Shown here in pieces: positions 1-64,000 of a stretch of DNA of 64,000 nucleotides (positions within the stretch are counted from its first letter, which is position 1; every line of letters begins with the position of its first letter). Under the pieces are notes generated by a model that saw only the letters and a list, made by a program, of their open reading frames with translations, did no database searches and had not been told where the DNA came from. Origin of the DNA: Escherichia coli (GTDB lineage Bacteria > Pseudomonadota > Gammaproteobacteria > Enterobacterales > Enterobacteriaceae). The stretch is taken from assembly GCF_051903065.1 (NCBI RefSeq), contig NZ_CP178438.1; one strand, given 5' to 3'. Both the position numbers and the translations under genes were made by a program.

Positions 1-302
1 AAACGGTAAGGATCATCAATCAGGTTTTGCTGACCATGCCAGACAACAGCCAACTGATAGCGGAAAAAATTCTTACGTCGCGGAATGATGCCGCTAAAGA
101 ATCCCCGTGAGTCGAGACACTCCAGTTTTGCGAGTTTGCGCCCGGTTTTCGGTTCAATCACCCAGACATCGGTAGCGTCGGGTAAAAGGGCACGGACTTC
201 CAGTCCCGCGGTGGTTTTATGCATTCCCAGTACGGAAAAAGGATCCGCAAAATGGCCTGCAATTAGCGCGTTAATCACGTCTCTATCGATACGATCGGAC
301 AT
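1..302 (-). CDS. glgB: 1,4-alpha-glucan branching enzyme GlgB, N-terminal part only (gene continues beyond window start)
   Basis: Reverse-strand translation of 1-302 reads [18 protein letters not shown]...[21 protein letters not shown], the GlgB N-terminus; start codon is the reverse complement of cat at 300-302; truncated by the window edge so not in the ORF track. Confidence 0.85.
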
Positions 303-574
303 GCTTGTCTTCCTGTTTTATTGTGTCACCCCATCCAATTGGATTTTTGACTTCTGGTTGTGACATTTTTTTGACCTGAACGGCGCAGCACTCTGTGCAT
401 CCTCTCTGCGTCGTCCTCACTTCAGGTAAGGCTGTGAATACTCATGTATTCAGCCACCCTTAAAGAATAGCCAATGCTCTATTTAACTCCCGGTAAATCA
501 TGAAACATCTGCGCTTACTCCTGTATTACGCACTAACAGGGGCGGCATCGCGCCCCAGATTTAATGAATAAAGA

Positions 575-1678
575 TTACGCCAGTTGACGAAGCATCCGAC
601 GCAGCGGCTCCGCGGCCCCCCACAGCAGCTGGTCGCCCACGGTAAAGGCTGACAGGAACTCTGGTCCCATATTCAGCTTACGCAGGCGGCCTACCGGCGT
701 GGTCAGCGTGCCGGTAACGGCAGCTGGGGTTAGCTCACGCATAGTGATTTCCCGATCGTTCGGAACGACTTTCGCCCACGGATTGTGCGCAGCCAGCAGT
801 TCTTCCACGGTCGGAATCGACACATCTTTTTTCAATTTAATAGTGAATGCCTGGCTGTGGCAGCGCAATGCCCCGACACGCACACATAAACCATCTACCG
901 GAATTACGGAAGATGTGTTGAGGATCTTGTTGGTTTCCGCCTGCCCTTTCCACTCTTCGCGGCTCTGACCGTTATCGAGCTGTTTGTCGATCCACGGAAT
1001 CAGGCTACCCGCCAGCGGCACGCCAAAGTTATCCACCGGCAGCTCACCGCTACGGGTTAAGGTTGTGACTTTGCGTTCGATATCGAGAATAGCAGAGGAC
1101 GGGGTCGCGAGTTCATCTGCTACATGGCCATACAGATGGCCCATCTGGGTTAATAACTCACGCATATGTCGCGCACCACCGCCGGAAGCGGCCTGGTAGG
1201 TTGCAACGGACACCCAATCAACAAGATCATTGGCGAATAAACCACCCAACGACATCAACATCAGGCTTACGGTACAGTTACCGCCAACAAAAGTCCTGAT
1301 GCCATTATTTAATCCGTCGGTAATGACGTCCTGATTGACGGGGTCAAGAATGATGATGGCGTCATCTTTCATGCGCAGAGACGATGCTGCGTCAATCCAG
1401 TAACCCTGCCATCCGCTTTCACGAAGCTTTGGATAGATTTCGTTGGTATAATCGCCGCCCTGACAGGTCACAATGATATCGAGGGCCTTTAGCGCCTCCA
1501 GATCAAAGGCATCCTGAAGTGTGCCAGTGGTTCCGCCAAAAGACGGCGCAGCCTGACCAAGCTGAGAAGTAGAAAAGAAGACAGGGCGAATGGCGTCGAA
1601 GTCGCGCTCTTCAACCATGCGTTGCATGAGAACGGAGCCGACCATACCGCGCCAGCCGATAAAACCAACATTTTTCAT
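575..1678 (-). CDS. asd: aspartate-semialdehyde dehydrogenase
   Basis: ORF 575..1738; the product from internal Met ([21 protein letters not shown]...) is 367 aa, matching Asd length and N-terminus; upstream extension in track rejected. Confidence 0.93.
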
Positions 1679-1869
1679 AAGCGTTTTTTCCTGCAAAGAT
1701 GTGTGCTGTATAAATGTGCCGGTCTCCTCTTGGCACATCTTTCACCATACAAAAAGCAGCCAAAGTCGCAAGTGAAATTAATCAATGATAGCGAAGCCAT
1801 CAGTAATGCGACTTATCCTGCTTTGTTAGCACGCAGAAAGTCCGCGGCAATTATCAGGGAATTTGAGTT

Positions 1870-2463
1870 ATGAATGAAATCATTTCTGCAGCAGTTTTAT
1901 TGATCCTGATTATGGATCCGCTCGGAAACCTACCTATTTTCATGTCCGTACTGAAACATACTGAACCGAAAAGACGGCGGGCAATCATGGTGCGAGAGTT
2001 GCTTATTGCTCTCCTGGTGATGCTGGTGTTCCTGTTTGCGGGTGAGAAAATTCTGGCATTTCTCAGCCTGCGAGCAGAAACCGTCTCCATTTCTGGCGGC
2101 ATCATTCTGTTTCTAATTGCCATTAAGATGATTTTCCCCAGCGCTTCAGGAAATAGCAGCGGGCTTCCGGCAGGTGAAGAGCCATTTATCGTGCCGCTGG
2201 CAATTCCGCTGGTCGCCGGGCCAACTATTCTCGCCACGCTGATGTTGTTGTCTCATCAGTACCCGAATCAGATGGGACATCTGGTGATTGCTCTGCTGCT
2301 GGCCTGGGGCGGCACCTTTGTCATCCTGCTACAGTCTTCGCTATTTTTACGTCTGCTGGGCGAGAAAGGGGTGAACGCACTTGAACGCCTGATGGGATTG
2401 ATTCTGGTGATGATGGCAACCCAGATGTTCCTCGACGGCATTCGAATGTGGATGAAGGGGTAA
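1870..2463 (+). CDS. yhgN: MarC-family inner membrane protein YhgN
   Basis: 197-aa hydrophobic ORF MNEIISAAVLLILIMDPLGNLPIF...; position right after asd as in E. coli. Confidence 0.9.
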   Translation: MNEIISAAVLLILIMDPLGNLPIFMSVLKHTEPKRRRAIMVRELLIALLVMLVFLFAGEKILAFLSLRAETVSISGGIILFLIAIKMIFPSASGNSSGLPAGEEPFIVPLAIPLVAGPTILATLMLLSHQYPNQMGHLVIALLLAWGGTFVILLQSSLFLRLLGEKGVNALERLMGLILVMMATQMFLDGIRMWMKG

Positions 2464-2468
2464 GGTTC

Positions 2469-2507
2469 AAACAGGTGCTGCACACAACCAGACGCGGCAC
2501 CTGTTTT
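2469..2507 (+). terminator. putative stem-loop terminator between convergent yhgN and DprA-like gene
   Basis: aaacaggtgc (2469-2478) pairs with gcacctgttt (2497-2506), followed by T-run; loop is long (18 nt), so strength uncertain. Confidence 0.4.
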
Positions 2508-2508
2508 A

Positions 2509-3711
2509 TTACCTGAACTGATAATGACCTTCGCCCAATCGGATAACCCTTCCCTCTTCTTCTGCGCGGTTCAGCCACACACTAATTTGTTCGATGGTTA
2601 AACCAGTACAAGACGCCAGCCTTTCAATACTTATCGATTCCTTTGCAAGGATCGCCAGTTCCGCCACAAAGAGTTGATAAAAATCGACAGGCGTATACGC
2701 GGGCATTACTGCGTAATTTGCGTCATCTTCATGCAGCGAAAACAGTTCTGGTTGAGCGTTACGGAGTGCTCTGTCATACATCAGCCCAGGAACGTCTGGC
2801 AGTCTGATCGTCACATTCTCAGCCTGTTCAGCACTCCATGACGCCCCATTTTCTACTAATCGTGAATTGGCTGATTGCATATCCTGATTTGGTTTAACCT
2901 GCACAGGCAGCCACTGATGTTTTAATGCCTCCATCGCCCCGGTTATCGTTCCACCGGTCATTCCCGCACGTACAACCATTGCGCTTTCAGCAAGGCAATA
3001 AATATATTTATTTCGCGCCATCGCATTGCCGACGGTGAAACGTACCTCTGGGTAAAACGGCGAAATCAACACCAGGTTGCCTGCTATAAGCCCTTCACGC
3101 CATTTCACTAACGTACTCGTTTTTAACAAGCTATCAGCTAATACGCCAACGGCAGTTCCCCCGGCCTCCAGTGCCGACGCCATTGCACATTCATCAATAC
3201 CTCGCGCACCACCAGAGATAACGCAAATCCCCTGTTGGGCCAGTTTCGCGGCCAGTTGTTGGGTATAGCGCAAATCGTCAGTCGGAGCATCTCGCGAGCC
3301 AACAATCGCCATACCTTCCGCTTGCAGTAATGCTTTATTCCCGCAGCCAAATAAAACGGGAGGTGCATCCGTTCGCAATCGGTTTTTCAAGCGAACGGGA
3401 TAATCAGCATCTCCGCGGGTTAAGATCCATAAACCGGCGCGTTGCCACTTATCTACCGCCAACGCCAGACTATGACCACGCGCCAGCAAGCCAAGAATAC
3501 GCTCCTGAGAAATACGCGGATCGCTCCAGCCTGTAAGTTTCTCTTGCGGTTGCGGCACCAGAAGCTCGGCGGGACTGATACGTTGGTGCTTCAGCCATAA
3601 TGCAAACTTCCCCCATTCACTATTACTAAGAGGTTTATACTCACTCGCCGCCGCGCGAGAAAAATCGCTGGTTAGCAGGAGAGTTGCTTGTGCATTGGCT
3701 GAAAGATTCAT
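2509..3711 (-). CDS. DprA/Smf-like (SLOG Rossmann-fold) DNA-processing protein paralog
   Basis: ORF 2509..3804; DprA signature ...AIVGSRDAPTDDL...VISGGARGIDECAMASALEAGGTAVGVLADSL...MARNKYIYCLAESAMVVRAG; start assigned to Met32 (3709-3711), which overlaps the upstream helicase stop in a TGATG arrangement; the alternative start at 3804 would overlap the helicase by 94 nt. Confidence 0.75.
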   Translation of the reverse strand: MNLSANAQATLLLTSDFSRAAASEYKPLSNSEWGKFALWLKHQRISPAELLVPQPQEKLTGWSDPRISQERILGLLARGHSLALAVDKWQRAGLWILTRGDADYPVRLKNRLRTDAPPVLFGCGNKALLQAEGMAIVGSRDAPTDDLRYTQQLAAKLAQQGICVISGGARGIDECAMASALEAGGTAVGVLADSLLKTSTLVKWREGLIAGNLVLISPFYPEVRFTVGNAMARNKYIYCLAESAMVVRAGMTGGTITGAMEALKHQWLPVQVKPNQDMQSANSRLVENGASWSAEQAENVTIRLPDVPGLMYDRALRNAQPELFSLHEDDANYAVMPAYTPVDFYQLFVAELAILAKESISIERLASCTGLTIEQISVWLNRAEEEGRVIRLGEGHYQFR

Positions 3712-5807
3712 CAATTTTTTACCGAGGTAGAAGCAAGGGCAAGAGGATAAACCGTCGGGCAACCTGCCTGGCGTAACAGTGCTGTCAGAACTGTCAGCGT
3801 CCATGCAGAATCCACGATATCGTCAACCAGCAACGCCGGACCAGGCATCAAAGGAGGGGTAATCACAAACGCCCCGTCGAGATTTTGACACTGGTGGAAA
3901 CGGTTTTGCTGCATTTTCTGCGGTGGATTGTCCACGACTTTTTCAATGGCATCAATAAAAGGTAAGCCAAGTTTCGCCGCCAGTCGCCGGGCAAAATCAG
4001 AAACCAGGTCGAGGTGCTTTAATGAAGGAACGCAGCATACCCAGGTTGGTTCAGGATGCGGATTCCAGCGTTGGCGAACCATTTCCGCACATGCCTCCAC
4101 CAGTTCATCACTGAATCGTCCCGTTTTTTTCTCCTGTGCTACCTGCTTTCCCCACCCGGAATCTCCCCAACGAGAAAGGATTCGCCCCGTAGATCCTTGT
4201 AAACTCGCAGGCAAGTTCCCTTTAAATCCGTATTGCGTAAAAGCCCCAGCTGCCACCTGTTTATTGAGATTTAATGGCAGGTCAGCGTGTTTAATAAATA
4301 AGTTTGCCGCATGGAGTAAGCCGCTATCAATGTCGGGCGACAACAACGGACGCTGAAGACAACTGCTACATTTACCACAACGTTCGGCACCTGGCTCATC
4401 GAGTGCGCGGCGCAGAAATTGCATTTTGCACTCCTTGGTCGTGATATAGCTTTCAACGTCTGCCAGCTCACTTTTTCTCTGATTCATCAAATGGTTAATT
4501 CGTTCATGGTCAGGAGAAAAACTGACAATTGTTCTGCGCCATAATTTCTCGGTATACACCACAGGCGATGGATTTTCAGCTACCAATAATTTCAGTGCTT
4601 TTTCTATTTGCCCATAACGGAGATTCGTCCGTTGTTCAATGCCTCGTAAGGTAAGACCGTCATTCACGCTAAGTACGTTGAGTATTTCATGAATTTGTGC
4701 CTCCGCAGGAAAGGCGCTTTCACGGAAGAATTTATGAATAGCACGGTCTTCACTGCCGCAAAGCAGTATGCCAACAGCAGAATCGATACCGCGACCGGCA
4801 CGCCCCACCTGTTGGTAGTAACCAACTATCGAACCTGGCATCTGGTAATGAATAACAAACCCCAAATCCGGTTTGTCAAAGCCCATTCCCAGCGCCGTTG
4901 TCGCAACCAGCACTTTAATTTTATTTGCCAGCAACGCCTGCTCCAGATATTCCCTGGCAGTATTAGAATCTTCCGCGCCTTCACAAGTCACGCCGCTGTA
5001 GTAAGCAAATGCACTGATACCATTTTTCCTTAACCACTCGGCGACAAGTTCGGCATCGCGAGTAGTCAGGGTATAAACAATTCCCGATTTGGAAAACTGA
5101 GGGATAACCGTTGCTAACCATGCCAGACGGGATGACTGTTCACCTAAGACTAAGGCATCAAGCGCCAAACTTTCGCGAGCCAGCGTTCCACGCTGAATCA
5201 CAATGTCACCCAATTGCTGACGGATATCCTCAACGACACGGTTATTCGCTGTCGCGGTTGTACCCAGAACAGGGGTATTCGCAGGTAGTTGGCGCAAAAT
5301 ATCTAATATACGTCGGTAATCCGGGCGAAAATCGTGGCCCCAATCAGAGATGCAGTGCGCCTCGTCGACCACAAGCAAGCCAATACGATCGGCTATAGGA
5401 TATAAAACCGTTTCGATAAAGTCCTGGTTTGCCAAACGTTCCGGGGAAACCAGCAAGCAATCGACCTCACCTTGCAGCAACTTATCGCTAATGCGCTGCC
5501 ATTCTTCTCTGTTTGTAGAATTCAACGTTTCAGCCGTAATACCTAACCGTTCAGCGGCGGCAACCTGGTTACGCATCAGGGCAAGCAAAGGAGAGATGAT
5601 AATTGTCGGGCCAGCGCCGCGATCGCGGAAGATTTTACTGGCGATGAAGTACACAGCACTTTTCCCCCAGCCAGTGCGTTGGACAACCAGCAGTTTTCGC
5701 CGTTGGTTCACCACCGCGTCTATGGCTTCCCATTGCCCTTCCCTGAAAGTAGCGGTGGTATTTCCTAACATCCGCTGTAAAAGCAATTCAGCTGCGTGCT
5801 TTTCCAT
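3711..5807 (-). CDS. RecQ-family SF2 DNA helicase with C-terminal ComF/GntX-like phosphoribosyltransferase-fold domain
   Basis: 698 aa; Walker A QRTGWGKS, DEAH box VVDEAHCISDWGHDFRPDY, TATA motif, QQVGRAGRG arginine finger, Cys4 zinc site C460/C477/C480/C483 (17-3-3 spacing as in RecQ); C-terminal ...GAFVITPP...PALLVDDIVDSAWTL... resembles the PRTase-type nucleotide-binding loop of ComF-family proteins; strong SD (aggag) upstream of ATG at 5805-5807. Confidence 0.8.
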   Translation of the reverse strand: MEKHAAELLLQRMLGNTTATFREGQWEAIDAVVNQRRKLLVVQRTGWGKSAVYFIASKIFRDRGAGPTIIISPLLALMRNQVAAAERLGITAETLNSTNREEWQRISDKLLQGEVDCLLVSPERLANQDFIETVLYPIADRIGLLVVDEAHCISDWGHDFRPDYRRILDILRQLPANTPVLGTTATANNRVVEDIRQQLGDIVIQRGTLARESLALDALVLGEQSSRLAWLATVIPQFSKSGIVYTLTTRDAELVAEWLRKNGISAFAYYSGVTCEGAEDSNTAREYLEQALLANKIKVLVATTALGMGFDKPDLGFVIHYQMPGSIVGYYQQVGRAGRGIDSAVGILLCGSEDRAIHKFFRESAFPAEAQIHEILNVLSVNDGLTLRGIEQRTNLRYGQIEKALKLLVAENPSPVVYTEKLWRRTIVSFSPDHERINHLMNQRKSELADVESYITTKECKMQFLRRALDEPGAERCGKCSSCLQRPLLSPDIDSGLLHAANLFIKHADLPLNLNKQVAAGAFTQYGFKGNLPASLQGSTGRILSRWGDSGWGKQVAQEKKTGRFSDELVEACAEMVRQRWNPHPEPTWVCCVPSLKHLDLVSDFARRLAAKLGLPFIDAIEKVVDNPPQKMQQNRFHQCQNLDGAFVITPPLMPGPALLVDDIVDSAWTLTVLTALLRQAGCPTVYPLALASTSVKN

Positions 5808-5907
5808 CTTTATCTCCTGCGATCTTTAGGCAGTGATTAGAACGGATTATTTGCAGGTAAATTTGCGAGAGAGATCAAAAAGATGAAGAGAGGAGAAAAG
5901 AGAAATG

Positions 5908-5935
5908 AATTACTGCGAGCAAGCTCGCAGTAATT
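5908..5935 (-). terminator. rho-independent terminator downstream of gntU
   Basis: Perfect inverted repeat aattactgcgagc-aa-gctcgcagtaatt; on the minus strand it is followed by a T-rich tract (catttctcttttctcc...). Confidence 0.6.
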
Positions 5936-5946
5936 TGTCGCAGTAA

Positions 5947-7287
5947 TTAACTCAACAGCTGGAACGCAATCATCCCAACGATGGCACCAACAGTGCCGAG
6001 GATGGTTTCCATCATGGTCCAGGTTTTCAGCGTTTCGGCTTCGGTCGCGCCGGTAAATTTACCGAACAACCAGAAACCGGCGTCGTTAACGTGGCTGACA
6101 ACAATCGAACCACCGGCGATACAAATCGACAGCGCCGCCATTTGCGCACCGGAGTAGTTCAGTTGTTCAATGACCGGCATCACCAGCCCCACCGCCGTTA
6201 AACAGGCAACGGTGGCAGACCCCTGAATGATGCGCACTGCAGCTGCCAGCACGAAGCAGGTGATAGCAATCGGCAGGCCCATGCCGGTTAACGCTTCGCC
6301 CAGTGCCGGACCTACGCCAGAGTCAACCAGCACCTGTTTGAACACGCCGCCCGCACCAATCACCAGCAGAATGATCCCCGCCGGTTGCAGCGCGTGACCG
6401 CAAATCTCCATCACTTTGTCTTTTGGCATGCCCTGACGCATTGCCAGGCCATAAATCGCTACCAGACAAGCAACCAGAATCGCGGTAAACGGATGACCAA
6501 TAAACTCGAACCATTCGTAAGCAGTAGAGCCTTCCGGCACAAAACGCGCGGCAATGGTTTTCAGCCCCACCAGCACCAGCGGCAGCAGGATCAGCGACAG
6601 GCTGAATCCGAAGGACGGCATTTTGCCTTCGCCGAGATGCGGCTCGCTGATGTCGTCAGGAATATGCAGCTCAACGTAACGGCTGATGAAGTTACCCCAC
6701 AGCGGCCCGGCAATAATCATTCCCGGAATTGCCGCACACAGGCCAATCAGGATCATCCAGCCAAAATCGGCGTTCATCTGCGATGCCAGCAGCATTGGCG
6801 CTGGCCCTGGCACCAGGAACGCCGCCGCTGCCGCCACGCCTGCGAATAATGGGATTACCAGCTTCACCAGGTTCGTACCGGTGTGGCGCGCCATTGAGAA
6901 AGCAACGCTAATCAGCAGAACAATCGCCACTTCAAAGAACAGCGGTAGCGCACAGACCAGCCCCGCAAGGCCGATGGCATAATGCGCGCGGCTGTGACCG
7001 AAGGATTTAAGCATTTTGACGGCAATCTGATCGACTGCGCCGGTTTCATGTAAGATCTTGCCAAACATAGCTCCCAGGGCGACAACCACCGCCAGGAAGC
7101 CGAGGGTGCCTCCCATCCCTTTTTCCATCGTCGCTGCGATTTTATCGAGCGGCATACCGGAAAAAAGGCCAGCCCCCATGGACACCACCATTAAAGCCAG
7201 GAAAGCGTGCATACGCGCCTTCATGACTAAAAACAGCAGCAGTAAAACAGACCCTACTGCTGTTAAAACAAGCGTTAATGTAGTCAC
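5947..7287 (-). CDS. gntU: low-affinity gluconate transporter (GntP family)
   Basis: 446-aa polytopic membrane protein MTTLTLVLTAVGSVLLLLFLVMKARMHAF...; conserved position upstream of gntK/gntR. Confidence 0.9.
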   Translation of the reverse strand: MTTLTLVLTAVGSVLLLLFLVMKARMHAFLALMVVSMGAGLFSGMPLDKIAATMEKGMGGTLGFLAVVVALGAMFGKILHETGAVDQIAVKMLKSFGHSRAHYAIGLAGLVCALPLFFEVAIVLLISVAFSMARHTGTNLVKLVIPLFAGVAAAAAFLVPGPAPMLLASQMNADFGWMILIGLCAAIPGMIIAGPLWGNFISRYVELHIPDDISEPHLGEGKMPSFGFSLSLILLPLVLVGLKTIAARFVPEGSTAYEWFEFIGHPFTAILVACLVAIYGLAMRQGMPKDKVMEICGHALQPAGIILLVIGAGGVFKQVLVDSGVGPALGEALTGMGLPIAITCFVLAAAVRIIQGSATVACLTAVGLVMPVIEQLNYSGAQMAALSICIAGGSIVVSHVNDAGFWLFGKFTGATEAETLKTWTMMETILGTVGAIVGMIAFQLLS

Positions 7288-7290
7288 TAC

Positions 7291-7818
7291 TTATTTGCCT
7301 TTTTTAATAACCTCAATGGTGCTTGCCACAACACCTTCCAGCGGTTGATCGATATCCACCACCAGTACATCGGTTTCGTCCGCACCCGGCTCCTGCAGCG
7401 TTTCAAACTGCGTCACCAACATTTGGGTTTTAAAGAAATGGCCTTTGCGCGCTTTCAGGCGGCTTTCAATCACATCAAAATCGCCTTTCAGGTAGATGAA
7501 AGAGAGATTCGGATTACCTTCACGCAGCAAGTCGCGATAGTGTTTTTTCAATGCAGAACAGACGATCAGTGACACTTTATTAGTGCGCTGCATAGCAAAC
7601 GCGGCGTCGTTCAGCGCCTGCAACCACGGTTTGCGATCGTCGTCATTCAGCGGTTCGCCAGACGCCATTTTTTCGATATTGCGCCGTGGATGGAGGAAAT
7701 CGCCATCAAGAAACGCGGCATGAAGTTGATGCGCCACTTCACTGGCGACCGCAGATTTGCCGCTGCCCGATACGCCCATCAAGACGTAAACGTGGTGATC
7801 ATGGTTAGTCGTGCTCAA
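7291..7818 (-). CDS. gntK: gluconokinase (thermoresistant)
   Basis: P-loop MGVSGSGKSAV; ORF track starts at ATG 7839, but the 175-aa form beginning (M)STTNHDHH... from a TTG codon at 7816-7818 matches the known GntK N-terminus; start uncertain by 7 codons. Confidence 0.85.
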   Translation of the reverse strand: MSTTNHDHHVYVLMGVSGSGKSAVASEVAHQLHAAFLDGDFLHPRRNIEKMASGEPLNDDDRKPWLQALNDAAFAMQRTNKVSLIVCSALKKHYRDLLREGNPNLSFIYLKGDFDVIESRLKARKGHFFKTQMLVTQFETLQEPGADETDVLVVDIDQPLEGVVASTIEVIKKGK

Positions 7819-7956
7819 AGTGGTGCCCCCACAATACAAGAATTAAAAATGTTACGGGTAACTGTTATCGGTAACATTGTCCAGCCGGACAATATCAGAA
7901 GCAATATCCATCCGTGCCTTAAGTGTATAAGTGTGAGCTACTTCAAATTTGTGGGC

Positions 7957-8952
7957 TTAAATAGATCCGCCCGGTGACAAGGTGAAACCTAAATCTAACA
8001 TTTTAGGTGTCACAGATTCGCCACGAATACGCGCCAGAAGGCGTTCAGCGCCAATACTGCCCATCCGCTCACGCGGCGTCAGCACGCTCGCAAGTCGTGG
8101 CTCCATCACCTGACCAATGTCATGACCGTGGAAACCGGCAATCGCCATATCGTCAGGAACTTTTAACCCCAGACGCTGACATTCAAACGCCGCGCCGACC
8201 GCCAGATCATCATTAGTACAGAACACGCCATCCAGCTGCGGATATTCCCGCCGCGCCTGGCGAATCAGTTCAATACCGGAAGAGTAAGAAGAAGATTGCT
8301 CAACCATCACGCTATACGGCACCAGGCCTGCATCCCGCATCGCCTGTTCGTATCCCTTCTGTTTGATGATAGTACGTTCGTCGAGACGTGCGCCGAGATA
8401 GGCAATATGGCGATGCCCGCGAGCAATAATGGCGGCGGTCATCTGGCGTGCCGCTTCAAAGTTATCAAAACCGACGGCAATATCGAGGCATGGCGACTTG
8501 CTGTCCATCAGTTCCACCACGGGAATCCCCGCCACTTCAATCATCTTTAAGGTGCGCGGCGTGTGCGTACGTTCAGTGAGGATCAGGCCGTCGATATTCC
8601 AGGAGAGCATGGATTCGAGGCGTTCTTGCTCCATTTCCGGTTTATAACCGTAGTGGGCCAGCATGGTCTGATAACCGTGCGCGTCGGTGACGCTTTCGAT
8701 TCCGCGTAATACTTCCGCGAAAACCTGGTTGGTGAGAGAAGGTAACAGGACGCCAATCGCCCGGCTGGTGGCGTTAGAGAGGATATCGGGCGCGCGATTG
8801 GGAATATAGCCCAGTTCATCAAGAGCCGCGGCAATCTTGCCGCGTAGAGCGACGGAAACCTGCTCCGGGTTGCGTAAAAAACGGCTGACCGTCATTTTGG
8901 TCACGCCTACACGGTCAGCCACATCCTGAAGTACGGGTCTTTTCTTTTTCAT
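7957..8952 (-). CDS. gntR: LacI-family gluconate repressor
   Basis: 331 aa with N-terminal HTH MKKKRPVLQDVADRVGVTKMTVSRFL and periplasmic-binding-protein-like core. Confidence 0.92.
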   Translation of the reverse strand: MKKKRPVLQDVADRVGVTKMTVSRFLRNPEQVSVALRGKIAAALDELGYIPNRAPDILSNATSRAIGVLLPSLTNQVFAEVLRGIESVTDAHGYQTMLAHYGYKPEMEQERLESMLSWNIDGLILTERTHTPRTLKMIEVAGIPVVELMDSKSPCLDIAVGFDNFEAARQMTAAIIARGHRHIAYLGARLDERTIIKQKGYEQAMRDAGLVPYSVMVEQSSSYSSGIELIRQARREYPQLDGVFCTNDDLAVGAAFECQRLGLKVPDDMAIAGFHGHDIGQVMEPRLASVLTPRERMGSIGAERLLARIRGESVTPKMLDLGFTLSPGGSI

Positions 8953-9175
8953 CGTCCTGAAGGTACAAAAGAGATAGATTCTCTTAGTTTAACACGGACG
9001 CATCAGAACCTTCCCGGGGAAAACAGTGCTTGTTTACAATTATTAGATATACACTAAATCAATTGCATCGCATTGTGCTAACGACGCGGCAAAACCCCGG
9101 AAGCGTACATCAGCACGCGACCGGAGCGAGTGAGGAAGCCTGCAAAAGGGCAGGCTTCAAAGATGCCGTTGAGTT

Positions 9176-9871
9176 TTAAACCGGCGGCAGATCGAACAGT
9201 AACACTTCGCTGTCGCTATCCGCATGGATGGAGATTGCCTGCTCATCCCAGATTGCCAGACCATCGCTGGTCGAGGCTTTCACGCCGTTAATGGTGACAT
9301 TGCCTTTCACCACCTGGATCCAGACGCGGCGTTCAGCGGCAATCTGATGCACCGACTGCTCATCTTTCAGCAACGCCCAGCGGTACAGTTCCATATCCTG
9401 ATGCACTTTCAATGAACCATCTCGCGCATCTGGCGAAAGCACCAGTTGTTTGCCCTGCACGGCATCGAAGCGACGCTGTTCATAACGCGGCGTAATGCCG
9501 TTTTCTTCAGGCATGATCCAGATCTGATACAGATGCAGACGCTCGGTGCTGCTTGGGTTGTACTCTGAGTGACGAATACCCGTACCCGCACTCATAATCT
9601 GGAACTCGCCCGCCGGAACCTGCTCTTTATTGCCCATGCTGTCCTGGTGCTCAACAGTACCTTCCAGCACGTAGGTCAAAATTTCCATATCTTTATGCGG
9701 GTGAGTGCCGAAGCCCTGCCCTGCTTCAATCACGTCGTCGTTAATCACGCGCAGCGCGGAGAAGCCCATAAAGTTCGGATCGTAATAGTTGGCAAAAGAG
9801 AAAGTATGCCAGGAGTCCAGCCAGCCATGATTTGCATGACCACGTTCATTTGCTTTGCGTAAGTAGATCAT
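9176..9871 (-). CDS. yhhW: pirin-like cupin protein (quercetin 2,3-dioxygenase-like)
   Basis: 231 aa, cupin His motifs (HPHKDMEILTYVLEG...HSEYN). Confidence 0.88.
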   Translation of the reverse strand: MIYLRKANERGHANHGWLDSWHTFSFANYYDPNFMGFSALRVINDDVIEAGQGFGTHPHKDMEILTYVLEGTVEHQDSMGNKEQVPAGEFQIMSAGTGIRHSEYNPSSTERLHLYQIWIMPEENGITPRYEQRRFDAVQGKQLVLSPDARDGSLKVHQDMELYRWALLKDEQSVHQIAAERRVWIQVVKGNVTINGVKASTSDGLAIWDEQAISIHADSDSEVLLFDLPPV

Positions 9872-9993
9872 TTGTATTCGCCCCCTGAATGATTTCGATG
9901 GGCTTAGTGTGGACCCGATCTGCCTGGGATGATAGAGGGTGAAAATTGACCCCTATGTTCAAAAAAATTGAACTATTCGAGGGGCCATCAAAC

Positions 9994-11031
9994 TTACTTC
10001 GCGAGAGTCACGGTGGAGGGAGAGGCTTGCTCAAATCCGCGTTCAAGGATTTCCAGATTCGTAAGAACTTCAGATTCCTTGACGTAATTTGGCGCACCAT
10101 TGGTGATCGTTTGGTACAACGCATCATAAACGCGCCCGTAATCGCCCATCTCTGGCTTCATCTCTTCTCTGACCGTCACGCCCTCGTCATTGACATACTC
10201 CAGCACACCGACCGAATCATCCGCTGCGAATCCCGGTTCGCCCGGCATAATATTAGCCTTCAGGCTGGTTTCCTGCTGGTCGATACCGTATTTAATAAAC
10301 GAACCTTTCTTACCGTGAACGATAAATTTCGGATAATCGATTTTCACCAGATGGCTGGTTTTGACGATGGCTTTTAGATCGCCATAAAACAGTTGCGCTT
10401 CAAAGGTGTCGTCAGGATTGGCTTTATTGCGCAGGCTGCGGATGTCATAAGCGACGTGATCCGGGCGACCGAACAGAGAAATAATCTGGTCCATCGTATG
10501 CACACCAAGGCCATAGAACGCGCCATCCTGCGGCAGCCCAGGTTTGGTTTCTGCCACCGGGCGGTAATAGTCAAAATGGCTTTCCACTTCGACAATCTCT
10601 CCCAGCTTGCCGCTTTCAATCGCTTTTTTCGCCGTCAGGAAGCAGGAATCAAAGCGACGATTCTGATATGGCGTGACGGTCAGCCCTTTGCTTTTCGCCA
10701 GTGCAAACAGCTCTTTCGCCTGCGCAAGTGTCGGAGTGAACGGTTTTTCGACCAGCACATTTTTCCCGGCTTCCAGCGCGCGTTTCGCGTACTCGAAATG
10801 GCTGTCCGCGTGGGTGCAGACCACAACCAGCTTAACATCGGGATCGTTTAGCACTTCGTCGAGATCGCTGGTGAAATGGATATGAGAGTAAATGGGAGCC
10901 TGTTCTTCCGGCTTCGCATGGCGACGAAAAATATGCGCGACATGCCAGCTATCCTTGCGGTTAAGTACATACGGCAGATGGTAACGGGTGGTGCTTTTGC
11001 CGAAGCCAATAAAGGCGCAGTTGATGACCAT
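9994..11031 (-). CDS. yhhX: Gfo/Idh/MocA-family NAD(P)-dependent oxidoreductase
   Basis: 345 aa, N-terminal Rossmann motif CAFIGFGKSTTRYHLPY. Confidence 0.88.
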   Translation of the reverse strand: MVINCAFIGFGKSTTRYHLPYVLNRKDSWHVAHIFRRHAKPEEQAPIYSHIHFTSDLDEVLNDPDVKLVVVCTHADSHFEYAKRALEAGKNVLVEKPFTPTLAQAKELFALAKSKGLTVTPYQNRRFDSCFLTAKKAIESGKLGEIVEVESHFDYYRPVAETKPGLPQDGAFYGLGVHTMDQIISLFGRPDHVAYDIRSLRNKANPDDTFEAQLFYGDLKAIVKTSHLVKIDYPKFIVHGKKGSFIKYGIDQQETSLKANIMPGEPGFAADDSVGVLEYVNDEGVTVREEMKPEMGDYGRVYDALYQTITNGAPNYVKESEVLTNLEILERGFEQASPSTVTLAK

Positions 11032-11147
11032 GATTTCGTCCTTTTTAAGGTGGTTATTTACACCTTAGCGCAAAGCGGACGTGGTTCCTACTGGAGTGCG
11101 CATAACGAACACAAGCCCCCCCGTGGATAAATTGAGAACGAAAGATC

Positions 11148-11242
11148 AAAAAAAAAGCCAGCACCCGGCTGGCTAAGTAATACTGGAAGCAATGTGAGCA
11201 ATGTCGTGCTTTCAGGTTCTCCGCGAGGGTCTTCCTGATCGC
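11148..11242 (-). ncRNA. ryhB: RyhB small RNA (Fur-repressed iron-sparing sRNA)
   Basis: Minus-strand sequence GCGATCAGGAAGACCCTCGCGGAGAACCTGAAAGCACGACATTGCTCACATTGCTTCCAGTATTACTTAGCCAGCCGGGTGCTGGC followed by a T-run, recognised from memory as RyhB; lies between yhhX and yhhY as expected. Confidence 0.85.
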
Positions 11243-11245
11243 GAG

Positions 11246-11268
11246 ACAATAATAATCATTCTCATTCG
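11246..11268 (-). promoter_or_regulatory. Fur box in ryhB promoter
   Basis: Minus-strand gaatgagaatgattattattgtc immediately upstream of the RyhB 5' end resembles the Fur consensus GATAATGATAATCATTATC. Confidence 0.6.
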
Positions 11269-11363
11269 CACTTGTCCAACACTTTTTGCAAAAAAATGCA
11301 TTTGACTCGCATTTGAAAGTCAATGATGTTGAAAGGGACATTTACCCCAAAGAGGACAAAGGA

Positions 11364-11852
11364 ATGAGTGAGATAGTAATACGCCACGCAGAAACACGGG
11401 ATTACGAGGCCATTCGGCAGATTCACGCCCAGCCAGAGGTGTATTACAACACGCTACAGGTGCCTCATCCTTCCGATCATATGTGGCAGGAGCGACTCGC
11501 CGATCGTCCCGGCATCAAACAGTTAGTTGCCTGTATTGATGGAACCGTCGTGGGTCACCTCACCATTGACGTGCAACAGCGCCCACGCCGCAGTCATGTT
11601 GCCGATTTTGGTATCTGTGTCGACTCTCGTTGGAAGAACCGCGGCGTCGCCAGCGCCCTGATGCGAGAGATGATTGAAATGTGCGACAACTGGTTACGGG
11701 TAGATCGCATTGAACTAACCGTGTTTGTCGATAACGCCCCGGCAATTAAGGTCTATAAAAAATACGGCTTTGAAATTGAAGGGACTGGTAAGAAGTACGC
11801 ATTGCGTAATGGTGAATATGTCGATGCGTATTATATGGCGCGGGTGAAATAG
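11364..11852 (+). CDS. yhhY: GNAT-family N-acetyltransferase
   Basis: ORF 11286..11852 (TTG start in track); 162-aa form from ATG 11364 (MSEIVIRHAETRDYE...) with upstream AGGA; GNAT motifs (RNRGVASALMREM). Confidence 0.85.
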   Translation: MSEIVIRHAETRDYEAIRQIHAQPEVYYNTLQVPHPSDHMWQERLADRPGIKQLVACIDGTVVGHLTIDVQQRPRRSHVADFGICVDSRWKNRGVASALMREMIEMCDNWLRVDRIELTVFVDNAPAIKVYKKYGFEIEGTGKKYALRNGEYVDAYYMARVK

Positions 11853-11879
11853 AGAATTTGCAATCTAAGTTTGTCATTT

Positions 11880-11906
11880 AAGCCCTCACCTACCGGGAGA
11901 GGGCTT
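11880..11906. terminator. putative bidirectional stem-loop between convergent yhhY and ggt
   Basis: aagccctc ... gagggctt inverted repeat in the 60-bp convergent intergenic region; no clean T-run. Confidence 0.4.
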
Positions 11907-11912
11907 AAGATA

Positions 11913-13646
11913 TTAATAACCCGCCGTTAAATCATCCACCGAGCGCGGATCGGATGCGCCGTACAACTCACCGTCCGGCCCAACCATAATGCTTTGTGTA
12001 CTGCCCATCGCCTCTTTCAGCGCCACTTTCTGACCTTTTGCTTCCAGCAGCTTGAGCGTATCCGGGCTAAATCCTTTTTCGACACGCAGCTCGTCCGGCA
12101 ACCACTGATGGTGGAAACGCGGCGCATTGGTCGCTTCAGCGACGTTCATGCCATAATCGATGCTATTCACCACCATTTGAAGCACTGTAGTGATGATCCG
12201 GCTCCCGCCAGGGCTACCGGTGACCAGCCAGGTTTTACCGTCTTTCACCACAATGGTGGGTGACATCGATGACAGCGGGCGTTTGTTCGGCCCGACGGCG
12301 TTGGCATCACCGCCCACCAGCCCGTAAACGTTCGGTACGCCCGGTTTGGCGGAGAAATCATCCATCTGGTTATTAAGCAGAATACCGCTCTCGCCCGCGA
12401 CAATGCCCGTACCGAAGGTGGTGTTCAGCGTATAGGTCACCGCCACCGCGTTACCATCTTTATCCACCACTGAGTAATGGGTAGTTTGATTACTCTCATA
12501 AGGCGCAAGCTTGCCAGGGCGAATCTCGCTGGACGGTTTCGCTTTATTGATATCGATTTGCTCGGCAATAGATTTGGCATAGGCTTTATTGGTCAGCGCC
12601 TGCCACGGGACTTTCACAAAATCCGGGTCGCCAAGATATTCCGAGCGGTCAGCGTAGGCATATTTCTCCGCTTCTGCCATGATCTGCATCGCGTCGGCGC
12701 TGCCAAAACCGTATTTCTTCATATCGAAGTTTTCCAGAATATTGAGGATTTGTACGATATGGATCCCGCCGGAGGATGGCGGTGGCATGGAGTAAACCTG
12801 ATACCCGCGATAATCGCCGCTTATCGGTGTGCGTTCGACCGCTTTATACGCCGCTAAATCTTCTTTAGTGATCAGGCCACCGTTTTTCTGCATCTCCTGG
12901 GCAATCTGTTCCGCTATCGTGCCTTTGTAGAATTCGTCCGGGCCGTTTTCGGCAATCATCTCCAGGCTCTTTGCCAGGTTCGCCTGCACCAGCTTGTCGC
13001 CCTTTTTCAGCGGCTCGCCCTCTTTCCAGAAGATAGCCTTGCTGTTTTCGTGATTCGGCAGCACTTCGCTCCCGTAGGTTTTGAGATCGTCAGCCAGCGC
13101 GTCGTTAACGATAAAACCATCGCGTGCCAGTTTAAACGCTGGCTGCACCACTTTGTTCAACGGCATTGTGCCGTATTTATCCAACGCCAGCGAGAAACCA
13201 GCGACCGTACCGGGCGTGCCGGAAGCCAGATGCGAAGTGAGTGATTTTTTGCTGTCCGGGTTGCCCTGGTCATCAAGGAACATATCGCGGGTCGCTTTGG
13301 CGGGTGCCATTTCGCGGAAATCGATAGCGGTGGTATTGCCATTTTTCGAGCGGATCAGCATAAAACCACCACCGCCCAGATTCCCTGCCTGCGGATGCGT
13401 TACCGCCAGCGCGTAGCCCACAGCCACGGCGGCATCAACGGCATTCCCGCCCTCCTTGAGGATATCCACCCCCACCTGAGTGGCAGTAGCATCTACAGAT
13501 GCCACCATCCCCTGTTTCGCGCGTACCGGATGGAAGACATCTTCCTCCACGCCGTAAGAAACAGGAGGCGCAGCGGCGGCGCTAAAACAACTTCCTGAGA
13601 GCAGAGCAGCAATGGCCACCCGGCGTAAAAACGTCGGTTTTATCAT
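11913..13646 (-). CDS. ggt: gamma-glutamyltranspeptidase
   Basis: ORF 11913..13673; product from MIKPTFLRRVAIAALLSGSCFSAAAA... (signal peptide); catalytic Thr region NQTTHYSVVD present. Confidence 0.92.
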   Translation of the reverse strand: MIKPTFLRRVAIAALLSGSCFSAAAAPPVSYGVEEDVFHPVRAKQGMVASVDATATQVGVDILKEGGNAVDAAVAVGYALAVTHPQAGNLGGGGFMLIRSKNGNTTAIDFREMAPAKATRDMFLDDQGNPDSKKSLTSHLASGTPGTVAGFSLALDKYGTMPLNKVVQPAFKLARDGFIVNDALADDLKTYGSEVLPNHENSKAIFWKEGEPLKKGDKLVQANLAKSLEMIAENGPDEFYKGTIAEQIAQEMQKNGGLITKEDLAAYKAVERTPISGDYRGYQVYSMPPPSSGGIHIVQILNILENFDMKKYGFGSADAMQIMAEAEKYAYADRSEYLGDPDFVKVPWQALTNKAYAKSIAEQIDINKAKPSSEIRPGKLAPYESNQTTHYSVVDKDGNAVAVTYTLNTTFGTGIVAGESGILLNNQMDDFSAKPGVPNVYGLVGGDANAVGPNKRPLSSMSPTIVVKDGKTWLVTGSPGGSRIITTVLQMVVNSIDYGMNVAEATNAPRFHHQWLPDELRVEKGFSPDTLKLLEAKGQKVALKEAMGSTQSIMVGPDGELYGASDPRSVDDLTAGY

Positions 13647-13765
13647 CGTTATTCTCCAGAGATTAAGGGGCAACCCCAGCTAAGCCTGGTATATAACTCT
13701 GAATTAATCCTGATGATTGCAGGAAAGGAGTAAACTTAAAGAATATCTTCAGAGGAGGATACGCG

Positions 13766-14206
13766 ATGAAACGACTTCTGATTCTTACGGCACTCCTGCC
13801 GTTTGTCGGCTTTGCACAGCCCATTAATACTCTGAACAACCCTAACCAGCCGGGGTATCAGATCCCCAGTCAGCAGCGGATGCAAACCCAGATGCAGACT
13901 CAGCAAATCCAGCAAAAAGGGATGCTGAATCAGCAACTGAAAACGCAAACTCAGTTGCAACAACAGCATTTAGAAAACCAGATAAACAATAATTCTCAGC
14001 GGGTGTTGCAGTCACAGCCGGGGGAGCGAAATCCCGCCCGGCAGCAAATGCTGCCCAACACCAATGGCGGGATGTTAAACAGCAACCGTAATCCGGATAG
14101 TTCGTTGAATCAGCAGCATATGTTGCCGGAGAGGAGAAACGGCGACATGCTGAATCAGCCCGGCACGCCGCAGCCTGATATACCGTTGAAAACTATTGGG
14201 CCGTAA
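13766..14206 (+). CDS. yhhA: secreted Gln-rich protein YhhA
   Basis: 146 aa, signal peptide [17 protein letters not shown] then Q/N-rich low-complexity sequence. Confidence 0.8.
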
Positions 14207-14936
14207 AGTTCGGACCAATCACATCAATCGCATCGGTACAGATGCAATCCACGCCCCAGCGCAGCAACTCTGCCGCGCGCTGGGGTTTATTGACGGTATA
14301 AACCAGAATCCGCAGTCCAGCATCTTTCAACTGCATTACTCGCGCTTTATCAAGCAACTTATGATTGAGATGAATAGAGACGCAGCCCAGCCGCGTAGTC
14401 AGTTCGCGCCAGTCGTCGCGCCATTCATCCAGCAACAAACCGCGCGGCAGTTCTGGTACTGCCTGTTGTGCGGCTTCTAAAGCATCAATTTCGAACGATG
14501 ACAGCAGCGGCGGCGTCATACCGCCCCACAGCTCGCGTGCCGCCAGCGCCACCATTTTGCCCGTTAATGGCCCAGTGCCAGTGGTGGGTTTGATTTCGAT
14601 ATTCGCCATCATCCCATGTTCGCGACAGCGTTCCGCCACCTGCGAAAGCAACGGCAGCGGCTCACCTTTAAACGCTTTGCCGTACCAACTGCCTGCATCC
14701 ACACGTAGTAAATCCTGCCAGTTCAGTTCACCCGCGACGCCCCAGCCGTTGCTGGTACGTTCGAGATTGTCGTCATGGAGCAGGAAGATTTCGCCATCTT
14801 TCGACAACTTCGCGTCAAATTCGATCATCTTATGACCGTATTTTGCCCCGACGTCGATTGCCGCCAGGGTGTTTTCCGGGGCCAGCTTACCGCCGCCACG
14901 ATGTGCGACGATGCGGGGATAAGGCCAGTTACTCAT
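14193..14936 (-). CDS. ugpQ: cytoplasmic glycerophosphodiester phosphodiesterase
   Basis: 247 aa, GDPD motifs (IVAHRGGG..., [10 protein letters not shown]). Confidence 0.92.
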
Positions 14937-16003
14937 ACTCGTTGTCCTGTTTCACCATCAAAAAGATGCAGCTGATTTTCCGCCAGATGCAACCACAGCG
15001 TGCTGCCTGCCGTCGGGCGCTCCTGATGCGCCAGTCGCACCACCAGCTTCTGTTCGCCCCAGCGTCCGTGCGCCAGGTTATCTGCGCCGAGGATCTCCAG
15101 CGTGTCCATCACCAGCGGTACGCCGCCTTCTGCCTGCGAGCTTAGCGCAATATGTTCCGGGCGAATGCCGAGAGTCATTTTACGCCCGGCATACTGACGG
15201 TAGCCACCGTTTAGCGGTAGCACGATACCGCCGTCCAGTTCAAAATGCGTGCCTTCATTATTCACGCGGCCTGTCAGCAGATTCATCGCCGGACTGCCAA
15301 TAAAACTCGCCACAAACAGGCTGGCGGGCTTTTCGTAGACTTCAACTGGCGTGCCAATCTGTTCGGCAACGCCGCCGTTCATCACCATTACTCGCTGGGC
15401 GAGCGTCATCGCCTCAACCTGATCGTGAGTAACGTAGAGTGAAGTCGTTTTCAGGCGACGGTGCAGCTGTTGCAGTTCAAGACGCATCTGTACGCGCAGC
15501 TTGGCATCGAGGTTAGAGAGTGGCTCATCAAACAGGAACACCGCCGGATCGCGCACAATTGCGCGGCCCATCGCCACACGCTGACGCTGACCGCCGGAAA
15601 GCTCGCGTGGGCGACGTTTGAGCAGGCCGTCCAGCTCCAGAATGCGCGCCGCTTCTTTAACGCGCTCGGCAATTTGCTGCTTGCCCATGCCGCGAATTTT
15701 CAGCCCCCACGCCATGTTTTCTTCAACACTCATATGCGGATAAAGCGCGTAGTTCTGGAACACCATCGCAATCCCGCGATCTTTCGGCTCCATTTCGGTC
15801 ACCCGCTGGTCGTTGATCCAGATATCGCCTTCCGTCACCCGCTCCAGCCCGGCAACCATGCGCAGCAGCGTCGATTTCCCGCAGCCTGACGGCCCGACCA
15901 TCACGATAAATTCGCCATCCGCCACATCAAGGTTCAGCGGTTTAATCACCTGGGTTTTGCCATCCCAGCTTTTGGTTACTGCCTGTAATTTCAGTCCTGC
16001 CAT
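14933..16003 (-). CDS. ugpC: sn-glycerol-3-phosphate ABC transporter ATP-binding protein
   Basis: ORF 14933..16042; 356-aa form from [13 protein letters not shown]...; Walker [10 protein letters not shown], signature [14 protein letters not shown]. Confidence 0.92.
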
Positions 16004-16004
16004 C

Positions 16005-16850
16005 TTATTTCTCACTATCGACCAGGCCGCGCACGAAGGCACGCTGCATCACTAAAACAATCACTACTGGTGGGATCAGGGTTAACAACATCGCCGCCAT
16101 CACTGAGTTCCATTCTGTGGTGCCTTCGCCCGTGGCGATCATCCCTTTGATCCCTGCCACGGTGGTGCCGAGATCCACGTCGGTAATAATCAACAACGGC
16201 CACAAATACTGGTTCCAGCCGTAAATAAAGGTGATCACAAACAACGCCGCCAGATTAGTTTTGGACAACGGAAAAACGATGTCGCAAAAGAAGCGCATTG
16301 GCGATGCGCCGTCGATCCGCGCGGCTTCCACCAGTTCATCCGGTAGGGTCATAAAGAACTGGCGGAAAAGAAACGTCGCGGTCGCCGAGGCCATCAGCGG
16401 CAGCGTTAAACCTGCGTAGCTGTCGAGCATCTTCAGGTTGGCGATGACTTCCACCGTCGGGAAGATACGTACTTCAACCGGCAACATCAGGGTGATAAAA
16501 ATCATCCAGAAAAAGAGGTTACGCAGCGGAAAACGAAACCAGACAATGGCGAATGCCGAGAGCATCGAGACGGTAATTTTGCCGAGCGTAATGCTGAACG
16601 CCATCACGAAGCTGTTAAGCAACATCCGCCAGAACGGCGCACTATTTGTGCCTACCCCGTTTACCCAGATGTTGTGGATGTTTTCCAGCAGATGCGTGCC
16701 GGGGATGAGCGTCATCGGCGCGGCGTAGACGGCCTGTTTATCCAGCGTCGCCGCGACAAACGCCACGTACAGCGGGAAGAGGATCACCGCGATCCCGAGG
16801 ATCAGCATGGTATGGCTGAATATCGTCAGCCACGGACGGTTCTCAATCAT
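16005..16850 (-). CDS. ugpE: sn-glycerol-3-phosphate ABC transporter permease
   Basis: 281-aa polytopic membrane protein, operon position. Confidence 0.9.
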
Positions 16851-17734
16851 TGGTAACGCACCTTGCTTTCAACATAGCGGAACTGCACCACCGTCAGCAC
16901 GATGACGAGGAACATCAACACCACCGACTGCGCGGCAGACGAAGCCAGATCCAGTCCGGTAAAGCCTTCGCGGTAGATCTTATAAATCAGCGTCGTGGTG
17001 GCCTGAACCGGCCCGCCGGACGTGGCGGCGTCGATCACCGGGAAGGTGTCGAAGAAGGCATACACCAGGTTCACTACCAGCAGGAAGAAACTCACCGGGG
17101 CGATAAGCGGCAGCGCAATCTTAAAGAAGCGGCGAATCGGCCCTGCACCGTCGATGGCTGCGGCTTCGATCAACGAACGGGGAATGGATTGCAGCGCGGC
17201 ATAGAAGAACAGGAAGTTGTAGCTGATTTGCTTCCATACTGAGGCAAACACCACCAGAAACATTGCCTGACCGCTGTTTTGCGCGTGGTTCCAGTCGTAG
17301 CCGAACTCAGCGAGAAAATGGGTGATCAGCCCGCGACCGGGGTTAAACAGGAAGATCCACAATACGGCGGCAACGGCCGGAGCCACGGCATACGGCAGCA
17401 GCATCAAGGTTTGATAGAAACGACTGCCGCGCACGATGTACTCCACCAGCGCCGCAAAGAACAGCGATACCAGCAAACCGCTGACGGTGACAAAGGTGCT
17501 GAATTTTATCGTCGTCCAGAAGGAGTCGATATAGTAGCTGTCATGAAACAGCGCGACGAAGTTATCCAGGCCGACAAACTGGCTGGAGAAACCAAACGGA
17601 TCGACGCTTTGCAGCGAGTACCACAACGCTTCGCCCGCAGGCCAGATAAAAAAGATAACGGTGATGATGAGCTGCGGCGCGACCAGCAGATAAGGCAGCC
17701 AGCGCGAGCGGAACACCGGACGGGATGATGACAT
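16847..17734 (-). CDS. ugpA: sn-glycerol-3-phosphate ABC transporter permease
   Basis: 295-aa membrane protein, 4-nt overlap with ugpE. Confidence 0.9.
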
Positions 17735-17755
17735 TACGGTTAATTCCTGAACTGT

Positions 17756-17823
17756 GCCGGATGCGCTTCGCTTATCCGGCCTACACGCGATGCCAGGTCA
17801 GATAAGCGAAACGCATCCGACAT
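17756..17823. repeat. REP/BIME element (two inverted REP units) in ugpB-ugpA intergenic region
   Basis: gccggatgcgcttcgcttatccggcctac and inverted partner gataagcgaaacgcatccgac; classic E. coli REP sequence. Confidence 0.8.
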
Positions 17824-17831
17824 TACACTGA

Positions 17832-19148
17832 TTAAGACTTCGTCGATTTCTCAAAGCGGCGCAGCAACTGATTTCCACGCTCAACGGCGGTATCCAGTGC
17901 CTGCTGTGGTGTCTTCTTACCGGTCCACACGCTCTCCAGCTCTTCATCCACAATCACGCGGATCTGCGGCATGTTGCCCAGACGCAGTCCTTTGGTGAAC
18001 GGCAACGGCGGCTTATTCAGCATCTGACGCGTCGCGGTATCCGCCCCTGGATTTTTCTCATAAAAGCCCTGCTCACGGGTCAGGTCATACGCTGCTTTGG
18101 TGATTGGCAGATAACCGGTTTTCTGATGCCACTCGGCAGCGTTTTCTGGCTTCGCGAGGAAGTCGAGGAACTTCGCCACGCCGGTATACGTTTCTTTATC
18201 TTTGCCCTGCATCACCCACAGGCTGGCCCCGCCGATAATGGCGTTTTGCGGTGCATCTTTCGCATCGGCGTCGTAAGGCATCATGCCTACGCCATAGTTA
18301 AATTTGGCGTACTCACGAATATTAGCGAGAGAACCGGAAGAGGCGGTGGTCATCGCGCAATCACCGTTATAGAACTTCTCGGTGGATTCATCCTTACGCC
18401 CGACGTAGCTGAAATCGCCCTTCTTGTTCATCTCTTCGAGCATGGCGATGTGTTTCACCTGCTCCGGCTTGTTGAACTCCAGCACCGCATCCGTGCCGTC
18501 AAAGCCGTTGTTTTTGCTGGCAAACGGCAGACCGTTCCAGGCGCTAAAGTTTTCCAGTTGGATCCAGCCCTGCCAGCCGCTGGCGTAGCCGCACTTCATT
18601 CCGGAGGCTTTCAGTTTTGCAGAATAGTCCGCCAGATCCTGCCAGGTTTTCGGCGGCTGTTCCGGGTCTAATCCTGCTTTCTTGAAGGCGTCTTTGTTGT
18701 AATAGAGAACGGGGGTCGAGCTGTTGAATGGCTGGGAGAGTAAGTGGCCCGTTTTGCTGTCGGAGTAGTAACCGGAAACCGTCGGCACAAACTGCGACTC
18801 ATCGAATTGAATCCCCGCCTCTTTAAACACGTCATATACCGGTTTAATGGCTTTCGACGCCATCATGGTGGCGGTGCCAACTTCATAAACCTGCAAAATA
18901 GCCGGAGCATTGCCGGTACGAAATGCGGCAATCCCCGCGCTTAAATTCTGTTCGTAGTTGCCTTTATAGGTCGGTACAATTTTGTAATCCGGGTTTTCGG
19001 CGTTAAAACGTTGGGCCAGAGAATCCACCTCTTTACCCAGTTCCCCTTCCATAGAATGCCAGAACGGAATGGTCGTCACTGCCTGTGCATTCCCCATTAA
19101 CGCCAGTCCGAGCGCCAGTGCTGAAGCTGTATAATGTAACGGTTTCAT
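17832..19148 (-). CDS. ugpB: sn-glycerol-3-phosphate periplasmic binding protein
   Basis: 438 aa with signal peptide [23 protein letters not shown]. Confidence 0.92.
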
Positions 19149-19244
19149 CGTTTATCTCTCTTGTTGTACCGAATGCGCGAATTCACGCGTTTTATGCTCG
19201 CGGGGTAACATGACATGCTCGAATTACAGAAAAATAACTTTTTT

Positions 19245-19285
19245 GTTACATTTGTAAGATAGTAAGGTGTCAGAAAGATGACAAG
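19245..19285 (-). promoter_or_regulatory. putative PhoB box(es) of the ugp promoter
   Basis: Minus-strand cttgtcatctttctgacacc resembles pho-box CTGTCAT-N4-CTGTCAC about 120 bp upstream of ugpB start; ugp is a known Pho regulon operon. Confidence 0.45.
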
Positions 19286-19507
19286 GCGGTGACGGTACGG
19301 GTGAGGGAAAATGGGAGATGGGGCACGGATATCCCGAGAATGCACTGAAAAGAGGCGATTAACGGCCAGCTAATCGCCAGAACTCCTTACCATGAAGAGC
19401 AAAAATGGCAGCAAATTCTGCGTCCAGTTTTGCTGCCCGATGAGAGCTACATTTTTCAATTTTAACAAAAGATTGCCGCGACACTGGTCTAACGGCAAAG
19501 AAGATTT

Positions 19508-20254
19508 TCATTGCACCACACTCTGCTTCAGCCGCTCATTGGCGGTCTTAATCCATTCCCGGTGGTGTTTTCTATAATGAGGTCTTGAGCGTTTAGCCGT
19601 ATCAACCACGGCAACATACTGCTCGTTGGCTTCACGTAACCGACTCATTTTCGCCAACATTTCCGCATAGTAAATACGCGCCTGCGGGCCGGGGTAATAA
19701 GAAATCAATACTTCAAACTCGCTTTCCGCATCAGCGTATTTTTCTTGTGCGGCTAACGTTCTGGCAAATAACAAATGCCCGTCTGCCGACTGAAAATCAG
19801 GGTTATAACGCATCACATCTTCCAGCGTCTGCTGACAGGCGGCGAACTCCTGAATAGCAAACTGTGCCTGCGCCAGGCTTAGCATCATTGCCGCTTCATG
19901 GGCGAATATCCCGCTTAACGCCTGCTGATAATGGGGAACAGCTTCGTGATAACGCCCCAGACGCGCCAGTTCATTAGCCAACGCATAATGGTTTTGATTC
20001 GTCTCGGCAATCGCCAGTTCTTCGGTTAATTTGCGCAGGTGGCGCTCAGGGTTGAGTTTGTTCTGCAGGCGCATCAGCAAAGTATGCCCGTGACGGTCAG
20101 CGCCCGTTTCAGGCAGCATCACTATGACGAAATACGCCACGCAGCCAATCACCGGAAAACAGAAAATGATAAAAATCCAGTACCGCTCTTGTCCGGTACG
20201 GTAAGCGTGAATACAGCAAAGCAGTTCAAGCATGACAACAACGGCATAATGCAT
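19508..20254 (-). CDS. hypothetical membrane protein, PLDc_N-like N-terminal domain plus helical-repeat (TPR-like) C-terminal region
   Basis: 248 aa; N-terminus LELLCCIHAYRTGQERYWIFIIFCFPVIGCVAYFVIVMLPE fits the small two-helix PLDc_N pattern (R..W....I..P..G...Y); C-terminal part Ala/Leu-rich helical repeats; no database check run. Confidence 0.6.
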   Translation of the reverse strand: MHYAVVVMLELLCCIHAYRTGQERYWIFIIFCFPVIGCVAYFVIVMLPETGADRHGHTLLMRLQNKLNPERHLRKLTEELAIAETNQNHYALANELARLGRYHEAVPHYQQALSGIFAHEAAMMLSLAQAQFAIQEFAACQQTLEDVMRYNPDFQSADGHLLFARTLAAQEKYADAESEFEVLISYYPGPQARIYYAEMLAKMSRLREANEQYVAVVDTAKRSRPHYRKHHREWIKTANERLKQSVVQ

Positions 20255-20372
20255 GGGAGGGAACCTTTCCGTGGCAAATAAGTGGTCTGGTTTTAATCCT
20301 CCCGGTCAGTTGAAACAAGTCTGTATACGGACGAAGATCCCGGCAGAACGTGGCTGCCGGGTATTCGATAAT

Positions 20373-21086
20373 TTACCCGCCTAAATACGCACTTCTCACT
20401 GCTTCGTTCGCCAGCAGCGCATCGCCGGTATCGGAGAGCACAACATGGCCGTTTTCCAGCACGTAGCCGCGATCCGCCAGCTTCAGCGCCTGGTTGGCGT
20501 TCTGCTCGACGAGGAAGATCGTCATCCCCTGCTCGCGCAGCTGCTCGATGGTGTCGAAAATTTGCTGGATGATAATCGGCGCAAGACCGAGCGATGGCTC
20601 ATCAAGCAACAACAAACGCGGGTTGCTCATCAGCGCGCGACCAATCGCCAGCATCTGCTGTTCACCGCCGGACATGGTGCCCGCCCGCTGAACACGACGC
20701 TCATGAAGACGTGGAAACAGCTCATACACCCACTTTATGCGCTCCTGAAACTGATCACGTTCGGCAAAAAAGCCGCCCATCGCCAGGTTCTCTTCCACCG
20801 TCATCCGCGAGAAGACGCGACGCCCTTCCGGGACAATCGCTACCGCTTCGCGCATGATTTTCGCCGTCTGCCAGTCGGTAATGTCTTTATCATCAAACAC
20901 AATTCGCCCGCTGGTGGCGCGCGGATCGCCGCATAACGTGCCGAGCAAGGTGGTTTTCCCCGCCCCGTTCGCGCCAATCAGCGTGACAATCTCGCCCTGA
21001 TTGATATGCAGGCTCACCTCATGCAGCGCCTGGATTTTGCCGTAGTGGGCGCTGACTTTGTCAAAGGACAACATGACTTTTTCCAT
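20373..21086 (-). CDS. livF: branched-chain amino acid ABC transporter ATP-binding protein
   Basis: ORF 20373..21098; 237-aa form from MEKVMLSFDKVSAHYGK...; Walker A GANGAGKTT. Confidence 0.92.
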   Translation of the reverse strand: MEKVMLSFDKVSAHYGKIQALHEVSLHINQGEIVTLIGANGAGKTTLLGTLCGDPRATSGRIVFDDKDITDWQTAKIMREAVAIVPEGRRVFSRMTVEENLAMGGFFAERDQFQERIKWVYELFPRLHERRVQRAGTMSGGEQQMLAIGRALMSNPRLLLLDEPSLGLAPIIIQQIFDTIEQLREQGMTIFLVEQNANQALKLADRGYVLENGHVVLSDTGDALLANEAVRSAYLGG

Positions 21087-21087
21087 C

Positions 21088-21855
21088 TTATGCCTCACCT
21101 AAATAGGCACGGATCACGTCCGGGTTATTACGGATTTGCTCCGGCGTACCGTTTGCCAGCGGCGTCCCCTGATTGACCACGTAAATTCGGTCCGAAATTC
21201 CCATCACCAGCTTCATATCGTGTTCAATCAACAAGATAGTGGTGTTGTGATGGTTACGCAGTTCGGCAATCAGCTCATCCAGCTCTTTCGTTTCTTTCGG
21301 GTTAAGACCTGCCGCAGGTTCGTCGAGCATTAAAATCTCCGGCTGTGTCACCATGCAGCGGGCGATCTCCAGACGGCGCTGGTCACCATAGGCCAGGTTA
21401 CTCGCCTGACGGTTGGCGTGTTCCAGCAAACCAATGCGCTCAAGCCAGGTGGCGGCGCGGTCGAGCGCTTCACTTTGGGCGCGACGGAAAGAAGGCGTTT
21501 TCAACAGGCCAGAGAACAGCCCGGTTTTCAGTTGCTGATGCTGTGCCACCAGCAGGTTTTCAATTACCGTCATTTCGCGGAACAGACGCACATGCTGGAA
21601 GGTACGCACCACGCCCATGCGGGCGATTTGCTGCCCCGGCAAACCCTCCAGATGCTGATCGCGCAGTAAAATAGTGCCGCCGGTGGGTTTGTAGAATCCG
21701 GTCAGGCAGTTGAAGACCGTCGTTTTTCCGGCACCGTTAGGGCCGATTAACGAGACGATCTCCTGCGGGTACAGTTCGAGATTGACGTTGTTCACCGCCA
21801 GCAGGCCGCCGAAGCGCATCATCAGGCCGTTAACAGATAATAATGGCTGACTCAT
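21088..21855 (-). CDS. livG: branched-chain amino acid ABC transporter ATP-binding protein
   Basis: 255 aa, Walker [10 protein letters not shown], signature motif. Confidence 0.92.
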
Positions 21856-23129
21856 GCCTGCTCTCCTTTCGCTGCGCCGTTTTTCAGCTTCAGTTGCGGG
21901 CGCGTCATGGGCAGCAAGCCCTGCGGACGCCAGATCATCATCAGCACCATCAAACCACCGAGCATTAACATGCTGTATTCGTTGAAATCACGCATCAACT
22001 CGCGCGATACCACCAGCAGAACAGACGCCAGAATCACTGCAAATTGCGAGCCCATACCGCCGAGCACCACTATCGCCAGTACAAAGGCTGATTCAGCAAA
22101 GGTGAAGGATTCCGGGCTGACAAAGCCCTGACGCGCAGCAAACAGCGTTCCGGCAAAACCGGCAAACGCGGCGCTGATGGTAAAGGCAGTCAGCTTGATA
22201 CGACGCGGGCTTAAGCCCAGCGAACGGCAGGCGATCTCGTCTTCACGCAACGCTTCCCACGCACGCCCCAGCGGCATCCGCAGCAGGCGGTTAATGACAA
22301 ACAGGCTTAGCACCACCAGCAGCAACGCCACCAGGTACAGGAAGATGACGCGATCGGAGGGATCGTATTTCAGGCCAAAGAAATTACTGAACGTGTCCCA
22401 GCCGCCTTCGCGGGCGGTACGGCTGAACTCGAGGCCGAAGAAAGTCGGTTTCGGGATCTGACTAATTCCGTTCGGGCCACCGGTGATTTCAGTGTTATTG
22501 AGCAGCAATATGCGCACAATTTCGCCGAAACCGAGGGTAACGATCGCCAGATAGTCGCCACGTAAACGCAACACCGGGAAGCCGAGCAGGAAGCCCGCCG
22601 CCGCTGCCATTAACCCGGCAATCGGCAAACAGGTCCAGAACCCCAGACCGTAATAGTGATTGAGCAGCGCAAAAGTGTAAGCGCCGATGGCGTAAAAGCC
22701 GCCGTACCCCAGCACCAGCAGGCCAGAAAGCCCTACAACCACGTTCAGCCCGAGTCCGAGGATAATGTAGATCATGGTCAGGGTGGCGATATCCACCGTC
22801 CCGCGTGAGACCATAAACGGCCACGCCACCGCAAGCACCAGCAGCGCCACGAGAAACAGCTTTTGCTTCACCGTGGAGCCATCAATCGCGGGCAGAATAA
22901 ACTTCGGTCCGGAAACGCTTTTCAGCCCTTTCTGGAAAGCAGGTCGCAAAATCTGGAAGAAAAAGACCACCGCCGTGCCGATAAACACCCACTGCCAACG
23001 GATGTCTGAAGCCGTGTCGACCACCAGTTTGGTGCCATCCAGCTCCAGTTGTACGCCCATAAAAACGCCTGCCAGGACAAAAAACATCGCGGCAGAGAGC
23101 AACGCCATTGCAATATGCATAGGTTTCAT
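21852..23129 (-). CDS. livM: branched-chain amino acid ABC transporter permease
   Basis: 425-aa polytopic membrane protein. Confidence 0.9.
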
Positions 23130-24052
23130 ACTTTCTCTACCTCCGGGCGACCCAGAATACCGGTCGGCATCACCAACAGCACCAGGATCAGCAGGGCGAA
23201 TGAGACCACATCTTTATATTCCGTACTCAGATAGGCAGAAGAGAGCGCCTCCGCAATCCCCAGGATCAGCCCGCCAATCATCGCTCCCGGAATGCTGCCA
23301 ATCCCACCGAGCACCGCCGCGGTAAAGGCTTTCATCCCGGCCATAAAGCCGATATAGGGGTTAATGACGCCGTAGAACTGACCGAGCAGTACGCCCGCCA
23401 CCGCCGCCATCGCTGCGCCAATTACAAAGGTCAGCGCAATCACCCGGTCGGTGTTAATGCCAAGCAGACTCGCCATTTTCAGATCTTCGGCGCAGGCACG
23501 ACACGCGCGCCCCATGCGGGAATAGCGAATGAAGATCGTCAGCGCCAGCATGGCGAGGAAAGTAACAATCCAGATCACCGCCTGCATGGTGGTAATAGAG
23601 GCAGAGAAGTTTTCGCTATGGCCCACCACCCACTGACCGTTAAACAGGCTGGGCAGCGCCACGTCGCGCGAACCTTCGGTCAGGCTGACGTAGTTTTGCA
23701 GGAAGATGGACATGCCGATTGCCGAGATGAGCGCAATAAGGCGCTTAGAGTTACGCACCGGGCGGTAAGCCACCCGTTCGATACTCCAGCCGTAGGCGCT
23801 GGCAATGACTATCGCGCCGACGAATCCCGCCGCCACCAGCAGCCAGCCGGTATCAATGCCCATCATCATCAGCGCGGCGATGATCATAAATGAGACGTAG
23901 CTGCCAATCATGTAAACCTCGCCGTGGGCGAAGTTGATCATGCCGATAATGCCGTAAACCATGGTGTAGCCGATGGCTATCAGCGCGTAGGTACTGCCCA
24001 GCGTGACGCCGTTAAACATCTGCTGCAAGAAATACAAAAACTGCTCAGACAT
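23126..24052 (-). CDS. livH: branched-chain amino acid ABC transporter permease
   Basis: 308-aa membrane protein. Confidence 0.9.
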
Positions 24053-24099
24053 AAGGTAACCTTTCTAAACCCGCCCGCATTTCACGGGCGGTGGGATGA

Positions 24100-25209
24100 T
24101 CACTTGGCTGCCGTGGATGAACCATCGGCGTGCCACTGGAAGACACCAAAATCAAATCCCTTAAGATCGCCTTTTTCATCCCAGTTCAGCGGCCCAATCA
24201 CGGTGTTTGCACCGTTTGCTTTTAAATCTTTCACCAGCGCCAGCGGCTCATCGCTGCCGGTACGTTCAAGGGCAGTTGCCAGAGATTGCACCGCCGCGTA
24301 AGTGATCCAGACATAAGGCCCGGACGGATCTTTCTTGTCTGCTTTCAGCGCATCAACGATGCCCTGGTTTGCCGGATCCTGGTCATAGCGTTTTGGCATA
24401 GTGACCAACATGCCTTCGGCGGCATCACCGGCAATGTTCGACAACGACGCATTACCCACACCTTCCGGCCCCATAAACTGGGTTTTCAGGCCAACGGAAC
24501 GGGCCTGGCGCAGCATCTGCCCCATTTCCGGGTAGTAACCGCCGTAGTAAACGAAGTCGATGTTTTCTTTTTTCAGGCGGGCGATCAACGCAGAGAAATC
24601 TTTCTCCCCGGCGGTAATACCGTCGAAGAAAACAACATTGGCGTTAGCCGCTTTCAGCCCGTCCTGCACCGAACGTGCCAGCCCTTCGCCATACTGTTGT
24701 TTGTCGTGAATGATGGCGATGCGCTGGGGCTTCACCGTCTCAAGAATGTATTTTGCCGCTGTAGGCCCCTGGGAAGAGTCCAGCCCGGCAGTACGCATGA
24801 TGTGTTGATAACCGCGTTGGGTCAGCTCCGGGTTGGTCGCTCCCGGCGAGATCATCAGAATACCTTCGTCTTCATAGATATCTGATGCAGGTTGAGTAGA
24901 AGAAGAACACAGATGACCAATAACGTATTTAATGCCGTCGTTAACGATTTTGTTGGCGACCGCAACGGCTTGTTTCGGGTCGCAGGCGTCGTCATATTCC
25001 ACGCCAACCAGCTTATCGCCTTTAATCCCCCCTTTGGCATTAATGTCTTTAATCGCCTGACGCGCGCCGTTAAATTCCATATCGCCCCACTGGGCAATCG
25101 GGCCGGACATCGCGCCGACAACGGCGACTTTAATATCGTCAGCCATAGCGGTGTGTGATATTGCCAGTGCAATCATCCCTGCGATGATAGTTTTCGCATT
25201 CCGTTTCAT
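24100..25209 (-). CDS. livK: leucine-specific periplasmic binding protein
   Basis: ORF 24100..25263; 369-aa form from [23 protein letters not shown] (signal peptide); paralog of livJ in this window. Confidence 0.9.
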
Positions 25210-25632
25210 AGTCAAAAATCCCCATTCGTGATGTTGTGTTGCTTTGTTCTTATGTGTTAACAAATCAGACTGTTCTTTTTTTATACTGCACTGTTTTTGC
25301 CTGTTTGATTAAGGGTTTAGCGCAGTATTTTGTGATAATAGCGATTAAAATCCCTATTTTTCAGTCGATTAAGAACAGATAATATTCTGAATTTATTGAT
25401 AGATAAACAGAAAAAGGTGCCTTTGTCAGCATAAAATAACGGCACAAAGGGCGGAATAATTCACTACCATTCAGGGGATTATGCTGGACATTTTTCATTC
25501 TCTAATGTTTTAACTTTGTAATTATTGCTGTTAAAAAATTAATCACCTGCCAAAAGAAATAAAAAAGAGAAAGCCTCCGATTAAATTATTTCGCTACACT
25601 GGTTCCACTTTTGTGATTTACACGGGTTACCC

Positions 25633-26016
25633 ATGAAGCTGACCATCATTCGATTAGAAAAATTTAGCGACCAGGACCGGATTGACCTGCAAAAGATCTG
25701 GCCGGAGTATTCCCCTTCCTCGTTACAGGTTGACGATAACCACCGTATCTACGCCGCGCGTTTTAACGAGCGCCTGCTCGCTGCCGTACGGGTAACCTTA
25801 AGCGGCACAGAGGGAGCACTGGATTCCCTGCGCGTGCGGGAAGTCACTCGACGTCGCGGTGTGGGGCAATATCTGCTGGAAGAGGTTTTGCGTAACAATC
25901 CTGGCGTTTCATGCTGGTGGATGGCGGATGCAGGCGTGGAAGATCGCGGTGTGATGACGGCGTTTATGCAGGCGCTGGGGTTTACGGCACAACAGGGCGG
26001 CTGGGAGAAGCGTTAA
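25633..26016 (+). CDS. panM: PanD maturation/regulatory factor (GNAT-like)
   Basis: 127 aa MKLTIIRLEKFSDQDRIDLQKIWPEY...; between livK and livJ as in E. coli. Confidence 0.85.
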   Translation: MKLTIIRLEKFSDQDRIDLQKIWPEYSPSSLQVDDNHRIYAARFNERLLAAVRVTLSGTEGALDSLRVREVTRRRGVGQYLLEEVLRNNPGVSCWWMADAGVEDRGVMTAFMQALGFTAQQGGWEKR

Positions 26017-26540
26017 TCGCTCTGTGTAAAAAGCAGTTCAATGGATTTGGTTGGGAAAAATAACGCATTTTTGTTTTCCCCGACTAAAGGGATAAAGCCC
26101 AGCGATTTATAAAACGTATGGGCTTTTTCATTCAGCGCCTCGACAAAAAGACCGTGAATACCTACCGCTAAAGAGGCTGACCAGACGACTTTCATGGCAT
26201 GAGCAACCAGTGTTGCTCCCCATCCCTGCCCCTGTATTGAATGATCAATTGCCAGACGCCCAAGAGTGACGCTGGGAATATTTTTGTAGGGAATTTTTTT
26301 CTGTTTCGATTTCGAGGGCAATGCGGCTCGTTCAAAACAACTGCCGCATAATGTGTAATATCCCAGCACCTGACGTTCTGGAGTGTTGCGACAAAGGATA
26401 TACGCTCGCAGAATTTTGTTGCGATGTTGACGAACGAGATGTGTCGTCAGAAAGAGATTTAACGCTTCCTCGCCGCAGTCGAATCGCTGTAGATCATAAT
26501 CTGCATCATCGGTCAGAATCTCTATCGTCAGATCATCCAT
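26013..26540 (-). CDS. GNAT-family acetyltransferase toxin of a type II TA pair (AtaT/KacT/TacT family)
   Basis: 175 aa; GNAT acetyl-CoA motif (QGQGWGATLVAHAM); immediately downstream of a DUF1778 antitoxin with a 7-nt gap. Confidence 0.8.
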   Translation of the reverse strand: MDDLTIEILTDDADYDLQRFDCGEEALNLFLTTHLVRQHRNKILRAYILCRNTPERQVLGYYTLCGSCFERAALPSKSKQKKIPYKNIPSVTLGRLAIDHSIQGQGWGATLVAHAMKVVWSASLAVGIHGLFVEALNEKAHTFYKSLGFIPLVGENKNALFFPTKSIELLFTQSD

Positions 26541-26546
26541 AAATTA

Positions 26547-26813
26547 TTACATTCCCTGAAGACGTTTTACCGCACGTTTTAGCTTTTCACCTGGTGACGG
26601 TGGATTACTCAGCGCATCCATCACCCGCGTCCAGGATTCCTCATTGAGGATCACCCGCCGATGCTGTTCAATCACTTCCGCAGCCCGCTGCGAAGCGCTG
26701 TTCAACATAAATTGGCTGACGGACTGATTAGATATCGCTGCCGCTTCCTCAATCATACTTTTGTCATCGTCAGTTAAACGCAGATCGATACGCTGCTTTT
26801 TAACAGCAGACAT
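26547..26813 (-). CDS. DUF1778 (RHH-like) antitoxin (AtaR/KacA/TacA family)
   Basis: 88 aa MSAVKKQRIDLRLTDDDKSMIEEAAAISNQSVSQFMLNSA...; strong SD AGGAGA upstream. Confidence 0.8.
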   Translation of the reverse strand: MSAVKKQRIDLRLTDDDKSMIEEAAAISNQSVSQFMLNSASQRAAEVIEQHRRVILNEESWTRVMDALSNPPSPGEKLKRAVKRLQGM

Positions 26814-26828
26814 GTGAACTCTCCTGCT

Positions 26829-26859
26829 CCGTATAATATGTACGGCACATCACCGTACA
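26829..26859 (-). promoter_or_regulatory. putative TA operator/promoter (overlapping palindromes)
   Basis: ccgtataatatgtacgg and tgtacggcacatcaccgtaca inverted repeats directly upstream of the antitoxin start; typical autoregulatory TA operator layout. Confidence 0.5.
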
Positions 26860-26910
26860 ATAAGCATATCCTGGATTGTTTAATCTTTCTACAACCATTT
26901 CGACAAACAT

Positions 26911-26942
26911 AAAAAAACCCGATGGACGTTAAGCGCATCGGG
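26911..26942 (-). terminator. rho-independent terminator of livJ
   Basis: Minus-strand CCCGATG-cgcttaacgtc-CATCGGG followed by TTTTTTT, 20 nt downstream of livJ stop. Confidence 0.8.
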
Positions 26943-26962
26943 CATTTTCATTTATCTATCCG

Positions 26963-28066
26963 TTACTTCGCATCGGTCGCCGTGCCGTTGGCGTGCCAGT
27001 CAAATACGCCGAACTCAAAGCCTTTCAGATCGCCTTTCTCATCCCACGTCAGCGGCCCCATCACGGTATCAACCGAGTTCGCTTTCAGGTATTTGGCGAT
27101 TTCAGCCGGATCGTCAGACTGATTCAGGCCCGCCTGCAAAGATTGCAGCGCGGCGTAGGTGGTCCAAACGAATGCGCCGCTTGGGTCCTGTTTTTTCGCT
27201 TTGATGGCGTCAACAATGGGTTTGTTCGCCGGAACCTGATCGTAGTTCTTCGGCTTGGTCACCAGCAGCCCTTCCGCTGATTCGCCCGCAATGTTAGACA
27301 GCGAAACGTTAGCCACACCTTCCGGCCCCATAAACTGAGTTTTCAGCCCTGCCGCGCGTGCCTGACGCAGGATTTGCCCCATTTCCGGGTGATAACCGCC
27401 GTAGTAAACGAAGTCGATATTCTCTTTTTTCAGACGCGCCACCAGCGTTGAGAAATCTTTTTCCCCGGCGGTGATACCATCAAAGAACACCACGTTAGCA
27501 TTGCCTTTCTTCAGGCCGTCCTGCACCGCTCGCGCCAGACCTTCGCCGTATTGCTGTTTGTCGTGAACGATAGCAATACGCTGCGGTTTCACTTTCTCAA
27601 GAATATATTTCGCCGCCGTCGGCCCCTGGTCGGAGTCCAGGCCGGTGGTGCGCAGGATCAGCTGATAGCCACGGGCGGTCAGCTCCGGCGCGGTTGCCGC
27701 TGGGGTGATCATTAAAATGCCTTCGTCTTCGTAGATGTCAGACGCAGGCTGCGTTGATGAAGAACAGAGGTGACCAATCACATATTTAATGCCGTCGTTA
27801 ACGACTTTGTTCGCCACCGCAACCGCCTGTTTCGGGTCACAGGCATCGTCATATTTTACGATTTGCAGTTTGTTGCCTTTAATGCCGCCTTTAGCGTTGA
27901 TATCCGCAACCGCCTGCTCTGCGCCGGTAAACTCCTGGTCACCGTACTGCGCAACCGGACCGGACATTGCGCCCACGACCGCGACTTTAATATCTTCTGC
28001 CAGAGCCATATTGCTGAATGTCAGCGCGATACATCCTGCCAGTAACGCTTTACCCTTTATGTTCAT
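26963..28066 (-). CDS. livJ: Leu/Ile/Val periplasmic binding protein
   Basis: ORF 26963..28123; 367-aa form from [23 protein letters not shown] (signal peptide). Confidence 0.92.
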
Positions 28067-28336
28067 CCTGAGAATCCCCATTCTTCTGGTTATTACGTGT
28101 GTTGTGATGTTGTTGTTCAGCACTTTATTTCGTTTTATGCATGACTACCCGTGCTTTAGCAGCATACTCTGCTAAAACATACCCGATTTTTATGATATTG
28201 GAATAGCTATTTTGACAGTTTATTAACAATCTGCGTGGGGATTGGCGTTTTGCCGGAGGGGAAATTGATTATTGTAGAGGCCCAAAAAACAAAAACCCCG
28301 GACTCGCATCCAGGGTTCTCTGCTTAATAGCGGAAA

Positions 28337-29191
28337 TTACGCTTCTATAGCAGCGCGCAGTTTTTTCATCGCATTCTTTTCCAGCTGGCGCACACGCTCA
28401 GCGGAAACACCGTAACGGTCAGCCAGTTCCTGCAACGTGGACTTGTTGTCTTCGTCCAGCCAGCGCGCACGGATGATGTCCTGGCTGCGTTCGTCCAGAC
28501 CCTGCATCGCGTCGGTCAGACGGTTTGCTGCCTGCTCTTCCCAGTTATCATCTTCAATGCCGTCGGCAAAGTTAGATGATTTATCCTGCAGATAGAGCAC
28601 CGGTGCCATCGGTTGGCTGTCGGAATCGTCGTCGGAAGACAGGTCAAAGGTCATGTCCTGTGCCGCCATACGTGATTCCATCTCACGTACGTCTTTGCTG
28701 GTTACGCCCAGTTCACGGGCCACCATTTCGACTTCATCCTGGTTAAACCAGCCCAAACGCTGCTTGGTTTTACGCAGGTTGAAGAACAGTTTGCGCTGCG
28801 CTTTGGTGGTCGCAACTTTGACGATACGCCAGTTACGCAGAACGTATTCGTGGATCTCTGCTTTGATCCAGTGAACGGCGAAGGAGACCAGGCGCACACC
28901 CACTTCCGGGTTAAAACGGCGCACTGCTTTCATCAGGCCGATGTTACCTTCCTGAATCAAATCCGCCTGTGGCAGGCCATAGCCCGCATAATTACGAGCA
29001 ATATGAACAACAAACCGCAGGTGAGACAGGATCAGCGTTTTAGCTGCTTCCAGATCGCCATGGTAATGCAGCTTTTCAGCCAGCGCCCGCTCCTCGTCAG
29101 CCGACAACATCGGCCACGCGTTAGCTGCCCGGATGTAGGAATCCAGGTTGCCAACTGGGGCTAAAGCTAAACTTTGCATTTTGTCAGTCAT
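28337..29191 (-). CDS. rpoH: RNA polymerase sigma-32 (heat-shock sigma factor)
   Basis: 284 aa [51 protein letters not shown]...; sigma-70 family regions 2 and 4. Confidence 0.95.
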
Positions 29192-29282
29192 TCAAATCCT
29201 CTCAATCGATATCTTCTGGCGCTTCAGTGGTAGCAACAACTGTGCCAGAGCTTAAGAGCAACGAGGTTATCATTCACTGTTT

Positions 29283-29313
29283 TATCAGACCGTGATTTTA
29301 TCCACAAGTTCAA
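29283..29313 (-). promoter_or_regulatory. rpoH P3 promoter (sigma-E dependent)
   Basis: Minus-strand tGAACTTgtggataaaatcacggTCTGAtaaaa, matching the sigma-E -35 GAACTT / -10 TCTGA arrangement known for rpoH P3. Confidence 0.7.
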
Positions 29314-29435
29314 TGCAAGCTTGTGAATAAATTACGCACAAAATGTGACATAGAGATGAAATACCGGGAAGAGACAACGGGGTCTCTTTCCCTGCTACGG
29401 AACCCATTGCAGGGAAAGAGTATAACACGCTTTTA

Positions 29436-30494
29436 TTATTCAGGCGTAAAGTGGCGTAAATGTTGTACCGTGGCAAGCCACGCTGCCACCCAGCCAATCA
29501 TCGAGCATACCAGCAGCAATAGCAGGCATTCATCGAACGATAAGCCATTGATATCAAACTTCGTTCCGAAAACCTGTGCCACTTCCGCAACCGCCGATGA
29601 CAATCGCAGTACCAGAATTTCTGACAAAATTAATGACAACAATGCGCCAGAAAATCCCAGCAGTGCGCCACCGTACAGGAACGGGCGCAGGATGAAACCA
29701 TCCGTCGCACCAATCAGTTTCTGCACGTTGATGGAGTCACGGCGAGCAAAGATGCTCAAACGTACACTGTTACCGATGACGAGGAACACTGCCGCCACCA
29801 TCAACACGCCGATCATCGCCGAAACGCGCCCGACCAGCCCGGTCAACGCCGCCAGACGGGCAAACCAGCTGTCATCCATCCGCACTTCGTCAATGCCGTT
29901 AATCTGCGTGATACGATCACGCAGCGTATTGAGTGATTCCGTCCCCTGAAAATCGAGTTTCGGGATCACCACCGCCACTGCCGGAAGCGGGTTTTCTTCC
30001 AGCATATCCAGCGCACCACCAAAACCAGACCAGTTACGGAACTCGCCCAGTGCGTCTTCACGAGAAAGATAGTTCACTTTCTCCACGCCTTGCTCGGCCT
30101 GCAACTGTGCCACCACGCCCGCAGCAGCGTCATCGTCCAGCGTTTTTTGCAGATAAACAGTGATTTGCGGTGACGGATAATACTGCGTCGCCGCCTGGTT
30201 AACGTTTTTGTACACCATATAACAGACGCTGGGCAGCGTCAGAGAGATGGCGATAACCATCACCGTTAAAAACGTGGCGAACGGTTTGCTTTTCAGATCC
30301 TGCAATGCGCCGTGGAAGGCATAGCGCACCTGTTCGTTGAAAACGTTGGTTTTGCGATTTACCGGTTTTGGCGAGGATTTCGCGCGTTTCGGTGCGTTAC
30401 GACCGCCGTCGCCTGAGCCGCCGACCGATTTACGGAAGCGATCAAGACGCCCGCCAAACTGCCGAATATGATTGATTGCATCGCGCTTATTCAT
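29436..30494 (-). CDS. ftsX: cell division ABC-transporter-like permease
   Basis: ORF 29436..30521; 352-aa form from [15 protein letters not shown]... Confidence 0.9.
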
Positions 30495-31155
30495 GGCCCA
30501 CGCCTCCATGCAAGTGACCATCGCTCAGGGTGAGCATGCGATAGGAACGCCGTGAAATCAGGTTGATGTCGTGCGTTGCCATCAATACGGTTACCCCAAC
30601 GCGGTTAAACTCTTCAAACAGACGTAGAATCCCTTCCGACAACGCGTCGTCCAGGTTACCAGTCGGTTCGTCCGCCAGCAGTACCGCGGGCTTATTCACC
30701 ACCGCGCGGGCAATGCCAACACGCTGTTGTTCACCGCCCGAAAGCTGAATAGGGAAGTTCTTCGCTTTGTCCAGTAGCCCGACTTTATCCAGTGCCGCCG
30801 ACACCCGGCGACGAATATCGTCACCGCTGGCACCAGCGATAATCAGCGGGATCGCCACGTTATCGTAGACAGTGCGGTCCATCAGTAGATGGTGATCCTG
30901 GAAAATCATGCCAATCTGGCGGCGCAGAAACGGAACTTCACGGTTTTTCAGACGCGTGATGTCATGGCCGCTAAACCAGATTTTCCCGGCGCTGGGCCGC
31001 TCAATCCCACAGATCAGCTTCAGGAGGGTACTTTTCCCTGCGCCGGAATGACCGGTCAGAAACGCCATCTCACCCGGCTGCATATGGAACGTAACGCCCT
31101 GCAGCGCCTGTCTCCCACCGAGATAAGCCTTGCTGACATGTTCAAAGCGAATCAT
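30487..31155 (-). CDS. ftsE: cell division ATP-binding protein
   Basis: 222 aa, Walker [18 protein letters not shown] signature. Confidence 0.93.
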
Positions 31156-31157
31156 TG

Positions 31158-41784: not shown

Positions 41785-42060
41785 GTGGCTTCTGTTTCTA
41801 TCAGCTGTCCCTCCTGTTCAGCTACTGACGGGGTGGTGCGTAACGGCAAAAGCACCGCCGGACATCAGCGCTATCTCTGCTCTCACTGCCGTAAAACATG
41901 GCAACTGCAGTTCACTTACACCGCTTCTCAACCCGGTACGCACCAGAAAATCATTGATATGGCCATGAATGGCGTTGGATGCCGGGCAACAGCCCGCATT
42001 ATGGGCGTTGGCCTCAACACGATTTTACGTCACTTAAAAAACTCAGGCCGCAGTCGGTAA
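41785..42060 (+). CDS. insA: IS1 InsA (transposition inhibitor / N-terminal part of transposase)
   Basis: 91 aa [43 protein letters not shown]... (GTG start). Confidence 0.93.
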
Positions 42061-42482
42061 CCTCGCGCATACAGCCGGGCAGTGACGTCATCGTCTGCGC
42101 GGAAATGGACGAACAGTGGGGCTATGTCGGGGCTAAATCGCGCCAGCGCTGGCTGTTTTACGCGTATGACAGGCTCCGGAAGACGGTTGTTGCGCACGTA
42201 TTCGGTGAACGCACTATGGCGACGCTGGGGCGTCTTATGAGCCTGCTGTCACCCTTTGACGTGGTGATATGGATGACGGATGGCTGGCCGCTGTATGAAT
42301 CCCGCCTGAAGGGAAAGCTGCACGTAATCAGCAAGCGATATACGCAGCGAATTGAGCGGCATAACCTGAATCTGAGGCAGCACCTGGCACGGCTGGGACG
42401 GAAGTCGCTGTCGTTCTCAAAATCGGTGGAGCTGCATGACAAAGTCATCGGGCATTATCTGAACATAAAACACTATCAATAA
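41979..42482 (+). CDS. insB: IS1 InsB frame (transposase InsAB' made by -1 frameshift at the A-run near 42036-42041)
   Basis: 167-aa -1 frame ORF overlapping the insA 3' end; slippery ttaaaaaac motif present. Confidence 0.9.
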
Positions 42483-42497
42483 GTTGGAGTCATTACC

Positions 42498-42506
42498 GAG
42501 CAGGCA
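42498..42506. repeat. IS1 target-site duplication, right copy (GAGCAGGCA)
   Basis: Identical 9-mer to 41721-41729. Confidence 0.8.
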
Positions 42507-42865
42507 ATGGCCACCGTTTATCTAACAGTGGCCATTTGATTTGAGGAAATGATGAAACATTATTCAGAAAATTAATTTAAAAAAACCATTCCTTAAGTCA
42601 AATATATATAAACGCCGAATAGCGATTAAATCCTTCTCAAAGAATGCACTGATAACATTGTGTTATTTTTATTGCCTCATTTTTCTCACTCACTTATAGT
42701 TGGTCCCTGCTGGCAGTAATTTAGTCATTTCAGAGATTTTTACTCTGATGTGCACTTACTGACTTATCTCACAAGTAATTTTTTCTCTAAATAAAGAATA
42801 GTGATGCCAGCAATTACAGTTAAAACTTGCTTTACTCGTAAAAACAATACTTTAATGGGGTTCTA

Positions 42866-43255
42866 ATGAGACATTACATGAAATGGTTTGCGGCTATTGC
42901 TGTTGTGGGTGCTTTAGCGGGTTGCGCGCGTACTGCGCCAATTGATCAGGTTCACTCAACCGTCAGCGCTGGTCATACCCAGGAACAAGTGAAAAAAGCG
43001 ATTCTGAAAGCTGGCGTTGAACGCAAATGGATTATGTCCGAAGCCGGACAAGGCATAATTAAAGCACGTCAACAGTCACGCGATCATTCAGCGGAAATAC
43101 GCATTAACTACACGGCATCCAGCTACGATATCAATTATGAAAATAGCCAGAACCTTCAAGCGTCAGGCGGACAAATTCATAAAAACTACAATCGCTGGGT
43201 CCGCAATCTCGACAAAGATATTCAACTGAATTTGTCAGCGGGCGCAGATTTATAA
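42866..43255 (+). CDS. small lipoprotein (first gene of the polyene-type cluster)
   Basis: 129 aa, signal peptide with lipobox MKWFAAIAVVGALAGC; alternative start ATG 42878. Confidence 0.75.
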   Translation: MRHYMKWFAAIAVVGALAGCARTAPIDQVHSTVSAGHTQEQVKKAILKAGVERKWIMSEAGQGIIKARQQSRDHSAEIRINYTASSYDINYENSQNLQASGGQIHKNYNRWVRNLDKDIQLNLSAGADL

Positions 43256-43314
43256 TTCCTCCTAAAGTCGGGCCGTTGCGGTCCGATAATAATTTAATTC
43301 CCTCTTAACAGGTT

Positions 43315-44382
43315 GTGCCCAACATGTACGAACAGGATTCTCTTAGCGCACTGGATGCGATTACCGAAGCTCAACGCATTGCCTTTGCCCCTATGCTTTT
43401 TCAAACAGCACTCTGCCTACGTAATGCGGGTGTACTTTCATATCTGGATCGGCAAGGCAAACATGGCGCAACGCTGGCTGATATCACCGAACATAGCCAT
43501 ATCAACGAATATGCTGCCAGCGTTCTGTTAGATATGGGCTTAAGCGGGCGAATTATTACCTGTAAAGAGGGAATTTATTACCTGGCGAAAATCGGTCATT
43601 ACCTCCTGCATGACACTATGACTCGCGTGAATATGGATTTCACCCAGGATGTCTGTTACCAGGGGCTCTTCTTCCTCGCCGATTCACTCAATGAAGGAAA
43701 ACCTTCCGGGTTAAAAGTATTTGGCGACTGGTCGACGATATATCCGGCACTTTCGCAATTACCAGACGCCGCTCGTGAAAGCTGGTTTGCGTTTGATCAT
43801 TACTATTCAGATGGCGCATTTAACGCCGCACTGCCTTATGTATTCGCCAACAACCCCACAACATTGTACGATGTAGGCGGCAATACGGGTAAGTGGGCTT
43901 TGCGTTGCTGCAAATACAATGAAAACATCGCCGTGACGTTATTAGATCTGCCACAACAAATCGTACTAGCGAAAGAAAATATCGCGAATGCAGGTTTTTC
44001 TGATCGCATAGATTTCCATGCGGTGGATATGCTAAGCGATGCCCCATTACCGGGCGAGGCTGATATCTGGTGGATGAGCCAATTTTTAGACTGTTTTTCA
44101 CCCGAACAAATAATTAGCATACTCAGCAAAATTGCCAGCGTAATGAAGCCTGGCGCAAAAGTTTGCATCATGGAGTTGTTCTGGGATGCGCAGCGGTTTG
44201 AAGCAGCATCGTTTAGCCTGAACGCGTCCTCACTTTATTTTACCTGCATGGCAAACGGTAACAGCCGTTTCTATAGTGCAGAGAAATTTTACGACTATCT
44301 GAATAAAGCAGGATTCCAGGTAGCAGAGCGCCACGATAATTTAGGCGTTGGGCATACACTTTTGATATGCCAAAAGAAATAA
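43315..44382 (+). CDS. class I SAM-dependent (O-)methyltransferase
   Basis: 355 aa; SAM-binding motif LYDVGGNTGKWAL; GTG start at 43315, alternative ATG at 43324. Confidence 0.8.
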   Translation: MPNMYEQDSLSALDAITEAQRIAFAPMLFQTALCLRNAGVLSYLDRQGKHGATLADITEHSHINEYAASVLLDMGLSGRIITCKEGIYYLAKIGHYLLHDTMTRVNMDFTQDVCYQGLFFLADSLNEGKPSGLKVFGDWSTIYPALSQLPDAARESWFAFDHYYSDGAFNAALPYVFANNPTTLYDVGGNTGKWALRCCKYNENIAVTLLDLPQQIVLAKENIANAGFSDRIDFHAVDMLSDAPLPGEADIWWMSQFLDCFSPEQIISILSKIASVMKPGAKVCIMELFWDAQRFEAASFSLNASSLYFTCMANGNSRFYSAEKFYDYLNKAGFQVAERHDNLGVGHTLLICQKK

Positions 44383-44422
44383 TCGTCACTTAATAATTTT
44401 GGTTTACCGCGGGCGCGCGTTG

Positions 44423-45145
44423 ATGAAATTTACATTAAATATTACCGACTGGCAGGCACTGGCGCCTGGACTTAGCGAAGCGCAGCAATGGCAAGCATGG
44501 TCGCGCCAGCCGTGGGCGATTGACCCTGCCGCGCCGTTGGCAAAATTAAGTGAACTGCCAATGATGACCGCCCGCCGCCTCAGTTCAGGCAGCAAACTGG
44601 CTGTTGAATGCGGTCTGGCAATGCTACGCCGCCATCAGCCAGACGCCGTTTTGTATACCAGTCGTCATGGCGAACTGGAGCGCAATTACCGCATTGTTCA
44701 TGCACTGGCAACCGAACAGGCGCTTTCTCCGACCGACTTCGCGCTCTCCGTACACAACTCTTCCGTGGGTAACCTGACCATTGCGGCCAAACAGCCGATC
44801 GTTTCGTCATCGCTTTCGGCTGGTCGCGACACTTTCCAGCAAGGTTTGTGTGAAGTGCTTAGCCTGTTACAAGCGGGATACCAGCGCGTGCTGATGGTCG
44901 ATTTTGACGGTTTCCTGCCCGAGTTTTATCACCCACAACTGCCATCAGAAATGCCGACCTGGCCGTACGCCGTCGCGCTGGTGATTGAAGCTGGCGATGA
45001 GTGGCAATGTGAAACGCAGTCAGCCATTGCGGGCAATGAAACAACACTGCCGCAAAGCATGTTGTTTTTACAGCACTATTTACAAAATGTAGACACATTT
45101 TCACTGCCTGGCGAGCGCGTGCAATGGCGCTGGAGCCACAGATGA
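44423..45145 (+). CDS. ketosynthase-like protein lacking the active-site Cys (chain-length-factor-like KS partner)
   Basis: ORF 44399..45145 (TTG in track); ATG at 44423 gives MKFTLNITDWQALAPG...; about 240 aa, thiolase-like N-terminal half without a C-x-S-S catalytic motif. Confidence 0.7.
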   Translation: MKFTLNITDWQALAPGLSEAQQWQAWSRQPWAIDPAAPLAKLSELPMMTARRLSSGSKLAVECGLAMLRRHQPDAVLYTSRHGELERNYRIVHALATEQALSPTDFALSVHNSSVGNLTIAAKQPIVSSSLSAGRDTFQQGLCEVLSLLQAGYQRVLMVDFDGFLPEFYHPQLPSEMPTWPYAVALVIEAGDEWQCETQSAIAGNETTLPQSMLFLQHYLQNVDTFSLPGERVQWRWSHR

Positions 45146-45963
45146 GTAAGCTGATGTCACGTCTGGAGTGGACCTGGCGACTGGTCATGACCGGGTTATG
45201 TTTTGCCCTGTTTGGTCTCGGCGGCCTGCTGCTTTCTGTCGTGTGGTTTAACATATTGTTAGTTTTGGTGTGGGATACTTCCCGCCGCCGTCGTTTGGCG
45301 CGTCGCAGCATTGCCGCCAGTTTTCGCCTGTTTTTAACTGTCGCGAAAGGGCTTGGCGTGCTGGATTATCGTATTGATGGCGCTGAAATTTTACGTCAGG
45401 AACGCGGTTGCCTCGTCGTAGCCAATCATCCCACGCTGATCGATTACGTGCTGCTGGCGTCAGTCATGCCAGAAACTGACTGCCTGGTGAAAAGCGCACT
45501 GTTAAAAAATCCTTTTCTTGGCGGCGTCGTGCGGGCGGCAGATTATTTAATCAACAGCGAAGCTGAAACCCTGTTACCCCGCTGCCAACAGCGACTGGCA
45601 CAGGGTGACACTATCCTGATTTTCCCCGAAGGCACACGAACGAAGCCCGGTGAAAAAATGACGCTGCAGCGCGGGGCGGCGAATATTGCCGTGCGCTGCG
45701 CCAGCGATTTACGCATCGTGACAATCGGCTGTAGCGAGCATCTGCTGGATAAACAAAGTAAATGGTATGACGTTCCACCTGACCGGCCGTTTTTTACGGT
45801 TGCAGTCCATGGTCGGGTTGAAATCAATAAATTTTACGATGCAACTTCACAAGAACCGGCGCTGGCAGCAAGGCAGTTAAACCGGCATCTTTTGCTTCAA
45901 TTACAACAAGGTTGTTTACCTCTCTCAGGAATAAATAATGCAAGCGCTTTATCTGGAAATTAA
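45142..45963 (+). CDS. PlsC-type (lysophospholipid) acyltransferase
   Basis: ORF 45124..45963; start at ATG 45142 forms an ATGA overlap with the upstream stop; motifs NHPTLIDYVLL (H-x4-D) and IFPEGTRT. Confidence 0.8.
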   Translation: MSKLMSRLEWTWRLVMTGLCFALFGLGGLLLSVVWFNILLVLVWDTSRRRRLARRSIAASFRLFLTVAKGLGVLDYRIDGAEILRQERGCLVVANHPTLIDYVLLASVMPETDCLVKSALLKNPFLGGVVRAADYLINSEAETLLPRCQQRLAQGDTILIFPEGTRTKPGEKMTLQRGAANIAVRCASDLRIVTIGCSEHLLDKQSKWYDVPPDRPFFTVAVHGRVEINKFYDATSQEPALAARQLNRHLLLQLQQGCLPLSGINNASALSGN

Positions 45964-46195
45964 AAACCTCATCATCAGCACCCTCAATCTGGACGAGTTG
46001 ACGCCTGATGATATCGATACCGACGCGCCGCTGTTTGGCGACGGTTTAGGGCTGGACTCTATCGATGCCCTGGAACTGGGACTGGCAGTAAAAAATGAGT
46101 ACGGCATCGTGCTCTCTGCGGAAAGCGAAGAGATGCGTCAGCACTTTTTCTCCGTCGCCACTCTGGCCTCTTTCATTGCTGCGCAACGTGCCTGA
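45938..46195 (+). CDS. acyl carrier protein 1
   Basis: 85 aa; phosphopantetheine-attachment motif GLGLDSIDALELG; SD agga 7 nt upstream. Confidence 0.88.
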   Translation: MQALYLEIKNLIISTLNLDELTPDDIDTDAPLFGDGLGLDSIDALELGLAVKNEYGIVLSAESEEMRQHFFSVATLASFIAAQRA

Positions 46196-46206
46196 GGAAA
46201 GCCATC

Positions 46207-46458
46207 ATGACAGAACAACAAACCGTCTATCAGGAAGTCTCAGCCCTGCTGGTTAAGCTGTTTGAAATCGATCCGCAGGACATCAAACCTGAAGCGCGCC
46301 TGTACGAAGATCTGGAACTGGACAGCATCGACGCCGTTGACATGATTGTGCACCTGCAAAAGAAAACCGGTAAGAAAATCAAGCCGGAAGAGTTTAAAGC
46401 AGTGCGTACAGTCCAGGATGTCGTCGAGGCTGTAGAACGCCTGCTACAAGAAGCCTGA
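46207..46458 (+). CDS. acyl carrier protein 2
   Basis: 83 aa; motif DLELDSIDAVDMI; SD gagga upstream. Confidence 0.88.
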   Translation: MTEQQTVYQEVSALLVKLFEIDPQDIKPEARLYEDLELDSIDAVDMIVHLQKKTGKKIKPEEFKAVRTVQDVVEAVERLLQEA

Positions 46459-46462
46459 TCTG

Positions 46463-47044
46463 ATGTCGGGCATTCGCTCGCTACCGATGATTAAGCTGCT
46501 GACTGGATTATTGCTGCTCGCCTGGCCGTTTGTGATTTGGTTTGGCTTAGCGCATAACGGCCTGCACTGGCTGTTACCGCTAATGGCGTTGCTGCTTTTG
46601 TTGCGTCTGCGCCAGACCCGTCGCCAGGCGGGGCCTTTACAAGCCGTCACGCAACTCGTCGCTGTCGTGGGCATCGCATTATGTGTCGCCAGCTTTATGT
46701 TGAAAACGCACCAGCTACTGCTGTTTTACCCGGTAGTGGTTAACGCGGTCATGCTGGCGGTTTTTGGCGGTTCGCTGTGGTCGGCAATGCCGATAGTTGA
46801 GCGGCTGGCGCGGTTGCAGGAGCCAGACCTCCCGGAAAAGGGCGTGCGCTATACCCGCCACGTCACGCAAATCTGGTGCGGCTTTTTCATCATTAACGGT
46901 GGAATTGCCCTCTTTACCGCGCTTTATGCCGATATGTCGTTATGGACCGCCTGGAACGGCATGATTGCTTATTTGTTGATGGGGACGTTAATGGCTGGTG
47001 AATGGCTGGTGCGCCGCCAGGTTATGAAAAGAGATCGCGCATGA
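46463..47044 (+). CDS. hypothetical integral membrane protein
   Basis: 193 aa, about 4-5 hydrophobic helices (LLTGLLLLAWPFVIWFGLAH...). Confidence 0.7.
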   Translation: MSGIRSLPMIKLLTGLLLLAWPFVIWFGLAHNGLHWLLPLMALLLLLRLRQTRRQAGPLQAVTQLVAVVGIALCVASFMLKTHQLLLFYPVVVNAVMLAVFGGSLWSAMPIVERLARLQEPDLPEKGVRYTRHVTQIWCGFFIINGGIALFTALYADMSLWTAWNGMIAYLLMGTLMAGEWLVRRQVMKRDRA

Positions 47045-48402
47045 AGCAGACCTTACCGCTTGCACGCTGGCTGACTGCGCCACGCCCTGATGACACACCC
47101 ATTGCGTGGCTGAACGAAAGTACCTGGACGCTGGGCGATTTGCGTCACGATGTCGCGCAACTTATCTGCCGCTTGCAGCAACAGCCGGGTGAACGCTGGG
47201 CGCTGTGCTTTGAGAACAGCTATCTGTTTATCGTTGCCCTGCTCGCCACGCTACACGCCGGAAAAACGCCGGTGCTTCCGGGGCATAACCGTGTTATCCA
47301 GCTTAACGAGCAACGTGAACTTTTTGATGGTGTGCTTAGCGACAGCGAACTTAACTGGCAAGGTTCATTGCTGTTGGTAGCAAGTTCCCCACAAGTCGCG
47401 ACACAATCCTTCACCTTTGCCGCTATAGCGCCAGAGGCTTATATCGAGCTGTTTACCTCCGGTTCCACGGGACAGCCGAAACGGGTGATTAAACCTGTTC
47501 ATTTGCTGGACCGTGAAGCAGAACTGCTGGCTGAACGATTAGGCGCACGTCTGGCGGATTGTCGTGTCATCGGTTCCGTATTGCCGCAGCATTTGTACGG
47601 CCTGACTTTTCGCGTTTTCCTGCCCATGGCGCTGGGATTACCCCTACATGCCGCCATGCTCTGGTATGTCGAACAGTTTGCCGCGTTGAGTCATCAGCAT
47701 CGCTATATCTTCATCAGCAGCCCGGCATTTTTGAAGCGTCTGGATACACAGCTTTCCCCACCGCCCGTTCAGGTGCTTCTCTCTGCTGGCGGTGAGCTAC
47801 CGTGGCAGGATGTACAACACACCGCGAGCTGGCTGCGCGTCTGGCCTGATGAAATCTACGGCAGCACGGAAACCGGCGTCATCGCCTGGCGCTACCGCGA
47901 ACAAGAGCAACGCCGCTGGCTACCCCTCCCAGGTATGCAGTTCCAGGCCGAAGGCGATGCCTTTCGCCTCTTTTCACCGCTGATAGCGGAAGATAACGGC
48001 CTGTTACTCGACGATATCTTACAGTTTAGCGAAGATGGTCAGTTCCATCTGATGGGGCGTCGTGGGCGCATCGTTAAGATTGAAGAAAAACGTATTTCAC
48101 TCCAGGAAGTAGAACAACGTCTACTGGCGCTGGACGGCATTCGCGAGGCGGCGGCAGTTCCCGTTACGCGCGGCGGGCGTCAGAGCATAGGCGTTTTGCT
48201 GGTGCTGGATGACGAAGCTCATCTGCAATGGCAGAACGGCGGCGGGCATAGCCAGGAAATGACCTGGCGGCGTTTACTGCGCCCGACGCTGGAGCCAGTT
48301 GCTATTCCGCGTTACTGGCGCGTTATTGATGAAATGCCAGTAAACAGTATGAACAAGCGTGTCTATGCGCAATTACAGGAGTTATTTCATGAAGCCCCAT
48401 GA
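47041..48402 (+). CDS. adenylate-forming enzyme (AMP-dependent synthetase/ligase; probable starter-acid:ACP ligase)
   Basis: ORF 47002..48402; start at ATG 47041 (ATGA overlap with upstream stop); AMP-binding motifs FTSGSTGQPKRV and YGSTETG. Confidence 0.82.
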   Translation: MKQTLPLARWLTAPRPDDTPIAWLNESTWTLGDLRHDVAQLICRLQQQPGERWALCFENSYLFIVALLATLHAGKTPVLPGHNRVIQLNEQRELFDGVLSDSELNWQGSLLLVASSPQVATQSFTFAAIAPEAYIELFTSGSTGQPKRVIKPVHLLDREAELLAERLGARLADCRVIGSVLPQHLYGLTFRVFLPMALGLPLHAAMLWYVEQFAALSHQHRYIFISSPAFLKRLDTQLSPPPVQVLLSAGGELPWQDVQHTASWLRVWPDEIYGSTETGVIAWRYREQEQRRWLPLPGMQFQAEGDAFRLFSPLIAEDNGLLLDDILQFSEDGQFHLMGRRGRIVKIEEKRISLQEVEQRLLALDGIREAAAVPVTRGGRQSIGVLLVLDDEAHLQWQNGGGHSQEMTWRRLLRPTLEPVAIPRYWRVIDEMPVNSMNKRVYAQLQELFHEAP

Positions 48403-48742
48403 AATCGAGCGCCATCAGGCACAAACGAATCACCTTGAAATTGTTCTGCATCTCAGGGCGGATCTGTTCTGGTTTCGCGGTCATTTTGCCGTGCAACCAT
48501 TACTCCCAGGAGTTGCGCAAATCGATTGGGCGATGAGCTACGCGCTCAATCTGCTCGCGCCTGGCTGGCGTTTTCACTCCATTCAGAACATAAAATTCCA
48601 GTCTCCGTTGCTGCCGGAAAACCGCGTCACGCTCGCGCTTAACTGGCAGGAAGAACGCCAGATTCTGAGCTTTAGCTATCAGCGTCACGACGGTGACGCC
48701 CGCCACACCGCCAGTAGCGGGAAGATACGCCTATGTCGGTAA
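48389..48742 (+). CDS. FabZ/FabA-like hotdog-fold 3-hydroxyacyl-ACP dehydratase
   Basis: ORF 48359..48742; start ATG 48389 with SD aggag 8 nt upstream; motif FRGHFAVQPLLPGVAQIDWAM resembles FabZ GHFP..P..PGVL..EA.AQ. Confidence 0.78.
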   Translation: MKPHEIERHQAQTNHLEIVLHLRADLFWFRGHFAVQPLLPGVAQIDWAMSYALNLLAPGWRFHSIQNIKFQSPLLPENRVTLALNWQEERQILSFSYQRHDGDARHTASSGKIRLCR

Positions 48743-50409
48743 ACTTTTCTCCCTGCGTGTTGATCCCCTGCTACAACCACGGCGCGATGATGCCGGGCGT
48801 GCTGGCGCGTCTTAAGCCATTTAATCTGCCCTGTATTGTGGTGGACGACGGCAGCGATGCCGCCACGCAACAGCAACTGGACAGTCTGCTTGCCGAACAG
48901 CCTGGCGTGACCTTAATCCGCCTGGCAGAAAACGCAGGCAAAGGCGCGGCAGTGATGCGTGGCTTACAGGCAGCGGCAGACGCAGGGTTCAGCCATGCGG
49001 TGCAGGTGGATGCTGACGGTCAACATGCGATTGAAGATATCCCCAAACTGCTGGCACTCGCTGAACAACACCCTGCGGCGCTGATCTCCGGCCAGCCAAT
49101 TTACGATGACTCCATCCCCCGCTCACGGCTTTACGGGCGCTGGGTCACCCACGTCTGGGTATGGATCGAAACGCTCTCCCTGCAACTGAAAGACAGCATG
49201 TGCGGCTTTCGCGTTTATCCGGTTGCGCCAACGCTGCAACTGGCAAAACACGCCACCATCGGCAAGCGGATGGATTTCGACACTGAAGTGATGGTGCGCC
49301 TCTACTGGCAGGGAAACACCAGCTATTTCGTGCCGACCCGCGTCACCTATCCACTGGACGGGCTTTCGCATTTTGATGCCCTGAAAGATAACGTCCGCAT
49401 CTCGCTCATGCACACGCGTCTGTTTTTCGGCATGTTGCCGCGTATTCCTTCACTACTGATGCGCCGCTCTTCCAGCCACTGGGCGCGGCAGAGTGAAGTG
49501 AAAGGATTATGGGGAATGCGCCTGATGCTGCTGGTCTGGCGTCTGCTGGGAAGAACGGCGTTTAGCGCGCTGCTTTACCCGGTGGTGGGCGTCTACTGGC
49601 TCACTGCTGCTCGTGCGCGCAAAGCGTCGCAAGACTGGCTCGCCCGTGTACGACAGCATCAACCACAGGCGGCAAAACTCAACAGCTATCAGCACTTTCT
49701 ACGTTTCGGTAATGCCATGCTCGACAAAATCGCCAGCTGGCGCGGCGAGCTACAACTGGGGCACGATGTGCTGTTTGCGCCAGGCGCAGAAGCGGCGCTT
49801 GACGTCAGCGATCCGCGCGGCAAATTGCTGCTGGCCTCGCATCTTGGCGATGTGGAAGTGTGCCGGGCGCTGGCAAAAATTCAGGGCTACAAAACCATTA
49901 ACGCGCTGGTGTTTAGCGAAAACGCCCAACGCTTTAAACAGATAATGCAGGAGATGGCTCCTCAGGCAGGTATTAACCTGATGCCGGTAACAGATATCGG
50001 CCCGGAAACCGCCATCCTGCTGAAAGAGAAGCTGGATAACGGCGAATGGGTGGCGATTGTCGGTGACCGCATCGCCGTCACCCCGCAACGCGGCGGCGAC
50101 TGGCGCGTCTGCTGGAGTCCGTTTATGGGCCAGCCTGCGCCCTTCCCACAGGGGCCGTTTATTCTCGCGTCTATTTTGCGCTGCCCGGTGAATCTGATTT
50201 TCGCCCTGCGCCAGCGCGGCAAGCTGCATATTCACTGCGAAACCTTTGCCGACCCGCTGCTGTTGCCGCGTGGCGAACGCCAACAGGCGCTGCAAAACGC
50301 TATCGACCACTACGCCGCGCGTCTGGAACATTACGCGCTCCAGTCGCCCCTCGACTGGTTTAATTTTTTCGATTTCTGGCAACTGCCGGAAATTCAGGAC
50401 AAGGAGTAA
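48733..50409 (+). CDS. two-domain protein: N-terminal GT2-family glycosyltransferase plus C-terminal domain of uncertain (possibly acyltransferase-like) function
   Basis: 558 aa; GT-A motifs VLIPCYNHG, VVDDGSDA, QVDADGQH in the first about 250 aa; C-terminal half not confidently assigned by eye. Confidence 0.75.
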   Translation: MSVNFSPCVLIPCYNHGAMMPGVLARLKPFNLPCIVVDDGSDAATQQQLDSLLAEQPGVTLIRLAENAGKGAAVMRGLQAAADAGFSHAVQVDADGQHAIEDIPKLLALAEQHPAALISGQPIYDDSIPRSRLYGRWVTHVWVWIETLSLQLKDSMCGFRVYPVAPTLQLAKHATIGKRMDFDTEVMVRLYWQGNTSYFVPTRVTYPLDGLSHFDALKDNVRISLMHTRLFFGMLPRIPSLLMRRSSSHWARQSEVKGLWGMRLMLLVWRLLGRTAFSALLYPVVGVYWLTAARARKASQDWLARVRQHQPQAAKLNSYQHFLRFGNAMLDKIASWRGELQLGHDVLFAPGAEAALDVSDPRGKLLLASHLGDVEVCRALAKIQGYKTINALVFSENAQRFKQIMQEMAPQAGINLMPVTDIGPETAILLKEKLDNGEWVAIVGDRIAVTPQRGGDWRVCWSPFMGQPAPFPQGPFILASILRCPVNLIFALRQRGKLHIHCETFADPLLLPRGERQQALQNAIDHYAARLEHYALQSPLDWFNFFDFWQLPEIQDKE

Positions 50410-50412
50410 AGG

Positions 50413-50835
50413 GTGCTTAACGATCCCCGATTTACCGCTGAAGTCGAGCTGACCATTCCCTTTCACGACGTCGATATGATGGGCGTGGCCTGGCACGGTA
50501 ACTATTTTCGCTACTTTGAAGTGGCCCGCGAGGCGCTGCTCAACCAGTTCAATTACGGCTATCGGCAGATGAAAGAGTCCGGTTATTTGTGGCCAGTGGT
50601 CGATGCGCGGGTGAAATATCGCCACGCTCTCACCTTTGAGCAACGCATCCGCGTGCGTGCGCATATCGAAGAGTTCGAAAACCGTCTGCGGATTGGCTAT
50701 CAGATTTTCGATGCCGAAACGGGCAAACGCGCCACCACCGGATACACCATTCAGGTCGCGGTCGACGAGCAAAGCCGCGAACTGTGCTTTGTCAGCCCCG
50801 ATATTCTGTTTGAACGCATGGGAGTCAAACCATGA
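50413..50835 (+). CDS. hotdog-fold acyl-(ACP/CoA) thioesterase (4HBT-like)
   Basis: 140 aa; GTG start 50413 with SD aaggag 6 nt upstream; MLNDPRFTAEVELTIPFHDVDMMGVAWHGNYFRYFE... typical 4HBT/YbgC-like N-terminus. Confidence 0.75.
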   Translation: MLNDPRFTAEVELTIPFHDVDMMGVAWHGNYFRYFEVAREALLNQFNYGYRQMKESGYLWPVVDARVKYRHALTFEQRIRVRAHIEEFENRLRIGYQIFDAETGKRATTGYTIQVAVDEQSRELCFVSPDILFERMGVKP

Positions 50836-51437
50836 AATTTTTACCGCTGCTGGCGCTGCTGATTAGCCCGTTTGTGAGCGCCCTGACCCTGGACGATCTT
50901 CAACAACGTTTTACCGAACAGCCGGTGATCCGCGCCCATTTCGATCAAACCCGGACGATTAAAGATCTGCCGCAGCCGCTGCGATCTCAGGGCCAGATGT
51001 TGATCGCCCGCGACCAGGGGTTATTGTGGGATCAAACCTCACCGTTCCCCATGCAACTATTACTGGACGATAAACGCATGGTGCAGGTGATCAACGGTCA
51101 GCCGCCGCAAATCATCACGGCAGAAAATAACCCGCAGATGTTCCAGTTTAACCACCTGCTGCGCGCGCTGTTCCAGGCCGATCGCAAAGTGCTGGAACAA
51201 AACTTCCGCGTCGAATTTGCCGACAAAGGCGAAGGCCGCTGGACGCTGCGCCTGATGCCGACCACCACGCCACTGGATAAAATTTTCAACACCATCGATC
51301 TCGCCGGGCAAACCTATCTGGAGAGCATTCAGCTTAATGATAAACAGGGCGATCGCACCGATATTGCTCTTACCCAACATCAACTGACACCAGCGCAACT
51401 GACCGATGACGAACGCCAACGTTTTGCCGCCCAGTAA
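50832..51437 (+). CDS. LolA-like outer-membrane lipoprotein carrier family protein
   Basis: 201 aa with signal peptide MKFLPLLALLISPFVSA; ATGA overlap with upstream gene. Confidence 0.72.
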   Translation: MKFLPLLALLISPFVSALTLDDLQQRFTEQPVIRAHFDQTRTIKDLPQPLRSQGQMLIARDQGLLWDQTSPFPMQLLLDDKRMVQVINGQPPQIITAENNPQMFQFNHLLRALFQADRKVLEQNFRVEFADKGEGRWTLRLMPTTTPLDKIFNTIDLAGQTYLESIQLNDKQGDRTDIALTQHQLTPAQLTDDERQRFAAQ

Positions 51438-53724
51438 ACGCCCCGCGCTGTTATGGGGGCTAGTCTGCCTGGTCATGGCGGCGGCGTTGCTGATCCTGCT
51501 GCCGCAATCACGGCTGAACAGTAGCGTGCTGGCTATGTTACCCAAACAGGCGATGGGCGATATTCCCCCAGCGCTGAATGACGGCTTTATGCAGCGTCTG
51601 GACCGCCAACTGGTGTGGCTGGTCAGCCCCGGTAAAGAGGCTAATCCCAGGGTCGCTCAGGAGTGGCTGACGCAGCTGCAAAAATCCGCTGCGCTTGGCG
51701 ACATTAAAGGGCCAATGGATGCCGCCAGCCAGCAGGCGTGGGGAGCGTTTTTCTGGCAGCACCGCAACGGCCTGATTGACCACGACACCCGCGCCCGCCT
51801 GCAAAACGGCGGCGAAGCGCAGGCGCAGTGGATCCTCTCCCAGCTTTATTCTGCATTCTCCGGGGTAAGCGGCAAGGAGCTGCAAAACGATCCGCTGATG
51901 TTAATGCGCGGCTCGCAGCTGGCGATGGCAAAAAATGGCCAGCGTTTGCGGCTGATGGACGGCTGGCTGGTGACGCAGGATCCCCAGGGCAACTACTGGT
52001 ATCTGCTGCACGGCGAACTGGCGGGATCGTCGTTTGATATGCAGCAAACCCACCAGCTCATCACGACCCTGAATACGCTGGAAAAGGATCTGAAAACGCG
52101 TTACCCACAGGCGCAGTTGCTCTCGCGCGGCACGGTATTTTACAGCGATTACGCCAGTCAACAGGCGAAGCAGGATATCTCAACCCTGGGCGTGGCAACG
52201 CTGCTGGGGGTGATATTGCTGATTGTGGCGGTGTTCCGCTCTTTGCGCCCGTTGCTGCTTTGCGTGATTTCCATCGGCATCGGCGCGCTGGCGGGAACGG
52301 TCGCCACTTTATTGATTTTCGGTGAATTACACCTGATGACGCTGGTGATGAGCATGAGCGTTATCGGCATTTCCGCTGACTACACGCTCTATTATCTCAC
52401 CGAGCGGATGGTTCACGGCAACGACGTTTCGCCGTGGCAAAGCCTGGCGAAAGTACGCAATGCCTTGCTACTGGCGCTGCTCACCACCGTGGCGGCGTAT
52501 CTGATTATGATGCTCGCCCCCTTCCCCGGCATTCGCCAGATGGCGATTTTTGCCGCCGTCGGGTTGAGCGCCTCCTGTCTGACCGTCCTGTTCTGGCATC
52601 CGTGGCTGTGCCGTGGCCTGCCGGTGCGTCCGGTTCCGGCGATGGCGCTGATGCTACGCTGGCTGGCAGCGTGGCGGCGTAATAAAAAACTGTCGCTGGG
52701 TCTGCCCGTCGCGCTGGCGCTGTTTTCGCTGGCGGGGATGTCAATGCTACGCGTCGATGACGATATCTCGCAGTTACAGGCGCTACCGCAGCATATTCTG
52801 GCGCAGGAAAAAGCCATTACCGCCCTGACCAGGCAGAGCGTCGATCAAAAATGGTTTGTGGTTTACGGCGATTCGCCACAGCAAACATTGCGGCGACTGG
52901 AGAAATATACCGCCTCACTTGAGTATGCGAAAAAAGAGGGGCTTATCAGCAACTACCGCACCATTCCGCTGAACTCCCTTGCGCGGCAGGAGGAAGATTT
53001 ACAACTGCTGAAAACGGCGGCCCCGACAGTAACAAAAGCGCTGCAAAATGCCGGGCTGACGGCAGTGAACCCGGATCTCAACGCCATGCCAGTGAACGTT
53101 GATGAATGGCTGGCAAGCCCCGCCAGTGAAGGCTGGCGTCTGCTGTGGCTGACGCTGGAAAACGGCGAAAGCGGCGTACTGGTGCCGGTTGAAGGGGTTA
53201 AAAGTAGCGCGTTGATGCAGGAAATCGCCAGCTATTACCCTTGCGGCATTGCCTGGGTTGATCGCAAAAGCACCTTTGATGAATTGTTCGCACTTTACCG
53301 TTATGTCTTAACCGGCTTGTTGCTGGTGGCGCTGGCGGTGATTGCCTGCGGCGCAGTGGCCCGTCTCGGCTGGCGCAAAGGGCTTATCAGCCTGGTGCCT
53401 TCGGTGCTTTCGCTGGGCTGCGGTCTGGCGGTGCTGGCGATGAGCGGGCAGGCGGTGAATATCTTTTCGCTTCTGGCGCTGGTGCTGGTGCTTGGCATCG
53501 GCATCAATTACACGCTGTTTTTCAGTAATCCGCGCGGCACACCGTTAACTTCGCTACTGGCGATCACACTGGCAATGCTCACCACCTTGCTGACGCTGGG
53601 AATGTTGGTATTCAGCGCCACCCAGGCCATCAGCAGTTTTGGCATTGTGCTGGTGAGCGGTATTTTCACCGCCTTCCTGCTTTCGCCGCTGGCTATGCCC
53701 GATAAAAAGAGAACAAAAAAATGA
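51406..53724 (+). CDS. MMPL/RND-superfamily exporter
   Basis: 772 aa, two clusters of TM helices separated by soluble loops; 32-nt overlap with upstream gene. Confidence 0.8.
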   Translation: MTNANVLPPSKRPALLWGLVCLVMAAALLILLPQSRLNSSVLAMLPKQAMGDIPPALNDGFMQRLDRQLVWLVSPGKEANPRVAQEWLTQLQKSAALGDIKGPMDAASQQAWGAFFWQHRNGLIDHDTRARLQNGGEAQAQWILSQLYSAFSGVSGKELQNDPLMLMRGSQLAMAKNGQRLRLMDGWLVTQDPQGNYWYLLHGELAGSSFDMQQTHQLITTLNTLEKDLKTRYPQAQLLSRGTVFYSDYASQQAKQDISTLGVATLLGVILLIVAVFRSLRPLLLCVISIGIGALAGTVATLLIFGELHLMTLVMSMSVIGISADYTLYYLTERMVHGNDVSPWQSLAKVRNALLLALLTTVAAYLIMMLAPFPGIRQMAIFAAVGLSASCLTVLFWHPWLCRGLPVRPVPAMALMLRWLAAWRRNKKLSLGLPVALALFSLAGMSMLRVDDDISQLQALPQHILAQEKAITALTRQSVDQKWFVVYGDSPQQTLRRLEKYTASLEYAKKEGLISNYRTIPLNSLARQEEDLQLLKTAAPTVTKALQNAGLTAVNPDLNAMPVNVDEWLASPASEGWRLLWLTLENGESGVLVPVEGVKSSALMQEIASYYPCGIAWVDRKSTFDELFALYRYVLTGLLLVALAVIACGAVARLGWRKGLISLVPSVLSLGCGLAVLAMSGQAVNIFSLLALVLVLGIGINYTLFFSNPRGTPLTSLLAITLAMLTTLLTLGMLVFSATQAISSFGIVLVSGIFTAFLLSPLAMPDKKRTKK

Positions 53725-54305
53725 TCAAATCCACATTCTGGCGAGCGTTCGCCCTGACCGCTACGCTTATCCTCACCGGCTGTAGCCACTCGCAACCAGA
53801 ACAGGAAGGCCGCCCGCAGGCGTGGCTGCAACCTGGCACGCGCATCACGCTGCCGGCACCAGGGATTTCACCCGCAGTCAATTCGCAGCAACTGTTGACC
53901 GGCAGCTTCAACGGCAAAACCCAGTCGCTGCTAGTAATGCTTAACGCCGACGACCAGAAAATCACCCTTGCCGGGCTGTCGTCGGTCGGCATTCGCCTGT
54001 TTCTGGTGACCTACGATGCAAAAGGGCTACGCGCCGAGCAATCCATCGTCGTCCCGCAGTTGCCGCCCGCAAGTCAGGTGCTGGCTGACGTAATGCTCAG
54101 CCACTGGCCGATTAGCGCCTGGCAACCGCAACTTCCCGCAGGATGGACACTTCGCGACAACGGTGACAAACGCGAGCTGCGTAACGCCAGCGGCAAACTG
54201 GTCACGGAAATCACCTATCTGAATCGCCAGGGAAAACGCGTGCCAATCAGCATTGAGCAGCATGTCTTTAAATACCACATCACCATTCAATACTTAGGTG
54301 ACTGA
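53721..54305 (+). CDS. lipoprotein of unknown function (DUF3261-like)
   Basis: 194 aa, lipobox LILTGC after signal peptide; ATGA overlap with MMPL gene. Confidence 0.72.
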   Translation: MIKSTFWRAFALTATLILTGCSHSQPEQEGRPQAWLQPGTRITLPAPGISPAVNSQQLLTGSFNGKTQSLLVMLNADDQKITLAGLSSVGIRLFLVTYDAKGLRAEQSIVVPQLPPASQVLADVMLSHWPISAWQPQLPAGWTLRDNGDKRELRNASGKLVTEITYLNRQGKRVPISIEQHVFKYHITIQYLGD

Positions 54306-54306
54306 T

Positions 54307-55476
54307 ATGATTTATATTTCCGCCGTCGGCATGATCAACGCCCTGGGAAATAACCTTGACGAAATCGCAGCCAACCTGGCTCGCGGTGTCGCCCCCGGAA
54401 TGCGCCCACGCGCAGGCTGGTTGCAGGGGCATCCGCAGGCGGTCCTGGCTGGCGTGGATGGCGAGCTTCCGCTTATCCCGGAAAAATTCGCTGCGCATCG
54501 CTCGCGCAACAATCAGATCCTGCTGGCGGCGCTGGCGCAGCTCCAGCCGCAGGTTGATGACACTATAGCGAAATATGGTCGCGAGCGCATCGCGATTGTA
54601 CTTGGCACCAGCACCTCCGGCCTGCATGAAGGCGACACGCACGTTAACCTGCGCACCCACGGGCAGCCGAGCACCACATGGCATTACGCGCAACAGGAAC
54701 TCGGCGATCCGTCGCGTTTTCTCAGCCACTGGCTGGCGCTCGACGGCCCGGCTTATACCCTTTCAACCGCCTGCTCCTCCAGCGCCAGAGCGATGATCAG
54801 CGGGCGCAGGCTTATCGAGGCGGGGCTGGTCGATGCCGCCATTGTGGGTGGCGCAGACACCCTGAGCCGGATGCCGATTAACGGTTTTCACAGCCTCGAA
54901 TCGCTGTCGCCAACCTTATGTCAGCCGTTCGGTCGTGACCGCGCAGGTATCACCATTGGTGAAGGGGCGGGGCTAATGCTGCTGACCCGCGAACCGCAGC
55001 CCATCGCATTGCTGGGCGTTGGTGAATCGAGCGACGCTTACCATATTTCAGCTCCGCATCCGCAGGGCGAAGGAGCGATCCGCGCTATTAATCAGGCGCT
55101 GACCGATGCGCAGCTTACGCCGGATGACGTCGGCTATATCAACCTGCACGGCACCGCCACACAGCTCAACGACCAGATTGAATCAATGGTGGTTAACGCC
55201 CTGTTTGGCGAACGCGTACCGTGCAGCTCCACCAAACATTTGACCGGACACACGCTGGGCGCAGCGGGCATTACCGAGGCGGCAATTAGTATGTTGATTT
55301 TACAGCGTGATTTACCGCTGCCCGCTCAGGACTTCAGCCTGTCGCCGCGCGATCCCACGCTGCCACCGTGTGGCATTATCGAAAAACCGCAGCCGCTGGC
55401 ACGTCCGGTGATCCTGTCCAATTCCTTCGCCTTTGGCGGCAATAACGCCAGCATTCTGCTCGGGAGGGTTTCGTGA
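54307..55476 (+). CDS. beta-ketoacyl-ACP synthase (catalytically competent KS)
   Basis: ORF 54298..55476 (GTG); ATG 54307 has SD taggtga 7 nt upstream; catalytic triad motifs STACSSS, HGTAT, GHTLGAAG. Confidence 0.85.
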   Translation: MIYISAVGMINALGNNLDEIAANLARGVAPGMRPRAGWLQGHPQAVLAGVDGELPLIPEKFAAHRSRNNQILLAALAQLQPQVDDTIAKYGRERIAIVLGTSTSGLHEGDTHVNLRTHGQPSTTWHYAQQELGDPSRFLSHWLALDGPAYTLSTACSSSARAMISGRRLIEAGLVDAAIVGGADTLSRMPINGFHSLESLSPTLCQPFGRDRAGITIGEGAGLMLLTREPQPIALLGVGESSDAYHISAPHPQGEGAIRAINQALTDAQLTPDDVGYINLHGTATQLNDQIESMVVNALFGERVPCSSTKHLTGHTLGAAGITEAAISMLILQRDLPLPAQDFSLSPRDPTLPPCGIIEKPQPLARPVILSNSFAFGGNNASILLGRVS

Positions 55477-55937
55477 GCCACTATTTATCCCCCGGTGCTT
55501 ATCTGCCCCACGACGCGCCCATGTTACTGCTGGAAGACGTGGTGAGCGTCAGCGATGACAGCGCGGTGTGCCGCGTGACGGTTTCGCCCAGTGGCGTACT
55601 GGCACCGTTTCTCGACCCGGACGGCAATCTCCCCGGCTGGTTTACCCTTGAACTGATGGCGCAAACCGTCGGCGTCTGGTCTGGCTGGCATCGCCACCAG
55701 CAGGGCAAAAACAGTATTGAGTTAGGGATGATACTGGGCGCGCGTGAATTGCTTTGCACCACTGGCATTCTGCCCGCAGGCCAGACGCTGACCATTACCG
55801 TCAAACTGCTGATGCAAGACGATCGCTTCGGCAGTTTTGAGTGCAGCATCAACGACGGCGAGGCAACGGGCCGCATTAACACCTTCCAGCCGACCGCGGA
55901 AGAACTTACCACCCTGTTTCAACAAGGAGCGTCCTGA
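55473..55937 (+). CDS. FabA-like hotdog-fold dehydratase
   Basis: 154 aa; GTG start overlapping upstream stop (GTGA) with SD ggagg; hotdog-length protein with no other recognisable catalytic motifs. Confidence 0.7.
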   Translation: MSHYLSPGAYLPHDAPMLLLEDVVSVSDDSAVCRVTVSPSGVLAPFLDPDGNLPGWFTLELMAQTVGVWSGWHRHQQGKNSIELGMILGARELLCTTGILPAGQTLTITVKLLMQDDRFGSFECSINDGEATGRINTFQPTAEELTTLFQQGAS

Positions 55938-56668
55938 TGAGTCGTTCAGTTCTGGTTACTGGTGCCAGCAAAGGCATTGGTCGCGCCATCGCCTGCCAAC
56001 TGGCGGCAGACGGCTTTAACATTGGCGTTCACTATCACCGTGACGCCACAGGCGCTCAGGAAACGCTGAATGCCATTGTCGCCAATGGGGGTAACGGGCG
56101 TTTGCTCAGTTTCGACGTCGCAAACCGCGAACAGTGTCGGGAAGTGCTGGAGCATGAGATCGCGCAACACGGTGCCTGGTACGGCGTGGTCAGTAACGCC
56201 GGGATCGCCCGCGATGCCGCTTTTCCGGCTTTAAGCGATGACGACTGGGATGCGGTGATCCACACCAACCTCGACAGTTTCTACAACGTCATTCAGCCGT
56301 GCATTATGCCGATGATCGGCGCACGCCAGGGTGGGCGCATCATCACGCTATCCTCGGTTTCCGGCGTAATGGGCAATCGCGGCCAGGTGAATTACAGCGC
56401 TGCCAAAGCCGGAATTATCGGCGCAACAAAAGCGCTGGCTATCGAACTCGCGAAGCGCAAAATCACCGTCAACTGCATCGCGCCGGGGCTTATTGATACC
56501 GGGATGATCGAAATGGAAGAGAGCGCTCTGAAAGAGGCAATGTCGATGATCCCCATGAAACGTATGGGCCAGGCGGAAGAAGTTGCCGGGCTTGCCAGTT
56601 ATTTAATGTCTGATATTGCGGGTTACGTCACCCGCCAAGTTATTTCCATCAACGGAGGGATGTTATGA
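55937..56668 (+). CDS. 3-oxoacyl-ACP reductase (SDR, FabG-like)
   Basis: 243 aa; VLVTGASKGIGRAIA cofactor motif, catalytic NYSAAKAG (YxxxK). Confidence 0.88.
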   Translation: MSRSVLVTGASKGIGRAIACQLAADGFNIGVHYHRDATGAQETLNAIVANGGNGRLLSFDVANREQCREVLEHEIAQHGAWYGVVSNAGIARDAAFPALSDDDWDAVIHTNLDSFYNVIQPCIMPMIGARQGGRIITLSSVSGVMGNRGQVNYSAAKAGIIGATKALAIELAKRKITVNCIAPGLIDTGMIEMEESALKEAMSMIPMKRMGQAEEVAGLASYLMSDIAGYVTRQVISINGGML

Positions 56669-57894
56669 CACGTCGCGTAGTGATTACAGGAATGGGCGGC
56701 GTGACTGCCTTTGGTGAAAACTGGCAGGACGTTTCTGCACGCTTACTGGCGTATGAAAATGCGGTGCGCAAAATGCCGGAGTGGCAGGTCTACGACGGGC
56801 TGCACACCCTGCTTGGCGCGCCTGTTGATGATTTCACGCTACCGGAGCACTACACCCGCAAGCGTATCCGTGCGATGGGCCGCGTGTCGCAAATGTCGAC
56901 CCGTGCCAGCGAGCTGGCGTTAGAGCAGGCAGGGTTGATTGGCGATCCGATATTAACCAGCGGCGAAACGGGCATTGCGTACGGTTCATCGACCGGCAGT
57001 ACCGGCCCGGTAAGCGAGTTCGCCACCATGCTGACGGAAAAGCACACCAATAACATCACTGGCACCACCTATGTGCAGATGATGCCGCACACCACCGCCG
57101 TTAATACTGGCCTCTTTTTCGGCCTGCGCGGGCGGGTGATCCCAACCTCCAGCGCCTGTACTTCCGGCAGCCAGGCAATCGGTTATGCGTGGGAAGCCAT
57201 TCGCCACGGTTATCAAACGGTGATGGTTGCTGGTGGTGCCGAAGAGTTATGTCCTTCAGAAGCAGCGGTATTTGATACGCTTTTCGCCACCAGCCAGCAC
57301 AATGATGCGCCGAAAACCACACCTTCACCGTTCGATGAAAACCGCGACGGGCTGGTGATTGGTGAAGGCGCAGGTACGCTCATTCTCGAAGAACTGGAAC
57401 ACGCCAAAGCGCGCGGCGCGACCATTTACGGTGAAATCGTCGGCTTTGCGACGAACTGCGACGCGGCACATATTACCCAGCCGCAGCGCGAAACCATGCA
57501 GTATTGTATGGAGCAATCGCTGAAAATCGCCGGGTTAAGCGCACAAGATATCGGCTATATTTCAGCGCATGGTACGGCGACCGATCGCGGTGATATGGCA
57601 GAAAGTCTGGCGACAGCAACCATTTACGGTGATAATGTGCCGCTCTCCTCGCTGAAAAGTTATTTTGGTCATACGCTTGGTGCCTGTGGCGCGCTCGAAG
57701 CCTGGATGAGTCTGCAAATGATGCGCGAAGGTTGGTTTGCGCCTACGCTAAACCTGAATAAACCAGACCCGAATTGTGGCGCGCTGGATTACATCATGCA
57801 TGAAGCCCGCAAGGTTGATTGTGAGTTTTTACAGAGTAACAACTTTGCCTTTGGCGGCATTAATACATCCATCATCATTAAACGTTGGCCCTGA
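56665..57894 (+). CDS. beta-ketoacyl-ACP synthase II-like (FabF/FabB family)
   Basis: 409 aa; SSACTSGS, SAHGTATDRGD, GHTLGACG motifs; ATGA overlap with reductase gene. Confidence 0.88.
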   Translation: MTRRVVITGMGGVTAFGENWQDVSARLLAYENAVRKMPEWQVYDGLHTLLGAPVDDFTLPEHYTRKRIRAMGRVSQMSTRASELALEQAGLIGDPILTSGETGIAYGSSTGSTGPVSEFATMLTEKHTNNITGTTYVQMMPHTTAVNTGLFFGLRGRVIPTSSACTSGSQAIGYAWEAIRHGYQTVMVAGGAEELCPSEAAVFDTLFATSQHNDAPKTTPSPFDENRDGLVIGEGAGTLILEELEHAKARGATIYGEIVGFATNCDAAHITQPQRETMQYCMEQSLKIAGLSAQDIGYISAHGTATDRGDMAESLATATIYGDNVPLSSLKSYFGHTLGACGALEAWMSLQMMREGWFAPTLNLNKPDPNCGALDYIMHEARKVDCEFLQSNNFAFGGINTSIIIKRWP

Positions 57895-57895
57895 T

Positions 57896-58483
57896 ATGTA
57901 TCGGATAGTTCTGGGGAAAGTTTCGACCTTAAGCGCAGCTCCACTGCCACCGGGTTTACGCGAGCAAGCACCGCAAGGTCCACGACGCGAACGCTGGCTG
58001 GCGGGGCGTGCATTGCTTTCGCACACGCTTTCCCCGCTACCGGAGATCATCTATGGCGAACAAGGCAAACCTGCATTTGCGCCGGAAACGCCGCTATGGT
58101 TCAACTTAAGCCATAGCGGTGACGATATCGCCCTGCTGTTGAGTGATGAAGGCGAAGTCGGCTGCGATATCGAAGTGATTCGCCCGCGCGCCAACTGGCG
58201 CTGGCTGGCGAACGCCGTGTTCAGCCTCGGGGAACACGCTGAAATGGACGCCGTGCATCCTGATCAGCAACTGGAAATGTTCTGGCGCATCTGGACGCGC
58301 AAAGAAGCCATCGTTAAACAGCGTGGCGGCAGCGCCTGGCAAATCGTCAGCGTAGACAGCACCTATCACTCCTCGCTGTCAGTCAGCCATTGTCAGCTAG
58401 AAAATTTAAGCCTTGCGATCTGCACCCCCACCCCCTTTACGCTCACCGCCGACAGTGTGCAATGGATCGATTCAGTTAACTGA
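57896..58483 (+). CDS. acpT: holo-ACP synthase-type 4'-phosphopantetheinyl transferase AcpT
   Basis: ORF 57776..58483; 195-aa form from MYRIVLGKVSTLSAAPLPPGLREQ... begins 1 nt after the KS stop; PPTase core (FNLSHSGD..., WTRKEAIVK). Confidence 0.9.
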   Translation: MYRIVLGKVSTLSAAPLPPGLREQAPQGPRRERWLAGRALLSHTLSPLPEIIYGEQGKPAFAPETPLWFNLSHSGDDIALLLSDEGEVGCDIEVIRPRANWRWLANAVFSLGEHAEMDAVHPDQQLEMFWRIWTRKEAIVKQRGGSAWQIVSVDSTYHSSLSVSHCQLENLSLAICTPTPFTLTADSVQWIDSVN

Positions 58484-58529
58484 TCCCGCCCACCCGACTG
58501 CCCATCTATTGATCCAGAACAGGTAATCA

Positions 58530-58557
58530 GTATGACGAATACTTAAAATCGTCATAC
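58530..58557 (+). promoter_or_regulatory. NikR operator in the nikA promoter
   Basis: GTATGA-N16-TCATAC dyad (gtatgacgaatacttaaaatcgtcatac) about 40 bp upstream of nikA start. Confidence 0.8.
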
Positions 58558-58594
58558 TTATTTCCGCCATCTATTTTAATCCATTGGGGTTACC

Positions 58595-60169
58595 ATGCTC
58601 TCCACACTCCGCCGCACTCTATTTGCGCTGCTGGCTTGTGCGTCTTTTATCGTCCATGCCGCTGCACCAGATGAAATCACCACCGCCTGGCCGGTGAATG
58701 TCGGGCCACTAAACCCGCACCTTTACACGCCTAACCAGATGTTCGCCCAGAGCATGGTTTATGAACCGCTGGTGAAATATCAGGCTGATGGTTCGGTGAT
58801 CCCGTGGCTGGCAAAAAGCTGGACTCATTCAGAAGATGGTAAAACCTGGACCTTCACCCTGCGTGATGACGTGAAATTCTCCAACGGCGAACCGTTTGAT
58901 GCAGAGGCAGCGGCAGAAAACTTCCGCGCAGTGCTCGATAACCGTCAACGTCACGCCTGGCTGGAGCTGGCAAACCAGATTGTTGATGTCAAAGCACTCA
59001 GTAAAACAGAGCTGCAAATCACCCTGAAAAGCGCCTACTATCCTTTCCTGCAAGAACTGGCCCTGCCGCGCCCTTTCCGCTTTATCGCCCCCTCGCAGTT
59101 TAAAAACCATGAAACCATGAACGGGATTAAAGCGCCGATTGGCACCGGGCCGTGGGTTTTGCAGGAATCGAAACTGAATCAGTACGATGTCTTCGTCCGT
59201 AACGAAAACTACTGGGGCGAAAAGCCGGCGATTAAGAAGATCACTTTTAACGTCATCCCGGACCCTACTACCCGCGCGGTGGCGTTTGAAACTGGCGATA
59301 TCGACCTGCTGTACGGAAACGAAGGGTTATTACCGCTCGATACCTTCGCCCGCTTTAGCCAGAACCCGGCTTACCATACCCAACTGTCGCAGCCGATCGA
59401 AACCGTGATGCTGGCGCTTAATACCGCCAAAGCCCCCACCAATGAGCTGGCAGTACGTGAAGCTCTTAATTACGCGGTAAACAAAAAATCGCTGATTGAT
59501 AACGCGTTGTATGGCACCCAGCAGGTCGCCGACACCCTGTTTGCCCCTTCTGTGCCCTACGCCAACCTCGGCCTGAAACCGCGCCAGTACGATCCGCAGA
59601 AAGCGAAAGCGTTGCTGGAAAAAGCCGGTTGGACGCTGCCTGCGGGCAAAGACATCCGCGAGAAAAATGGTCAGCCGCTGCGCATTGAACTGTCGTTCAT
59701 CGGCACCGATGCGTTAAGCAAATCGATGGCGGAAATCATTCAGGCTGATATGCGCCAGATTGGCGCAGATGTCTCGCTGATTGGCGAAGAAGAGAGCAGT
59801 ATCTATGCTCGTCAGCGCGACGGTCGTTTTGGCATGATTTTCCACCGCACCTGGGGCGCGCCATACGATCCACACGCCTTCCTCAGTTCAATGCGCGTAC
59901 CGTCACACGCTGACTTCCAGGCACAGCAAGGATTAGCCGACAAACCGCTGATTGATAAAGAGATCGGCGAAGTGCTGGCGACCCATGACGAAACGCAACG
60001 TCAGGCGCTGTATCGCGACATTCTGACCCGTCTGCATGACGAGGCGGTTTATCTGCCTATCAGTTACATCTCAATGATGGTGGTATCAAAACCGGAGCTG
60101 GGTAACATCCCCTACGCGCCGATCGCCACCGAAATTCCGTTCGAACAGATTAAACCGGTGAAACCTTAA
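58595..60169 (+). CDS. nikA: nickel ABC transporter periplasmic binding protein
   Basis: 524 aa with signal peptide [24 protein letters not shown]. Confidence 0.93.
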
Positions 60170-61109
60170 TGTTGCGTTACGTATTACGCCGCTTTCTGCT
60201 GCTGATCCCGATGGTGCTCGCCGCCTCGGTGATCATTTTTCTGATGCTGCGCCTCGGTACCGGCGACCCGGCGCTCGATTATCTGCGTTTATCTAACCTG
60301 CCGCCGACGCCGGAGATGCTGGCCTCTACCCGCACCATGCTCGGACTGGATCAGCCGCTGTACGTCCAGTACGGCACCTGGTTGTGGAAGGCGCTGCATC
60401 TTGACTTTGGTATCTCATTCGCCAGCCAACGCCCGGTACTGGACGATATGCTGAACTTCCTGCCCGCCACGCTGGAACTTGCAGGTGCGGCGCTGGTATT
60501 AATTCTGCTCACTTCTGTGCCGCTCGGTATCTGGGCGGCGCGCCATCGCGATCGTCTGCCGGATTTCGCCATACGTTTCATCGCGTTTCTCGGCGTGTCG
60601 ATGCCTAACTTCTGGCTGGCGTTTTTACTGGTGATGGCGTTTTCGGTGTATCTGCAATGGCTACCCGCGATGGGCTACGGCGGCTGGCAGCACATCATTC
60701 TGCCTGCGGTTTCCATCGCCTTTATGTCGCTGGCGATTAACGCGCGACTGCTGCGCGCCAGTATGCTGGACGTCGCCGGTCAGCGTCACGTCACCTGGGC
60801 GCGGCTACGCGGCCTGAATGACAAACAGACCGAACGCCGCCATATTCTGCGCAATGCCTCGCTGCCGATGATCACCGCCGTGGGGATGCACATCGGCGAA
60901 CTGATTGGCGGGACGATGATTATCGAAAACATCTTTGCCTGGCCGGGCGTCGGGCGCTATGCGGTGTCGGCGATTTTTAACCGTGACTATCCGGTGATCC
61001 AGTGCTTTACGCTGATGATGGTGGTGGTTTTTGTGGTCTGTAATTTGATTGTCGATTTGCTCAACGCCGCGCTGGACCCACGCATTCGTCGTCATGAAGG
61101 AGCGCACGC

Positions 61110-61113
<4 letters not shown>
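60169..61113 (+). CDS. nikB: nickel ABC transporter permease
   Basis: 314-aa membrane protein, operon position. Confidence 0.92.
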
Positions 61114-63917
<2,804 letters not shown>

Positions 63918-63949
63918 GTTATTTCTGAAACGAGGAAAGAAAAGATATT

Positions 63950-63982
63950 AACTGAACTTAATTTATAAAATTAAGTTCAGTT
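63950..63982. repeat. perfect 13-bp inverted repeat (hairpin) downstream of nikR
   Basis: aactgaacttaat-ttataaa-attaagttcagtt; no T-run, so not a canonical intrinsic terminator. Confidence 0.55.

Positions 63983-64000: not shown

Follow-up and report, generated by a model that had tools for sequence, protein, structure and literature searches.

The RqlH clade of RecQ-like helicases was described by Ordonez, Unciuleac and Shuman (2012, PMC3378886), who reported a ComF-like tail and found the gene missing from Escherichia coli K-12 but present in other E. coli. The Mycobacterium smegmatis RqlH characterized in that work is a RecQ-like, DNA-dependent ATPase and 3'-5' ssDNA translocase/helicase, in which a specific linker, a tetracysteine zinc domain and a ComF-like phosphoribosyltransferase (PRTase) tail follow one another; residues 1-505 suffice for the activities. 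The M. smegmatis gene stands alone, without an RqlI partner, and it was this mycobacterial protein, not its E. coli counterpart, that was studied biochemically. Many Gram-positive bacteria also carry RqlH alone and are unharmed.

In E. coli F11 rqlH and rqlI share a transcript, as determined by RT-PCR (Russell and Mulvey 2015, PMC4670107). When RqlH is produced without RqlI, cells mount an SOS response, form filaments, stop growing and mutate at a higher rate. The toxicity was mapped to the PRTase domain, which is not sufficient by itself, and requires the acidic motif of the PRPP loop, DIVD663. The helicase-dead variants K49A and D148A remain harmful despite the presence of RqlI. RqlI co-precipitated with RqlH only if residues 510-698 of the latter were present, and its antitoxin activity needs the N-terminal and DprA regions, the HTH domain being dispensable. 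Deletion of rqlHI from F11 left fitness unaltered both in vitro and in mice, and transformation was not detected by the same authors in ExPEC (PMC4670107).

PsyrTA of P. syringae, in which a toxin gene lies upstream of the gene of a DprA-like antitoxin, was described as a toxin-antitoxin system by Sberro (2013) and as a defence system by Millman (2022), and is included in PADLOC and DefenseFinder. Millman 2022 equates PsyrTA with RqlHI, and reports that the family is phage-defensive when cloned under native promoters and that a psyrA deletion could not be transformed. The representative shown to be defensive came from another donor organism, not from the E. coli chromosomal allele. The native E. 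coli PsyrTA of NILS69, assayed against a limited phage set, gave no detectable protection in its native host or in K-12, only a growth defect.

A related pair, ShosTA (PMC11961720, PMC12961424), also combines a PRTase toxin that needs PRPP binding with a DprA-like antitoxin, and makes cells filament and show signs of DNA damage. ShosT lacks the helicase of RqlH and has a pyrophosphatase fold at its N terminus. Unlike RqlI, which binds RqlH, ShosA does not associate with its toxin (type IV-like).

The rqlHI operon between yhgN and gntU

The window analysed here is a 64,000-nucleotide stretch of E. coli DNA. Between yhgN and gntU it contains two translationally coupled minus-strand genes, and both open reading frames were found where the original prediction had placed them. 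The upstream gene, rqlH/psyrT (3711..5807, minus strand), encodes the toxin, a RecQ-like helicase of 698 aa that ends in a PRTase domain; the downstream gene, rqlI/psyrA (2509..3711, minus strand), encodes a 400-aa DprA-like antitoxin. RqlH matched the PADLOC PsyrT profile with E=0 and 1063 bits (aa 3-697 against profile positions 5-687 of 689), and RqlI matched PsyrA with 1e-202 over its full length (aa 1-400). The orthologs of ExPEC strain 536, encoded at the same yhgN/gntU site, are 97% (RqlH) and 99% (RqlI) identical. In gene order, in overlap, in the residues K49, D148 and DIVD663 and in protein length (698 aa for RqlH, 400 aa for RqlI) the operon agrees with that of F11 (PMC4670107), from which only the allele differs, the sequence having been compared via strain 536 as a proxy for F11. 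The published experiments were made on orthologs whose length and numbering are those of the window proteins. Because of the full-length PsyrT/PsyrA matches, the shared site, the amino acid identities and the agreement with PMC4670107, the cassette is very probably the rqlH-rqlI operon (RqlHI = PsyrTA), a two-gene toxin-antitoxin module classed as anti-phage defence, whose PRTase effector would be released on infection. The full-length PADLOC matches are in keeping with a probable defence role, as had been suspected from the sequence. The implied novelty did not hold, as the system had already been described in papers of 2012, 2013, 2015 and 2022 and is in PADLOC; the central relation, a toxic PRTase domain neutralized by a DprA-like antitoxin, had been overlooked.

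The longest open reading frame for rqlI (2509..3804, minus strand) corresponds to 431 aa, and the RefSeq start lies 31 codons too early. By sequence comparison the true start is the ATG at 3711, yielding 400 aa, because 45/45 aligned homologs begin at that Met, the PsyrA profile aligns from residue 1 and the published protein has 400 aa. This ATG overlaps the stop codon of rqlH, which lies directly upstream on the same strand, in the sequence TGATG; the same arrangement has been reported for orthologs.

Alignment with the K-12 junction delimited the whole accessory segment to 2464..5946 (minus strand). It stands in place of a yhgN-gntU spacer of only 56 nt in K-12 MG1655, in agreement with the short K-12 gap given in the original prediction. 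No similarity was found between the K-12 spacer and the cassette ends, and no direct or inverted repeats bordering the segment and no integrase were detected. A survey of 5,426 complete E. coli genomes revealed a two-form locus: the cassette is accessory and occupies the yhgN/gntU site in 1,650, the K-12-like 56-nt spacer in 3,774, and about 70% of the genomes lack the cassette. It was chromosomal and single-copy in every case. Most carriers have both genes intact, with 96-100% DNA conservation. The allele of the window is about 4% divergent from B2 strains and 99.6% identical to O157-type strains. No full-length homolog was found among 50,697 phage records.

In O157:H7-type genomes (n=292) an inactivated rqlH stands beside an intact rqlI; the O157-type duplication was counted with a 44-nt query spanning the duplication junction. 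A conjugative IncF plasmid carries a diverged pair embedded in a type I R-M operon.

yhgN and rqlI converge at their 3' ends on a common hairpin (2469..2506), a probable bidirectional terminator with folding energies of -21.0 kcal/mol (z = -4.8) on the plus strand and -18.9 kcal/mol (z = -2.9) on the minus strand. At the other end, a terminator scan identified the gntU terminator hairpin (5908..5935, minus strand), which has a stem of 12 bp with a T-rich tail behind it (-16.6 kcal/mol, z = -4.4) and insulates rqlHI from gntRKU read-through. The rqlH 5' region (5808..5907, minus strand) carries an AGGAG Shine-Dalgarno sequence at 5814-5818; a sigma-70 consensus scan of the minus strand upstream of rqlH found no promoter site. 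The only structured RNA matched with Rfam was RyhB, well outside the cassette.

Domain structure of RqlH and RqlI

The SF2 RecQ-family helicase core of RqlH comprises aa 20-357 (4737..5750, minus strand). It was recognized by Pfam DEAD (5e-25) and Helicase_C (1e-12) and by the NCBIfam model recQ_fam (253.7, above the cut-off of 219.8), and its best PDB sequence match was E. coli RecQ (1oyw, 4e-53). The PDB sequence search returned RecQ cores only, and no solved full-length PsyrT/RqlH structure. The motifs GWGKS (46-50, with K49), DEAH (148-151) and the arginine-finger motif QQVGRAGR (332-339) are all in place, as had been quoted in the original prediction. An RqlH-specific linker (aa ~358-440) precedes the tetracysteine zinc site formed by C460, C477, C480 and C483 (4359..4430, minus strand), whose spacing, 17-3-3, is RecQ-like, and which Pfam RecQ_Zn_bind matched weakly (aa 443-484, E=0.003); the domain scheme is that of M. 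smegmatis RqlH. With housekeeping RecQ, RqlH has the helicase core and the spacing of the zinc site in common; additional to RqlH are a linker of about 100 aa and the PRTase tail. Pfam found no RQC or HRDC domain, in line with the prediction of a RecQ core without the usual tail. RqlH was rejected as a RecQ equivalog (TIGR01389, 296.6 against a cut-off of 640.2, with RQC/HRDC missing); only the subfamily model recQ_fam passes. An assignment as DpdF of the Dpd system was also rejected: NF041063 scored 150.3 bits against 550, the neighbours are yhgN and gntU with no dpd genes, and the many PADLOC DpdF profiles that match RqlH all score far under PsyrT.

The C-terminal part of RqlH, aa 509-698 (3714..4283, minus strand), is a type I PRTase-fold domain, the toxic effector, with the PRPP loop LLVDDIVDSAWT. 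The tail carries PALLVDDIVDSAWTL, with DIVD at residues 663-666 and D663 encoded at window positions 3819-3821, and the pattern DD..DS.WT is invariant across 51 family members. The AlphaFold2 model of the domain had a pLDDT of 89.6, and a Foldseek search with it retrieved APRT, OPRT, PurF and Helicobacter pylori ComFC (7p0h, best TMq 0.52), showing a PRTase fold. Profile searches gave, beside DEAD and Helicase_C, a weak Pribosyltran match (0.008, aa 605-683). RqlH homologs carry PF00156. The best NCBIfam match of the tail was GntX with 15.7 bits. Membership in the ComF/GntX family was rejected, the scores lying below the cut-offs (TIGR00201, 11.4 against 233.6; PRK11595, 15.7 against 304); judged from the model and 7p0h, the tail resembles ComF/GntX at fold level only. 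Because these sequence-level matches are weak, the PRTase assignment rests on the fold, the conserved loop and the published mutagenesis. The ComF/GntX-like tail of the original prediction was correct with respect to the fold and too short with respect to length, as the domain spans some 190-210 aa (from about 490/509 to 698) instead of about 120. The cassette was rejected as a ShosTA system: the helicase is present, and the ShosT profile matched the tail with E=0.013 only.

RqlI proved to be the DprA/SLOG paralog that had been proposed. Its Rossmann domain (aa 89-292; 2836..3447, minus strand) was found by Pfam DNA_processg_A (5e-51) and SLOG cluster4 (4e-11), and contains, in the 400-aa numbering, the motifs GSR (138), GGARGID (167) and AGG (183). 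Foldseek placed DprA (3maj and 3uqz) and ShosA (8zva) among the top matches of the RqlI model, which has the three-domain DprA layout; the ShosA profile matched RqlI at 3e-27. In the AlphaFold2 model a predicted disordered linker (aa 306-341) precedes a C-terminal winged-helix/HTH domain (aa 344-400; 2512..2682, minus strand), assigned from secondary structure and pLDDT. RqlI was rejected as a canonical DprA/Smf protein, as it scored below the cut-offs (TIGR00732, 102 against 191; PRK10736, 79.9 against 495).

Proposed mechanism and alternative explanations

Most likely, RqlH carries in its PRTase domain a genotoxic effector, which RqlI binding and the helicase hold back until infection releases it. 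As long as the cell is uninfected, the helicase would scan DNA with its PRTase domain clamped by RqlI. An infecting phage would then remove or titrate RqlI; by analogy with ShosTA, this might occur because host protein synthesis is shut off and an unstable antitoxin is thereby depleted, or through competition by ssDNA/RecA. These ShosTA-derived trigger models may not transfer, because binding of toxin by antitoxin is seen for RqlI but not for ShosA. The freed PRTase would spend PRPP on helicase-exposed DNA or on purine/nucleotide pools, and phage and host replication would both be blocked (abortive infection). We consider it unlikely that the tethered PRTase phosphoribosylates bases in the ssDNA exposed by its own motor, instead of draining pools as suggested for ShosT, with RqlI both capping the enzyme and sensing phage ssDNA/RecA. 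The idea that the RqlH PRTase acts directly on DNA was already raised in PMC4670107.

Some observations speak against defence. The NILS69 system gave no phage protection, deletion of the whole F11 operon had no phenotype, and the dead toxin beside an intact antitoxin in the 292 O157:H7-type genomes is the decay pattern expected of a toxin-antitoxin pair. With the strictly two-form, chromosomal, single-copy locus and its lack of mobile-element hallmarks, they would fit a selfish or vestigial addiction module with no current defence role, kept at a fixed site by vertical descent. We regard this as improbable, since the family scored defensive under native promoters in Millman 2022, the diverged plasmid-borne pair lies in a typical defence context, the negative test in the native host covered a limited phage set, and most carriers keep both genes intact and conserved. 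The model of 2015 (PMC4670107) treats RqlH and RqlI as a DNA maintenance or modification machine, in which the PRTase alters a DNA nucleotide and RqlI and the helicase resolve the product, toxicity arising from an incomplete cycle. It would account for the genuine helicase activity of the M. smegmatis ortholog (PMC3378886), the toxicity of helicase-dead mutants even with RqlI, the harmlessness of RqlH alone in many Gram-positive bacteria and the full three-domain DprA architecture of RqlI. It is nevertheless very unlikely, as no beneficial phenotype of the operon was found (PMC4670107), most E. coli genomes do without the cassette, no DNA adduct is known to form, and the related ShosT acts on purine metabolism, not directly on DNA.

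The comparison with ComFA/ComFC/DprA drawn in the original prediction was sound as a parallel between domain sets, and had already been made in PMC4670107. The ComFC-like PRTase topology, with H. pylori ComFC giving the best TM-score and GntX the top NCBIfam match of the tail, and the three-domain DprA fold shared with Smf could suggest a compact natural-transformation or DNA-uptake module, with the helicase in the place of ComFA. This reading, already disfavoured, has hardly any probability left: the helicase is of the RecQ type and not a ComFA, the GntX, ComF and DprA equivalog models are all missed by the margins given above, no transformation was detected in ExPEC, and the pair acts as toxin and antitoxin. 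A toxin-antitoxin module classed as anti-phage defence, RqlHI/PsyrTA, remains the preferred reading.

The K49 and PRPP-loop mutants, the expression in K-12 and the phage plaquing suggested for this locus are largely published already. The value of the identification lies in a correct label, as the RefSeq names 'RecQ family ATP-dependent DNA helicase' and 'DNA-processing protein DprA' hide an RqlHI/PsyrTA toxin-antitoxin/defence pair. New details are confined to the clean two-form distribution at the yhgN/gntU site and to the finding that a whole lineage, O157:H7, has its toxin gene inactivated. Direct action of the PRTase on DNA, if true, would be a mechanistic discovery on a known system, not a new system. 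On a smaller scale, the rqlI that stands beside a dead rqlH in O157:H7 may have a role of its own, which could be, for example, to neutralize incoming PsyrT- or ShosT-like toxins.

Identity and gene organization of the cassette

The accessory segment between yhgN and gntU is a named, experimentally studied and database-listed system, also in E. coli. Searches with the PADLOC profiles identified the helicase-PRTase protein as PsyrT (E=0, 1063 bits) and its DprA-like partner as PsyrA (E=1e-202), both over the full length, and a passage in Millman et al. equates PsyrTA with RqlHI. According to the 2012 paper on M. smegmatis RqlH, the protein defined a helicase clade with a RecQ-like ATPase, a tetracysteine zinc domain and a ComF-like PRTase tail, and the gene is absent from K-12 and present in other E. 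coli strains (PMC3378886). Experimental work on RqlH and RqlI used the E. coli cystitis isolate F11 (Russell and Mulvey, 2015; PMC4670107). The F11 proteins have 698 and 400 amino acids, and the residue numbering of that paper (mutants K49A, D148A, D663A and DIVD663EVME) fits the window proteins exactly. The same yhgN/gntU position is occupied by the pair in ExPEC strain 536, whose proteins are 97% (RqlH) and 99% (RqlI) identical in amino acid sequence to those of the window. The original prediction, which had left the system unnamed, was thus correct in its observation and is supported in its structural and functional guesses. The novelty that it implied does not hold, because the cassette matches the already characterised RqlHI/PsyrTA, the very finding that the prediction had named as speaking against itself. 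The parallel to ComFA/ComFC/DprA that it drew was already part of the 2015 discussion (PMC4670107).

Both genes are on the minus strand, flanked by yhgN (1870-2463, plus strand) and gntU (5947-7287, minus strand). The upstream gene, rqlH, is an open reading frame of 698 amino acids (3711-5807). An AGGAG Shine-Dalgarno sequence precedes its ATG, and a simple promoter scan upstream of rqlH found no sigma-70 consensus. The ATG of the downstream gene, rqlI (400 amino acids, 3711 to 2509), shares one A with the TGA of rqlH (TGATG) at position 3711; the rqlI frame itself is open from 3804. On sequence evidence the true start is the ATG at 3711 and not the one at 3804, because that Met is the first residue in all 45 homologs aligned from other taxa, the alignment of the PADLOC PsyrA profile begins at residue 1, and the published length of RqlI is 400 amino acids (PMC4670107). 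The RefSeq/PGAP gene model (431 amino acids, ATG at 3804, 94-nt overlap with rqlH, window 3712-3804) is probably 31 codons too long. The genes yhgN and rqlI converge on a hairpin (2469-2506) that separates their 3′ ends, and a terminator scan with folding located a 12-bp hairpin followed by a T-rich tail at the end of gntU (5908-5935).

Domain structure of RqlH and RqlI

All motifs quoted in the original prediction were found in their places: GWGKS (K49), DEAH at 148, QQVGRAGR at 332, the cysteines 460/477/480/483 and DIVD at 663 in RqlH, and GSR, GGARGID and AGG in RqlI. The claimed RecQ core lacking the usual tail was borne out by Pfam, which detected DEAD (5e-25) and Helicase_C (1e-12), in keeping with a RecQ-family SF2 core, and neither an RQC nor an HRDC domain. 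The Cys4 cluster is covered by a weak RecQ_Zn_bind match. RqlH passed the cut-off of the NCBIfam family model recQ_fam (253.7, cut-off 219.8) and scored 296.6 with the RecQ equivalog, below its cut-off of 640.2. Its best sequence match among solved structures was E. coli RecQ (1oyw).

The C-terminal region of RqlH matches PRTase profiles weakly: Pfam Pribosyltran gave E=0.008, and the best NCBIfam match was GntX with 15.7 bits. Despite these scores the assignment as a PRTase domain is firm, because PF00156 is among the precomputed annotations of most tail homologs, the motif DD..DS.WT is unchanged across 51 family members, and an AlphaFold2 model of residues 488-698 (pLDDT 89.6) resembles the type I PRTases APRT, OPRT and the PRTase domain of PurF. 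The highest query TM-score (0.52) was obtained with H. pylori ComFC (7p0h). The predicted ComF-like fold was therefore right, whereas the domain is not about 120 but about 190-210 amino acids long.

The partner had been described as a DprA/SLOG paralog, in agreement with the profile search, in which RqlI matched DNA_processg_A (5e-51) and also SLOG cluster4. In the RqlI model (pLDDT 84.3) a helical N-domain and a Rossmann domain come first, and a disordered linker (residues 306-341) connects them to a winged helix at the C-terminus. In the structure comparison, two DprA proteins (the three-domain 3maj and that of S. pneumoniae, 3uqz) and ShosA (8zva) matched best; then came MoCo-carrier and LOG proteins, which accounts for the label 'MoCo-binding' given to RqlI in the 2015 paper (PMC4670107).

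Distribution of the cassette and other features of the window

Among 5,426 complete E. coli genomes 1,650 carry the cassette, without exception on the chromosome and, apart from a few genomes, as one continuous copy. The left (yhgN) junction was present in 1,648 of the surveyed genomes, and the uninterrupted K-12-type junction in 3,774. The locus has only two forms, since the 1,650 and the 3,774 genomes cover all 5,424 that match the site. In K-12 MG1655, which lacks the cassette as predicted, yhgN and gntU are separated by a 56-nt spacer containing its own hairpin; the cassette takes the place of everything between the two stop codons. Neither flanking repeats nor an integrase was found at the cassette, and its GC content (~0.45-0.52) is unremarkable for E. 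coli. The window cassette is 100% identical to that of strain 23CRST027 and 99.6% identical to that of O157:H7. In a published survey PsyrTA was enriched in phylogroup E2.

A search for full-length homologs found them on 12 plasmids and in none of the 50,697 phage records covered. A diverged RecQ-PRTase and DprA-like pair (60.6% helicase identity) is encoded by the E. coli IncFIA/IncFIC conjugative plasmid NZ_OX030731.1 (comparison locus L005:5001-8518), where it separates hsdS from hsdR within a type I R-M operon. Judged from its sequence, this pair represents a second PsyrTA lineage of E. coli, one carried by a plasmid and located in a typical defence context.

The window holds a second accessory toxin-antitoxin module, the type II pair ataR-ataT (acetyltransferase toxin; 26013-26813, between panM and livJ), as annotated in an identical genome. 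An IS1A copy (41785-42482) adjoins a ~15-kb biosynthesis cluster (42878-57894) between yhhT and acpT. The cluster is of lipid or polyene type, with acyl carrier proteins, ketosynthases, an MMPL transporter, a LolA-like protein and a glycosyltransferase, and presumably resembles the aryl-polyene/O-island cluster linked to AcpT. Genes for a 248-aa tetratricopeptide-repeat protein (19508-20254) and a 102-aa hypothetical protein (37093-37401, minus strand) lie between ugpB and livF and between zntA and tusA, respectively. At 11853-11912 ggt directly follows yhhY, after which K-12 has yhhZ, so this strain lacks the yhhZ-containing accessory segment of K-12. Rfam matched nothing in the window but the RyhB sRNA (11149-11213, 83.1 bits), an ordinary feature in its usual position between yhhX and yhhY.

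Probable mode of action and role in E. coli

The mechanistic data come from orthologs of the same length and numbering, the window proteins being 97-99% identical to those of strain 536. In F11, RqlH without RqlI caused SOS response, filamentation, growth inhibition and a raised mutation rate. The toxicity required the PRPP loop of the PRTase, the PRTase domain by itself was non-toxic, and helicase-dead mutants were harmful even with RqlI. RqlI co-precipitated with RqlH only when residues 510-698 of the latter were present, and it needed its N-terminal and DprA regions, the HTH domain being dispensable (all PMC4670107). In the 2012 paper, residues 1-505 of M. smegmatis RqlH are reported to hold DNA-dependent ATPase and 3′-5′ translocase/helicase activity (PMC3378886). 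In uninfected cells RqlI would clamp the PRTase domain of RqlH. Infection may remove or titrate RqlI, and the freed PRTase would then use PRPP, on helicase-exposed DNA or on nucleotide pools, halting replication in a form of abortive infection.

The suggested trigger is borrowed by analogy from ShosTA, another system of PRTase toxin and DprA-like antitoxin. There, the toxin ShosT depends on PRPP binding and disturbs purine metabolism. ShosA, the antitoxin, is intrinsically unstable and has ssDNA and RecA as binding partners, and the system is set off by T7 Gp0.7 via protein-synthesis shut-off (PMC11961720, PMC12961424). The analogy is limited, because RqlI binds its toxin and ShosA does not.

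A defensive role is indicated at the family level by Millman et al., in whose work a PsyrTA operon with its native promoter scored as phage-defensive and transformation with a psyrA deletion failed. The chromosomal rqlHI copy of E. coli may, on the other hand, be a selfish or decaying toxin-antitoxin pair. Three observations keep this reading in play. In published tests of the native PsyrTA from strain NILS69, protection was detectable neither in that strain nor in K-12, and the only effect was slower growth. F11 lacking the entire operon showed no phenotype (PMC4670107), and the O157:H7 lineage has a dead rqlH beside an intact rqlI. The O157:H7 pseudogene (comparison locus L006:1748-3872, NZ_CP022050.2; equivalent to window 3711-5807) has a 1-nt deletion shifting the frame after about residue 171, a stop codon at Q332 (window position 4814) and, in the PRTase domain, a 29-bp tandem duplication after window position 3991. 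The duplication junction was found in 292 complete genomes, all O157:H7-type among the matches listed. The 2015 paper (PMC4670107) does not mention this inactivation; the window's own rqlH allele is intact.

Follow-up and report, generated by a model that had tools for sequence, protein, structure and literature searches.

The closest described relative of the locus studied here is the RqlH/RqlI pair of extraintestinal pathogenic E. coli F11 (Russell & Mulvey 2015, PMC4670107), where rqlH and rqlI were found by RT-PCR, in strain F11 only, to be co-transcribed as an operon. In the same work the F11 proteins co-immunoprecipitate, with the interaction going through the phosphoribosyltransferase (PRTase) domain, and the toxicity of RqlH is neutralised by RqlI (PMC4670107). 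RqlI is given there as 400 aa, a construct of residues 1–400 was functional, and RqlI expressed alone from a plasmid also worked, but from the ribosome-binding site of the vector (PMC4670107). RqlHI is the same as PsyrTA, a toxin–antitoxin defence system for which the named sources are Sberro 2013 and Millman 2022, and for which phage protection is reported (bioRxiv 10.1101/2022.05.11.491447; Millman 2022). Millman et al. were unable to isolate a ΔpsyrA mutant (bioRxiv 10.1101/2022.05.11.491447). Our literature search found no structural or mechanistic PsyrTA paper giving a stoichiometry.

Two further comparisons are useful. ShosTA likewise pairs a PRTase toxin with a DprA-like antitoxin, with toxicity seen as DNA damage and filamentation (PMC11961720), and the PADLOC ShosA profile matches residues 116–297 of the DprA-like protein studied here (3.1e-27). 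ShosT, however, lacks the RecQ helicase module that RqlH carries, and ShosTA has been described as a type IV system whose toxin and antitoxin do not interact strongly (PMC11961720), whereas RqlH and RqlI co-immunoprecipitate (PMC4670107). The second comparison is with gene pairs whose stop and start codons overlap by 4 nt or 1 nt (Huber et al. 2019, PMC6728339; 2023, PMC10666635), among which strict translational coupling was found in 13 of 14 tested pairs. The coupling acts by termination–reinitiation and has disappeared at about 20 nt, and overlaps of this kind are enriched in heteromeric complexes.

We analysed a window of 64,000 nucleotides of E. coli DNA, in which a two-gene island (2464–5946), delimited by genome comparison, separates the stop codon of yhgN from that of gntU and takes the place of the 56-bp yhgN–gntU spacer of a K-12 derivative. 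Both genes are on the minus strand. The upstream one (3711–5807), identified from its open reading frame and profile matches, encodes a 698-aa RecQ-family helicase with a C-terminal PRTase domain and corresponds to rqlH (psyrT), the toxin gene; the downstream one (2509–3711, counted from the start supported below) encodes a 400-aa DprA-like protein and corresponds to rqlI (psyrA), the antitoxin gene. The locus was found in 1641 of 5426 complete E. coli genomes (about 30%), and the allele in the window is 95.8–100% identical to the E. coli alleles that were sampled. Strain EC958 carries rqlHI as F11 does, and rqlH is a pseudogene in some O157 strains.

The two-gene unit is the RqlHI/PsyrTA toxin–antitoxin phage-defence operon of E. 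coli. The PADLOC PsyrT profile covers residues 3–697 of the helicase (profile positions 5–687 of 689; E=0, 1063 bits), and Pfam finds DEAD and Helicase_C together with weak RecQ_Zn_bind and weak Pribosyltran (605–683) matches, as befits an SF2 helicase of the RecQ family with a PRTase fused to its C-terminal end. The PRPP-loop motif DIVD663 is present, and the numbering of K49, D148 and DIVD663 is identical to that of RqlH from F11. The partner, at about 400 aa, is DprA-like, with a PADLOC PsyrA match of 1.5e-202 and a Pfam DNA_processg_A (PF02481) match of 4.4e-51. On their shared strand the toxin gene comes first and is directly followed by the antitoxin gene, an order kept in 79 of 80 related loci. 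The pair thus has the same proteins as F11, 698 aa and 400 aa with the toxin upstream, and no substantive difference; its identity was already known. The co-function of helicase and DprA-like protein that the original prediction proposed agrees with the published operon RT-PCR, co-immunoprecipitation and toxin neutralisation.

Canonical E. coli RecQ and DprA/Smf share with these proteins the RecQ-family helicase core and the DprA Rossmann-like domain (PF02481), respectively, and both were considered as identities and rejected. The helicase passes the RecQ-family subfamily model TIGR00614 (253.7 against a cut-off of 219.8) but falls below the cut-offs of the RecQ equivalogs TIGR01389 (296.6 against 640.2) and PRK11057 (225.9 against 1015). 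The DprA-like protein scores far below the cut-offs of the DprA equivalogs TIGR00732 (101.7 against 191.15) and PRK10736 (79.7 against 495 bits), so the RefSeq product name "DNA-processing protein DprA" is misleading.

At the junction of the two genes the minus strand reads TCG GTA AAA AAT TGA TGA ATC TTT. The A at 3711 is both the last base of the helicase stop codon TGA (3713–3711) and the first base of an ATG (3711–3709), which is codon 32 (Met32) of the longest DprA-like open reading frame (3804–2509, 431 aa). Direct reading thus bears out the TGATG overlap described in the original prediction, which had missed a second TGA in the helicase frame at 3710–3708. The hexamer TGATGA (3708–3713) therefore holds both overlap motifs, the 1-nt TGATG and the 4-nt ATGA, and gives the junction the stop/start geometry of a coupled gene pair (a 1- or 4-nt overlap, or codons a few nt apart). 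By itself the TGATG pentamer is not significant, because the window contains 278 copies of it, both strands counted. What is above chance, from comparison of the sequences, is the place of the overlap on a start codon defined by homology, together with its conservation across loci.

We surveyed this junction in 79 loci from other genomes and found 49 with ATGA, 18 with TRATG, 4 with abutting codons and 8 with gaps of 1–6 nt. A 4-nt or 1-nt overlap is thus present in 67 of the 79, and in all 79 the stop lies within 6 nt of the start. Conservation of ATGA is partly a side effect of the protein, because the conserved Asn33 (AAY) forces ATGA, but Asn33 does not explain why the helicase stop keeps its frame and its position. 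TGATGA itself is likewise found in the closest non-E. coli relative (L087), and the best explanation of the hexamer in the window is that it also retains the ancestral ATGA overlap of the family. Across Proteobacteria and beyond, the overlap is kept.

Homologs settle where the antitoxin starts and support ATG 3711–3709, for a protein of 400 aa. All 25 aligned homologs (51–72% identical) begin with M-N at Met32, M32 and N33 being invariant, and residues 1–31 of the long open reading frame have no counterpart in any of the 25. Conserved residues upstream of Met32, which the original prediction had named as the observation that would count against it, were looked for in these homologs and none were found. 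The PsyrA profile match covers residues 32–431 of the long frame and profile positions 1–397 of 398, and in every non-E. coli homolog the coverage of the 431-aa query is at most 93%. At the nucleotide level, an upstream in-frame ATG is absent in 76 of the 79 loci and an alternative upstream start in 66, while 49 have an in-frame stop within 60 nt upstream of the start. The TTG codons 15 and 31 of the long frame were also considered as starts and rejected, the codon before the ATG not being conserved as a start in relatives.

These observations bear on how the two genes are translated. When pairing with the 16S 3′ end is scored, the AGGAG Shine-Dalgarno sequence of the helicase gene (minus strand, 5814–5818) reaches −7.4 kcal/mol, which places it among the best 2.5% of random 20-mers from the window; the pair has no other strong ribosome-binding site. 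At the rqlI start (3711) the corresponding value is −3.0 kcal/mol, a level that 42% of random 20-mers equal or exceed, and the median at the start in relatives is also −3.0 kcal/mol. A start hidden by RNA structure, as in classical coupling by unfolding, was dropped after a fold test in which the 120 nt around the junction showed no unusual structure (−22.2 kcal/mol, z=+0.59, with 140 of 200 shuffles at least as stable). A consensus scan of 2300–6100 found no promoter-like site on the minus strand, the helicase 3′ end included, and none upstream of the helicase either; the scan is crude and counts as weak negative evidence only.

From the conserved overlap, the absent Shine-Dalgarno sequence and the general literature we infer translational coupling of rqlH and rqlI. 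Ribosomes would load at the strong AGGAG site and translate rqlH, terminate at its UGA and reinitiate on the overlapping AUG of rqlI. Synthesis of the antitoxin would in this way be tied to synthesis of the toxin, and the toxin would rarely be made without antitoxin from the same mRNA. We give a probability of roughly 0.8 to the joint reading in which the locus is the RqlHI/PsyrTA operon, rqlI starts at ATG 3711–3709 and encodes 400 aa, and its translation proceeds by termination–reinitiation. The geometry is identical to that of the −4 and −1 pairs of Huber et al. (2019, PMC6728339; 2023, PMC10666635), and the likeness extends to products that interact physically and to a downstream Shine-Dalgarno sequence that is weak or absent; coupling was tested in those pairs and is deduced here, and the two tandem in-frame stops of TGATGA set the E. 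coli rqlHI junction apart. The fixed stoichiometry that had been read from the overlap does not follow from a stop/start overlap. The arrangement is correct but ordinary, a textbook one that brings no new mechanism.

The strongest competitor, which we nevertheless consider unlikely, accepts ATG 3711 as the start but has free 30S subunits initiate there de novo, so that the overlap reflects compact packing without functional coupling. An antitoxin is usually needed in at least the amount of its toxin, and reinitiation alone may fall short of this; its efficiency is usually below 100%, which is awkward for an antitoxin that should not be limiting. Furthermore, 12 of the 79 relatives tolerate abutting codons or gaps of 1–6 nt, and RqlI worked when expressed alone from a plasmid, though with the ribosome-binding site of the vector (PMC4670107). 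Against this, the Shine-Dalgarno sequence at the rqlI start is no better than background, with the same median in relatives, the promoter scan gave no minus-strand hit within the helicase 3′ end, and in none of the 79 loci are stop and start more than 6 nt apart, a range over which termination–reinitiation is effective and past which it collapses (PMC10666635). Some de novo initiation at rqlI may contribute alongside termination–reinitiation.

The RefSeq model, in which RqlI starts at the ATG at 3804 (3802–3804) and has 431 aa, is very improbable and already largely refuted by sequence comparison. As the original prediction stated, such a start gives a 94-nt overlap with the helicase gene. That prediction took the TGATG overlap as an argument against 3804; the start is indeed disfavoured, but by the homologs, and the overlap alone is no argument. 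In favour of 3804, it is the first ATG of the longest open reading frame, the extension is open in all E. coli alleles examined, and PGAP chose this start in all six E. coli records inspected; the 431-aa and 400-aa forms are each recorded on at least 1000 contigs. An ATG at −93 also occurs in 2 of the 79 other loci (L004 and L011, from two other genera). In the closest non-E. coli relative, however, this codon is CTG, no homolog has matching residues, and the 400-aa protein is functional. Many loci gave tblastn matches to query residues 1–430, which we rejected as an artefact and not as conservation of residues 1–31: the conserved frame relation makes the out-of-frame helicase C-terminus look similar, with 32% identity over that part versus 69% in the true frame. 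The Shine-Dalgarno value at 3804 (−3.1 kcal/mol) is likewise at background level, and Shine-Dalgarno strength alone is uninformative for choosing between the two ATGs.

Codon-phase entropy indicates that the 93-nt stretch at issue (3712–3804), from which the 31 additional residues would come, is coding sequence for the helicase C-terminus alone. Mean column entropy there is 1.45, 0.50 and 0.29 bits at helicase positions 3, 1 and 2, and variability is lowest at the third position of the extension frame itself; because the variation sits at helicase third positions, only the helicase frame is under selection. In 33 of 59 relatives the extension frame contains a stop. The ATG at 3804 is itself explained by the conserved helicase Ala668-Trp669 codons (GCA TGG) read one base out of frame. 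Within E. coli, all six alleles inspected keep this ATG and an open 31-codon extension, as they should in any case, since those bases are held in place by the PRTase motif of the helicase. The single polymorphism in the 93 nt among these alleles, 3786 G>A, leaves the helicase residue unchanged and would turn D into N in the extension. Its direction is the expected one, but one substitution in six alleles is too few to count as a test.

Least likely of all is that E. coli uses both starts, for a major 400-aa form and a minor 431-aa isoform specific to the lineage. The two ATGs are there, no stop interrupts the frame in E. coli and neither Shine-Dalgarno sequence is strong, but the extension carries no selection signal, and internal initiation should seldom occur without a Shine-Dalgarno sequence where ribosomes are actively translating another frame.

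A more far-reaching form of the termination–reinitiation reading can be proposed because the antitoxin start lacks its own ribosome-binding site and the overlap is so widely kept, namely that RqlI synthesis depends obligatorily on completion of RqlH and that the junction serves as the sensing point of the defence; we regard this as improbable. If it were true, phage disturbance of termination, ribosome recycling or reinitiation, or a cut in the mRNA between the genes, would break the link between antitoxin and toxin and unleash the PRTase toxicity.

The more immediate consequence concerns annotation, since the RefSeq/PGAP antitoxin model, with its 431 aa and 94-nt overlap, is very probably 31 residues too long, and the name "DNA-processing protein DprA" suggests a competence protein and not the PsyrA/RqlI antitoxin. 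The error has spread widely, given that the locus is present in about 30% of complete E. coli genomes. The F11 paper (PMC4670107) discusses neither translational coupling nor the conflicting 431-aa annotation. For the family as a whole, the −4/−1 overlap and the missing Shine-Dalgarno sequence would explain simply, and in a way that can be tested, why the toxin is not produced in the absence of its antitoxin.

[quoted passage not shown] In that study, co-immunoprecipitation of RqlH with RqlI requires the PRTase domain, and RqlH genotoxicity is PRTase-dependent and neutralized by RqlI. The window's helicase carries K49, D148, and DIVD663 at the exact positions of the residues mutated there. By PADLOC, the profiles PsyrT (E=0, 1063 bits) and PsyrA (1.5e-202) are matched end to end by the upstream and the downstream protein, respectively. 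Pfam domains in the helicase are DEAD, Helicase_C, a weak RecQ zinc-binding match, and a weak PRTase match, and the downstream protein has DNA_processg_A (DprA); both proteins score far under the canonical RecQ and DprA equivalog cut-offs. PsyrTA (= RqlHI) is counted among anti-phage systems by Millman et al. (bioRxiv 10.1101/2022.05.11.491447). Both the system and its 400-aa antitoxin have been described before, so the feature is not new.

The pair forms a two-gene island (2464-5946) that occupies the entire interval separating the stop codons of yhgN and gntU, in the E. coli chromosomal order asd, yhgN, island, gntU, gntK, gntR. Compared with a K-12 derivative, the island stands in place of the whole 56-bp hairpin-containing yhgN-gntU spacer and shares no bases with it. 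It is found in 1641 of 5426 complete E. coli genomes, with alleles 95.8-100% identical. Each island end has one hairpin (about 2470-2506 and 5908-5935). In the gap between the convergent ends of yhgN and rqlI, the hairpin AACAGGTGC...GCACCTGTT with TTTATTA after it resembles a yhgN terminator; a 12-bp terminator-like hairpin lies 3′ of gntU, ~100 nt before the helicase start. A crude consensus scan of 2300-6100 found no consensus site for an operon promoter.

The helicase ORF (698 aa, 5807..3711, minus strand) ends with TGA at 3713-3711, and the longest ORF in the downstream frame (431 aa, 3804..2509, minus strand) overlaps it. From 3730 to 3700 the minus strand reads ...ACC TCG GTA AAA AAT TGA TGA ATC TTT CAG..., where the A at 3711 is both the last base of the helicase TGA and the first base of an ATG (3711-3709) that is codon 32 of the 431-aa ORF. 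The sequence and ORF listing thus bear out the coordinates, the Met32 numbering, and the 94-nt overlap of the original prediction. A second in-frame helicase TGA (3710-3708) directly follows the first, so the junction (3708-3713, minus strand) is TGATGA and holds both classical overlap motifs. The word TGATG is frequent, occurring 278 times in the window when both strands are counted, and by itself uninformative; its position and conservation carry the meaning.

Public records disagree on the RqlI start: the six E. coli RefSeq/PGAP entries inspected all have the 431-aa form, and at least 1000 contigs are recorded with the 400-aa sequence and likewise at least 1000 with the 431-aa one. Four independent lines of sequence comparison, namely homolog N-termini, upstream frames, codon-phase variation, and the origin of ATG 3804, favor ATG 3711 as the probable start, in agreement with the preference originally stated. 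Coverage of the 431-aa query stays at or below 93% in every non-E. coli homolog, and in an alignment of 25 homologs (51-72% identity) all 25 begin M-N at Met32-Asn33, both residues being invariant; nothing aligns to residues 1-31, where conserved residues would have supported the longer form. The PsyrA profile match likewise begins at residue 32. Among 79 loci from other species with both genes present, an in-frame alternative start codon upstream is absent in 66 and an upstream in-frame ATG in 76, while 49 have an in-frame stop within 60 nt upstream of the start.

The 93 nt before ATG 3711 vary as helicase sequence. Column entropy over 60 sequences is 1.45 bits at helicase-frame third positions, 0.50 at first, and 0.29 at second, and in the extension frame variability is lowest at the third position, the reverse of the pattern of a coding frame. 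Over these 93 nt, relatives share 32% identity in the extension peptide vs 69% in the helicase frame, and stops interrupt the extension frame in 33 of 59 relatives. Here six E. coli alleles differ at one site only, 3786 G>A, which leaves the helicase residue unchanged and replaces D with N in the extension. ATG 3804 itself comes from helicase codons Ala668-Trp669 (GCA TGG) in a frame shifted by one base, and relatives have TTG, GTG, or CTG at that position, according to the base that ends the preceding codon.

Across the 79 loci, the junction is ATGA (4-nt overlap) in 49, TAATG or TGATG (1-nt overlap) in 18, a stop abutting ATG in 4, and a gap of 1-6 nt in 8; the relative frame of the two genes is identical in all 67 overlapping loci. 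The helicase ends ...VKNG-TGA in the closest ATGA-type relatives, Silvania and Klebsiella grimontii, vs ...VKN-TGA-TGA in E. coli and its closest relative (locus L087, 72% identity), so a GGA>TGA nonsense change shifted the stop one codon upstream. It reduced the overlap from 4 nt to 1 nt and shortened the helicase by one residue, with the ancestral stop retained as a back-up.

In four metagenome-assembled genomes (loci L063, L064, L073, and L080; two Latescibacterota, Bacterium BMS3Bbin13, and one Gammaproteobacteria), helicase and DprA-like gene share one frame with a lone TAA/TAG abutting ATG, around locus position 3000 in L063, L064, and L073 and at 392 in L080; stop readthrough there would yield a toxin–antitoxin fusion. 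The taxonomically distant Providencia rettgeri, Chelonobacter oris, gamma proteobacterium HdN1, and a Gammaproteobacteria MAG (L029, L030, L053, L055) have antitoxin N-termini that are almost the same and include a 16-residue insertion (MNVSRFSSADGSLPANGSLSP...), which suggests one allele spread by recent horizontal transfer. In E. coli O157 strain Al Ain (L086, 1512-3636), the helicase is annotated as a pseudogene (frameshift, internal stop) and the antitoxin is intact, apparently an orphan left by decay of the toxin.

AGGAG, upstream of the helicase, is the pair's only strong ribosome-binding site; at -7.4 kcal/mol it ranks in the top 2.5% of random 20-mers. At the rqlI start the score is -3.0, which 42% of random 20-mers equal or better and which is also the relatives' median at the antitoxin start. 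A crude consensus scan found no promoter-like site on the minus strand in the helicase 3′ end, and RNA folding found no unusual structure at the junction (z=+0.59). In published work, 13 of 14 tested pairs with -4 or -1 overlaps were strictly coupled, coupling was lost by about 20 nt spacing, and heteromeric-complex subunits are enriched in such overlaps (PMC6728339, PMC10666635). Taken together, the weak rqlI site, the lack of a promoter-like site, the ordinary structure, and the published overlaps make termination–reinitiation the best-supported mechanism. Ribosomes completing the toxin would restart on the antitoxin, so the toxin would rarely be made without it. The reading of the overlap as a coupling arrangement is thus supported by its retention in 67 of 79 loci, the background ribosome-binding score, and the published overlaps, but "fixed stoichiometry" went too far; reinitiation below 100% would give less antitoxin than toxin unless there are other inputs.

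RefSeq names the antitoxin (2509-3804; WP_011310318.1 and relatives) "DNA-processing protein DprA", a product well under both DprA equivalog cut-offs whose end-to-end match is to the PsyrA defense profile. The canonical dprA/smf is a separate E. coli gene. The practical value of the finding is that it marks the RefSeq RqlI model as very probably over-extended and as misleadingly named.

Follow-up and report, generated by a model that had tools for sequence, protein, structure and literature searches.

Is a PRTase-like domain fused to a RecQ-type helicase a sensor that controls the motor, or does it serve another purpose? This question is raised by an E. coli locus that we analyzed in a window of 64,000 nucleotides (contig NZ_CP178438.1), where the initial annotation had singled out positions 3714–4085, at the end of a helicase gene, as a PRTase-like domain possibly gating the helicase by ligand binding. 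We find, with a probability of roughly 90%, that the locus is the rqlH-rqlI (psyrT-psyrA) toxin–antitoxin/defense operon, and that the flagged segment belongs to the ComF-like PRTase-fold domain of RqlH. The RecQ–PRTase fusion is genuine but has already been described and is not new.

Results

A Two-Gene Insert between yhgN and gntU

The window is part of the E. coli chromosome and shows the order asd, yhgN, two minus-strand genes, gntU, gntK, and gntR. The features around the two genes are the following.

575–1738, minus strand: asd
1870–2463, plus strand: yhgN
2464–5946: two-gene insert of 3.48 kb, bounded by the stop codons of yhgN and gntU
2509–3711, minus strand: rqlI/psyrA, 400 residues, DprA-like antitoxin
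3711–5807, minus strand: rqlH/psyrT, open reading frame of 698 residues, toxin made of a RecQ-like helicase and a C-terminal ComF-like PRTase domain
5908–5935, minus strand: terminator-like hairpin with a 12-bp stem (terminator scan), 3' of gntU and just upstream of rqlH

In insert-free strains, the yhgN–gntU spacer is 56 bp long, and the insert takes the place of this spacer, with homology ending exactly at the yhgN stop and picking up again at the gntU stop codon. The insert (2464–5946) contains no mobility genes, and no direct repeats were seen at either of its borders when the junction sequences were read by eye. Counting carriers at a coverage of at least 80%, a 3.55-kb stretch is found in 1,641 of 5,426 complete E. 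coli genomes (~30%), and it is chromosomal in every case.

The two genes are translationally coupled, with the rqlI ATG and the rqlH stop codon overlapping by one base (TGATG). A consensus scan of 2380–6000 found no sigma-70 promoter-like site. For 100%-identical DNA, RefSeq labels the first gene product "RecQ family ATP-dependent DNA helicase" (WP_047624745.1), and its call of the antitoxin gene is 31 codons longer than the 400-residue open reading frame that we use here. The coupled DprA-like partner gene had been overlooked in the initial annotation.

Assignment to RqlHI/PsyrTA

RqlH matches the PADLOC PsyrT model (PDLC03928) almost from end to end (E = 0, 1,063 bits, residues 3–697 on model positions 5–687 of 689), and the downstream protein matches the PsyrA model over its entire length (E = 1e-202, residues 1–400 on model positions 1–397 of 398). 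A weaker match of the downstream protein is to the PADLOC ShosA model (E = 2.7e-27), and Pfam detects in it a DNA_processg_A (DprA) domain at residues 89–292 (E = 4.7e-51). The DIVD motif of RqlH is at residue 663, which is the numbering of RqlH from E. coli F11, and K49 agrees as well. The end-to-end PsyrT match, the PsyrA match, and the F11 numbering therefore indicate that this is very probably the rqlH-rqlI operon, alias psyrTA, and the coupled DprA-like gene downstream marks the RqlH locus as a toxin–antitoxin/defense pair. The features of a PsyrT that were found here are a match to the family model, a motor and zinc module without HRDC, a PRTase tail, and a DprA-like neighbor. The ShosT model gives only a weak match, which covers the entire tail (E = 0.01), and this score together with the RecQ-like N terminus rules out that the protein is a ShosT.

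The Motor Is RecQ-Like but Not That of a Canonical RecQ

RqlH is composed of a motor, a zinc module, and the tail under study.

4737–5807, minus strand: SF2 RecQ-type motor core, residues 1–357, with the Walker A lysine K49 and a DEAH box at residues 148–151
4356–4481, minus strand: tetracysteine zinc module, residues 443–484, with C460, C477, C480, and C483 (C-x16-C-x2-C-x2-C)
3714–4295, minus strand: ComF-like PRTase-fold domain, residues ~505–698, with 3714–4085 as its core
3795–3836, minus strand: predicted PRPP-binding loop, residues 658–671 (ALLVDDIVDSAWTL)

The N-terminal part scores above the cut-off of the NCBIfam recQ_fam model (253.7 bits versus 219.8, residues 19–357) but far under that of the recQ equivalog TIGR01389 (296.6 versus 640.2 bits). 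Pfam detects DEAD (residues 23–194) and Helicase_C (residues 239–339) domains and, weakly, RecQ_Zn_bind (E = 0.003), while HRDC is absent. The sub-cut-off equivalog score and the missing HRDC rule out a canonical RecQ. In an alignment of 30 full-length RqlH homologs sharing 34–53% identity, K49 is invariant, E149 and H151 are conserved in at least 90% of the sequences, and the four cysteines of the zinc module are nearly invariant (at least 90%).

The Tail Adopts a PRTase-Type Fold

The flagged segment corresponds to the last 124 codons of rqlH (residues 575–698). Searches with this single sequence gave little. The Pfam Pribosyltran match is weak (E = 0.0079, residues 605–683), and the best hit of a phmmer search of the tail against PDB sequences, APRT, is not significant (E = 0.14). 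No ComF family model was present in the NCBIfam top 25 at E values up to 0.01, where ribose-phosphate diphosphokinase (E = 0.0047) was the sole PRT-type entry. Since the single-sequence searches of the tail were not significant by themselves, the question called for a profile of the family and a modeled structure. Most close homologs of residues 501–698 carry a precomputed match to PF00156. A profile built from 55 tail sequences retrieved 36 PDB matches at E values up to 1, centered on the PRPP loop, with PRPP synthetase as the best (E = 1.9e-4); all but one, an Obg-like ATPase, are PRTase-fold proteins (35 of 36).

We then modeled residues 501–698 by AlphaFold2 on the 55-sequence family alignment, which gave a pLDDT of 88.5 and a pTM of 0.87. 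Comparison of this model to the PDB by Foldseek returned PRTase-fold proteins for every one of the 50 best matches. The closest solved structural relative is ComF, with which the likeness includes the N-terminal strands at a sequence identity of 12%. Foldseek, the family profile, and the comparison with ComF lead us to reject a chance similarity to PRTases. The proposal that this helicase ends in a PRTase-type fold is thus borne out by the profile, the AlphaFold2 model, and Foldseek, and so is its likeness to ComF. As modeled, the RqlH tail has the parallel-sheet core fold of the PRT type; its membership in the PRT family is by fold and PRPP loop, PRTase catalysis being reported for none of RqlH, ComFC, and ShosT.

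The initial annotation had put the domain at about residues 575–697, which covers its core, but the whole domain begins upstream, at residue ~505–509. We place its start near residue 505 (~4295) because the N-terminal strands at residues 509–512 and 541–544 belong to it. The peptide FIDAIEK, quoted as lying at residue 575, actually starts at residue 617.

The PRPP Loop Is Conserved in the Family

In the 30-homolog alignment, the predicted PRPP loop has four invariant residues, D662, D663, S667, and T670, and W669 is retained in at least 90% of the sequences. The invariant residues include both acidic residues of VDDIVDS, whose conservation the initial annotation had proposed to check. In the profile search, the loop aligns with the PRPP loop of PRPP synthetase; it corresponds to 157-DDIITTGTTL-166 of ComFC and fits the PRT pattern of a hydrophobic strand, two acidic residues, and an (S/T)-x-x-T turn. 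Position 668 is Ala in E. coli RqlH versus Gly in most homologs. Other invariant tail residues are P594, A610, Q630, N642, L660, L678, and V686. P594, with S595 (at least 90%), is in a candidate PPi loop that follows the strand at residues 589–592, and Q630 and N642 are in a candidate flexible loop (residues ~624–646), where the pLDDT of the model is only ~60.

Is the tail found outside such fusions? Of the cluster representatives in a representative library, 1,622 match it with E values of 1e-3 or lower and 184 with E values of 1e-30 or lower. For almost every one of the 150 top-scoring representatives, the match ends within a few residues of the C terminus of the protein; those that seem to be full-length have ~680–750 residues, alongside a few longer proteins and many fragments. 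Database homologs of the tail often have only 237 or 267 residues. One apparently stand-alone ComF-like form (P0072) is really a fused gene that is broken on both long contigs (99 and 66 kb), by an in-frame TAG on one and by a 14-nt insertion on the other, and we therefore dropped short homologs as evidence of a separate tail. A stand-alone ComF protein of ~200–250 residues with an N-terminal CxxC...CxxC finger is likewise ruled out here by the fusion and by the RecQ-type spacing of the zinc ligands.

Discussion

The Tail as a Probable Effector Rather than a Sensor

The fusion that drew attention to this locus was named, and called a distinctive architecture, in 2012, in a study of Mycobacterium smegmatis RqlH, which is made up of a RecQ-like ATPase, a linker, a zinc module of the tetracysteine type, and a C-terminal domain that resembles ComF and has PRTase motifs (Ordonez, Unciuleac & Shuman 2012, PMC3378886). 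A genetic dissection in E. coli followed in 2015, and in 2022 the system was catalogued as one of defense. In the 2015 study, E. coli F11 RqlH produced without RqlI inhibited growth, induced the SOS response, and caused filamentation (Russell & Mulvey 2015, PMC4670107). All three effects were abolished by deletion of residues 509–690, by D663A, or by DIVD663EVME, and the isolated PRTase domain was insufficient for toxicity (PMC4670107). Full-length RqlH, but not RqlH 1–509, co-precipitated RqlI (PMC4670107). The neutralization of the toxin by its partner, reported for F11 RqlH/RqlI, may extend to the allele in our window, which has the same residue numbering.

The first function proposed for the segment was that of a ligand-gated helicase, in which the PRTase-fold tail would sense PRPP or a nucleotide and switch the RecQ motor on or off. 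Such a use has precedents: PurR and PyrR employ the PRT fold for regulatory purposes, and PRPP, NMPs, and NDPs are all bound by ComFC (PMC9005727). In addition, the authors of the 2015 study took their results with K49A, D148A, and K49A/D663A to mean that the helicase domain helps to keep the PRTase domain in check, a hint that the two domains communicate (PMC4670107). However, residues 1–505 of M. smegmatis RqlH are enough for DNA-dependent ATPase activity, 3'–5' translocation, and unwinding, and removal of the C-terminal 186 residues leaves all three unchanged (PMC3378886). In F11 RqlH, moreover, the tail is the toxic determinant: toxicity is gone in D663A and kept in the helicase-dead K49A (PMC4670107), which argues that the tail acts as an effector rather than a sensor. 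We consequently consider gating of the motor very improbable. The division of labor between the domains is not clean, since the helicase-dead K49A and D148A proteins are still harmful and this harm is partly independent of RqlI (PMC4670107).

A second possibility is that the tail is a noncatalytic module like ComFC, which would bind ssDNA and a DprA-type partner, in the manner of ComFC during natural transformation, and be toxic by mishandling ssDNA, with no chemistry involved; the system would then act on ssDNA that is incoming or exposed. ComFC does bind ssDNA and interact with DprA (PMC9005727), the RqlH tail is required for binding of the DprA-like RqlI, and RqlH with RqlI parallels the set of ComFA helicase, ComFC, and DprA. 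Recruitment to incoming ssDNA, which the initial annotation had offered as its other suggestion, was raised in 2015, when the links of ComF and DprA to DNA uptake were discussed as well (PMC4670107). Three points speak against this explanation: toxicity depends on an aspartate of the PRPP pocket (PMC4670107), the tail is without the CxxC zinc finger of ComFC and the upstream zinc module is of RecQ type, and no competence phenotype has been reported. On balance, such a purely binding role seems doubtful to us.

A third explanation starts from ShosT, another PRTase-fold toxin. Here, the tail would consume PRPP or make an aberrant nucleotide and thereby disturb purine metabolism, with DNA damage being secondary and the helicase part serving only for regulation or stability. 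The antitoxins of the two systems are homologous, as the ShosA match of RqlI indicates, and the ShosT model weakly matches the whole tail. In contrast, RqlH is without the pyrophosphatase domain that forms the N terminus of ShosT, its isolated PRTase domain is nontoxic (PMC4670107), and structurally ShosT is more distant from the tail than is ComF. The antitoxins also differ in action, with ShosA neutralizing ShosT without binding it while RqlI does bind RqlH (PMC11961720, PMC12961424, PMC4670107). A metabolic toxin of this kind is in our judgment unlikely, if somewhat less so than the two preceding explanations.

We favor a model in which the tail would be both the effector and the place where the antitoxin docks, and would not regulate the motor. 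With its invariant D662-D663...S667-x-W669-T670 loop, the tail may bind PRPP or a nucleotide; the closest structures suggest this, since both ComFC and ShosT bind PRPP. Because the isolated domain is nontoxic, we infer that the RecQ-like motor would deliver the tail to DNA and position it there, where its product, or a complex that it forms, could damage DNA or block replication. The DprA-like RqlI would clamp the PRTase domain and keep it silent until released by some event, presumably phage infection. DNA phosphoribosylation was already floated in 2015 (PMC4670107). A bolder version, on which we would place little weight, holds that the RqlH/RqlI interface is an exapted ComFC–DprA contact; PsyrTA, with its helicase, ComFC-like PRTase, and DprA-like protein, would then be a competence-type ssDNA module turned into a sensor-effector for foreign or exposed ssDNA, and its tail would use PRPP to phosphoribosylate the bases of DNA, or a nucleotide bound to DNA, on whichever strand the RecQ motor exposes. 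The homology of the interfaces is suggested by ComF being the best structural match, together with the published ComFC–DprA interaction (PMC9005727).

Iyer et al. 2017 mentioned an SF2 helicase–PRTase fusion coupled to DprA, and Millman et al. 2022 listed PsyrTA (RqlHI) among anti-phage toxin–antitoxin systems and pointed out that PsyrTA and ShosTA have in common an antitoxin resembling DprA and a toxin of the PRTase type. In E. coli NILS69, PsyrTA gave no detectable protection against phages, whether assessed by deletion or by expression in K-12, where it slowed growth and did nothing else; the evidence for an anti-phage role thus comes from another organism's homolog (Millman 2022).

As a discovery, the fusion adds nothing to what has been published, and the interest for the field is in the chemistry of the PRTase-fold effector. 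For such work, the window contains a clean native example, since its operon is intact and occupies the yhgN–gntU site, as it does in ~30% of complete E. coli genomes.

Comparison with Known Systems

How does the locus compare with its relatives? Canonical E. coli RecQ shares the SF2 RecQ-type motor, the zinc module, and its cysteine spacing, whereas RqlH has an additional linker of ~90 residues before the zinc module and a PRTase tail where HRDC would sit. M. smegmatis RqlH is a distant ortholog of ~690 residues with the same domain order and no HRDC (PMC3378886). The 2015 paper states that in other bacteria rqlH does not always occur together with rqlI (PMC4670107).

ComFC, whose H. pylori structure was solved with PRPP-Mg (7p0h), is the partner of a DprA protein, as RqlH is of the DprA-like RqlI, and has a canonical PRPP loop, DDIITTGTTL, versus DDIVDSAWTL in RqlH (PMC9005727). 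It is a stand-alone, membrane-associated protein of ~190–250 residues that has its own CxxC zinc finger and is needed for transformation (PMC9005727), whereas the RqlH tail is fused to a RecQ-like motor, is toxic, and follows a zinc module with RecQ spacing. ShosT, which was crystallized with PRPP (8zvb/8zvc) and needs PRPP binding for its toxicity, resembles RqlH in being a toxin of PRTase fold whose antitoxin is DprA-like, in the dependence of toxicity on the PRPP pocket, and in causing filamentation and a DNA-damage phenotype, while its N-terminal domain takes the place held by the helicase in RqlH (PMC11961720, PMC12961424).

The nearest relative is the RqlH–RqlI system of E. coli F11 (PMC4670107; PsyrTA in Sberro 2013 and Millman 2022), which comes from the same species and has the same two-gene layout, with an RqlI of 400 residues as here and agreeing numbering of K49, D148, and DIVD663 (PMC4670107). 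Judged on numbering, layout, and family models, there is no difference of substance between the F11 system and the locus described here.

The start codon of rqlI

The start of rqlI, the DprA-like antitoxin gene, is probably misplaced in RefSeq, where it would lie 31 codons too far 5'. The RefSeq version is as follows:

2509-3804, minus strand, DprA-like gene, 431 aa, start at 3804

As annotated there, this gene overlaps the helicase gene by 94 nt. An ATG at 3711 shares a single base with the helicase stop codon and agrees both with the PADLOC PsyrA model, in which aa 1-400 align with positions 1-397 of 398, and with the published RqlI numbering (residues 1-400).

PADLOC models named DpdF

Two PADLOC models that bear the name DpdF (PDLC02869 and PDLC02866) match RqlH (3714-5807 in the window) in its PRTase tail only. 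One has 74 positions and matches aa 625-698 (E 7.8e-54), while the other, with 255 positions, matches aa 462-694. Both models may have been derived from RqlH-like fragments, in which case the name DpdF would be misleading for the two of them.

Disrupted rqlH homologs in metagenomes

We found a broken rqlH homolog in two metagenome contigs, L003 and L004, which are 98.8% identical:

L003, 4900-5020, broken rqlH homolog, ERZ21830251 contig_93
L004, 4900-5020, broken rqlH homolog, ERZ25069412 ctg846719

In both, the interruption falls at the same site, directly ahead of the zinc module, and the DprA-like gene is retained downstream. One contig of the pair is interrupted by an in-frame TAG. The second reads CAG at that position, and its frame is shifted by an insertion of 14 nt. 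The toxin may have been inactivated twice, independently, or the breaks may be assembly errors. The numerous database "proteins" of 237 and 267 aa, of which this one case was examined, may be similar fragments.

Other features of the window

Two further features were recorded:

11149-11213, minus strand, RyhB sRNA (Rfam RF00057, 83.1 bits)
43315-57894, plus strand, gene cluster of about 15 kb, flanked by a yhhT-like gene and nikA

RyhB, the occurrence of which here is ordinary, is the sole Rfam match at the gathering threshold in the whole window. The cluster encodes an FlxJ-family methyltransferase, an acyltransferase, an AMP-dependent ligase, a glycosyltransferase, two beta-ketoacyl-ACP synthases and FabG2, together with a LolA-like protein and an RND/MMPL-type transporter. 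We take it to look like the aryl-polyene/flexirubin-type cluster adjoining acpT, which is presumably absent from E. coli K-12.

Follow-up and report, generated by a model that had tools for sequence, protein, structure and literature searches.

A conserved stem-loop with an adjacent copy-number-variable repeat, the probable leaky terminator of gntU, at the edge of the rqlHI cassette in Escherichia coli

The palindrome that separates gntU from the neighbouring helicase cassette of Escherichia coli is most likely part of an ordinary feature, consisting of a conserved stem-loop and a repeat that varies in copy number. Judged from sequence comparisons, it probably forms the stem-loop at the 3' end of the gntKU transcript where the yhgN-gntU spacer is the allele with rqlHI, and would serve there, most likely, as an intrinsic and probably leaky terminator that insulates rqlHI. 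The gntU terminator put forward in the earlier note is the best-supported explanation, given the stable hairpin on the sense strand, the covariation of its stem across lineages, and the position of the terminators in alleles that lack the cassette. The cassette itself is the known rqlHI, or PsyrTA, toxin-antitoxin defence pair. The features discussed are collected in Table 1.

Table 1. Features at the two edges of the rqlHI cassette; positions refer to the 64-kb window, the whole stretch of DNA that was analysed.
Feature	Position	Strand	Basis and remarks
yhgN-side hairpin	2469..2506	.	13-bp stem, 12-nt loop, then UUUUAUU (+ strand)
rqlI / psyrA, DprA-like antitoxin	2509..3804	-	PADLOC, Pfam, alignment, sequence
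rqlH / psyrT, RecQ-like helicase-PRTase toxin	3711..5807	-	PADLOC, Pfam, RefSeq annotation, PMC4670107
-10-like hexamer TCTAAT (candidate)	5836..5841	-	Alignment, inference; exactly 22 nt past box TTTGATCTCTCTCGCA
Conserved box TTTGATCTCTCTCGCA, CRP-site-like	5864..5879	-	Spacer alignment, consensus comparison by eye; downstream of the hairpin
Pyrimidine/U-rich tail CAUUUCUCUUUU	5896..5907	-	Directly 3' of the hairpin; interrupted, weak U-tract
28-nt palindrome	5908..5935	-	Repeat finder, RNA folding, covariation in seven lineages
Extra 13-bp tandem unit TGTCGCAGTAATT (+ strand letters)	5936..5948	-	Repeat finder, strain comparison
gntU stop codon TAA	5947..5949	-	ORF list, sequence
gntU, gluconate transporter	5947..7287	-	ORF list, annotation; the hairpin follows its 3' end

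The repeat finder returned two palindromic arms of 13 nt each (5908-5920 and 5923-5935; AATTACTGCGAGC / GCTCGCAGTAATT), 100% complementary and separated by 2 nt, together with the direct 11-mer TCGCAGTAATT at 5925-5935 and again at 5938-5948, a spacing of 13 nt. This confirms the perfect inverted repeat of 13 bp and the recurrence of the 11-mer 2 bp further on, both of which had been described from the letters alone. Since the gntU reading frame lies on the minus strand, its stop codon and the second 11-mer overlap, as had also been claimed, and have the final 2 nt of that copy in common; read in the gntU direction, the last two bases of the TAA are the first two of the 11-mer. The extra 13-bp unit holds this second direct copy, and it is this unit that provides the 11 nt separating the hairpin from the gntU stop codon. 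The window contains the 11-mer exactly three times, twice in direct and once in inverted orientation, all within the same 41 bp. The whole window has only three sites at which perfect inverted repeats reach 11 bp or more and enclose a loop of at most 8 nt; each of 20 block-shuffled versions contained 0-2 such sites, and 17 of them contained none. By itself, a closely spaced direct repeat of 11 nt is only slightly out of the ordinary; the window has a second example at 46990.

In the gntU-sense RNA, the palindrome reads AAUUACUGCGAGC-UU-GCUCGCAGUAAUU and folds into a 12-bp stem, with five G-C pairs and a 4-nt loop, at about -16 kcal/mol; relative to shuffles, the hairpin in its context scores z = -3.7 to -3.9 (-3.9 for the 96-nt context). 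It begins 11 nt past the gntU TAA in the common E. coli form, 9-17 nt past the stop codon in the other six rqlHI lineages, and 0 nt past it in the HB6 variant. The tail CAUUUCUCUUUU contains six U in its first 10 nt, and tails rich in U or pyrimidines, with 5-6 U in the first 10 nt, follow the hairpin in six of the seven cassette lineages. The element thus resembles intrinsic terminators in being a sense-strand stem-loop a few nucleotides past a stop codon, with a G+C-rich upper stem, a short loop, compensatory changes and a U-rich stretch behind the stem. It departs from them in its A/U-rich stem base, its interrupted U-tract, and a 7-bp core that is unusually invariant across genera. In E. 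coli, the U-tract measure of the cassette hairpin is 2.1, well below the 2.7-4.8 of the terminators at empty sites; among the seven cassette lineages, it reaches 3.1 in L101 and lies at 1.0-2.1 in the remaining six. The Carafa-type score is negative for every cassette hairpin. Because the U-tract is weak, termination may be leaky. A terminator scan picked the palindrome hairpin on the gntU strand, although the same scan overall returned fewer matches than it did in shuffles. RNA folding found no second hairpin in the gntU-rqlH interval, and an Rfam search of the element gave only sub-threshold noise (E >= 0.5).

Alleles that lack the cassette provide the closest comparison. The cassette is carried by about 1,650 of 5,426 complete E. 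coli genomes, and the palindrome is found in 1,650 E. coli genomes, in one place each. Nissle 1917, ATCC 25922 and F11 are strains with the cassette, and in 14 E. coli genomes the 65-bp region differs at 1-3 positions. A repeated element of the REP, MITE or iteron type is ruled out by the single occurrence of the motif per genome and by the single locus in the window; the motif was never found on plasmids. In E. coli without the cassette, yhgN and gntU are separated by an unrelated 56-bp spacer with a terminator hairpin of its own, and homology between the two kinds of genome breaks exactly at the two stop codons. The cassette-free gntU loci of K-12, BL21, Cronobacter and L096 end in other hairpin and U-tract terminators, 9-17 nt past the stop codon, so that the cassette hairpin occupies the position held there by canonical terminators. 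The CTGCGAG core is absent from all of these cassette-free terminators. The K-12 gntU/yhgN terminator, CCCGGTAG-N8-CTACCGGG, is bidirectional, whereas the cassette hairpin serves one direction only. The palindrome, whose unchanged presence in genomes without the cassette the earlier note had named as evidence against an insertion scar, was not found in them and is strictly tied to the cassette allele.

The identity of the cassette rests on full-length PADLOC matches to a helicase-PRTase followed by a DprA-like antitoxin, namely PsyrT (E=0, residues 3-697 of 698) and PsyrA (E=1.5e-202), and on the Pfam domains DEAD and Helicase_C in rqlH and DNA_processg_A in PsyrA. The two genes overlap at TGATG, and the real start of rqlI is probably the ATG at 3711-3709, which overlaps the rqlH stop codon. 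On the yhgN side, a further hairpin (-26.7 kcal/mol, z = -4.8), unrelated in sequence to the gntU-side element, is likely to be a bidirectional terminator of yhgN and rqlI. Russell & Mulvey (2015, PMC4670107) described rqlHI as a two-gene operon separate from the neighbouring genes, and RqlI as having a predicted C-terminal HTH that is not needed for antitoxin function. Their paper does not mention gntU, yhgN or a terminator (0 occurrences), and under those terms nothing was found in it on the hairpin, on the repeat or on the upstream boxes that are conserved here.

Between the hairpin and rqlH, the lineage comparison revealed conserved promoter-like boxes, 29-70 nt downstream of the palindrome. 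The box TTTGATCTCTCTCGCA matches TGTGA-N6-TCACA, by eye, at 8 of 10 positions in E. coli and at 9 of 10 in three other lineages, and may form part of a promoter belonging to rqlHI itself; the alignment columns of the -10-like TCTAAT hold TAAAT(A) in other lineages. A promoter scan called no sigma-70 promoter in the gntU-rqlH spacer, TCTAAT included. In the proposed mechanism, the hairpin would shield the rqlHI toxin-antitoxin operon from gluconate-induced transcription of gntKU, while rqlHI would be driven by its own promoter situated downstream of the hairpin.

Conservation across lineages supports a selected structure. In all seven lineages with gntU-adjacent rqlHI (E. coli, Citrobacter freundii, Silvania hatchlandensis and four others), a hairpin is present at the same place. 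The close rqlHI relatives were taken from the protein database, and the contig search gave none above 66% identity among the matches listed. The core CTGCGAG-N4-CTCGCAG is nearly invariant: six of the seven lineages share it unchanged, in a spacer that can otherwise barely be aligned. The outer stem covaries among the seven. Across the seven-lineage alignment, 97.6% of cells are paired, and double-sided changes occur at five of the 12 base pairs, in 10 cells; when the alignment registers are slid, pairing falls to 23-58%. Covariation scored 0.437, where shuffles gave 0.146 and none of 500 reached the observed value, in a sample of seven sequences in which a DNA palindrome kept for dimer binding would give the same pattern. 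G-U wobbles on the gntU-sense strand account for three of the four asymmetries in the stem. As the core stays almost invariant despite only 57-75% identity of the neighbouring proteins across lineages, there is a hint of sequence-specific recognition beyond pairing.

This hint bears on the foremost alternative, which is unlikely, namely that the palindrome is an operator bound by a protein as double-stranded DNA, for instance by the antitoxin RqlI as a dimer, with its C-terminal HTH making the contact, so that rqlHI would regulate itself. The half-sites of the core are centred one helical turn apart, the extra 11-mers would be added half-sites, and such a role could coexist with that of a terminator. 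Palindromic operators of toxin-antitoxin operons offer a likeness, in that a perfect palindrome here lies upstream of such an operon whose antitoxin has a predicted HTH. The invariance of the core in a barely alignable spacer, the strict tie of the palindrome to the cassette rather than to gntU, and a U-tract that is weak for a terminator all agree with an operator, as does the dispensability of the HTH for toxin neutralisation (PMC4670107). Symmetric change of both half-sites would also be expected if a dimer and its site co-evolved, and RqlI has a weak match to Pfam HTH_26 (E=0.097; 13.4 bits, below the cutoff of 22). Against an operator stands the location: unlike in known toxin-antitoxin operators, the palindrome sits hard against the 3' end of the gene before it and overlaps neither the candidate promoter nor any other predicted promoter element. 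Some 50 nt separate its centre from that of the conserved promoter-like box further downstream, and the promoter scan called nothing around the palindrome. The palindrome is also not kept where family members sit elsewhere. Neither a CTGCGAG palindrome nor an 11-mer cluster was found upstream of rqlH in 80 GTDB species-representative loci in other contexts or in L105 and L106, two 66%-identical rqlHI loci also placed elsewhere, which rejects an operator that travels with rqlHI. In the distant rqlHI loci, the best upstream inverted-repeat arm is at most 6 nt in 61 of 78, and mostly none exceeds chance. The palindrome is specific to the gntU-adjacent enterobacterial lineage and sets it apart from the other rqlHI/PsyrTA loci examined. 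In the protein alignment, RqlI is least conserved in its C-terminal region, whereas the DNA core is invariant, and the G-U wobbles likewise tell, suggestively, against a DNA site.

A combined role is somewhat less probable still. The hairpin would then be a dual-purpose control point, whose core may be recognised sequence-specifically, as DNA or as hairpin, one candidate for this being the C-terminal HTH of RqlI, which otherwise has no explanation. Its weak U-tract may make it a leaky attenuator that couples rqlHI expression to gluconate- and CRP-driven transcription of gntKU, and the number of 13-nt units, by setting the distance of the hairpin from a ribosome halted at the gntU stop codon, may tune read-through.

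A slightly lower probability, and in any case a small one, attaches to a hairpin that stabilises the RNA at its 3' end or marks it for processing: it would shield gntKU mRNA from 3' exonucleases or be cut by RNase III, while termination would take place elsewhere, for example by Rho. A stable, conserved hairpin with a poor U-tract in most lineages, and covariation that reflects selection on pairing, would suit this role, which sequence analysis could hardly tell from that of a leaky terminator. The canonical hairpin and U-tract terminators at the same place in cassette-free alleles, however, and the tails that remain U- or pyrimidine-rich in six of the seven lineages, favour termination.

The repeat itself varies between strains. 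The extra 13-bp unit is missing from one genome (HB6), present once in 1,647, and present twice in two (94-3024 and CFSAN002236), corresponding to one, two and three direct copies of the 11-mer. Because the copy number varies in this way, the tandem repeat is real. Expansion consists of exact additional copies of the unit next to the stop codon, and gntU is intact in every copy-number state. The extra unit would be gained and lost through slipped-strand mispairing, with the gntU stop codon regenerated each time, and in the common form it places the hairpin within the range of distances from the stop codon seen in the other lineages; the spacing may matter for termination. With differences at two of 13 positions, the two 13-bp units do not represent a clean recent duplication. 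Only in E. coli does the spacer resemble the stem arm significantly (combined p 0.06-0.09 in the other lineages), which speaks against a direct repeat ancestral to all lineages, and the E. coli spacer bears some positional resemblance to those of other lineages (TTA..CTG..CA); the E. coli repeat may be a new duplication or an older one that was homogenised again. The locus resembles VNTR-like short tandem repeats in its head-to-tail units and strain-dependent copy number, but it is confined to 1-3 units, is almost monomorphic (1,647 of 1,650 genomes), and uses one unit as a hairpin arm as well. No evidence of a phase-variable function of the repeat was found.

The proposal of the earlier note that the duplicated motif marks the insertion junction or a scar of the cassette is not supported and is largely refuted. 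Such a scar, whether a target-site duplication, an att remnant or a recombination footprint, is highly improbable, even though the repeat abuts the gntU stop codon, the exact point at which homology to cassette-free genomes resumes, and the motif is missing from cassette-free spacers. The alignment of both junctions with the K-12 spacer, which had been suggested as a check, showed no flanking direct repeats and nothing above chance. The yhgN-side junction has no matching repeat, the best local alignment scoring 5, a value equalled by 2,000 of 2,000 shuffles, and the two junctions share no k-mer of at least 8 nt. The empty 56-bp spacers of K-12/TG1 and BL21 are not significantly similar to either end of the cassette, which comprises two genes only, with no integrase, transposase or recombinase. 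The gntU-rqlH junction is ancient, because the same junction and hairpin occur in other genera whose RqlH is 69-74% identical; with RqlH diverged by 26-31% among the lineages that share them, no exact scar of the insertion could have lasted until now. A unit number of 0, 1 or 2 among strains looks like slippage, and the E. coli spacer aligns positionally with those of other lineages, both of which speak against a scar. The 11-6-11 geometry of the repeat superficially resembles tyrosine-recombinase core sites, which would suit a scar. A XerCD dif-like site fits by geometry but is unlikely, the repeat having no evident sequence resemblance to dif. The LexA (SOS) box has the consensus TACTG(TA)5CAGTA, that is, CTG-N10-CAG; the E. 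coli element reads TACTG-N12-CAGTA, which is 2 bp too long, and its TA flanks are specific to E. coli. A pairing of the 11-mer, like an anti-Shine-Dalgarno sequence, with the TCGCAG that this strain has at the rqlH ribosome-binding site was dismissed, as TCGCAG is not conserved even in B2 E. coli.

The current understanding of terminators and of PsyrTA is left unchanged by these results. The natural one-, two- and three-copy variants can be used for testing how the distance from stop codon to hairpin affects termination, and the lineage comparison yields a candidate rqlHI promoter, predicted from a CRP-like box and a -10 element. The cassette allele is not a recent insertion bearing a scar; the yhgN-gntU spacer exists as two alternative haplotypes of long standing, one with rqlHI and one lacking it, and each has terminators of its own. 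In the haplotype that carries it, rqlHI is a chromosomally fixed toxin-antitoxin and defence operon that comes immediately after a sugar operon open to strong induction, from which a conserved and perhaps leaky hairpin separates it.

Just past the 3' end of gntU, on the side facing rqlH, lies a perfect inverted repeat with 13-nt arms (5908-5920 and 5923-5935) separated by 2 nt, and the 11-mer TCGCAGTAATT recurs at 5938-5948, sharing its last two bases with the gntU stop codon, as the earlier note had described. Three copies of this 11-mer lie within 41 bp, ordered direct, direct, inverted on the gntU-sense strand, and none is found elsewhere in the window. Just three sites in the 64 kb have a short-looped perfect inverted repeat of 11 bp or more, while 17 of 20 shuffles of the sequence contained none. 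The other two sites are tabulated; additionally, an exact 11-mer tandem of period 11, AATGGCTGGTG, lies at 46990-47011.

Features of the window and hairpins at the gntU end of other rqlHI lineages
Feature	Position	Strand	Sequence or basis
yhgN	1870..2463	+	
yhgN-edge hairpin	2469-2506		13-bp stem including one G-U pair, 12-nt loop
rqlI, DprA-like protein	2509..3804	-	PADLOC PsyrA E=1.5e-202; Pfam
rqlH, RecQ-family helicase	3711..5807	-	PADLOC PsyrT E=0, full length; Pfam
-10-like TCTAAT	5836-5841	-	exactly 22 nt after CRP-like box
CRP-site-like box	5864-5879	-	TTTGATCTCTCTCGCA; spacer alignment
E. coli hairpin	5908-5935		AATTACTGCGAGC-tt-GCTCGCAGTAATT
gntU	5947..7287	-	ORF
Loop-less palindrome, 22 bp	34798-34819		ACTCTGGAGTCGACTCCAGAGT
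A/T-rich inverted repeat, 15-bp arms	63950-63982		window edge
Citrobacter hairpin			(T)ATTGCTGCGAG-cctt-CTCGCAGCAAT(A)
Silvania hairpin			GTCATAAGCTGCGAG-ttta-CTCGCAGCTTATGAC
Hairpin of lineage L094			TAGCGCTGCGAGC-ac-GCTCGCAGCGCTA
Hairpin of lineage L102			TTGCTGCGAGC-at-GCTCGCAGCAA
Hairpin of lineage L101			less perfect form

The two genes between yhgN and gntU, encoding a RecQ-family helicase and a DprA-like protein, are the rqlHI operon of extraintestinal pathogenic E. coli, a co-transcribed, toxin-antitoxin-like pair (Russell & Mulvey 2015, PMC4670107) that was subsequently classed with anti-phage systems under the name PsyrTA. The text of PMC4670107 mentions neither gntU, yhgN nor a terminator. 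RqlI is annotated in E. coli with 431 aa; in all six other lineages it begins at the counterpart of M32 (MNL...), the ATG of which (3711-3709) overlaps the rqlH TGA, and the true protein is probably 400 aa long and translationally coupled to rqlH. At the far edge, the hairpin beside yhgN (-26.7 kcal/mol, z = -4.8) is followed on the + strand by TTTTATT and lies 3 nt from the rqlI stop codon, a likely bidirectional terminator of yhgN and rqlI. In the O157-type strains E. coli O157:H7 F8092B (L009) and HB6 (L103), the annotation gives rqlH as a pseudogene with a frameshift and an internal stop, and the locus exceeds that of the window by 28 bp.

Outside E. coli and Shigella, the nearest RqlH relatives show only 69-74% identity, and rqlHI adjoins gntU in all six lineages that could be placed on contigs (Citrobacter freundii, Silvania hatchlandensis and four unlabelled enterobacteria). 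Five of these read gntR-gntK-gntU-rqlH-rqlI, followed by yhgN and/or asd; yhgN is present in four, and in L094 asd directly follows rqlI. L102 retains gntU with different downstream genes; L100 and L101 were fetched with shorter flanks, which put yhhX, yhhW and glgB out of reach. Against the E. coli proteins, identity is 94-97% for GntU, 69-74% for RqlH and 58-64% for RqlI, and the gntU-rqlH junction is old. Downstream of yhgN, other enterobacteria hold different cargo, such as a BrnT/BrnA toxin-antitoxin pair (L098 5673-6249, YhgN named for Klebsiella sp. BIGb0407) or a YdgH/BhsA-like gene with gntU missing (L099 5700-5915, Citrobacter sp. JGM124); this spot looks like a recurrent site of small accessory cassettes.

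Each of the six other spacers has a hairpin starting 9-17 nt past the gntU stop. When the seven lineages are aligned without gaps, pairing is kept in 97.6% of cells and falls to 23-58% when the register is slid; double-sided changes affect 5 of 12 pairs, in 10 cells, a covariation reached by none of 500 shuffles. The inner seven pairs, CTGCGAG/CTCGCAG, do not vary except in L101. Cassette-free gntU loci (K-12, BL21, Cronobacter sakazakii and L096) carry unrelated canonical hairpin and U-tract terminators at the equivalent position. Upstream of rqlH, the 11-mer and the CTGCGAG palindrome are both missing from the 80 GTDB species representatives listed (at most 66% identity), and also from a 66% relative beside IS91 and a Proteus copy, and in most rqlHI loci of other contexts no inverted repeat above chance is found there. 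The element thus belongs to the order gntU end, then rqlH, as expected of gntU's terminator in the cassette haplotype.

Upstream of the IS91-associated rqlH (L105 2900-3000), the inverted repeats TTATGTC-N6-GACATAA and ACCGC-GA-GCGGT, within CAAGTTTACCGCGAGCGGTGAGCTTG, bear no relation to the one in E. coli. In L106 (1-8100), whose RqlH is named for Proteus terrae, the two genes form part of a type I restriction-modification operon, hsdM-hsdS-rqlH-rqlI-hsdR, with a gap of 14 nt. Several 64-66% relatives (L010, L011, L013, L015) have a co-oriented ORF of 376-1060 aa whose end lies some 15 nt ahead of rqlH, suggestive of larger operons.

The covariation and the positional match to the empty-allele terminators support the earlier note's proposal that the palindrome ends gntU transcription. 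In the best-supported reading, it would form the stem-loop at the 3' end of the gntKU mRNA, acting as an intrinsic terminator or insulator ahead of the toxic rqlHI operon, and the extra 13-bp unit would merely space the stop codon from the hairpin. Downstream of the hairpin, eight aligned spacers share two blocks at fixed spacing: TTTGAT-N..-TC(G/A)CA, which by eye shares 8-9 of the 10 CRP consensus positions in most lineages, and the -10-like TCTAAT or TAAAT(A) 22 nt later. Their layout recalls a class II CRP-dependent promoter; because the promoter scan gave no call there, we only infer a putative promoter of rqlHI's own, which would place the hairpin between it and the gntU end.

An operator palindrome, or an element serving as both terminator and operator, is unlikely but stays a live rival, since the U-tract is interrupted and weak for a simple terminator, the core is more invariant than pairing alone demands, and RqlI has a reported C-terminal HTH (Pfam match below threshold), dispensable for RqlH neutralisation. 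By the U-tract measure and a Carafa-type score, of which only the ranking is trustworthy, the U-tract is clearly weaker than in the cassette-free terminators. Against an operator, some 50 nt separate the palindrome from the candidate promoter box downstream of it, the rqlHI loci compared from elsewhere lack it, and the RqlI C-terminus is the protein's least conserved part. More doubtful still is a leaky, sequence-specifically recognised attenuator coupling rqlHI expression to gluconate metabolism.

The earlier note's suggestion of an insertion junction or scar is not supported. Across 5,426 complete E. coli genomes, segment 1870-6300 is at least 80% present in 1,641, and the rqlH-gntU spacer occurs in 1,650, chromosomal and single-copy in all; the remainder have a yhgN-gntU gap of about 56 bp. 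In TG1 (K-12) and BL21 this reads CGAGGAGAGTTTTTCGAAAAGA(A/G)CCCGGTAGCGTCACAACTACCGGGCGAACAAAC, and the gntU strand has a hairpin of its own with a UUCUUUUCG tail. Homology between the haplotypes stops exactly after the yhgN TAA (2463) and restarts precisely with the stop of gntU (5947), which puts 3,483 bp in place of 56 bp. The cassette ends share no repeat, and the K-12 spacer has no significant similarity to either; the junction comparison proposed in the earlier note thus yields neither a target-site duplication nor an att-like footprint.

In 1,636 of the 1,650 genomes, the 65-bp stretch surrounding the element shows 99% identity or more, and the 41 bp persist without change in phylogroup B2 strains, where the rest of the spacer differs at many positions. 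Copy number of the 13-bp unit, TGTCGCAGTAATT, differs between genomes: a single extra unit is present in 1,647, two are found in strains 94-3024 and CFSAN002236, and HB6, one of the O157-type strains in which rqlH is annotated as a pseudogene, is the sole genome with none, so that the hairpin abuts the stop codon of an intact gntU. Such variation is how a short tandem repeat behaves under slippage, unlike a recombination scar. The exact second 11-mer copy is confined to E. coli among the lineages compared; elsewhere the stop-to-hairpin stretch aligns positionally with it (TTA..CTG..CA) and weakly resembles the stem arm (combined p 0.06-0.09). Between the two units of the common allele, 2 of 13 positions differ, so the extra unit would stem either from an old duplication or from an older, degenerate copy that was partly re-homogenised.

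The feature is of known kinds, a covariation-conserved terminator-type hairpin and a small tandem repeat of variable copy number, adjoining an already described toxin-antitoxin and defence cassette.

Follow-up and report, generated by a model that had tools for sequence, protein, structure and literature searches.

A 64-kb stretch of Escherichia coli DNA, hereafter the window, almost certainly carries the chromosomal ryhB gene of this species on the minus strand between yhhX and yhhY. Its sequence predicts an Hfq-binding, trans-acting small RNA (sRNA) of ~90-95 nt with an iron-sparing function, placed under a sigma-70 promoter that is overlapped by a Fur box. A preliminary description of the same DNA had located RyhB on this strand between these two genes and proposed an Rfam RyhB covariance-model scan as the check; the scan was clearly positive (RF00057, 83.1 bits against a gathering score of 55), and the alignment with the annotated K-12 gene (b4451) led to the same assignment. 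The gene is already known, an ordinary and well-studied one to which this analysis adds nothing new. At the post-transcriptional level, RyhB is the central regulator of iron sparing; its gene is a functional one that remains unseen by ORF tracks and is generally unannotated in PGAP RefSeq records.

Covariance-model identification of RyhB

When the whole 64-kb window was searched with Rfam 15, the RF00057 match (E 3.6e-14) was the only one above its gathering score, and the window thus holds a single copy of ryhB. The alignment ran the whole length of the model (positions 1-67 of 67), and none of its pairs was flagged as non-standard. A permissive rescan restricted to 10900-11500 recovered the same match at E 3.4e-16. 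The only sub-threshold match in that rescan was to the PrrF model RF00444 (21.3 bits against a gathering score of 90, E 0.32), which we dismissed as noise, given that it lies far under the threshold. Pseudomonas PrrF1/PrrF2, the sRNAs described by that model, are functional analogues of RyhB, being likewise Fur-repressed and iron-sparing, but share no useful homology with it.

Folding energy was uninformative. The minimum free energy of the 94-nt RyhB was -24.1 kcal/mol, with a z-score of -0.59 relative to shuffled sequences, that is, not better than the shuffles, and thermodynamic stability alone would not have revealed ryhB. Since sRNAs with an open pairing core can be expected to give such a z-score, it was not counted against the RyhB assignment.

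Transcript, pairing core and terminator

The coordinates of the locus are collected in Table 1. The preliminary description had given the feature as 11148-11275; the start of this span is exact, whereas its end at 11275 trims three bases of the -35 hexamer, which extends to 11278. The transcript begins with GCGAUCAGG at 11242, and its length is 95 nt according to the K-12 annotation and falls to about 90 nt if fewer of the terminal U residues are counted.

Table 1. Features of the ryhB locus and its neighbouring genes, in window coordinates
Feature	Position	Strand	Basis
yhhX, 345-aa oxidoreductase	9994-11031	-	ORF list; K-12 and RM9872 annotation
ryhB transcript, 95 nt	11148-11242	-	K-12 b4451 coordinates transferred via 100% identical alignment
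Rho-independent terminator and Hfq-binding module	11148-11174	-	Terminator scan, fold, sequence
Rfam-covered part of RyhB, conserved core and terminator	11149-11213	-	RF00057
Near-tandem 9-nt repeat ACAUUGCUC-ACAUUGCU in pairing core, RyhB nt 39-55	11188-11204	-	Direct sequence reading
sodB-pairing seed GACAUUGCU, RyhB nt 38-46	11197-11205	-	Exact-complement search
Fur box, positions -21 to -3	11245-11263	.	16/19 vs consensus GATAATGATwATCATTATC
-10 hexamer TATTAT, positions -12 to -7	11249-11254	-	Promoter scan
Second Fur register, 6-bp shift, positions -27 to -9, 5 mismatches	11251-11269	.	Consensus comparison
-35 hexamer TGGACA, positions -36 to -31	11273-11278	-	Promoter scan
yhhY, 162-aa GNAT N-acetyltransferase	11365-11852	+	ORF list; annotation

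Within the transcript, nt 38-46 perfectly complement positions -4 to +5 of K-12 sodB, thereby spanning the start codon, and this is the longest exact complement in the sodB initiation region. A complement of at least 9 nt to sodB arose in 30 of 2000 mononucleotide shuffles of RyhB; the sodB sequence tested in these comparisons was that of K-12, this strain's own sodB lying outside the window. The exact-complement search was used in place of a duplex prediction between whole-length RyhB and the 100-nt sodB leader, which returned an end-to-end duplex that 71 of 500 shuffles equalled or bettered and which we discarded as meaningless, being no better than the shuffles. The pairing core is itself a near-tandem repeat of 9 nt, ACATTGCTC ACATTGCT. 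In the clinical isolate 23AR0151 (NZ_CP195448.1, about 440-470) a third repeat unit is present, which amounts to a 9-nt expansion within the RyhB seed region.

The 3' end of the gene is formed by a 7-bp stem with five G-C pairs and a 5-nt loop at 11174-11156, followed by nine U residues at 11156-11148. A poly-U tract of nine and the same terminator arrangement have been described for RyhB, and the terminator together with the 3' poly-U tract constitutes its Hfq-binding module (PMC4509938).

Promoter and Fur box

The two promoter hexamers are separated by an 18-nt spacer and match the consensus at 10 of 12 positions, and the transcription start (+1) falls at 11242. A promoter scan of 10900-11500 returned no other sigma-70-like site. 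The preliminary description had also noted a Fur-box-like site upstream of RyhB; such a site is present and covers the -10 hexamer. Compared with GATAATGATAATCATTATC, it has three mismatches on the plus strand and four on the minus strand; elsewhere in the 64 kb no site comes below five mismatches, the number found at the next best ones. Sites with at most three mismatches to the Fur consensus occurred in none of 100 dinucleotide-preserving shuffles.

Five hexamers at most one mismatch from GATAAT or ATTATC lie within the Fur box, and the second register overlaps it. Overlapping registers combined with GATAAT-like hexamers make up the architecture typical of strong Fur operators. The second register fits the cluster of overlapping sites at ryhB reported by Chen et al. 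2007, who assigned a 25.2-bit Fur site to this cluster and demonstrated by gel shift that Fur binds an oligonucleotide containing the K-12 ryhB site (PMC2189734). Direct binding of Fur to the promoter has likewise been reported for RyhB of Klebsiella pneumoniae and for RyhB-2-type paralogues of other enterobacteria (PMC3423075; PMC3415461). Fur would be expected to bind at 11245-11263 as well, the K-12 promoter being identical in this window.

Neighbouring genes and the reach of the Fur box

The location of ryhB between yhhX and yhhY in E. coli has been stated previously (PMC2189734; PMC3423075). In the window, yhhX lies on the same strand, 116 nt downstream of the ryhB 3' end, and yhhY is divergent, with its start codon 122 nt upstream of the ryhB transcription start. 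An identification of yhhY with the Hfq-binding acetyltransferase HqbA was rejected, since HqbA is YhbS.

This arrangement raises the question of which gene the Fur box serves. That it also, or even mainly, controls yhhX through read-through of the ryhB terminator, or the divergent yhhY, seems unlikely to us, although several observations point that way. The consensus scan found no promoter-like site between ryhB and yhhX on their common strand, ~20% of polymerases pass the ryhB terminator on a plasmid construct (PMC4509938), and the site was first given to yhhX by the in vivo Fur titration screen of Vassinova and Kozyrev (as cited in PMC2189734); for yhhY, the argument is the short distance of its start codon from the ryhB start. 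Relative to the ryhB start, however, the box spans -21 to -3, the classic place for a repressor of that promoter, and the site once attributed to yhhX was reassigned to ryhB by Chen et al. 2007 (PMC2189734). The read-through products do not bind Hfq, and termination increases under iron depletion (PMC4509938), whereas for yhhY the promoter scan of 10900-11500 found no promoter-like site overlapping the Fur box. In the literature covered by our search, nothing apart from the original FURTA attribution links yhhX directly to iron or Fur, and no direct evidence turned up for yhhY either. A role of the Fur box at yhhX or yhhY would in any case supplement the ryhB explanation rather than replace it.

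A more elaborate version, which we regard as speculative and still less probable, joins ryhB and yhhX in a conditional operon under Fur control: read-through would place YhhX under iron control, and a spacer hairpin at 11110-11125, with two K-12 differences in its G7 loop, would tune read-through between strains. This hairpin (CACGGG-GGGG-CTTGTG) is weak; it holds both intergenic differences from K-12 and differs again in 23AR0151, which marks a variable spot just past the ryhB terminator.

Comparison with K-12 and conservation among E. coli genomes

The locus was compared with that of K-12 MG1655, whose ryhB gene (b4451, 3580922-3581016, minus) aligns to 11148-11242 of the window. The entire yhhX-yhhY intergenic region (11032-11364) differs from that of MG1655 by two substitutions only. 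These fall in the loop of the weak hairpin, near 11117 and 11119, some 25-30 nt past the terminator; between a point upstream of the -35 hexamer and one past the terminator, the two sequences are 100% identical. Since both differences lie beyond the terminator, the characterised K-12 gene is matched exactly in transcript, promoter and Fur box, and the terminator, the neighbouring genes and their orientation are also the same. The earlier view of the locus as a known feature thus agrees with its identity to the annotated K-12 gene.

Of 5426 complete E. coli genomes, 5424 contain the 94-nt RNA (11149-11242), in every case on the chromosome, and 5358 have it at no less than 99% identity; the whole 333-bp intergenic region reached at least 99% identity in only 2851 genomes. 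This difference (5358 versus 2851 genomes) indicates that the RNA is more conserved, and under tighter constraint, than its flanks. A few genomes contain up to three ryhB matches, and two of the 5426 contain none.

These comparisons leave two further readings with a negligible probability. A copy that has become inactive or is decaying, having lost expression or function, is excluded by the lack of any substitution relative to K-12 in promoter, Fur box, transcript and terminator, and by the retention of the same sequence at 99% identity or above in those 5358 genomes. Equally improbable is a protein-coding stretch: the six-frame ORF set does list two minus-strand ORFs here, 11054-11341 (95 aa) and 11088-11249 (53 aa, TTG start), but the former begins upstream of the promoter and extends across Fur box, terminator hairpin and poly-U tract alike. 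K-12 and PGAP genomes carry no annotation for either ORF, and the conservation is accounted for by the covariance model.

Beyond E. coli, the RyhB of Klebsiella pneumoniae is likewise a Fur-repressed sRNA encoded beside yhhY, but its gene shows only 72.4% identity and is flanked on the other side by an ORF with a bactofilin domain rather than by yhhX (PMC3423075). Klebsiella also carries a second copy, ryhB-2 (PMC3415461), in contrast to the single copy in this window.

Predicted regulatory function

With ryhB intact, the iron-sparing circuit should operate in this strain as in K-12. In iron-replete cells, Fe2+-Fur would sit on the box and block RNA polymerase at ryhB; when iron is scarce, Fur would depart and RyhB would be produced, in line with the reported repression of ryhB by Fe2+-Fur and its relief by iron starvation (PMC8544716). 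The single-stranded core of RyhB (nt ~38-55) would then pair with the ribosome-binding regions of mRNAs for non-essential iron proteins, such as sodB and sdhCDAB, stopping their translation, and together with Hfq would recruit the RNase E degradosome, leaving the spared iron to essential enzymes. RyhB has been reported to pair with about 20 mRNAs of iron-using proteins, inhibiting their translation and triggering decay by the RNase E degradosome, with Hfq stabilising RyhB and being required for rapid target decay (PMC8544716). Sequence identity, the anatomy of promoter, Fur box and terminator, synteny and complementarity to sodB are direct observations in the window, and the K-12 experiments, performed on an identical sequence, suggest that Fur binding, iron-dependent expression, Hfq dependence and target decay would follow here too. 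This projection assumes that sodB and the other targets, fur and hfq, which lie outside the window, are present in this strain.

Annotation of the locus and its use as a landmark

The ryhB gene is overlooked by ORF-based tracks, as the preliminary description had pointed out. Among the genomes sampled, the PGAP RefSeq records have no feature over ryhB, and K-12 alone among the examined records annotates the sRNA. In strain RM9872 (NZ_CP028379.1), for example, the locus tags jump from RS21455 (yhhX) to RS21465 (yhhY) over the ryhB spot. The gene is also useful as a landmark, identifying the window as E. coli core chromosome at about 3.58 Mb of the K-12 map. The backbone identity that had been claimed on the strength of ryhB holds over the window, which is collinear with K-12 MG1655 3,573,201-3,618,996 at 97-99% identity, save for five insertions and one missing islet.

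Other differences from K-12 in the window

None of the differences from K-12 elsewhere in the window touches ryhB. Between yhgN and gntU, a 3.5-kb insertion relative to K-12 (2464-5946) holds two minus-strand genes, one for a 698-aa helicase (3711-5807; PADLOC PsyrT, 1063 bits) and the other for a 431-aa DprA-like protein (2509-3804; PsyrA, 671 bits), and the pair is predicted to be a PsyrTA-type defence or toxin-antitoxin module. The K-12 islet yhhZ-yrhA-IS1E-yrhD-yrhB (K-12 3581629-3585080) is missing at 11853-11912, where ggt follows directly after yhhY. An arrangement lacking the islet appears to be common, since 1217 of the 5426 complete E. coli genomes carry, at a single place, a match to at least 80% of the query across this yhhY-ggt junction.

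About 1 kb of non-K-12 DNA between ugpB and livF contains an ORF of 248 aa (19508-20254, minus strand) with TPR repeats and a short, weak N-terminal match to PLDc_N. The insertion between panZ and livJ (26013-26813) encodes, on the minus strand, a GNAT acetyltransferase of 175 aa (26013-26540), immediately preceded by an 88-aa antitoxin of the TacA1 family (26547-26813; Pfam PF08681, 89.6 bits); the two probably constitute a TacAT-type GNAT toxin-antitoxin pair, which K-12 does not have at this site. A further segment of about 415 bp that is not in K-12 (37061-37475) lies between zntA and tusA, and inspection of its minus strand by eye revealed a short, very hydrophobic putative ORF followed by an apparent REP-type repeat near 37420-37460.

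A 16-kb insertion (41706-57875) separates yhhT from acpT and has at its start an IS1 copy (41729-42499) that is 99.9% identical to K-12 IS1E. In the subset of its ORFs that was scanned, Pfam matches comprised an O-methyltransferase, an acyltransferase, an AMP-binding enzyme, a family-2 glycosyltransferase, an MMPL-type transporter and two ketoacyl synthases. This cluster may resemble the aryl-polyene or O-island-138-type lipid cluster next to acpT.

Follow-up and report, generated by a model that had tools for sequence, protein, structure and literature searches.

A short, probably ancestral yhhY–ggt junction in Escherichia coli and the foreign islets that take its place in K-12 and other strains

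The window analysed here, a stretch of 64,000 nucleotides from the Escherichia coli contig NZ_CP178438.1 (assembly GCF_051903065.1), carries the convergent genes yhhY and ggt with only a short spacer between them. With high confidence we regard this spacer as the ancestral, never interrupted yhhY–ggt junction, including a hairpin at the 3' end of ggt, while elsewhere in the species foreign islets have entered the same site and the resulting alleles have most likely been spread by recombination. The features on which the argument turns are as follows.

11364-11852, plus strand: yhhY, GNAT N-acetyltransferase of 162 aa (open reading frame; Pfam Acetyltransf_1, E = 9e-19; RefSeq annotation of E. 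coli ECNB21-M121).
11850-11852, plus strand: yhhY stop codon TAG.
11853-11912: convergent intergenic spacer of 60 bp, the unoccupied form of the variable yhhY–ggt site.
11853-11877: left 25 nt of the spacer, AGAATTTGCAATCTAAGTTTGTCAT; islet DNA stands in its place in K-12-type and O157-type genomes (comparison of spacer and islet ends).
11878-11908: hairpin made of a 10-bp stem and a further, inner helix of 3 bp, located 4 nt past the ggt stop codon; folds on both strands.
11913-13646, minus strand: ggt, gamma-glutamyltransferase, the glutathione hydrolase proenzyme (open reading frame; RefSeq annotation of ECNB21-M121).
11913-11915, minus strand: ggt stop codon TAA.
K-12 b3442-b3446, with IS1E: yhhZ-yrhA-yrhD-yrhB segment, a strain-variable islet.

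Because the yhhY stop codon ends at 11852 and that of ggt begins at 11913, the spacer is exactly 60 bp long, and no gene is present between the two stop codons. The coordinates of both genes are the same in the RefSeq annotation of the near-identical genome of ECNB21-M121. The initial annotation had described the two genes as converging over only 60 bp with one hairpin, and this description is upheld by the reading frames, the RefSeq coordinates and the folding calculations. Between yhhX and yhhY the small RNA RyhB (Rfam RF00057, 83 bits) is located at 11149-11213 on the minus strand, as it is in K-12, and its terminator at 11156-11174 is the sole canonical terminator called near the junction.

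In K-12 MG1655 the stop codons of yhhY and ggt are separated by 3,454 bp, which contain yhhZ, yrhA (a pseudogene split by IS1E, insA6/insB6), yrhD and yrhB. The blastn homology between the window and K-12 stops at window positions 11851-11855, where yhhY ends, and restarts exactly at the ggt stop, with window position 11913 corresponding to K-12 position 3,585,081; in these alignments the two ggt genes are 96-97% identical. Local alignment of the 60 bp with the K-12 islet detected no islet remnants. The only resemblance is the hairpin stem, for which K-12 has AGCCCTCTTCCCACGAAGAGGGC just downstream of ggt. A separate hairpin, CCCTTTTTC...GAAAAAGGG, is found in K-12-type genomes at the left end of the islet, 7 nt after the yhhY stop. 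The Hcp-HNH gene and the Imm35 gene that are present between yhhY and ggt in K-12, Nissle 1917 and O111:H8 are absent from the window. The initial annotation had named yhhZ, yrhA, an IS1 copy and yrhB as the K-12 genes at this position, which is correct for MG1655 with only the small yrhD left out. The proposed difference between the strains would be lost if an alignment found the same 60-bp junction in K-12; the alignment reveals that K-12 lacks it, and the difference therefore stands.

The direction of change is indicated by gene order in other Enterobacteriaceae. A scan for YhhY with one genome per species gave 41 loci, 36 of which hold both genes, and in 35 of these 36 yhhY and ggt are adjacent and convergent, with spacers of 34-369 bp that are mostly shorter than 125 bp. 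The adjacency is seen in E. albertii, E. whittamii, Escherichia sp. E1V33, Citrobacter, Enterobacter, Klebsiella, Lelliottia, Pluralibacter and Huaxiibacter, among others; the single exception is Franconibacter, which has a methionine-type ABC transporter between the two genes. Within the genus Escherichia, alignment with the window spacer over its full length was obtained for E. albertii (62 bp), Escherichia sp. E1V33 (60 bp), E. whittamii (70 bp) and strain E69 (60 bp), and the first three share with it the pattern AGAATTT...hairpin...AAGA(T/G)A. The left 25 nt are common to the window, E. albertii and Escherichia sp. E1V33 but missing from K-12-type genomes, so that no deletion in a K-12-type locus would yield the window spacer. 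These comparisons show that the adjacency of yhhY and ggt is ancestral and that the K-12, O157 and yrhB-only arrangements are derived insertions. The alignments likewise support the view that the window holds the empty ancestral allele, with the K-12 genes as the insertion, and is not a case of gene loss.

The converse would be that the lineage of the window once possessed an islet of the K-12 type (yhhZ-yrhB) that a clean deletion then removed, the 60 bp being the scar. Such a history could appeal to the islet state being that of the E. coli majority (3,805 of 5,426 genomes) and to the existence of the shorter yrhB-only variant, which could be a product of partial loss. However, it would have to account for a left segment that is absent from K-12-type genomes but recurs in E. 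albertii and Escherichia sp. E1V33, for the adjacency in 35 of 36 outgroup species loci, and for the lack of any islet remnant in the 60 bp. We consider a deletion scar highly improbable and retain the interpretation of the spacer as an original junction.

Two loci in the species scan are probably contamination in public assemblies. The first (L015), the sole yhhZ-bearing locus of the scan, is a 4-kb contig (CABHOW010000200.1) from a MAG labelled Flavihumibacter, in which YhhX, YhhY, YhhZ and YrhA are 99-100% identical to E. coli proteins, as in the K-12-type islet. The second (L036) is an Enterobacter-like locus labelled Chryseobacterium.

The frequency of the alternative arrangements was obtained with junction-specific queries against 5,426 complete E. 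coli genomes. The K-12-type left junction is present in 3,805 genomes (about 70%), the O157:H7-type junction leading into a DUF4225 gene in 343 (about 6%), and the yrhB-only junction in 233 (about 4%). The window-type 60-bp spacer occurs in 896 genomes at a coverage of at least 80%, or in 988 if any match is counted (about 17%). The K-12-type, O157-type, yrhB-only and empty classes account for about 99% of the genomes. The empty junction is the second commonest state, found in roughly one genome in six. A single joined match covers both yhhY and ggt in 1,238 genomes, a number that agrees with the state counts. Further variants of the empty site have spacers of 59 and 49 bp; partial matches to spacer positions 1-35 or 29-60, which might have been halves flanking an insert, turned out to be these variants. 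In E. coli HS-02 (L004, 6647-7032) a truncated yhhY is separated from the normal hairpin by 385 bp that are extremely rich in GC (GGCGGCCGCGGCCCGCCGGGG...); the GC-rich segment is either foreign DNA or an artefact, and may be an assembly problem.

The K-12-type islet differs from its surroundings in base composition, with a GC content of 31-35% as against 50-58% in the flanks, and the IS1 embedded in it stands out at about 56%. In Pfam searches YhhZ gave a T6SS_HCP match (E = 1.6e-11) and a weak, sub-threshold HNH match at its C-terminus, and YrhB gave a match to Imm35, Immunity protein 35 (E = 4e-23). Judged by these domain matches, the K-12 segment is an insertion in which yhhZ encodes an orphan toxin of type VI secretion, of the Hcp-HNH kind, and yrhB an immunity protein of the Imm35 family. 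Published work calls YhhZ an 'evolved Hcp' whose HNH domain is degenerate (PMC2907695) and also places it among the His-Me finger nucleases that occur in polymorphic toxin systems (PMC5714182). Hcp-HNH fusions (Hcp-ET1) are DNase effectors delivered by the T6SS and followed by immunity genes (PMC6730261). A T6SS is absent from K-12 (PMC6730261), and for this reason the module is an orphan there. The genes yhhZ-yrhAB have been listed as a predicted genomic island, in a paper whose functional assignment for them comes from B. subtilis genes that are unrelated but bear the same names (PMC3309015), and the IS1E in yrhA is a well-studied K-12 element (PMC12428005). No paper devoted to the yhhY–ggt junction was found in the literature. 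In the O157:H7-type strain 136 the site holds an alternative AT-rich islet of 1.86 kb (L010, 9509-11363), which encodes a 303-aa DUF4225 protein and, on the opposite strand, has an unannotated ORF of 138 aa (10579-10995) with long hydrophobic stretches. These two may form another toxin/immunity-style pair.

The occupied states all keep the ggt-proximal hairpin and differ only upstream of it. The O157-type islet has just its last 36 bp in common with K-12 and retains AGAAT, the first 5 nt of the ancestral spacer, while the yrhB-only form has its last 335 bp in common with K-12 and a unique left part of 96 bp. The 59-bp spacer of APEC E12049 combines a window-type left half with a K-12-type hairpin, and on sequence grounds it is the leading candidate for the state of the site before the K-12 and O157 islets entered. 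Neither a target-site duplication nor direct or inverted repeats were detected at the islet ends, where the longest shared word of 7 nt is at chance level, and neither an integrase nor a tRNA flanks the islet. At least three unrelated AT-rich inserts (the Hcp-HNH plus Imm35 islet, the islet with DUF4225 and membrane-protein genes, and yrhB with its unique 96-bp leader) end on the right no more than about 5 nt from the hairpin and on the left 0-5 nt from the yhhY stop. The foot of the hairpin could be a preferred capture site for interbacterial-competition cargo, possibly through structure-directed, integrase-free insertion, instead of the site of independent accidents followed by recombination, but this is a speculative idea to which we attach little weight.

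In 250-nt bins, E. coli strains are 80-99% identical in yhhY and 91-100% in ggt, which is unusually mosaic for core genes. The flank alleles are also decoupled from the state of the locus, as illustrated by the window ggt, which is 97-100% identical to that of an O157-type strain but only 94-98% to that of K-12. Since the mosaic flanks do not follow the locus state, whole-site alleles appear to move by homologous recombination through the flanks. The islet in Nissle 1917 and the empty sites in several diverged allele groups imply that the empty allele of any one lineage could have been regained by recombination and not inherited vertically. Applied to the window, this would mean that an islet-bearing ancestor replaced its whole yhhY–ggt segment with that of an empty-site donor, leaving an allele that is ancestral in form but re-imported. 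Apart from the mosaic flanks, such a replacement would be consistent with the composite spacer of APEC E12049 and with the matches to the window yhhY–ggt segment, of which only 5 records reach at least 99% identity, the other empty-site genomes being 89-94% identical over the same 1 kb. Its outcome at the sequence level, however, is the same as under vertical retention. Re-import is a possible though rather unlikely history for this lineage, and we continue to favour a junction that was never interrupted.

The hairpin at 11878-11908 has a stem of 10 bp (UUAAGCCCUC/GAGGGCUUAA) with 6 G-C pairs and a small inner helix of 3 bp. Its predicted folding energy is -20.9 kcal/mol on the plus strand (z = -3.2) and -20.3 kcal/mol on the minus strand (z = -3.5), and only 1 of 200 shuffled sequences folded as well. 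Whatever the state of the locus, a related hairpin adjoins ggt and lies 4 nt beyond its stop codon. Paired changes keep the stem intact and are found as TTAAG/CTTAA in the window and TTCAG/CTGAA in E. whittamii, as TTTCCCCTCT/AGAGGGGAAA in strain SCPM-O-B-8794 and as CGGCCC/GGGCCG in Nissle 1917. These compensatory changes were read directly from the sequences; a MAFFT alignment of the hairpins set the K-12-type 3' arm one column out of register. Two old hairpin alleles can be distinguished, one with loop ACCTACCGGGA and tail TTAAGATA and one with loop TTCCCACGAA and tail CGCTAACC. The loop is flipped between the window (11886-11900) and E. albertii (L014): the reverse complement of the window hairpin, AAGCCCTCTCCCGGTAGGTGAGGGCTT, matches the E. 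albertii hairpin, AAGCCCTCTCCCGGTAGGCGAGAGGGCTT, which indicates a palindrome inversion visible in the loop alone.

An intrinsic terminator should consist of a GC-rich stem-loop and a U-rich tract immediately 3' of it. The former is present, but no U-tract follows the stem on either strand, the downstream sequence being GAUAUUAAUAAC on the plus strand and AUGACAAACUUAG on the minus strand. A consensus terminator scan did not call the hairpin, since it lacks a T-run and its loop is beyond the limit of the tool. With no U-tract and no consensus call, the hairpin is therefore no more than a putative intrinsic terminator. An Rfam scan of 10900-12100 gave only RyhB and placed no family on the hairpin. 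Because the genes converge, the hairpin of the empty state also lies in the path of yhhY transcription. It is probably a 3'-end stem-loop for ggt that would serve as terminator or stabiliser. Alternatively, the hairpin might belong to a dispersed family of palindromic repeats (REP or boxC-like) that attracts insertions, and not be a dedicated 3'-end signal. The yhhY–ggt spacers of Enterobacter, Klebsiella, Citrobacter and Lelliottia (L019-L047) are filled with one to four stacked palindromic units, either REP-like (GCCGGGTAAGGCG...) or of the type CCCTCTCCC...GGGAGAGGG / CCCTCACCC, with predicted folding energies down to -105 kcal/mol, and the Escherichia stem GCCCTC/GAGGGC resembles the CCCTCTCCC...GGGAGAGGG palindromes. 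However, E. coli genomes contain the 60-bp sequence as a single copy (median of one place, maximum of two), and the spacing between the hairpin and the ggt stop is constant whichever state the locus is in. Membership of a repeat family is improbable in our view, and a stem-loop dedicated to the ggt 3' end is the preferred assignment.

That the window comes from a non-K-12 lineage with a different set of insertions, as had been suggested, is supported by its near-identity to ECNB21-M121, a meat isolate from Zhejiang (6 mismatches in about 49 kb), and by further insertion/deletion sites. The shared blocks are 96-99% identical to K-12, and besides the yhhY–ggt site the window differs from K-12 at five other such sites and past the 3' end of nikR. 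About 3.5 kb between yhgN and gntU (2464-5946) are absent from K-12; for the corresponding genes, the annotations of ECNB21-M121 and Nissle 1917 name a RecQ-family helicase and a DprA-like protein. A gene for a tetratricopeptide-repeat protein between ugpB and livF (19332-20372) and a hypothetical gene of 102 aa between zntA and tusA (37061-37475) are also not in K-12. The insertion relative to K-12 between panZ/panM and livJ (26020-26962) holds an AtaR/AtaT type II toxin-antitoxin pair according to the ECNB21-M121 annotation. A segment of about 16 kb between yhhT and acpT (41706-57875) is absent from K-12 and is annotated in ECNB21-M121 as a fatty-acid/polyketide-like cluster with ApeI and ApeP dehydratases, ketosynthases, ACPs, an MMPL transporter, a LolA-like protein and a glycosyltransferase; it appears to be the aryl polyene cluster of E. 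coli. A complete IS1 (41730-42497), 99.9% identical to K-12 IS1E, has inserted between yhhT and the gene with which this cluster begins, and a target duplication of 9 bp, GAGCAGGCA, flanks it. ECNB21-M121, although otherwise nearly identical, lacks this IS1, which is therefore a very recent insertion. Homology with K-12 ends just after nikR, at about 63924-64000. In ECNB21-M121 nikR is followed by a HicA/HicB toxin-antitoxin pair and then yhhJ, so that this lineage appears to lack the rhsB-yhhH-yrhC-yhhI segment of K-12.

The sequence of events that we propose starts from a ggt mRNA whose 3' end would be formed by the stem-loop 4 nt past the stop codon, acting as terminator or stabiliser. In most other E. 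coli, including K-12, AT-rich foreign DNA has replaced the stretch from the yhhY stop to the foot of the hairpin, amounting to 27-28 nt in K-12-type genomes and 23 nt in O157-type genomes. In K-12 this DNA is an orphan type VI secretion cassette in which YhhZ is the Hcp-HNH toxin and YrhB the Imm35 immunity protein, with YrhA and YrhD as the other products, and which IS1E hit later. Occupied and empty alleles would then have spread among lineages, most likely by homologous recombination via the flanking core genes. The difference in gene order is a gain by K-12 and not a loss by the window strain. The junction provides a clean worked example of a core-genome spacer for which E. coli has at least four alleles, among them an orphan type VI toxin/immunity cassette that K-12 carries without the secretion system. 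Differences of this kind are an already known and common form of strain polymorphism; the finding is mainly of a housekeeping nature and opens no new question.

Convergent gene pairs of E. coli can share terminator hairpins, and the empty junction resembles these in that its two stop codons enclose one GC-rich stem-loop, which folds equally well whichever strand is considered. It differs in that a U-tract is missing on either side and the consensus scan does not recognize it, so a shared terminator function is putative. With the K-12 yhhZ-yrhB segment the spacer has in common its position between the yhhY and ggt stop codons and a related ggt-proximal stem (AGCCCTC...GAGGGC), but the window contains none of the 3,454 bp of K-12 and has the 25-nt ancestral segment there instead. 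The cargo of the K-12-type islet is similar to the Hcp-ET effector-immunity modules of the E. coli T6SS, in which Hcp carries a C-terminal toxin (Ma et al. 2017, as summarised in PMC6730261), since the Hcp domain and HNH-like C-terminus of YhhZ are followed by immunity-type genes. This module is missing from the window, and in K-12 it is an orphan in which yrhA is split by IS1E. Unlike a classical integration hotspot, the site is a terminator-proximal spacer without integrase, tRNA or repeats. It is similar to the strain-specific islands known from comparing O157 with K-12, in that one core-genome site carries alternative AT-rich cargos according to lineage, here the K-12-type Hcp-HNH islet, the O157-type DUF4225 islet, yrhB only, or nothing.

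Follow-up and report, generated by a model that had tools for sequence, protein, structure and literature searches.

LapB (YciM) of E. coli is an inner-membrane-anchored cytoplasmic tetratricopeptide repeat (TPR) adaptor which couples LpxC to FtsH. Its nine TPRs follow a single transmembrane helix and precede a metal site of rubredoxin type at the C-terminus. CpoB belongs to the Tol-Pal system as a TPR protein of the periplasm and contains a coiled coil besides its signal peptide.

The N-terminal hairpin of ClsA consists of two transmembrane domains (TMDs) with a conserved PxxG motif, and positive charges in the inter-helix loop and after TMD2 give it a 'frustrated' pattern (Sawasato, Dowhan, Bogdanov; PMC11698083). 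Experimentally, the catalytic C-terminal domain of ClsA is cytoplasmic in normal, PE-containing cells, and the hairpin 'has structural information' for its inversion upon PE depletion or osmotic down-shock (PMC11698083). Addition of two Glu next to TMD2 results in a uniformly periplasmic domain, while the PxxG motif is dispensable for the dual topology of ClsA (PMC11698083).

Here, we investigate a gene between ugpB and livF within 64,000 nt of Escherichia coli DNA (in the following, the window). We read it as an intact ancestral gene for a small inner-membrane hairpin-TPR protein, i.e., a stand-alone membrane-tethered adaptor that was lost in most E. coli, and place our confidence in this reading a little above even.

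The gene between livF and ugpB

The gene and the segment in which it resides are located as follows.

19508..20254, minus strand: whole coding sequence, 248 aa plus stop (ORF call, PGAP CDS, exact-protein records, dN/dS)
19332..20372, no strand assigned: variable segment of 1041 bp (alignment and breakpoints against K-12-type genomes)

The ORF listing of the window provides an intact ATG ORF of 248 aa for this interval. The identical interval is a PGAP/RefSeq CDS in a 100%-identical genome, annotated as 'tetratricopeptide repeat protein' (WP_000558844.1), and this exact protein is found on at least 1000 contigs. In EDL933, ugpB is Z4822 and livF is Z4824 (PMC5343319), such that the TPR gene is Z4823 by position. 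We found nothing relevant on Z4823 in the main text of searchable papers.

In the window, ugpB covers 17832..19148 (minus strand, start at 19148) and livF, also on the minus strand, stops at 20373, which leaves a gap of 1224 bp. In K-12 (TOP10, MG1655), only 398 bp without any annotated feature separate the neighbouring genes ugpB and livF. Both the gap sizes (about 1.2 kb compared to a few hundred bp in K-12) and the location of the ORF between livF and ugp on the strand of livF had been described by the initial annotation and agree with our measurements.

Compared with four other Escherichia alleles, the window gene shows dN/dS values of 0.08-0.24, i.e., the TPR gene is under purifying selection where it is kept. 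Together with the same-length homologues in about 840 clusters (50% identity, E<1e-10), these values set the ORF beyond chance. Given the intact ORF and the dN/dS range, we reject a pseudogene in this window. The initial annotation had named a degenerate ORF or a copy in K-12 as evidence against its proposal; the ORF is complete and K-12 lacks the gene. That is, the window carries a genuine, undamaged accessory gene of E. coli that databases already list.

Domain architecture of the protein

The protein divides into three parts.

20111..20254, minus strand: PLDc_N-like two-helix membrane hairpin, codons 1-48 (hydropathy, AlphaFold2, Pfam, hhalign)
20045..20110, minus strand: linker, codons 49-70 (pLDDT of 53-68 for residues 50-70, charge counts)
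19523..20044, minus strand: TPR solenoid, codons 71-244 (Pfam, AlphaFold2, Foldseek, HMM matches)

The AlphaFold2 model, based on an alignment of 25 sequences, is all-helical with a mean pLDDT of 87.8. Its N-terminal helices span residues 2-20 and 25-32/34-50 with a kink at P34, and residues 71-244 form a confident solenoid of regular helix pairs (pLDDT 90-98). Between both parts, most family members have a basic linker, whereas that of the E. coli protein is close to neutral.

For the solenoid, the Pfam models TPR_19 (38.7 bits, cut-off 25) and TPR_2 (29.8 bits, cut-off 27) both score above their cut-offs, and TPR_19 and TPR_14 are matched by 127-128 of 129 relatives. Pfam coordinates and the model together define four canonical TPRs (about 86-119, 120-153, 156-189 and 190-223), with one helix ahead of them and capping helices at the C-terminus. 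The long helical-repeat tail of the initial annotation is thus made up of TPRs according to Pfam, AlphaFold2 and Foldseek. When searching the PDB with Foldseek, the top matches are all TPR proteins (E about 1e-4), and a profile search of PDB sequences returns generic TPR scaffolds only. The combined Foldseek and HMM matches of the solenoid are restricted to consensus TPR, OGT, MamA and YrrB. NCBIfam provides no specific family for the protein.

The N-terminal hairpin and its relation to ClsA

The hairpin is composed of helix 1 (about 2-20), the loop R-T-G-Q-E-R and helix 2 (about 25-47), and ends at P48. Helix 2 carries the signature W26-x7-P34-x2-G37-x3-Y41. Pfam places PLDc_N (PF13396) on residues 26-44 with 20.0 bits and an E-value of 6.9e-4, which is below the gathering threshold of 23.3. 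At E<=0.01, PLDc_N is matched by 80 of the 129 family representatives (best 4.7e-7). An hhalign comparison aligns the family profile to ClsA residues 37-61 with a probability of 79% and an E-value of 1.6e-5, over only 25 columns. The PLDc_N assignment is therefore secure at the family level only, where the profile match indicates homology to the ClsA hairpin. Accordingly, the two-helix N-terminus of PLDc_N type in the initial annotation holds, with a sub-threshold score of the protein itself. The cardiolipin synthase model TIGR04265 covers just residues 22-54 with 11.9 bits (cut-off 290), and its two HKD domains are absent.

Among the 129 relatives, the best-conserved residues are H16 (126), W26 (128), P34 (119), G37 (128), Y41 (128) and P48 (124), and the hairpin is overall more strongly conserved than the TPR domain. 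The conservation peaks at H16, W26, G37 and Y41 argue that the hairpin is more than a passive anchor.

We also assessed the charges around both helices. In the family, the N-tail carries no charge, the median net charge is +2 for the loop and likewise for the linker after helix 2, and most members place 3-5 K/R within the 15-20 residues that follow helix 2. In the E. coli protein, the respective linker has a net charge of 0 to +1, and two acidic residues, E49 and D53, lie close to the end of helix 2.

Family and gene neighbourhoods

An exhaustive HMMER search, counted in 50%-identity clusters, yields 1853 clusters at E<1e-3, about 840 at E<1e-10 and 129 at E<1e-30. Nearly all family members are 240-260 aa long and match end to end; length and motifs are kept from Escherichia to Bradyrhizobium. 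Relatives from our genome scan are found in the Pseudomonas alcaligenes/mendocina group, Xanthomonadales, Bradyrhizobium, Rhodopseudomonas and on Ralstonia chromids. Searching with a profile of the first 66 residues returns only short fragments of the same family, i.e., no other architecture based on this hairpin, and our literature search found no paper on a family joining a ClsA-type hairpin (PLDc_N) with a tetratricopeptide domain. The protein is thus a member of a large, uncharacterised proteobacterial family, for which the fusion of a ClsA-type hairpin with TPRs is the one unusual feature.

To compare gene neighbourhoods, ORFs around 82 loci were clustered and the neighbourhoods of seven relatives were labelled with Pfam. 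Neither shows shared neighbours beyond the genus level. Since no neighbour is conserved between enteric, Pseudomonas and other loci, the protein would act alone or with unlinked partners. Neither conserved neighbours nor any paper that we found lend support to the remark of the initial annotation that small PLDc_N proteins are often linked to stress or the envelope.

Flanking expression signals

Signals on both sides of the gene are located as follows.

20255..20333, minus strand: conserved 5' flank, the 79 nt before the ATG (near-identical across Escherichia)
20339..20361, minus strand: GC-rich hairpin CCCGGCAG-N7-CUGCCGGG, 11 nt after the livF stop (MFE fold)
19354..19498, minus strand: three terminator-like hairpins after the CDS, at about 19498-19473, 19437-19408 and 19378-19354 (RNA fold)

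The 5' flank is near-identical in E. coli, the cryptic clades, E. whittamii and E. albertii and retained in part in C. freundii. The sequence following livF differs in E. whittamii and E. albertii, yet both keep the flank. A weak candidate promoter, read by eye, consists of a -35 TTGTTT (20318-20313) and a -10 TTAAAA (20296-20291), each with 3/6 consensus positions; a consensus promoter scan did not call these hexamers. GGAAAGG is located 9 nt before the ATG. The MFE structure of 20255-20306 pairs CCCUCCC, the last 7 nt before the ATG and similar to an anti-Shine-Dalgarno sequence, with GGGAGG about 45 nt upstream. E. whittamii alters both of these arms without clear compensation, and the fold of the 5' flank is no better than that of shuffled sequences (z = -0.8).

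The GC-rich hairpin behind livF is probably a leaky livF terminator with a weak U-tract. It is kept in E. coli and the cryptic clades; E. whittamii and E. albertii have a different sequence at this place. Downstream of the gene, each of the three hairpins is followed by a U-rich run; their fold reaches -60 kcal/mol (z = -3.3 compared to shuffles), and the third hairpin (19378-19354) is also called by a terminator scan. Three terminators within the 176 nt between the stop of the gene and the shared ugp region are unusually many for a small gene. They may guard the Pho-regulated ugp promoter from liv read-through. Rfam has no match in the gap at E<=1.

Proposed function and membrane orientation

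Our reading builds on the integrity of the gene and the selection acting on it, its domain architecture with the hairpin homology, as well as its distribution and synteny reported below. From these we infer adaptor function, sidedness, partner and promoter. In the proposed mechanism, the hairpin would fix the protein in the inner membrane, where it probably also supplies a specific lipid or protein contact. A flexible linker would join it to the four-repeat TPR solenoid, whose groove may bind a protein partner and thereby recruit or hold it at the membrane, in analogy to LapB/YciM with LpxC and FtsH. The gene would probably be transcribed from its own weak promoter and by read-through of the liv operon, and the three terminators would insulate the ugp promoter from this transcription.

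By analogy to ClsA in normal cells, the TPR domain is most probably cytoplasmic, and we favour this location by a moderate degree over a periplasmic one. E49 and D53 together with the near-neutral linker are a change of the kind that sends the ClsA domain to the periplasm, which keeps a periplasmic or dual topology live.

The main rival reading takes up the opposite orientation. That is, the hairpin would be inserted N-out/C-out, and a periplasmic TPR domain would serve as an envelope-assembly or envelope-stress factor similar to CpoB/YbgF, YfgM or NlpI-type proteins. We regard this as possible but clearly less probable than the adaptor reading. The charge pattern points both ways: nearly all members have an N-tail without charges, and the median charge of +2 before helix 2 resembles the n-region of a signal anchor, but the 3-5 K/R after helix 2 in most members are a retention signal. 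The enteric linker, with both acidic residues at most 7 residues from the helix end, places them where two added Glu make the ClsA domain uniformly periplasmic, while the unmodified, homologous ClsA hairpin puts its C-terminal domain in the cytoplasm of normal cells (both PMC11698083). Among the NCBIfam models, the best match is the periplasmic TPR protein YbgF (TIGR02795), which covers a short TPR module at residues 87-157 and stays far below the equivalog cut-off (31.6 vs 90.1 bits); this reflects generic TPR similarity. Envelope-related neighbours are found in other taxa, namely MscS, LrgAB, L,D-transpeptidases and a LiaF-like TM protein, but this theme is anecdotal and not conserved.

A further, improbable reading is a switch in which the TPR domain flips between cytoplasm and periplasm with lipid composition or osmolarity, such that either side could receive a protein-binding module. 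It would fit the homology of the hairpin to that of ClsA, PxxG included, and the balanced charge signals on either side of helix 2, as well as the stronger conservation of the hairpin relative to the TPR domain. For ClsA, the hairpin does carry the information for inversion upon PE depletion or osmotic down-shock, but PxxG itself is not needed for its dual topology (PMC11698083). The switch is drawn purely by analogy with ClsA, and the post-translational translocation of a folded helical domain of 200 aa would be demanding. We give equally little credence to the more general idea of the ClsA-type hairpin as a topology module that responds to lipids and can be carried over to other proteins, and of the protein as a membrane-state sensor or adaptor. 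If true, this would be a sensor/adaptor of an undescribed kind; the architecture is shared by about 840 clusters (50% identity). Should the hairpin turn out to serve lipid sensing or orientation in general, the small dispensable E. coli protein would lend itself to studying such a module.

Distribution, REP/BIME alternative and ancestry

Gene presence was determined by megablast for 5426 complete E. coli genomes. The TPR gene is found in 659 of them (12%), i.e., it is absent from about 88%, and this presence/absence comparison identifies it as accessory. It is always chromosomal, at the livF-ugpB site and single-copy but for one genome, H90, which holds it at two places (87% coverage). Carriers include O157:H7, O55:H7, O145:H28 and SMS-3-5. 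Regarding sequence identity, 476 copies are in the band of at least 99%, 72 in 95-99% and 111 in 90-95%. For 60 carriers sampled down the ranking of the 659, the CDS is intact and annotated in all 60. Presence of the gene thus sets O157:H7-type and some other lineages apart from K-12-type genomes at a core locus.

In 4630 of the 5426 genomes (about 85%), K-12 included, a REP/BIME cassette occupies the site in place of the gene. In about 137 genomes, the livF-ugpB junction lacks the TPR cassette and also falls short of 80% of the K-12 REP cassette, which means that more gap variants exist, such as REP copy-number changes and insertions. The borders of the variable segment are sharp. On the ugpB side (19331|19332), homology to K-12 stops 183 bp upstream of the ugpB start, and on the livF side (20372|20373) it picks up at the livF stop codon. 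The K-12 counterpart of the 1041 bp is an unrelated segment of 215 bp, which contains REP sequences (GCCGGATGCGGCGT...) along with a hairpin terminator of its own for livF; its core has a median of 11 occurrences per genome. A short-word blastn of the K-12 gap gives only the shared 183 bp near ugpB and no remnant of the TPR gene. Within the shared ugp upstream region, three adjacent bases (19296-19298) are the sole differences from K-12, reading GTACG in the window and GCGTG in K-12. Their distance to the breakpoint is about 35 bp, and the outermost pho-box-like repeat is located downstream of them.

The gene neighbourhood is kept in other enterics. We scanned seven enteric loci (two cryptic Escherichia clades, E. 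whittamii, E. albertii, Citrobacter, Pseudocitrobacter and C. freundii) and found the liv genes upstream of the gene in 7/7 and ugpB downstream in 6/7 cases. In C. freundii CP055551, an orthologue with 75% identity directly follows livF, and a metagenomic relative with 68% identity lies between livF and ugpB. Since orthologues follow livF in other Escherichia, Citrobacter and Pseudocitrobacter, most E. coli would have lost the gene. The simplest history, judged from synteny rather than from a tree, is that the gene was present in the Escherichia-Citrobacter ancestor and was later replaced by BIMEs in most E. coli. The gene is thus 'extra', as it was termed by the initial annotation, in being absent from K-12 and restricted to 12% of the genomes, but the gain implied by that term is at odds with the ancestral synteny. 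The locus would thereby provide a clean, well-bounded case of gene loss through REP/BIME replacement.

In the E. albertii type strain NBRC 107761, the orthologue is frameshifted between residues 185 and 186, which looks like an independent decay event. This frameshift and the loss in about 85% of E. coli show that the function is dispensable in many settings. Allele divergence is also visible among E. coli carriers. When comparing the window with the allele of a second carrier, dS is 0.19 for the TPR gene and 0.05 for the adjacent livF, i.e., differs about 4-fold, and differences are concentrated in the 5' half of the gene, including a 3-bp indel. The excess over livF suggests that the alleles diverged long ago or that recombination was limited to the gene.

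The absence from about 88% of the E. coli genomes and the frameshift in E. albertii, along with weak ribosome-binding site and promoter signals, could also indicate a decaying, functionless ORF heading for loss in E. coli. The intact CDS in all sampled carriers, the low dN/dS and the conservation of length and motifs up to Bradyrhizobium make this very unlikely.

The C. freundii CP055551 gap holds, in this order, the TPR gene, two small ORFs (93 and 135 aa, neither with a Pfam match), a PhdYeFM-Fic pair and ugpB. With its PhdYeFM antitoxin and Fic toxin, the livF-ugpB gap acts there as a small cargo hotspot. That the TPR gene itself is horizontally acquired cargo, e.g., a defence or phage-derived gene, would match such a gap, the variable presence between core genes and a GC3 of 0.54 compared to 0.64-0.71 in the flanking genes, but we reject defence or phage cargo and hold acquisition in general to be highly improbable, given the orthologous position in several Escherichia species and Citrobacter, breakpoints without integrase, repeats or att-like duplications, no PADLOC or PHROG family at E<=0.01, no relative found on mobile plasmids, and mobile REP repeats that make up the alternative allele rather than that of the TPR gene.

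Comparison with known systems

Similarities of residues 71-244 (approximately) to MamA, YrrB, TTC0263 and CTPR concern the fold, with target TM-scores of 0.63-0.86 at 15-22% identity and a lower target TM-score for an eight-repeat CTPR match. These proteins have no membrane hairpin. The likeness to solved TPR structures is confined to the repeat scaffold and is thus uninformative on the ligand.

CpoB/YbgF differs from the window protein by the lack of a membrane hairpin. Furthermore, the gene is flanked by the liv and ugp operons rather than placed in a tol-pal context.

With LapB, the nearest analogue of the proposed mode of action, the protein shares an N-terminal membrane anchor followed by TPRs within a small stand-alone protein. 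On the other hand, its anchor is a hairpin, only four TPRs follow, and CxxC is absent; its cysteines are found only at 13, 14, 32, 38 and 140, which excludes the rubredoxin-like Cys4 site of LapB. No search gave a specific sequence relationship to LapB, and no LapB family is among the NCBIfam matches. Without rubredoxin feature and sequence link, the protein is not a LapB/YciM member.

The comparison with ClsA is closest for the hairpin. In both proteins, the sequence opens with two short helices; the N-tail carries no charge, helix 2 is flanked by positive charges on both sides, and the hairpin is followed first by an acidic residue and then by a linker of basic character. The spacing W-x7-P-x2-G-x3-Y is the same, i.e., W40/P48/G51/Y55 in ClsA and W26/P34/G37/Y41 in the window protein. 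Helix 1 of the latter is shorter, with a conserved Gln/Glu10 and the invariant His16. Beyond the hairpin, a TPR solenoid follows instead of the PLD/HKD catalytic domains of ClsA. That is, the family joins a ClsA-type, orientation-controlling hairpin to a protein-binding TPR domain rather than to an enzyme.

Follow-up and report, generated by a model that had tools for sequence, protein, structure and literature searches.

Structures of the GNAT toxin AtaT and its antitoxin AtaR have been solved for the toxin alone, with antitoxin, with operator DNA, and with tRNA, and the target range of AtaT is reportedly disputed between studies published in 2017 and 2020. In Escherichia coli O157:H7 strain Sakai, the pair corresponds to ECs4308-ECs4307 (PMC7470980). 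The first reported target of AtaT was the initiator Met-tRNAfMet, so that initiation is blocked; Gly-, Trp-, Tyr-, and Phe-tRNAs were added later, with global inhibition of translation, and tRNA selection was attributed to the nature of the side chain and to G-C pairs in the lowest part of the acceptor stem (PMC7595197). For the EHEC allele, both structures and LC/MS in vivo support the acetylation of aminoacyl-tRNAs (PMC7595197). AtaR blocks dimerization of AtaT, the ribbon-helix-helix (RHH) domains of the resulting hexamer bind a palindromic operator, and an excess of toxin de-represses the operon (PMC6698736, PMC8138530). The palindrome bound by the AtaR4-AtaT2 hexamer lies in its own operator (PMC6698736).

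The locus described here lies in a 64-kb stretch of E. coli DNA (hereafter, the window) and is almost certainly the chromosomal ataRT operon of this species, a type II toxin-antitoxin system of the GNAT/RHH class. In a search of all PDB chains, the toxin was identical to AtaT of PDB 6GTS (6gts_A) at 172 of 175 residues (E = 1e-115), with further AtaT matches in 6AJM, 6AJN, 6GTP-R, and 7CHD; the runner-up was KacT (E = 1e-73), followed by TacT-like toxins. The antitoxin was identical to AtaR (6ajm_C; also 6GTO/6GTS) at 87 of 88 residues, the sole difference being a Val at position 82 where the solved protein has Ala. Three Pfam GNAT families matched ataT over residues 92-155 (PF13508, 5.4e-07; PF00583, 5.3e-06; PF13673, 1.3e-04), and ataR matched PF08681, which Pfam now calls TacA1 and formerly called DUF1778, at E = 1.4e-25 over residues 8-86 of 88. 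In RefSeq, PGAP annotates the 100%-identical DNA of strain ECNB21-M121 with ataT and ataR, as it does ~1,600 other genomes, and the exact toxin allele of the window is present, under the name AtaT, on 208 public contigs. When NCBIfam HMMs were compared with both proteins, only sub-threshold GNAT and RHH matches were obtained, so PGAP evidently arrives at these names by another route. The initial annotation of this DNA had described a type II pair of an AtaT/TacT/KacT-type GNAT toxin and a DUF1778 antitoxin, leaving the subfamily to a homology search; the pair proves to be AtaR-AtaT itself, at 98-99% protein identity, as judged both by the PDB identities and by the RefSeq annotation. The pair is already known: its structures, chemistry, and autoregulation are published, and the NCBI pipeline names the genes.

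For the mechanism, we rely on published work on the EHEC proteins, which are 98-99% identical to those encoded here, and carry it over to this locus by inference. The homodimer, which is the active form of AtaT, would acetylate aminoacyl-tRNAs on their alpha-amino group, with acetyl-CoA as the donor; the acetylated aminoacyl-tRNAs would be barred from translation, and protein synthesis would stop. The C-terminal part of AtaR would wrap around AtaT and block its dimerization, giving an AtaT-AtaR4-AtaT heterohexamer whose N-terminal RHH domains would repress ataRT through binding to its promoter palindrome. With toxin in excess, affinity for the operator would fall and transcription of ataRT would be de-repressed.

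The ORF listing places ataR, which encodes the 88-aa RHH antitoxin and autorepressor, at 26547-26813 on the minus strand and ataT, which encodes the 175-aa GNAT toxin and aminoacyl-tRNA N-alpha-acetyltransferase, at 26013-26540 on the same strand. The layout is that of a type II toxin-antitoxin system, with two small, adjacent, co-oriented genes, the antitoxin first, a short spacer, and a palindrome upstream. Both ORF lengths, their coordinates, and the antitoxin-first order had been given exactly in the initial annotation, whereas the intergenic spacer, put there at 7 nt, is 6 nt when read from the sequence (TAATTT, 26541-26546, minus strand), counted from the TAA stop codon of ataR to the ATG of ataT. 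The two genes form one operon, and their translation is likely coupled. The operon lies where it had been placed, between panM (25633-26016, plus strand) and livJ (26963-28066, minus strand), both of which were located from the ORF listing and the ECNB21-M121 annotation. No paralogue of either protein (AtaRT2, for example) was found elsewhere in the 64-kb window; the only match was a weak one to panM.

Seven nucleotides upstream of the ataR start codon is a Shine-Dalgarno sequence, AGGAG (26821-26825, minus strand), which bears out the strong ribosome-binding site noted initially and is invariant in seven Escherichia loci. The overlapping palindromes that had been reported in the promoter at 26829-26859 are likewise present. 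The major one, TGTACGG-N7-CCGTACA (26839-26859), is an inverted repeat whose 7-nt arms are 100% complementary, and it is overlapped by a weaker palindrome, CCGTA-N7-TACGG (26829-26845), that may supply a third half-site. The core pattern GTACGG-N7-CCGTAC occurs once in the 64-kb window, against 0.06 occurrences expected by chance. Neither arm (GTACGG or CCGTAC) varies among the seven Escherichia loci, those of E. coli, E. albertii, and E. whittamii included, whereas the 7-nt center does, as would be expected of an operator that binds protein. The TACGG of the possible third half-site is kept in E. coli and reads TATGG in E. albertii and TAAGT in E. whittamii. On the basis of the sequence, we regard the palindrome at 26839-26859 as the probable AtaR/AtaRT operator. 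A putative sigma-70 promoter, picked out by eye, overlaps it (26833-26860, minus strand), with a -35 hexamer TTGTAC at 26860-26855, a 16-nt spacer, and a -10 hexamer TATTAT at 26838-26833. A consensus scan for promoters and terminators over 25900-27100 called nothing, because its rules exclude both a -35 hexamer with three of six matches and an 11-nt terminator loop.

Inverted-repeat and RNA-folding analysis identified the Rho-independent terminator of livJ, a hairpin followed by U7, at 26909-26951 on the minus strand. Its predicted fold (-24.5 kcal/mol, z = -5.2) was not equaled by any of 200 shuffled sequences, and it is conserved in all of the Escherichia loci compared. Lying upstream of the ataRT promoter, this terminator would be expected to insulate ataRT from livJ read-through. 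At the other end of the operon, ataT and the convergent panM share the tetranucleotide TTAA (26013-26016) between their overlapping stop codons, and TTAATCG is also kept in K-12. RNA folding of the region 3' of ataT, inside antisense panM, revealed no terminator structure beyond chance (z = -0.41). Two GNAT genes thus meet by their 3' ends, and no terminator is detectable between the two; Escherichia species have conserved this arrangement. PanM, alternatively named PanZ, adopts the GNAT fold, senses acetyl-CoA, and regulates the biosynthesis of coenzyme A. Its match to AtaT by tblastn was weak (31.7% identity over 60 aa, E = 0.2; 25918-26097).

We then compared the distribution of the operon across genomes. 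By megablast, an 888-bp segment carrying ataRT was found in 1,624 of 5,426 complete E. coli genomes (~30%), in every one of the 1,624 as a single chromosomal copy beside panM, annotated ataT/ataR, and never on a plasmid. O157:H7 genomes carry ataT/ataR beside panM and livJ, and the operon is absent from genomes of the K-12 and B lineages, so the initial statement that K-12 lacks the pair at the panM-livJ position held good. Alignment with the K-12 and B-lineage loci showed that the variable segment is the whole panM-livJ spacer (26020-26961, 942 bp), homology ending 3 nt past the panM stop codon and resuming at the livJ stop codon. The counterpart in K-12 and B is ~187-198 bp of unrelated sequence with REP elements, motifs that are found only in the K-12 and B spacers and not in the ataRT spacer. 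No ataRT remnants, residual similarity between the two kinds of spacer, or junction repeats were found in these comparisons. With a GC content of 0.452, the ataRT spacer is well below the window overall (0.536), which points to foreign acquisition at some time in the past.

The operon is also present at the same site and in the same orientation in E. albertii, E. whittamii, and one divergent Escherichia lineage, the three loci returned by a scan of species-representative genomes that used exact peptide patterns and says nothing on absence in other species. All three are colinear with the window: rpoH-livJ and panM-livK-livH flank the operon on opposite sides. The ataRT genes of E. albertii are 96-98% identical to those of the window and its flanks 92-94%; with E. 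whittamii included, the corresponding figures are 96-98% and 92-95%. Within E. coli, the divergence of the ataRT allele classes (99%, 98.1%, and 96.2%) parallels that of the flanking sequence. A variant of the panM-livJ locus was seen in E. coli UID2309220033 (L014, 1501-2264), where ataT is reduced to its C-terminal 65 aa and annotated as a pseudogene. Beside this remnant, the variant has an intact, diverged 94-aa TacA-family antitoxin that is 65% identical to AtaR at the amino acid level, and it carries an extra ~120-bp spacer with a REP-like G/C-rich palindrome before the livJ terminator. The variant points to decay or exchange of this locus in some lineages.

The published mutagenesis of AtaT provides a measure of whether the toxin encoded here is intact. 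Toxicity is abolished or reduced by G108D, which affects acetyl-CoA binding; by Y144F, which affects catalysis; by mutations at H34/R37/R40, R71, S76, S78, K77/K79/K81/K82, Y85, R95, and F30, which affect contacts to the tRNA acceptor stem; and by mutations at L27 and L136, which line the aminoacyl pocket (Yashiro et al. 2020, PMC7595197). When the sequence was checked against this list, the acetyl-CoA loop Q103-G-Q-G-W-G108 and Y144 were found to be kept, as were A26, L27, F30, H34, R37, R40, R71, S76-K82, Y85, R95, and L136. Loss of the acetyl-CoA-binding residues had been named initially as grounds for abandoning the assignment; these residues, G108 and the Q103-G108 loop, are present, as is the catalytic Y144. 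On the antitoxin side, ataR keeps R8, D10, and R12, the counterparts of KacA DNA-contact residues. Three substitutions, R100H, L102I, and E157K, set the toxin apart from all other Escherichia AtaT sequences examined (EHEC, other E. coli, E. albertii, and E. whittamii), and A82V does the same for the antitoxin among the Escherichia AtaR sequences examined. Position 100, three residues ahead of the acetyl-CoA loop, is Arg or Lys in all ten of the other aligned AtaT/KacT-like sequences and His here. Plasmid KacT-like homologues normally have Ile at position 102, and the alignment shows variation at position 157. From sequence considerations, R100H would be the only reason for slight reserve about full AtaT activity at this locus.

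The initial annotation had presented the pair as inserted in the panM-livJ interval; a mobile island that had entered this strain recently would account for its absence from K-12, B, and ~70% of E. coli genomes, for the GC content of 45% against 54% for the window, and for the prevalence of KacT-like homologues, at 60-68% identity, on plasmids and phage-plasmids. We consider a recent insertion quite unlikely, however. The junctions, whose neighbors are core genes, show no target-site duplication, integrase, transposase, or insertion sequence, and no junction repeat; the spacer has been replaced whole rather than interrupted; and no plasmid or phage copy of ataRT above 68% identity was found. 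The shared site and orientation across Escherichia species, including E. albertii and E. whittamii, also argue against it, as do a divergence of ataRT that is of the same order as that of the flanking core genes and E. coli allele classes that track their flanks. The data are best explained by acquisition long ago, since when presence and absence of the segment have coexisted as a polymorphism; for the K-12 state, loss or replacement is at least as likely as an ancestral empty site.

The operon could be AtaRT by descent and yet encode, in the H100/I102/K157 toxin, an attenuated or inactive protein, the pair being a decaying remnant kept only by linkage. The His at position 100, unique among 11 aligned AtaT/KacT-like sequences and placed just before the Q103-G108 loop, would fit such decay, and decayed loci do exist, as the 65-aa C-terminal remainder of ataT in UID2309220033 illustrates. 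We nevertheless think decay improbable, because the ataT ORF is full length with every residue for which there is mutagenesis evidence intact, Ile102 is normal in plasmid KacT-like homologues, position 157 is variable, the cognate antitoxin and the probable operator are intact beside this toxin, and the exact allele persists in a lineage, being found on 208 public contigs. Very improbable, in our estimation, is a combined reading in which H100/I102/K157 is a lineage-specific allele with altered activity or tRNA range and the ataT-panM arrangement is functional, de-repressed ataRT transcription running antisense into panM; if it were true, read-through into panM would couple activation of an acetyl-CoA-dependent toxin to the control of CoA supply. 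As for biological role, the "addiction" and "persistence" functions proposed for the chromosomal ataRT are assumptions, and a chromosomal copy next to core genes has no replicon to stabilize. Many chromosomal toxin-antitoxin modules act in phage defense, and the main role of AtaT might be abortive-infection phage defense, or else protein lysine acetylation in virulence (EspB K206), rather than growth control through tRNA. AtaT has been reported to acetylate EspB and to enhance EHEC virulence (He et al. 2021, PMC7957018); any espB gene or LEE island of this strain would lie outside the window. Either of these roles seems unlikely to us as the main one, since tRNA acetylation has the support of structures and in vivo LC/MS (PMC7595197), neither AtaT nor AtaR matched any PADLOC defense model, and many strains that are not EHEC, of meat, mouse, dog, and chicken origin, carry ataRT.

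Several other features of the window were recorded. The window is 99.99% identical to strain ECNB21-M121 save for one IS-sized insertion, a 768-bp segment at 41730-42497 that is flanked by a 9-bp duplication (41721-41729 = 42498-42506). Its size, the duplication, and its terminal sequence GGTGATGCTGCCAACTTACTGATTTAGTGTATGATGGTG fit IS1; on one side of it is yhhT and on the other the first gene, for a lipoprotein, of a downstream polyketide-like cluster. That cluster, of ~15 kb at ~42878-57894 on the minus strand (coordinates converted from the ECNB21-M121 annotation), contains genes for ketoacyl-ACP synthases, ApeI/ApeP dehydratases, acyl carrier proteins, and an MMPL transporter, along with a LolA-like protein, a glycosyltransferase, and a methyltransferase; located between yhhT and acpT, it appears to be a biosynthetic cluster of the aryl-polyene (APE) type. 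Between gntU and yhgN, at 2509-5807 on the minus strand, are a RecQ-family helicase of 698 aa (3711-5807) and a DprA-like protein of 431 aa (2509-3804), whose ORFs overlap by ~94 nt. This pair gave end-to-end PADLOC matches to PsyrT (1063 bits) and PsyrA (671 bits) and, as predicted from these matches, is the known PsyrTA (RqlHI) toxin-antitoxin and anti-phage defense pair, so that the window holds a second accessory toxin-antitoxin/defense module. Against Rfam, a single match in the window passed the gathering threshold, the small RNA RyhB (RF00057, 83 bits) at 11149-11213 on the minus strand. A 248-aa tetratricopeptide-repeat protein with no PADLOC match is encoded at 19508-20254 on the minus strand, between livF and ugpB.

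What this locus adds to the published account of AtaRT is modest and lies at the population level, namely the frequency of ~30%, the fixed panM-livJ site, and the minority toxin allele (R100H, L102I, and E157K) that the window carries. Since the site is common to E. albertii and E. whittamii, the lack of ataRT in K-12 more plausibly represents a single haplotype of a polymorphism of long standing than an ancestral empty site. In comparison with described systems, AtaR-AtaT of E. coli O157:H7 (ECs4308-ECs4307; PDB 6AJM, 6AJN, 6GTO-6GTS, and 7CHD) is the same pair, sharing the panM-livJ site and orientation, protein lengths of 88 and 175 aa, a nucleotide identity of 99.0%, and the arms of the probable operator. 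It differs by the three toxin substitutions, by A82V in the antitoxin, and by the center of the palindrome, where O157:H7 has TGACATA and the window TGATGTG. Also related are KacA-KacT of Klebsiella pneumoniae (PDB 5XUN and 5ZGN) and the KacT-like pairs of enterobacterial plasmids and phage-plasmids, which have in common with AtaRT the GNAT/RHH architecture, a heterohexamer on a palindromic operator, and conditional cooperativity (E values: toxin, 1e-73; antitoxin, 7e-38). They differ in that identity is only ~60-68%, they reside on plasmids or at other loci, and their promoter sequences are unrelated. TacAT of Salmonella, ItaRT of E. coli HS, and AtaRT2 of E. coli O157:H7 belong to the same toxin class as AtaRT, with N-alpha-acetylation of aminoacyl-tRNAs and a DUF1778/TacA antitoxin, but they are distant from it, with PDB matches at E = 1e-20 to 1e-11, other tRNA targets, and other loci; AtaT2 shares only ~29% identity with AtaT (PMC7470980).
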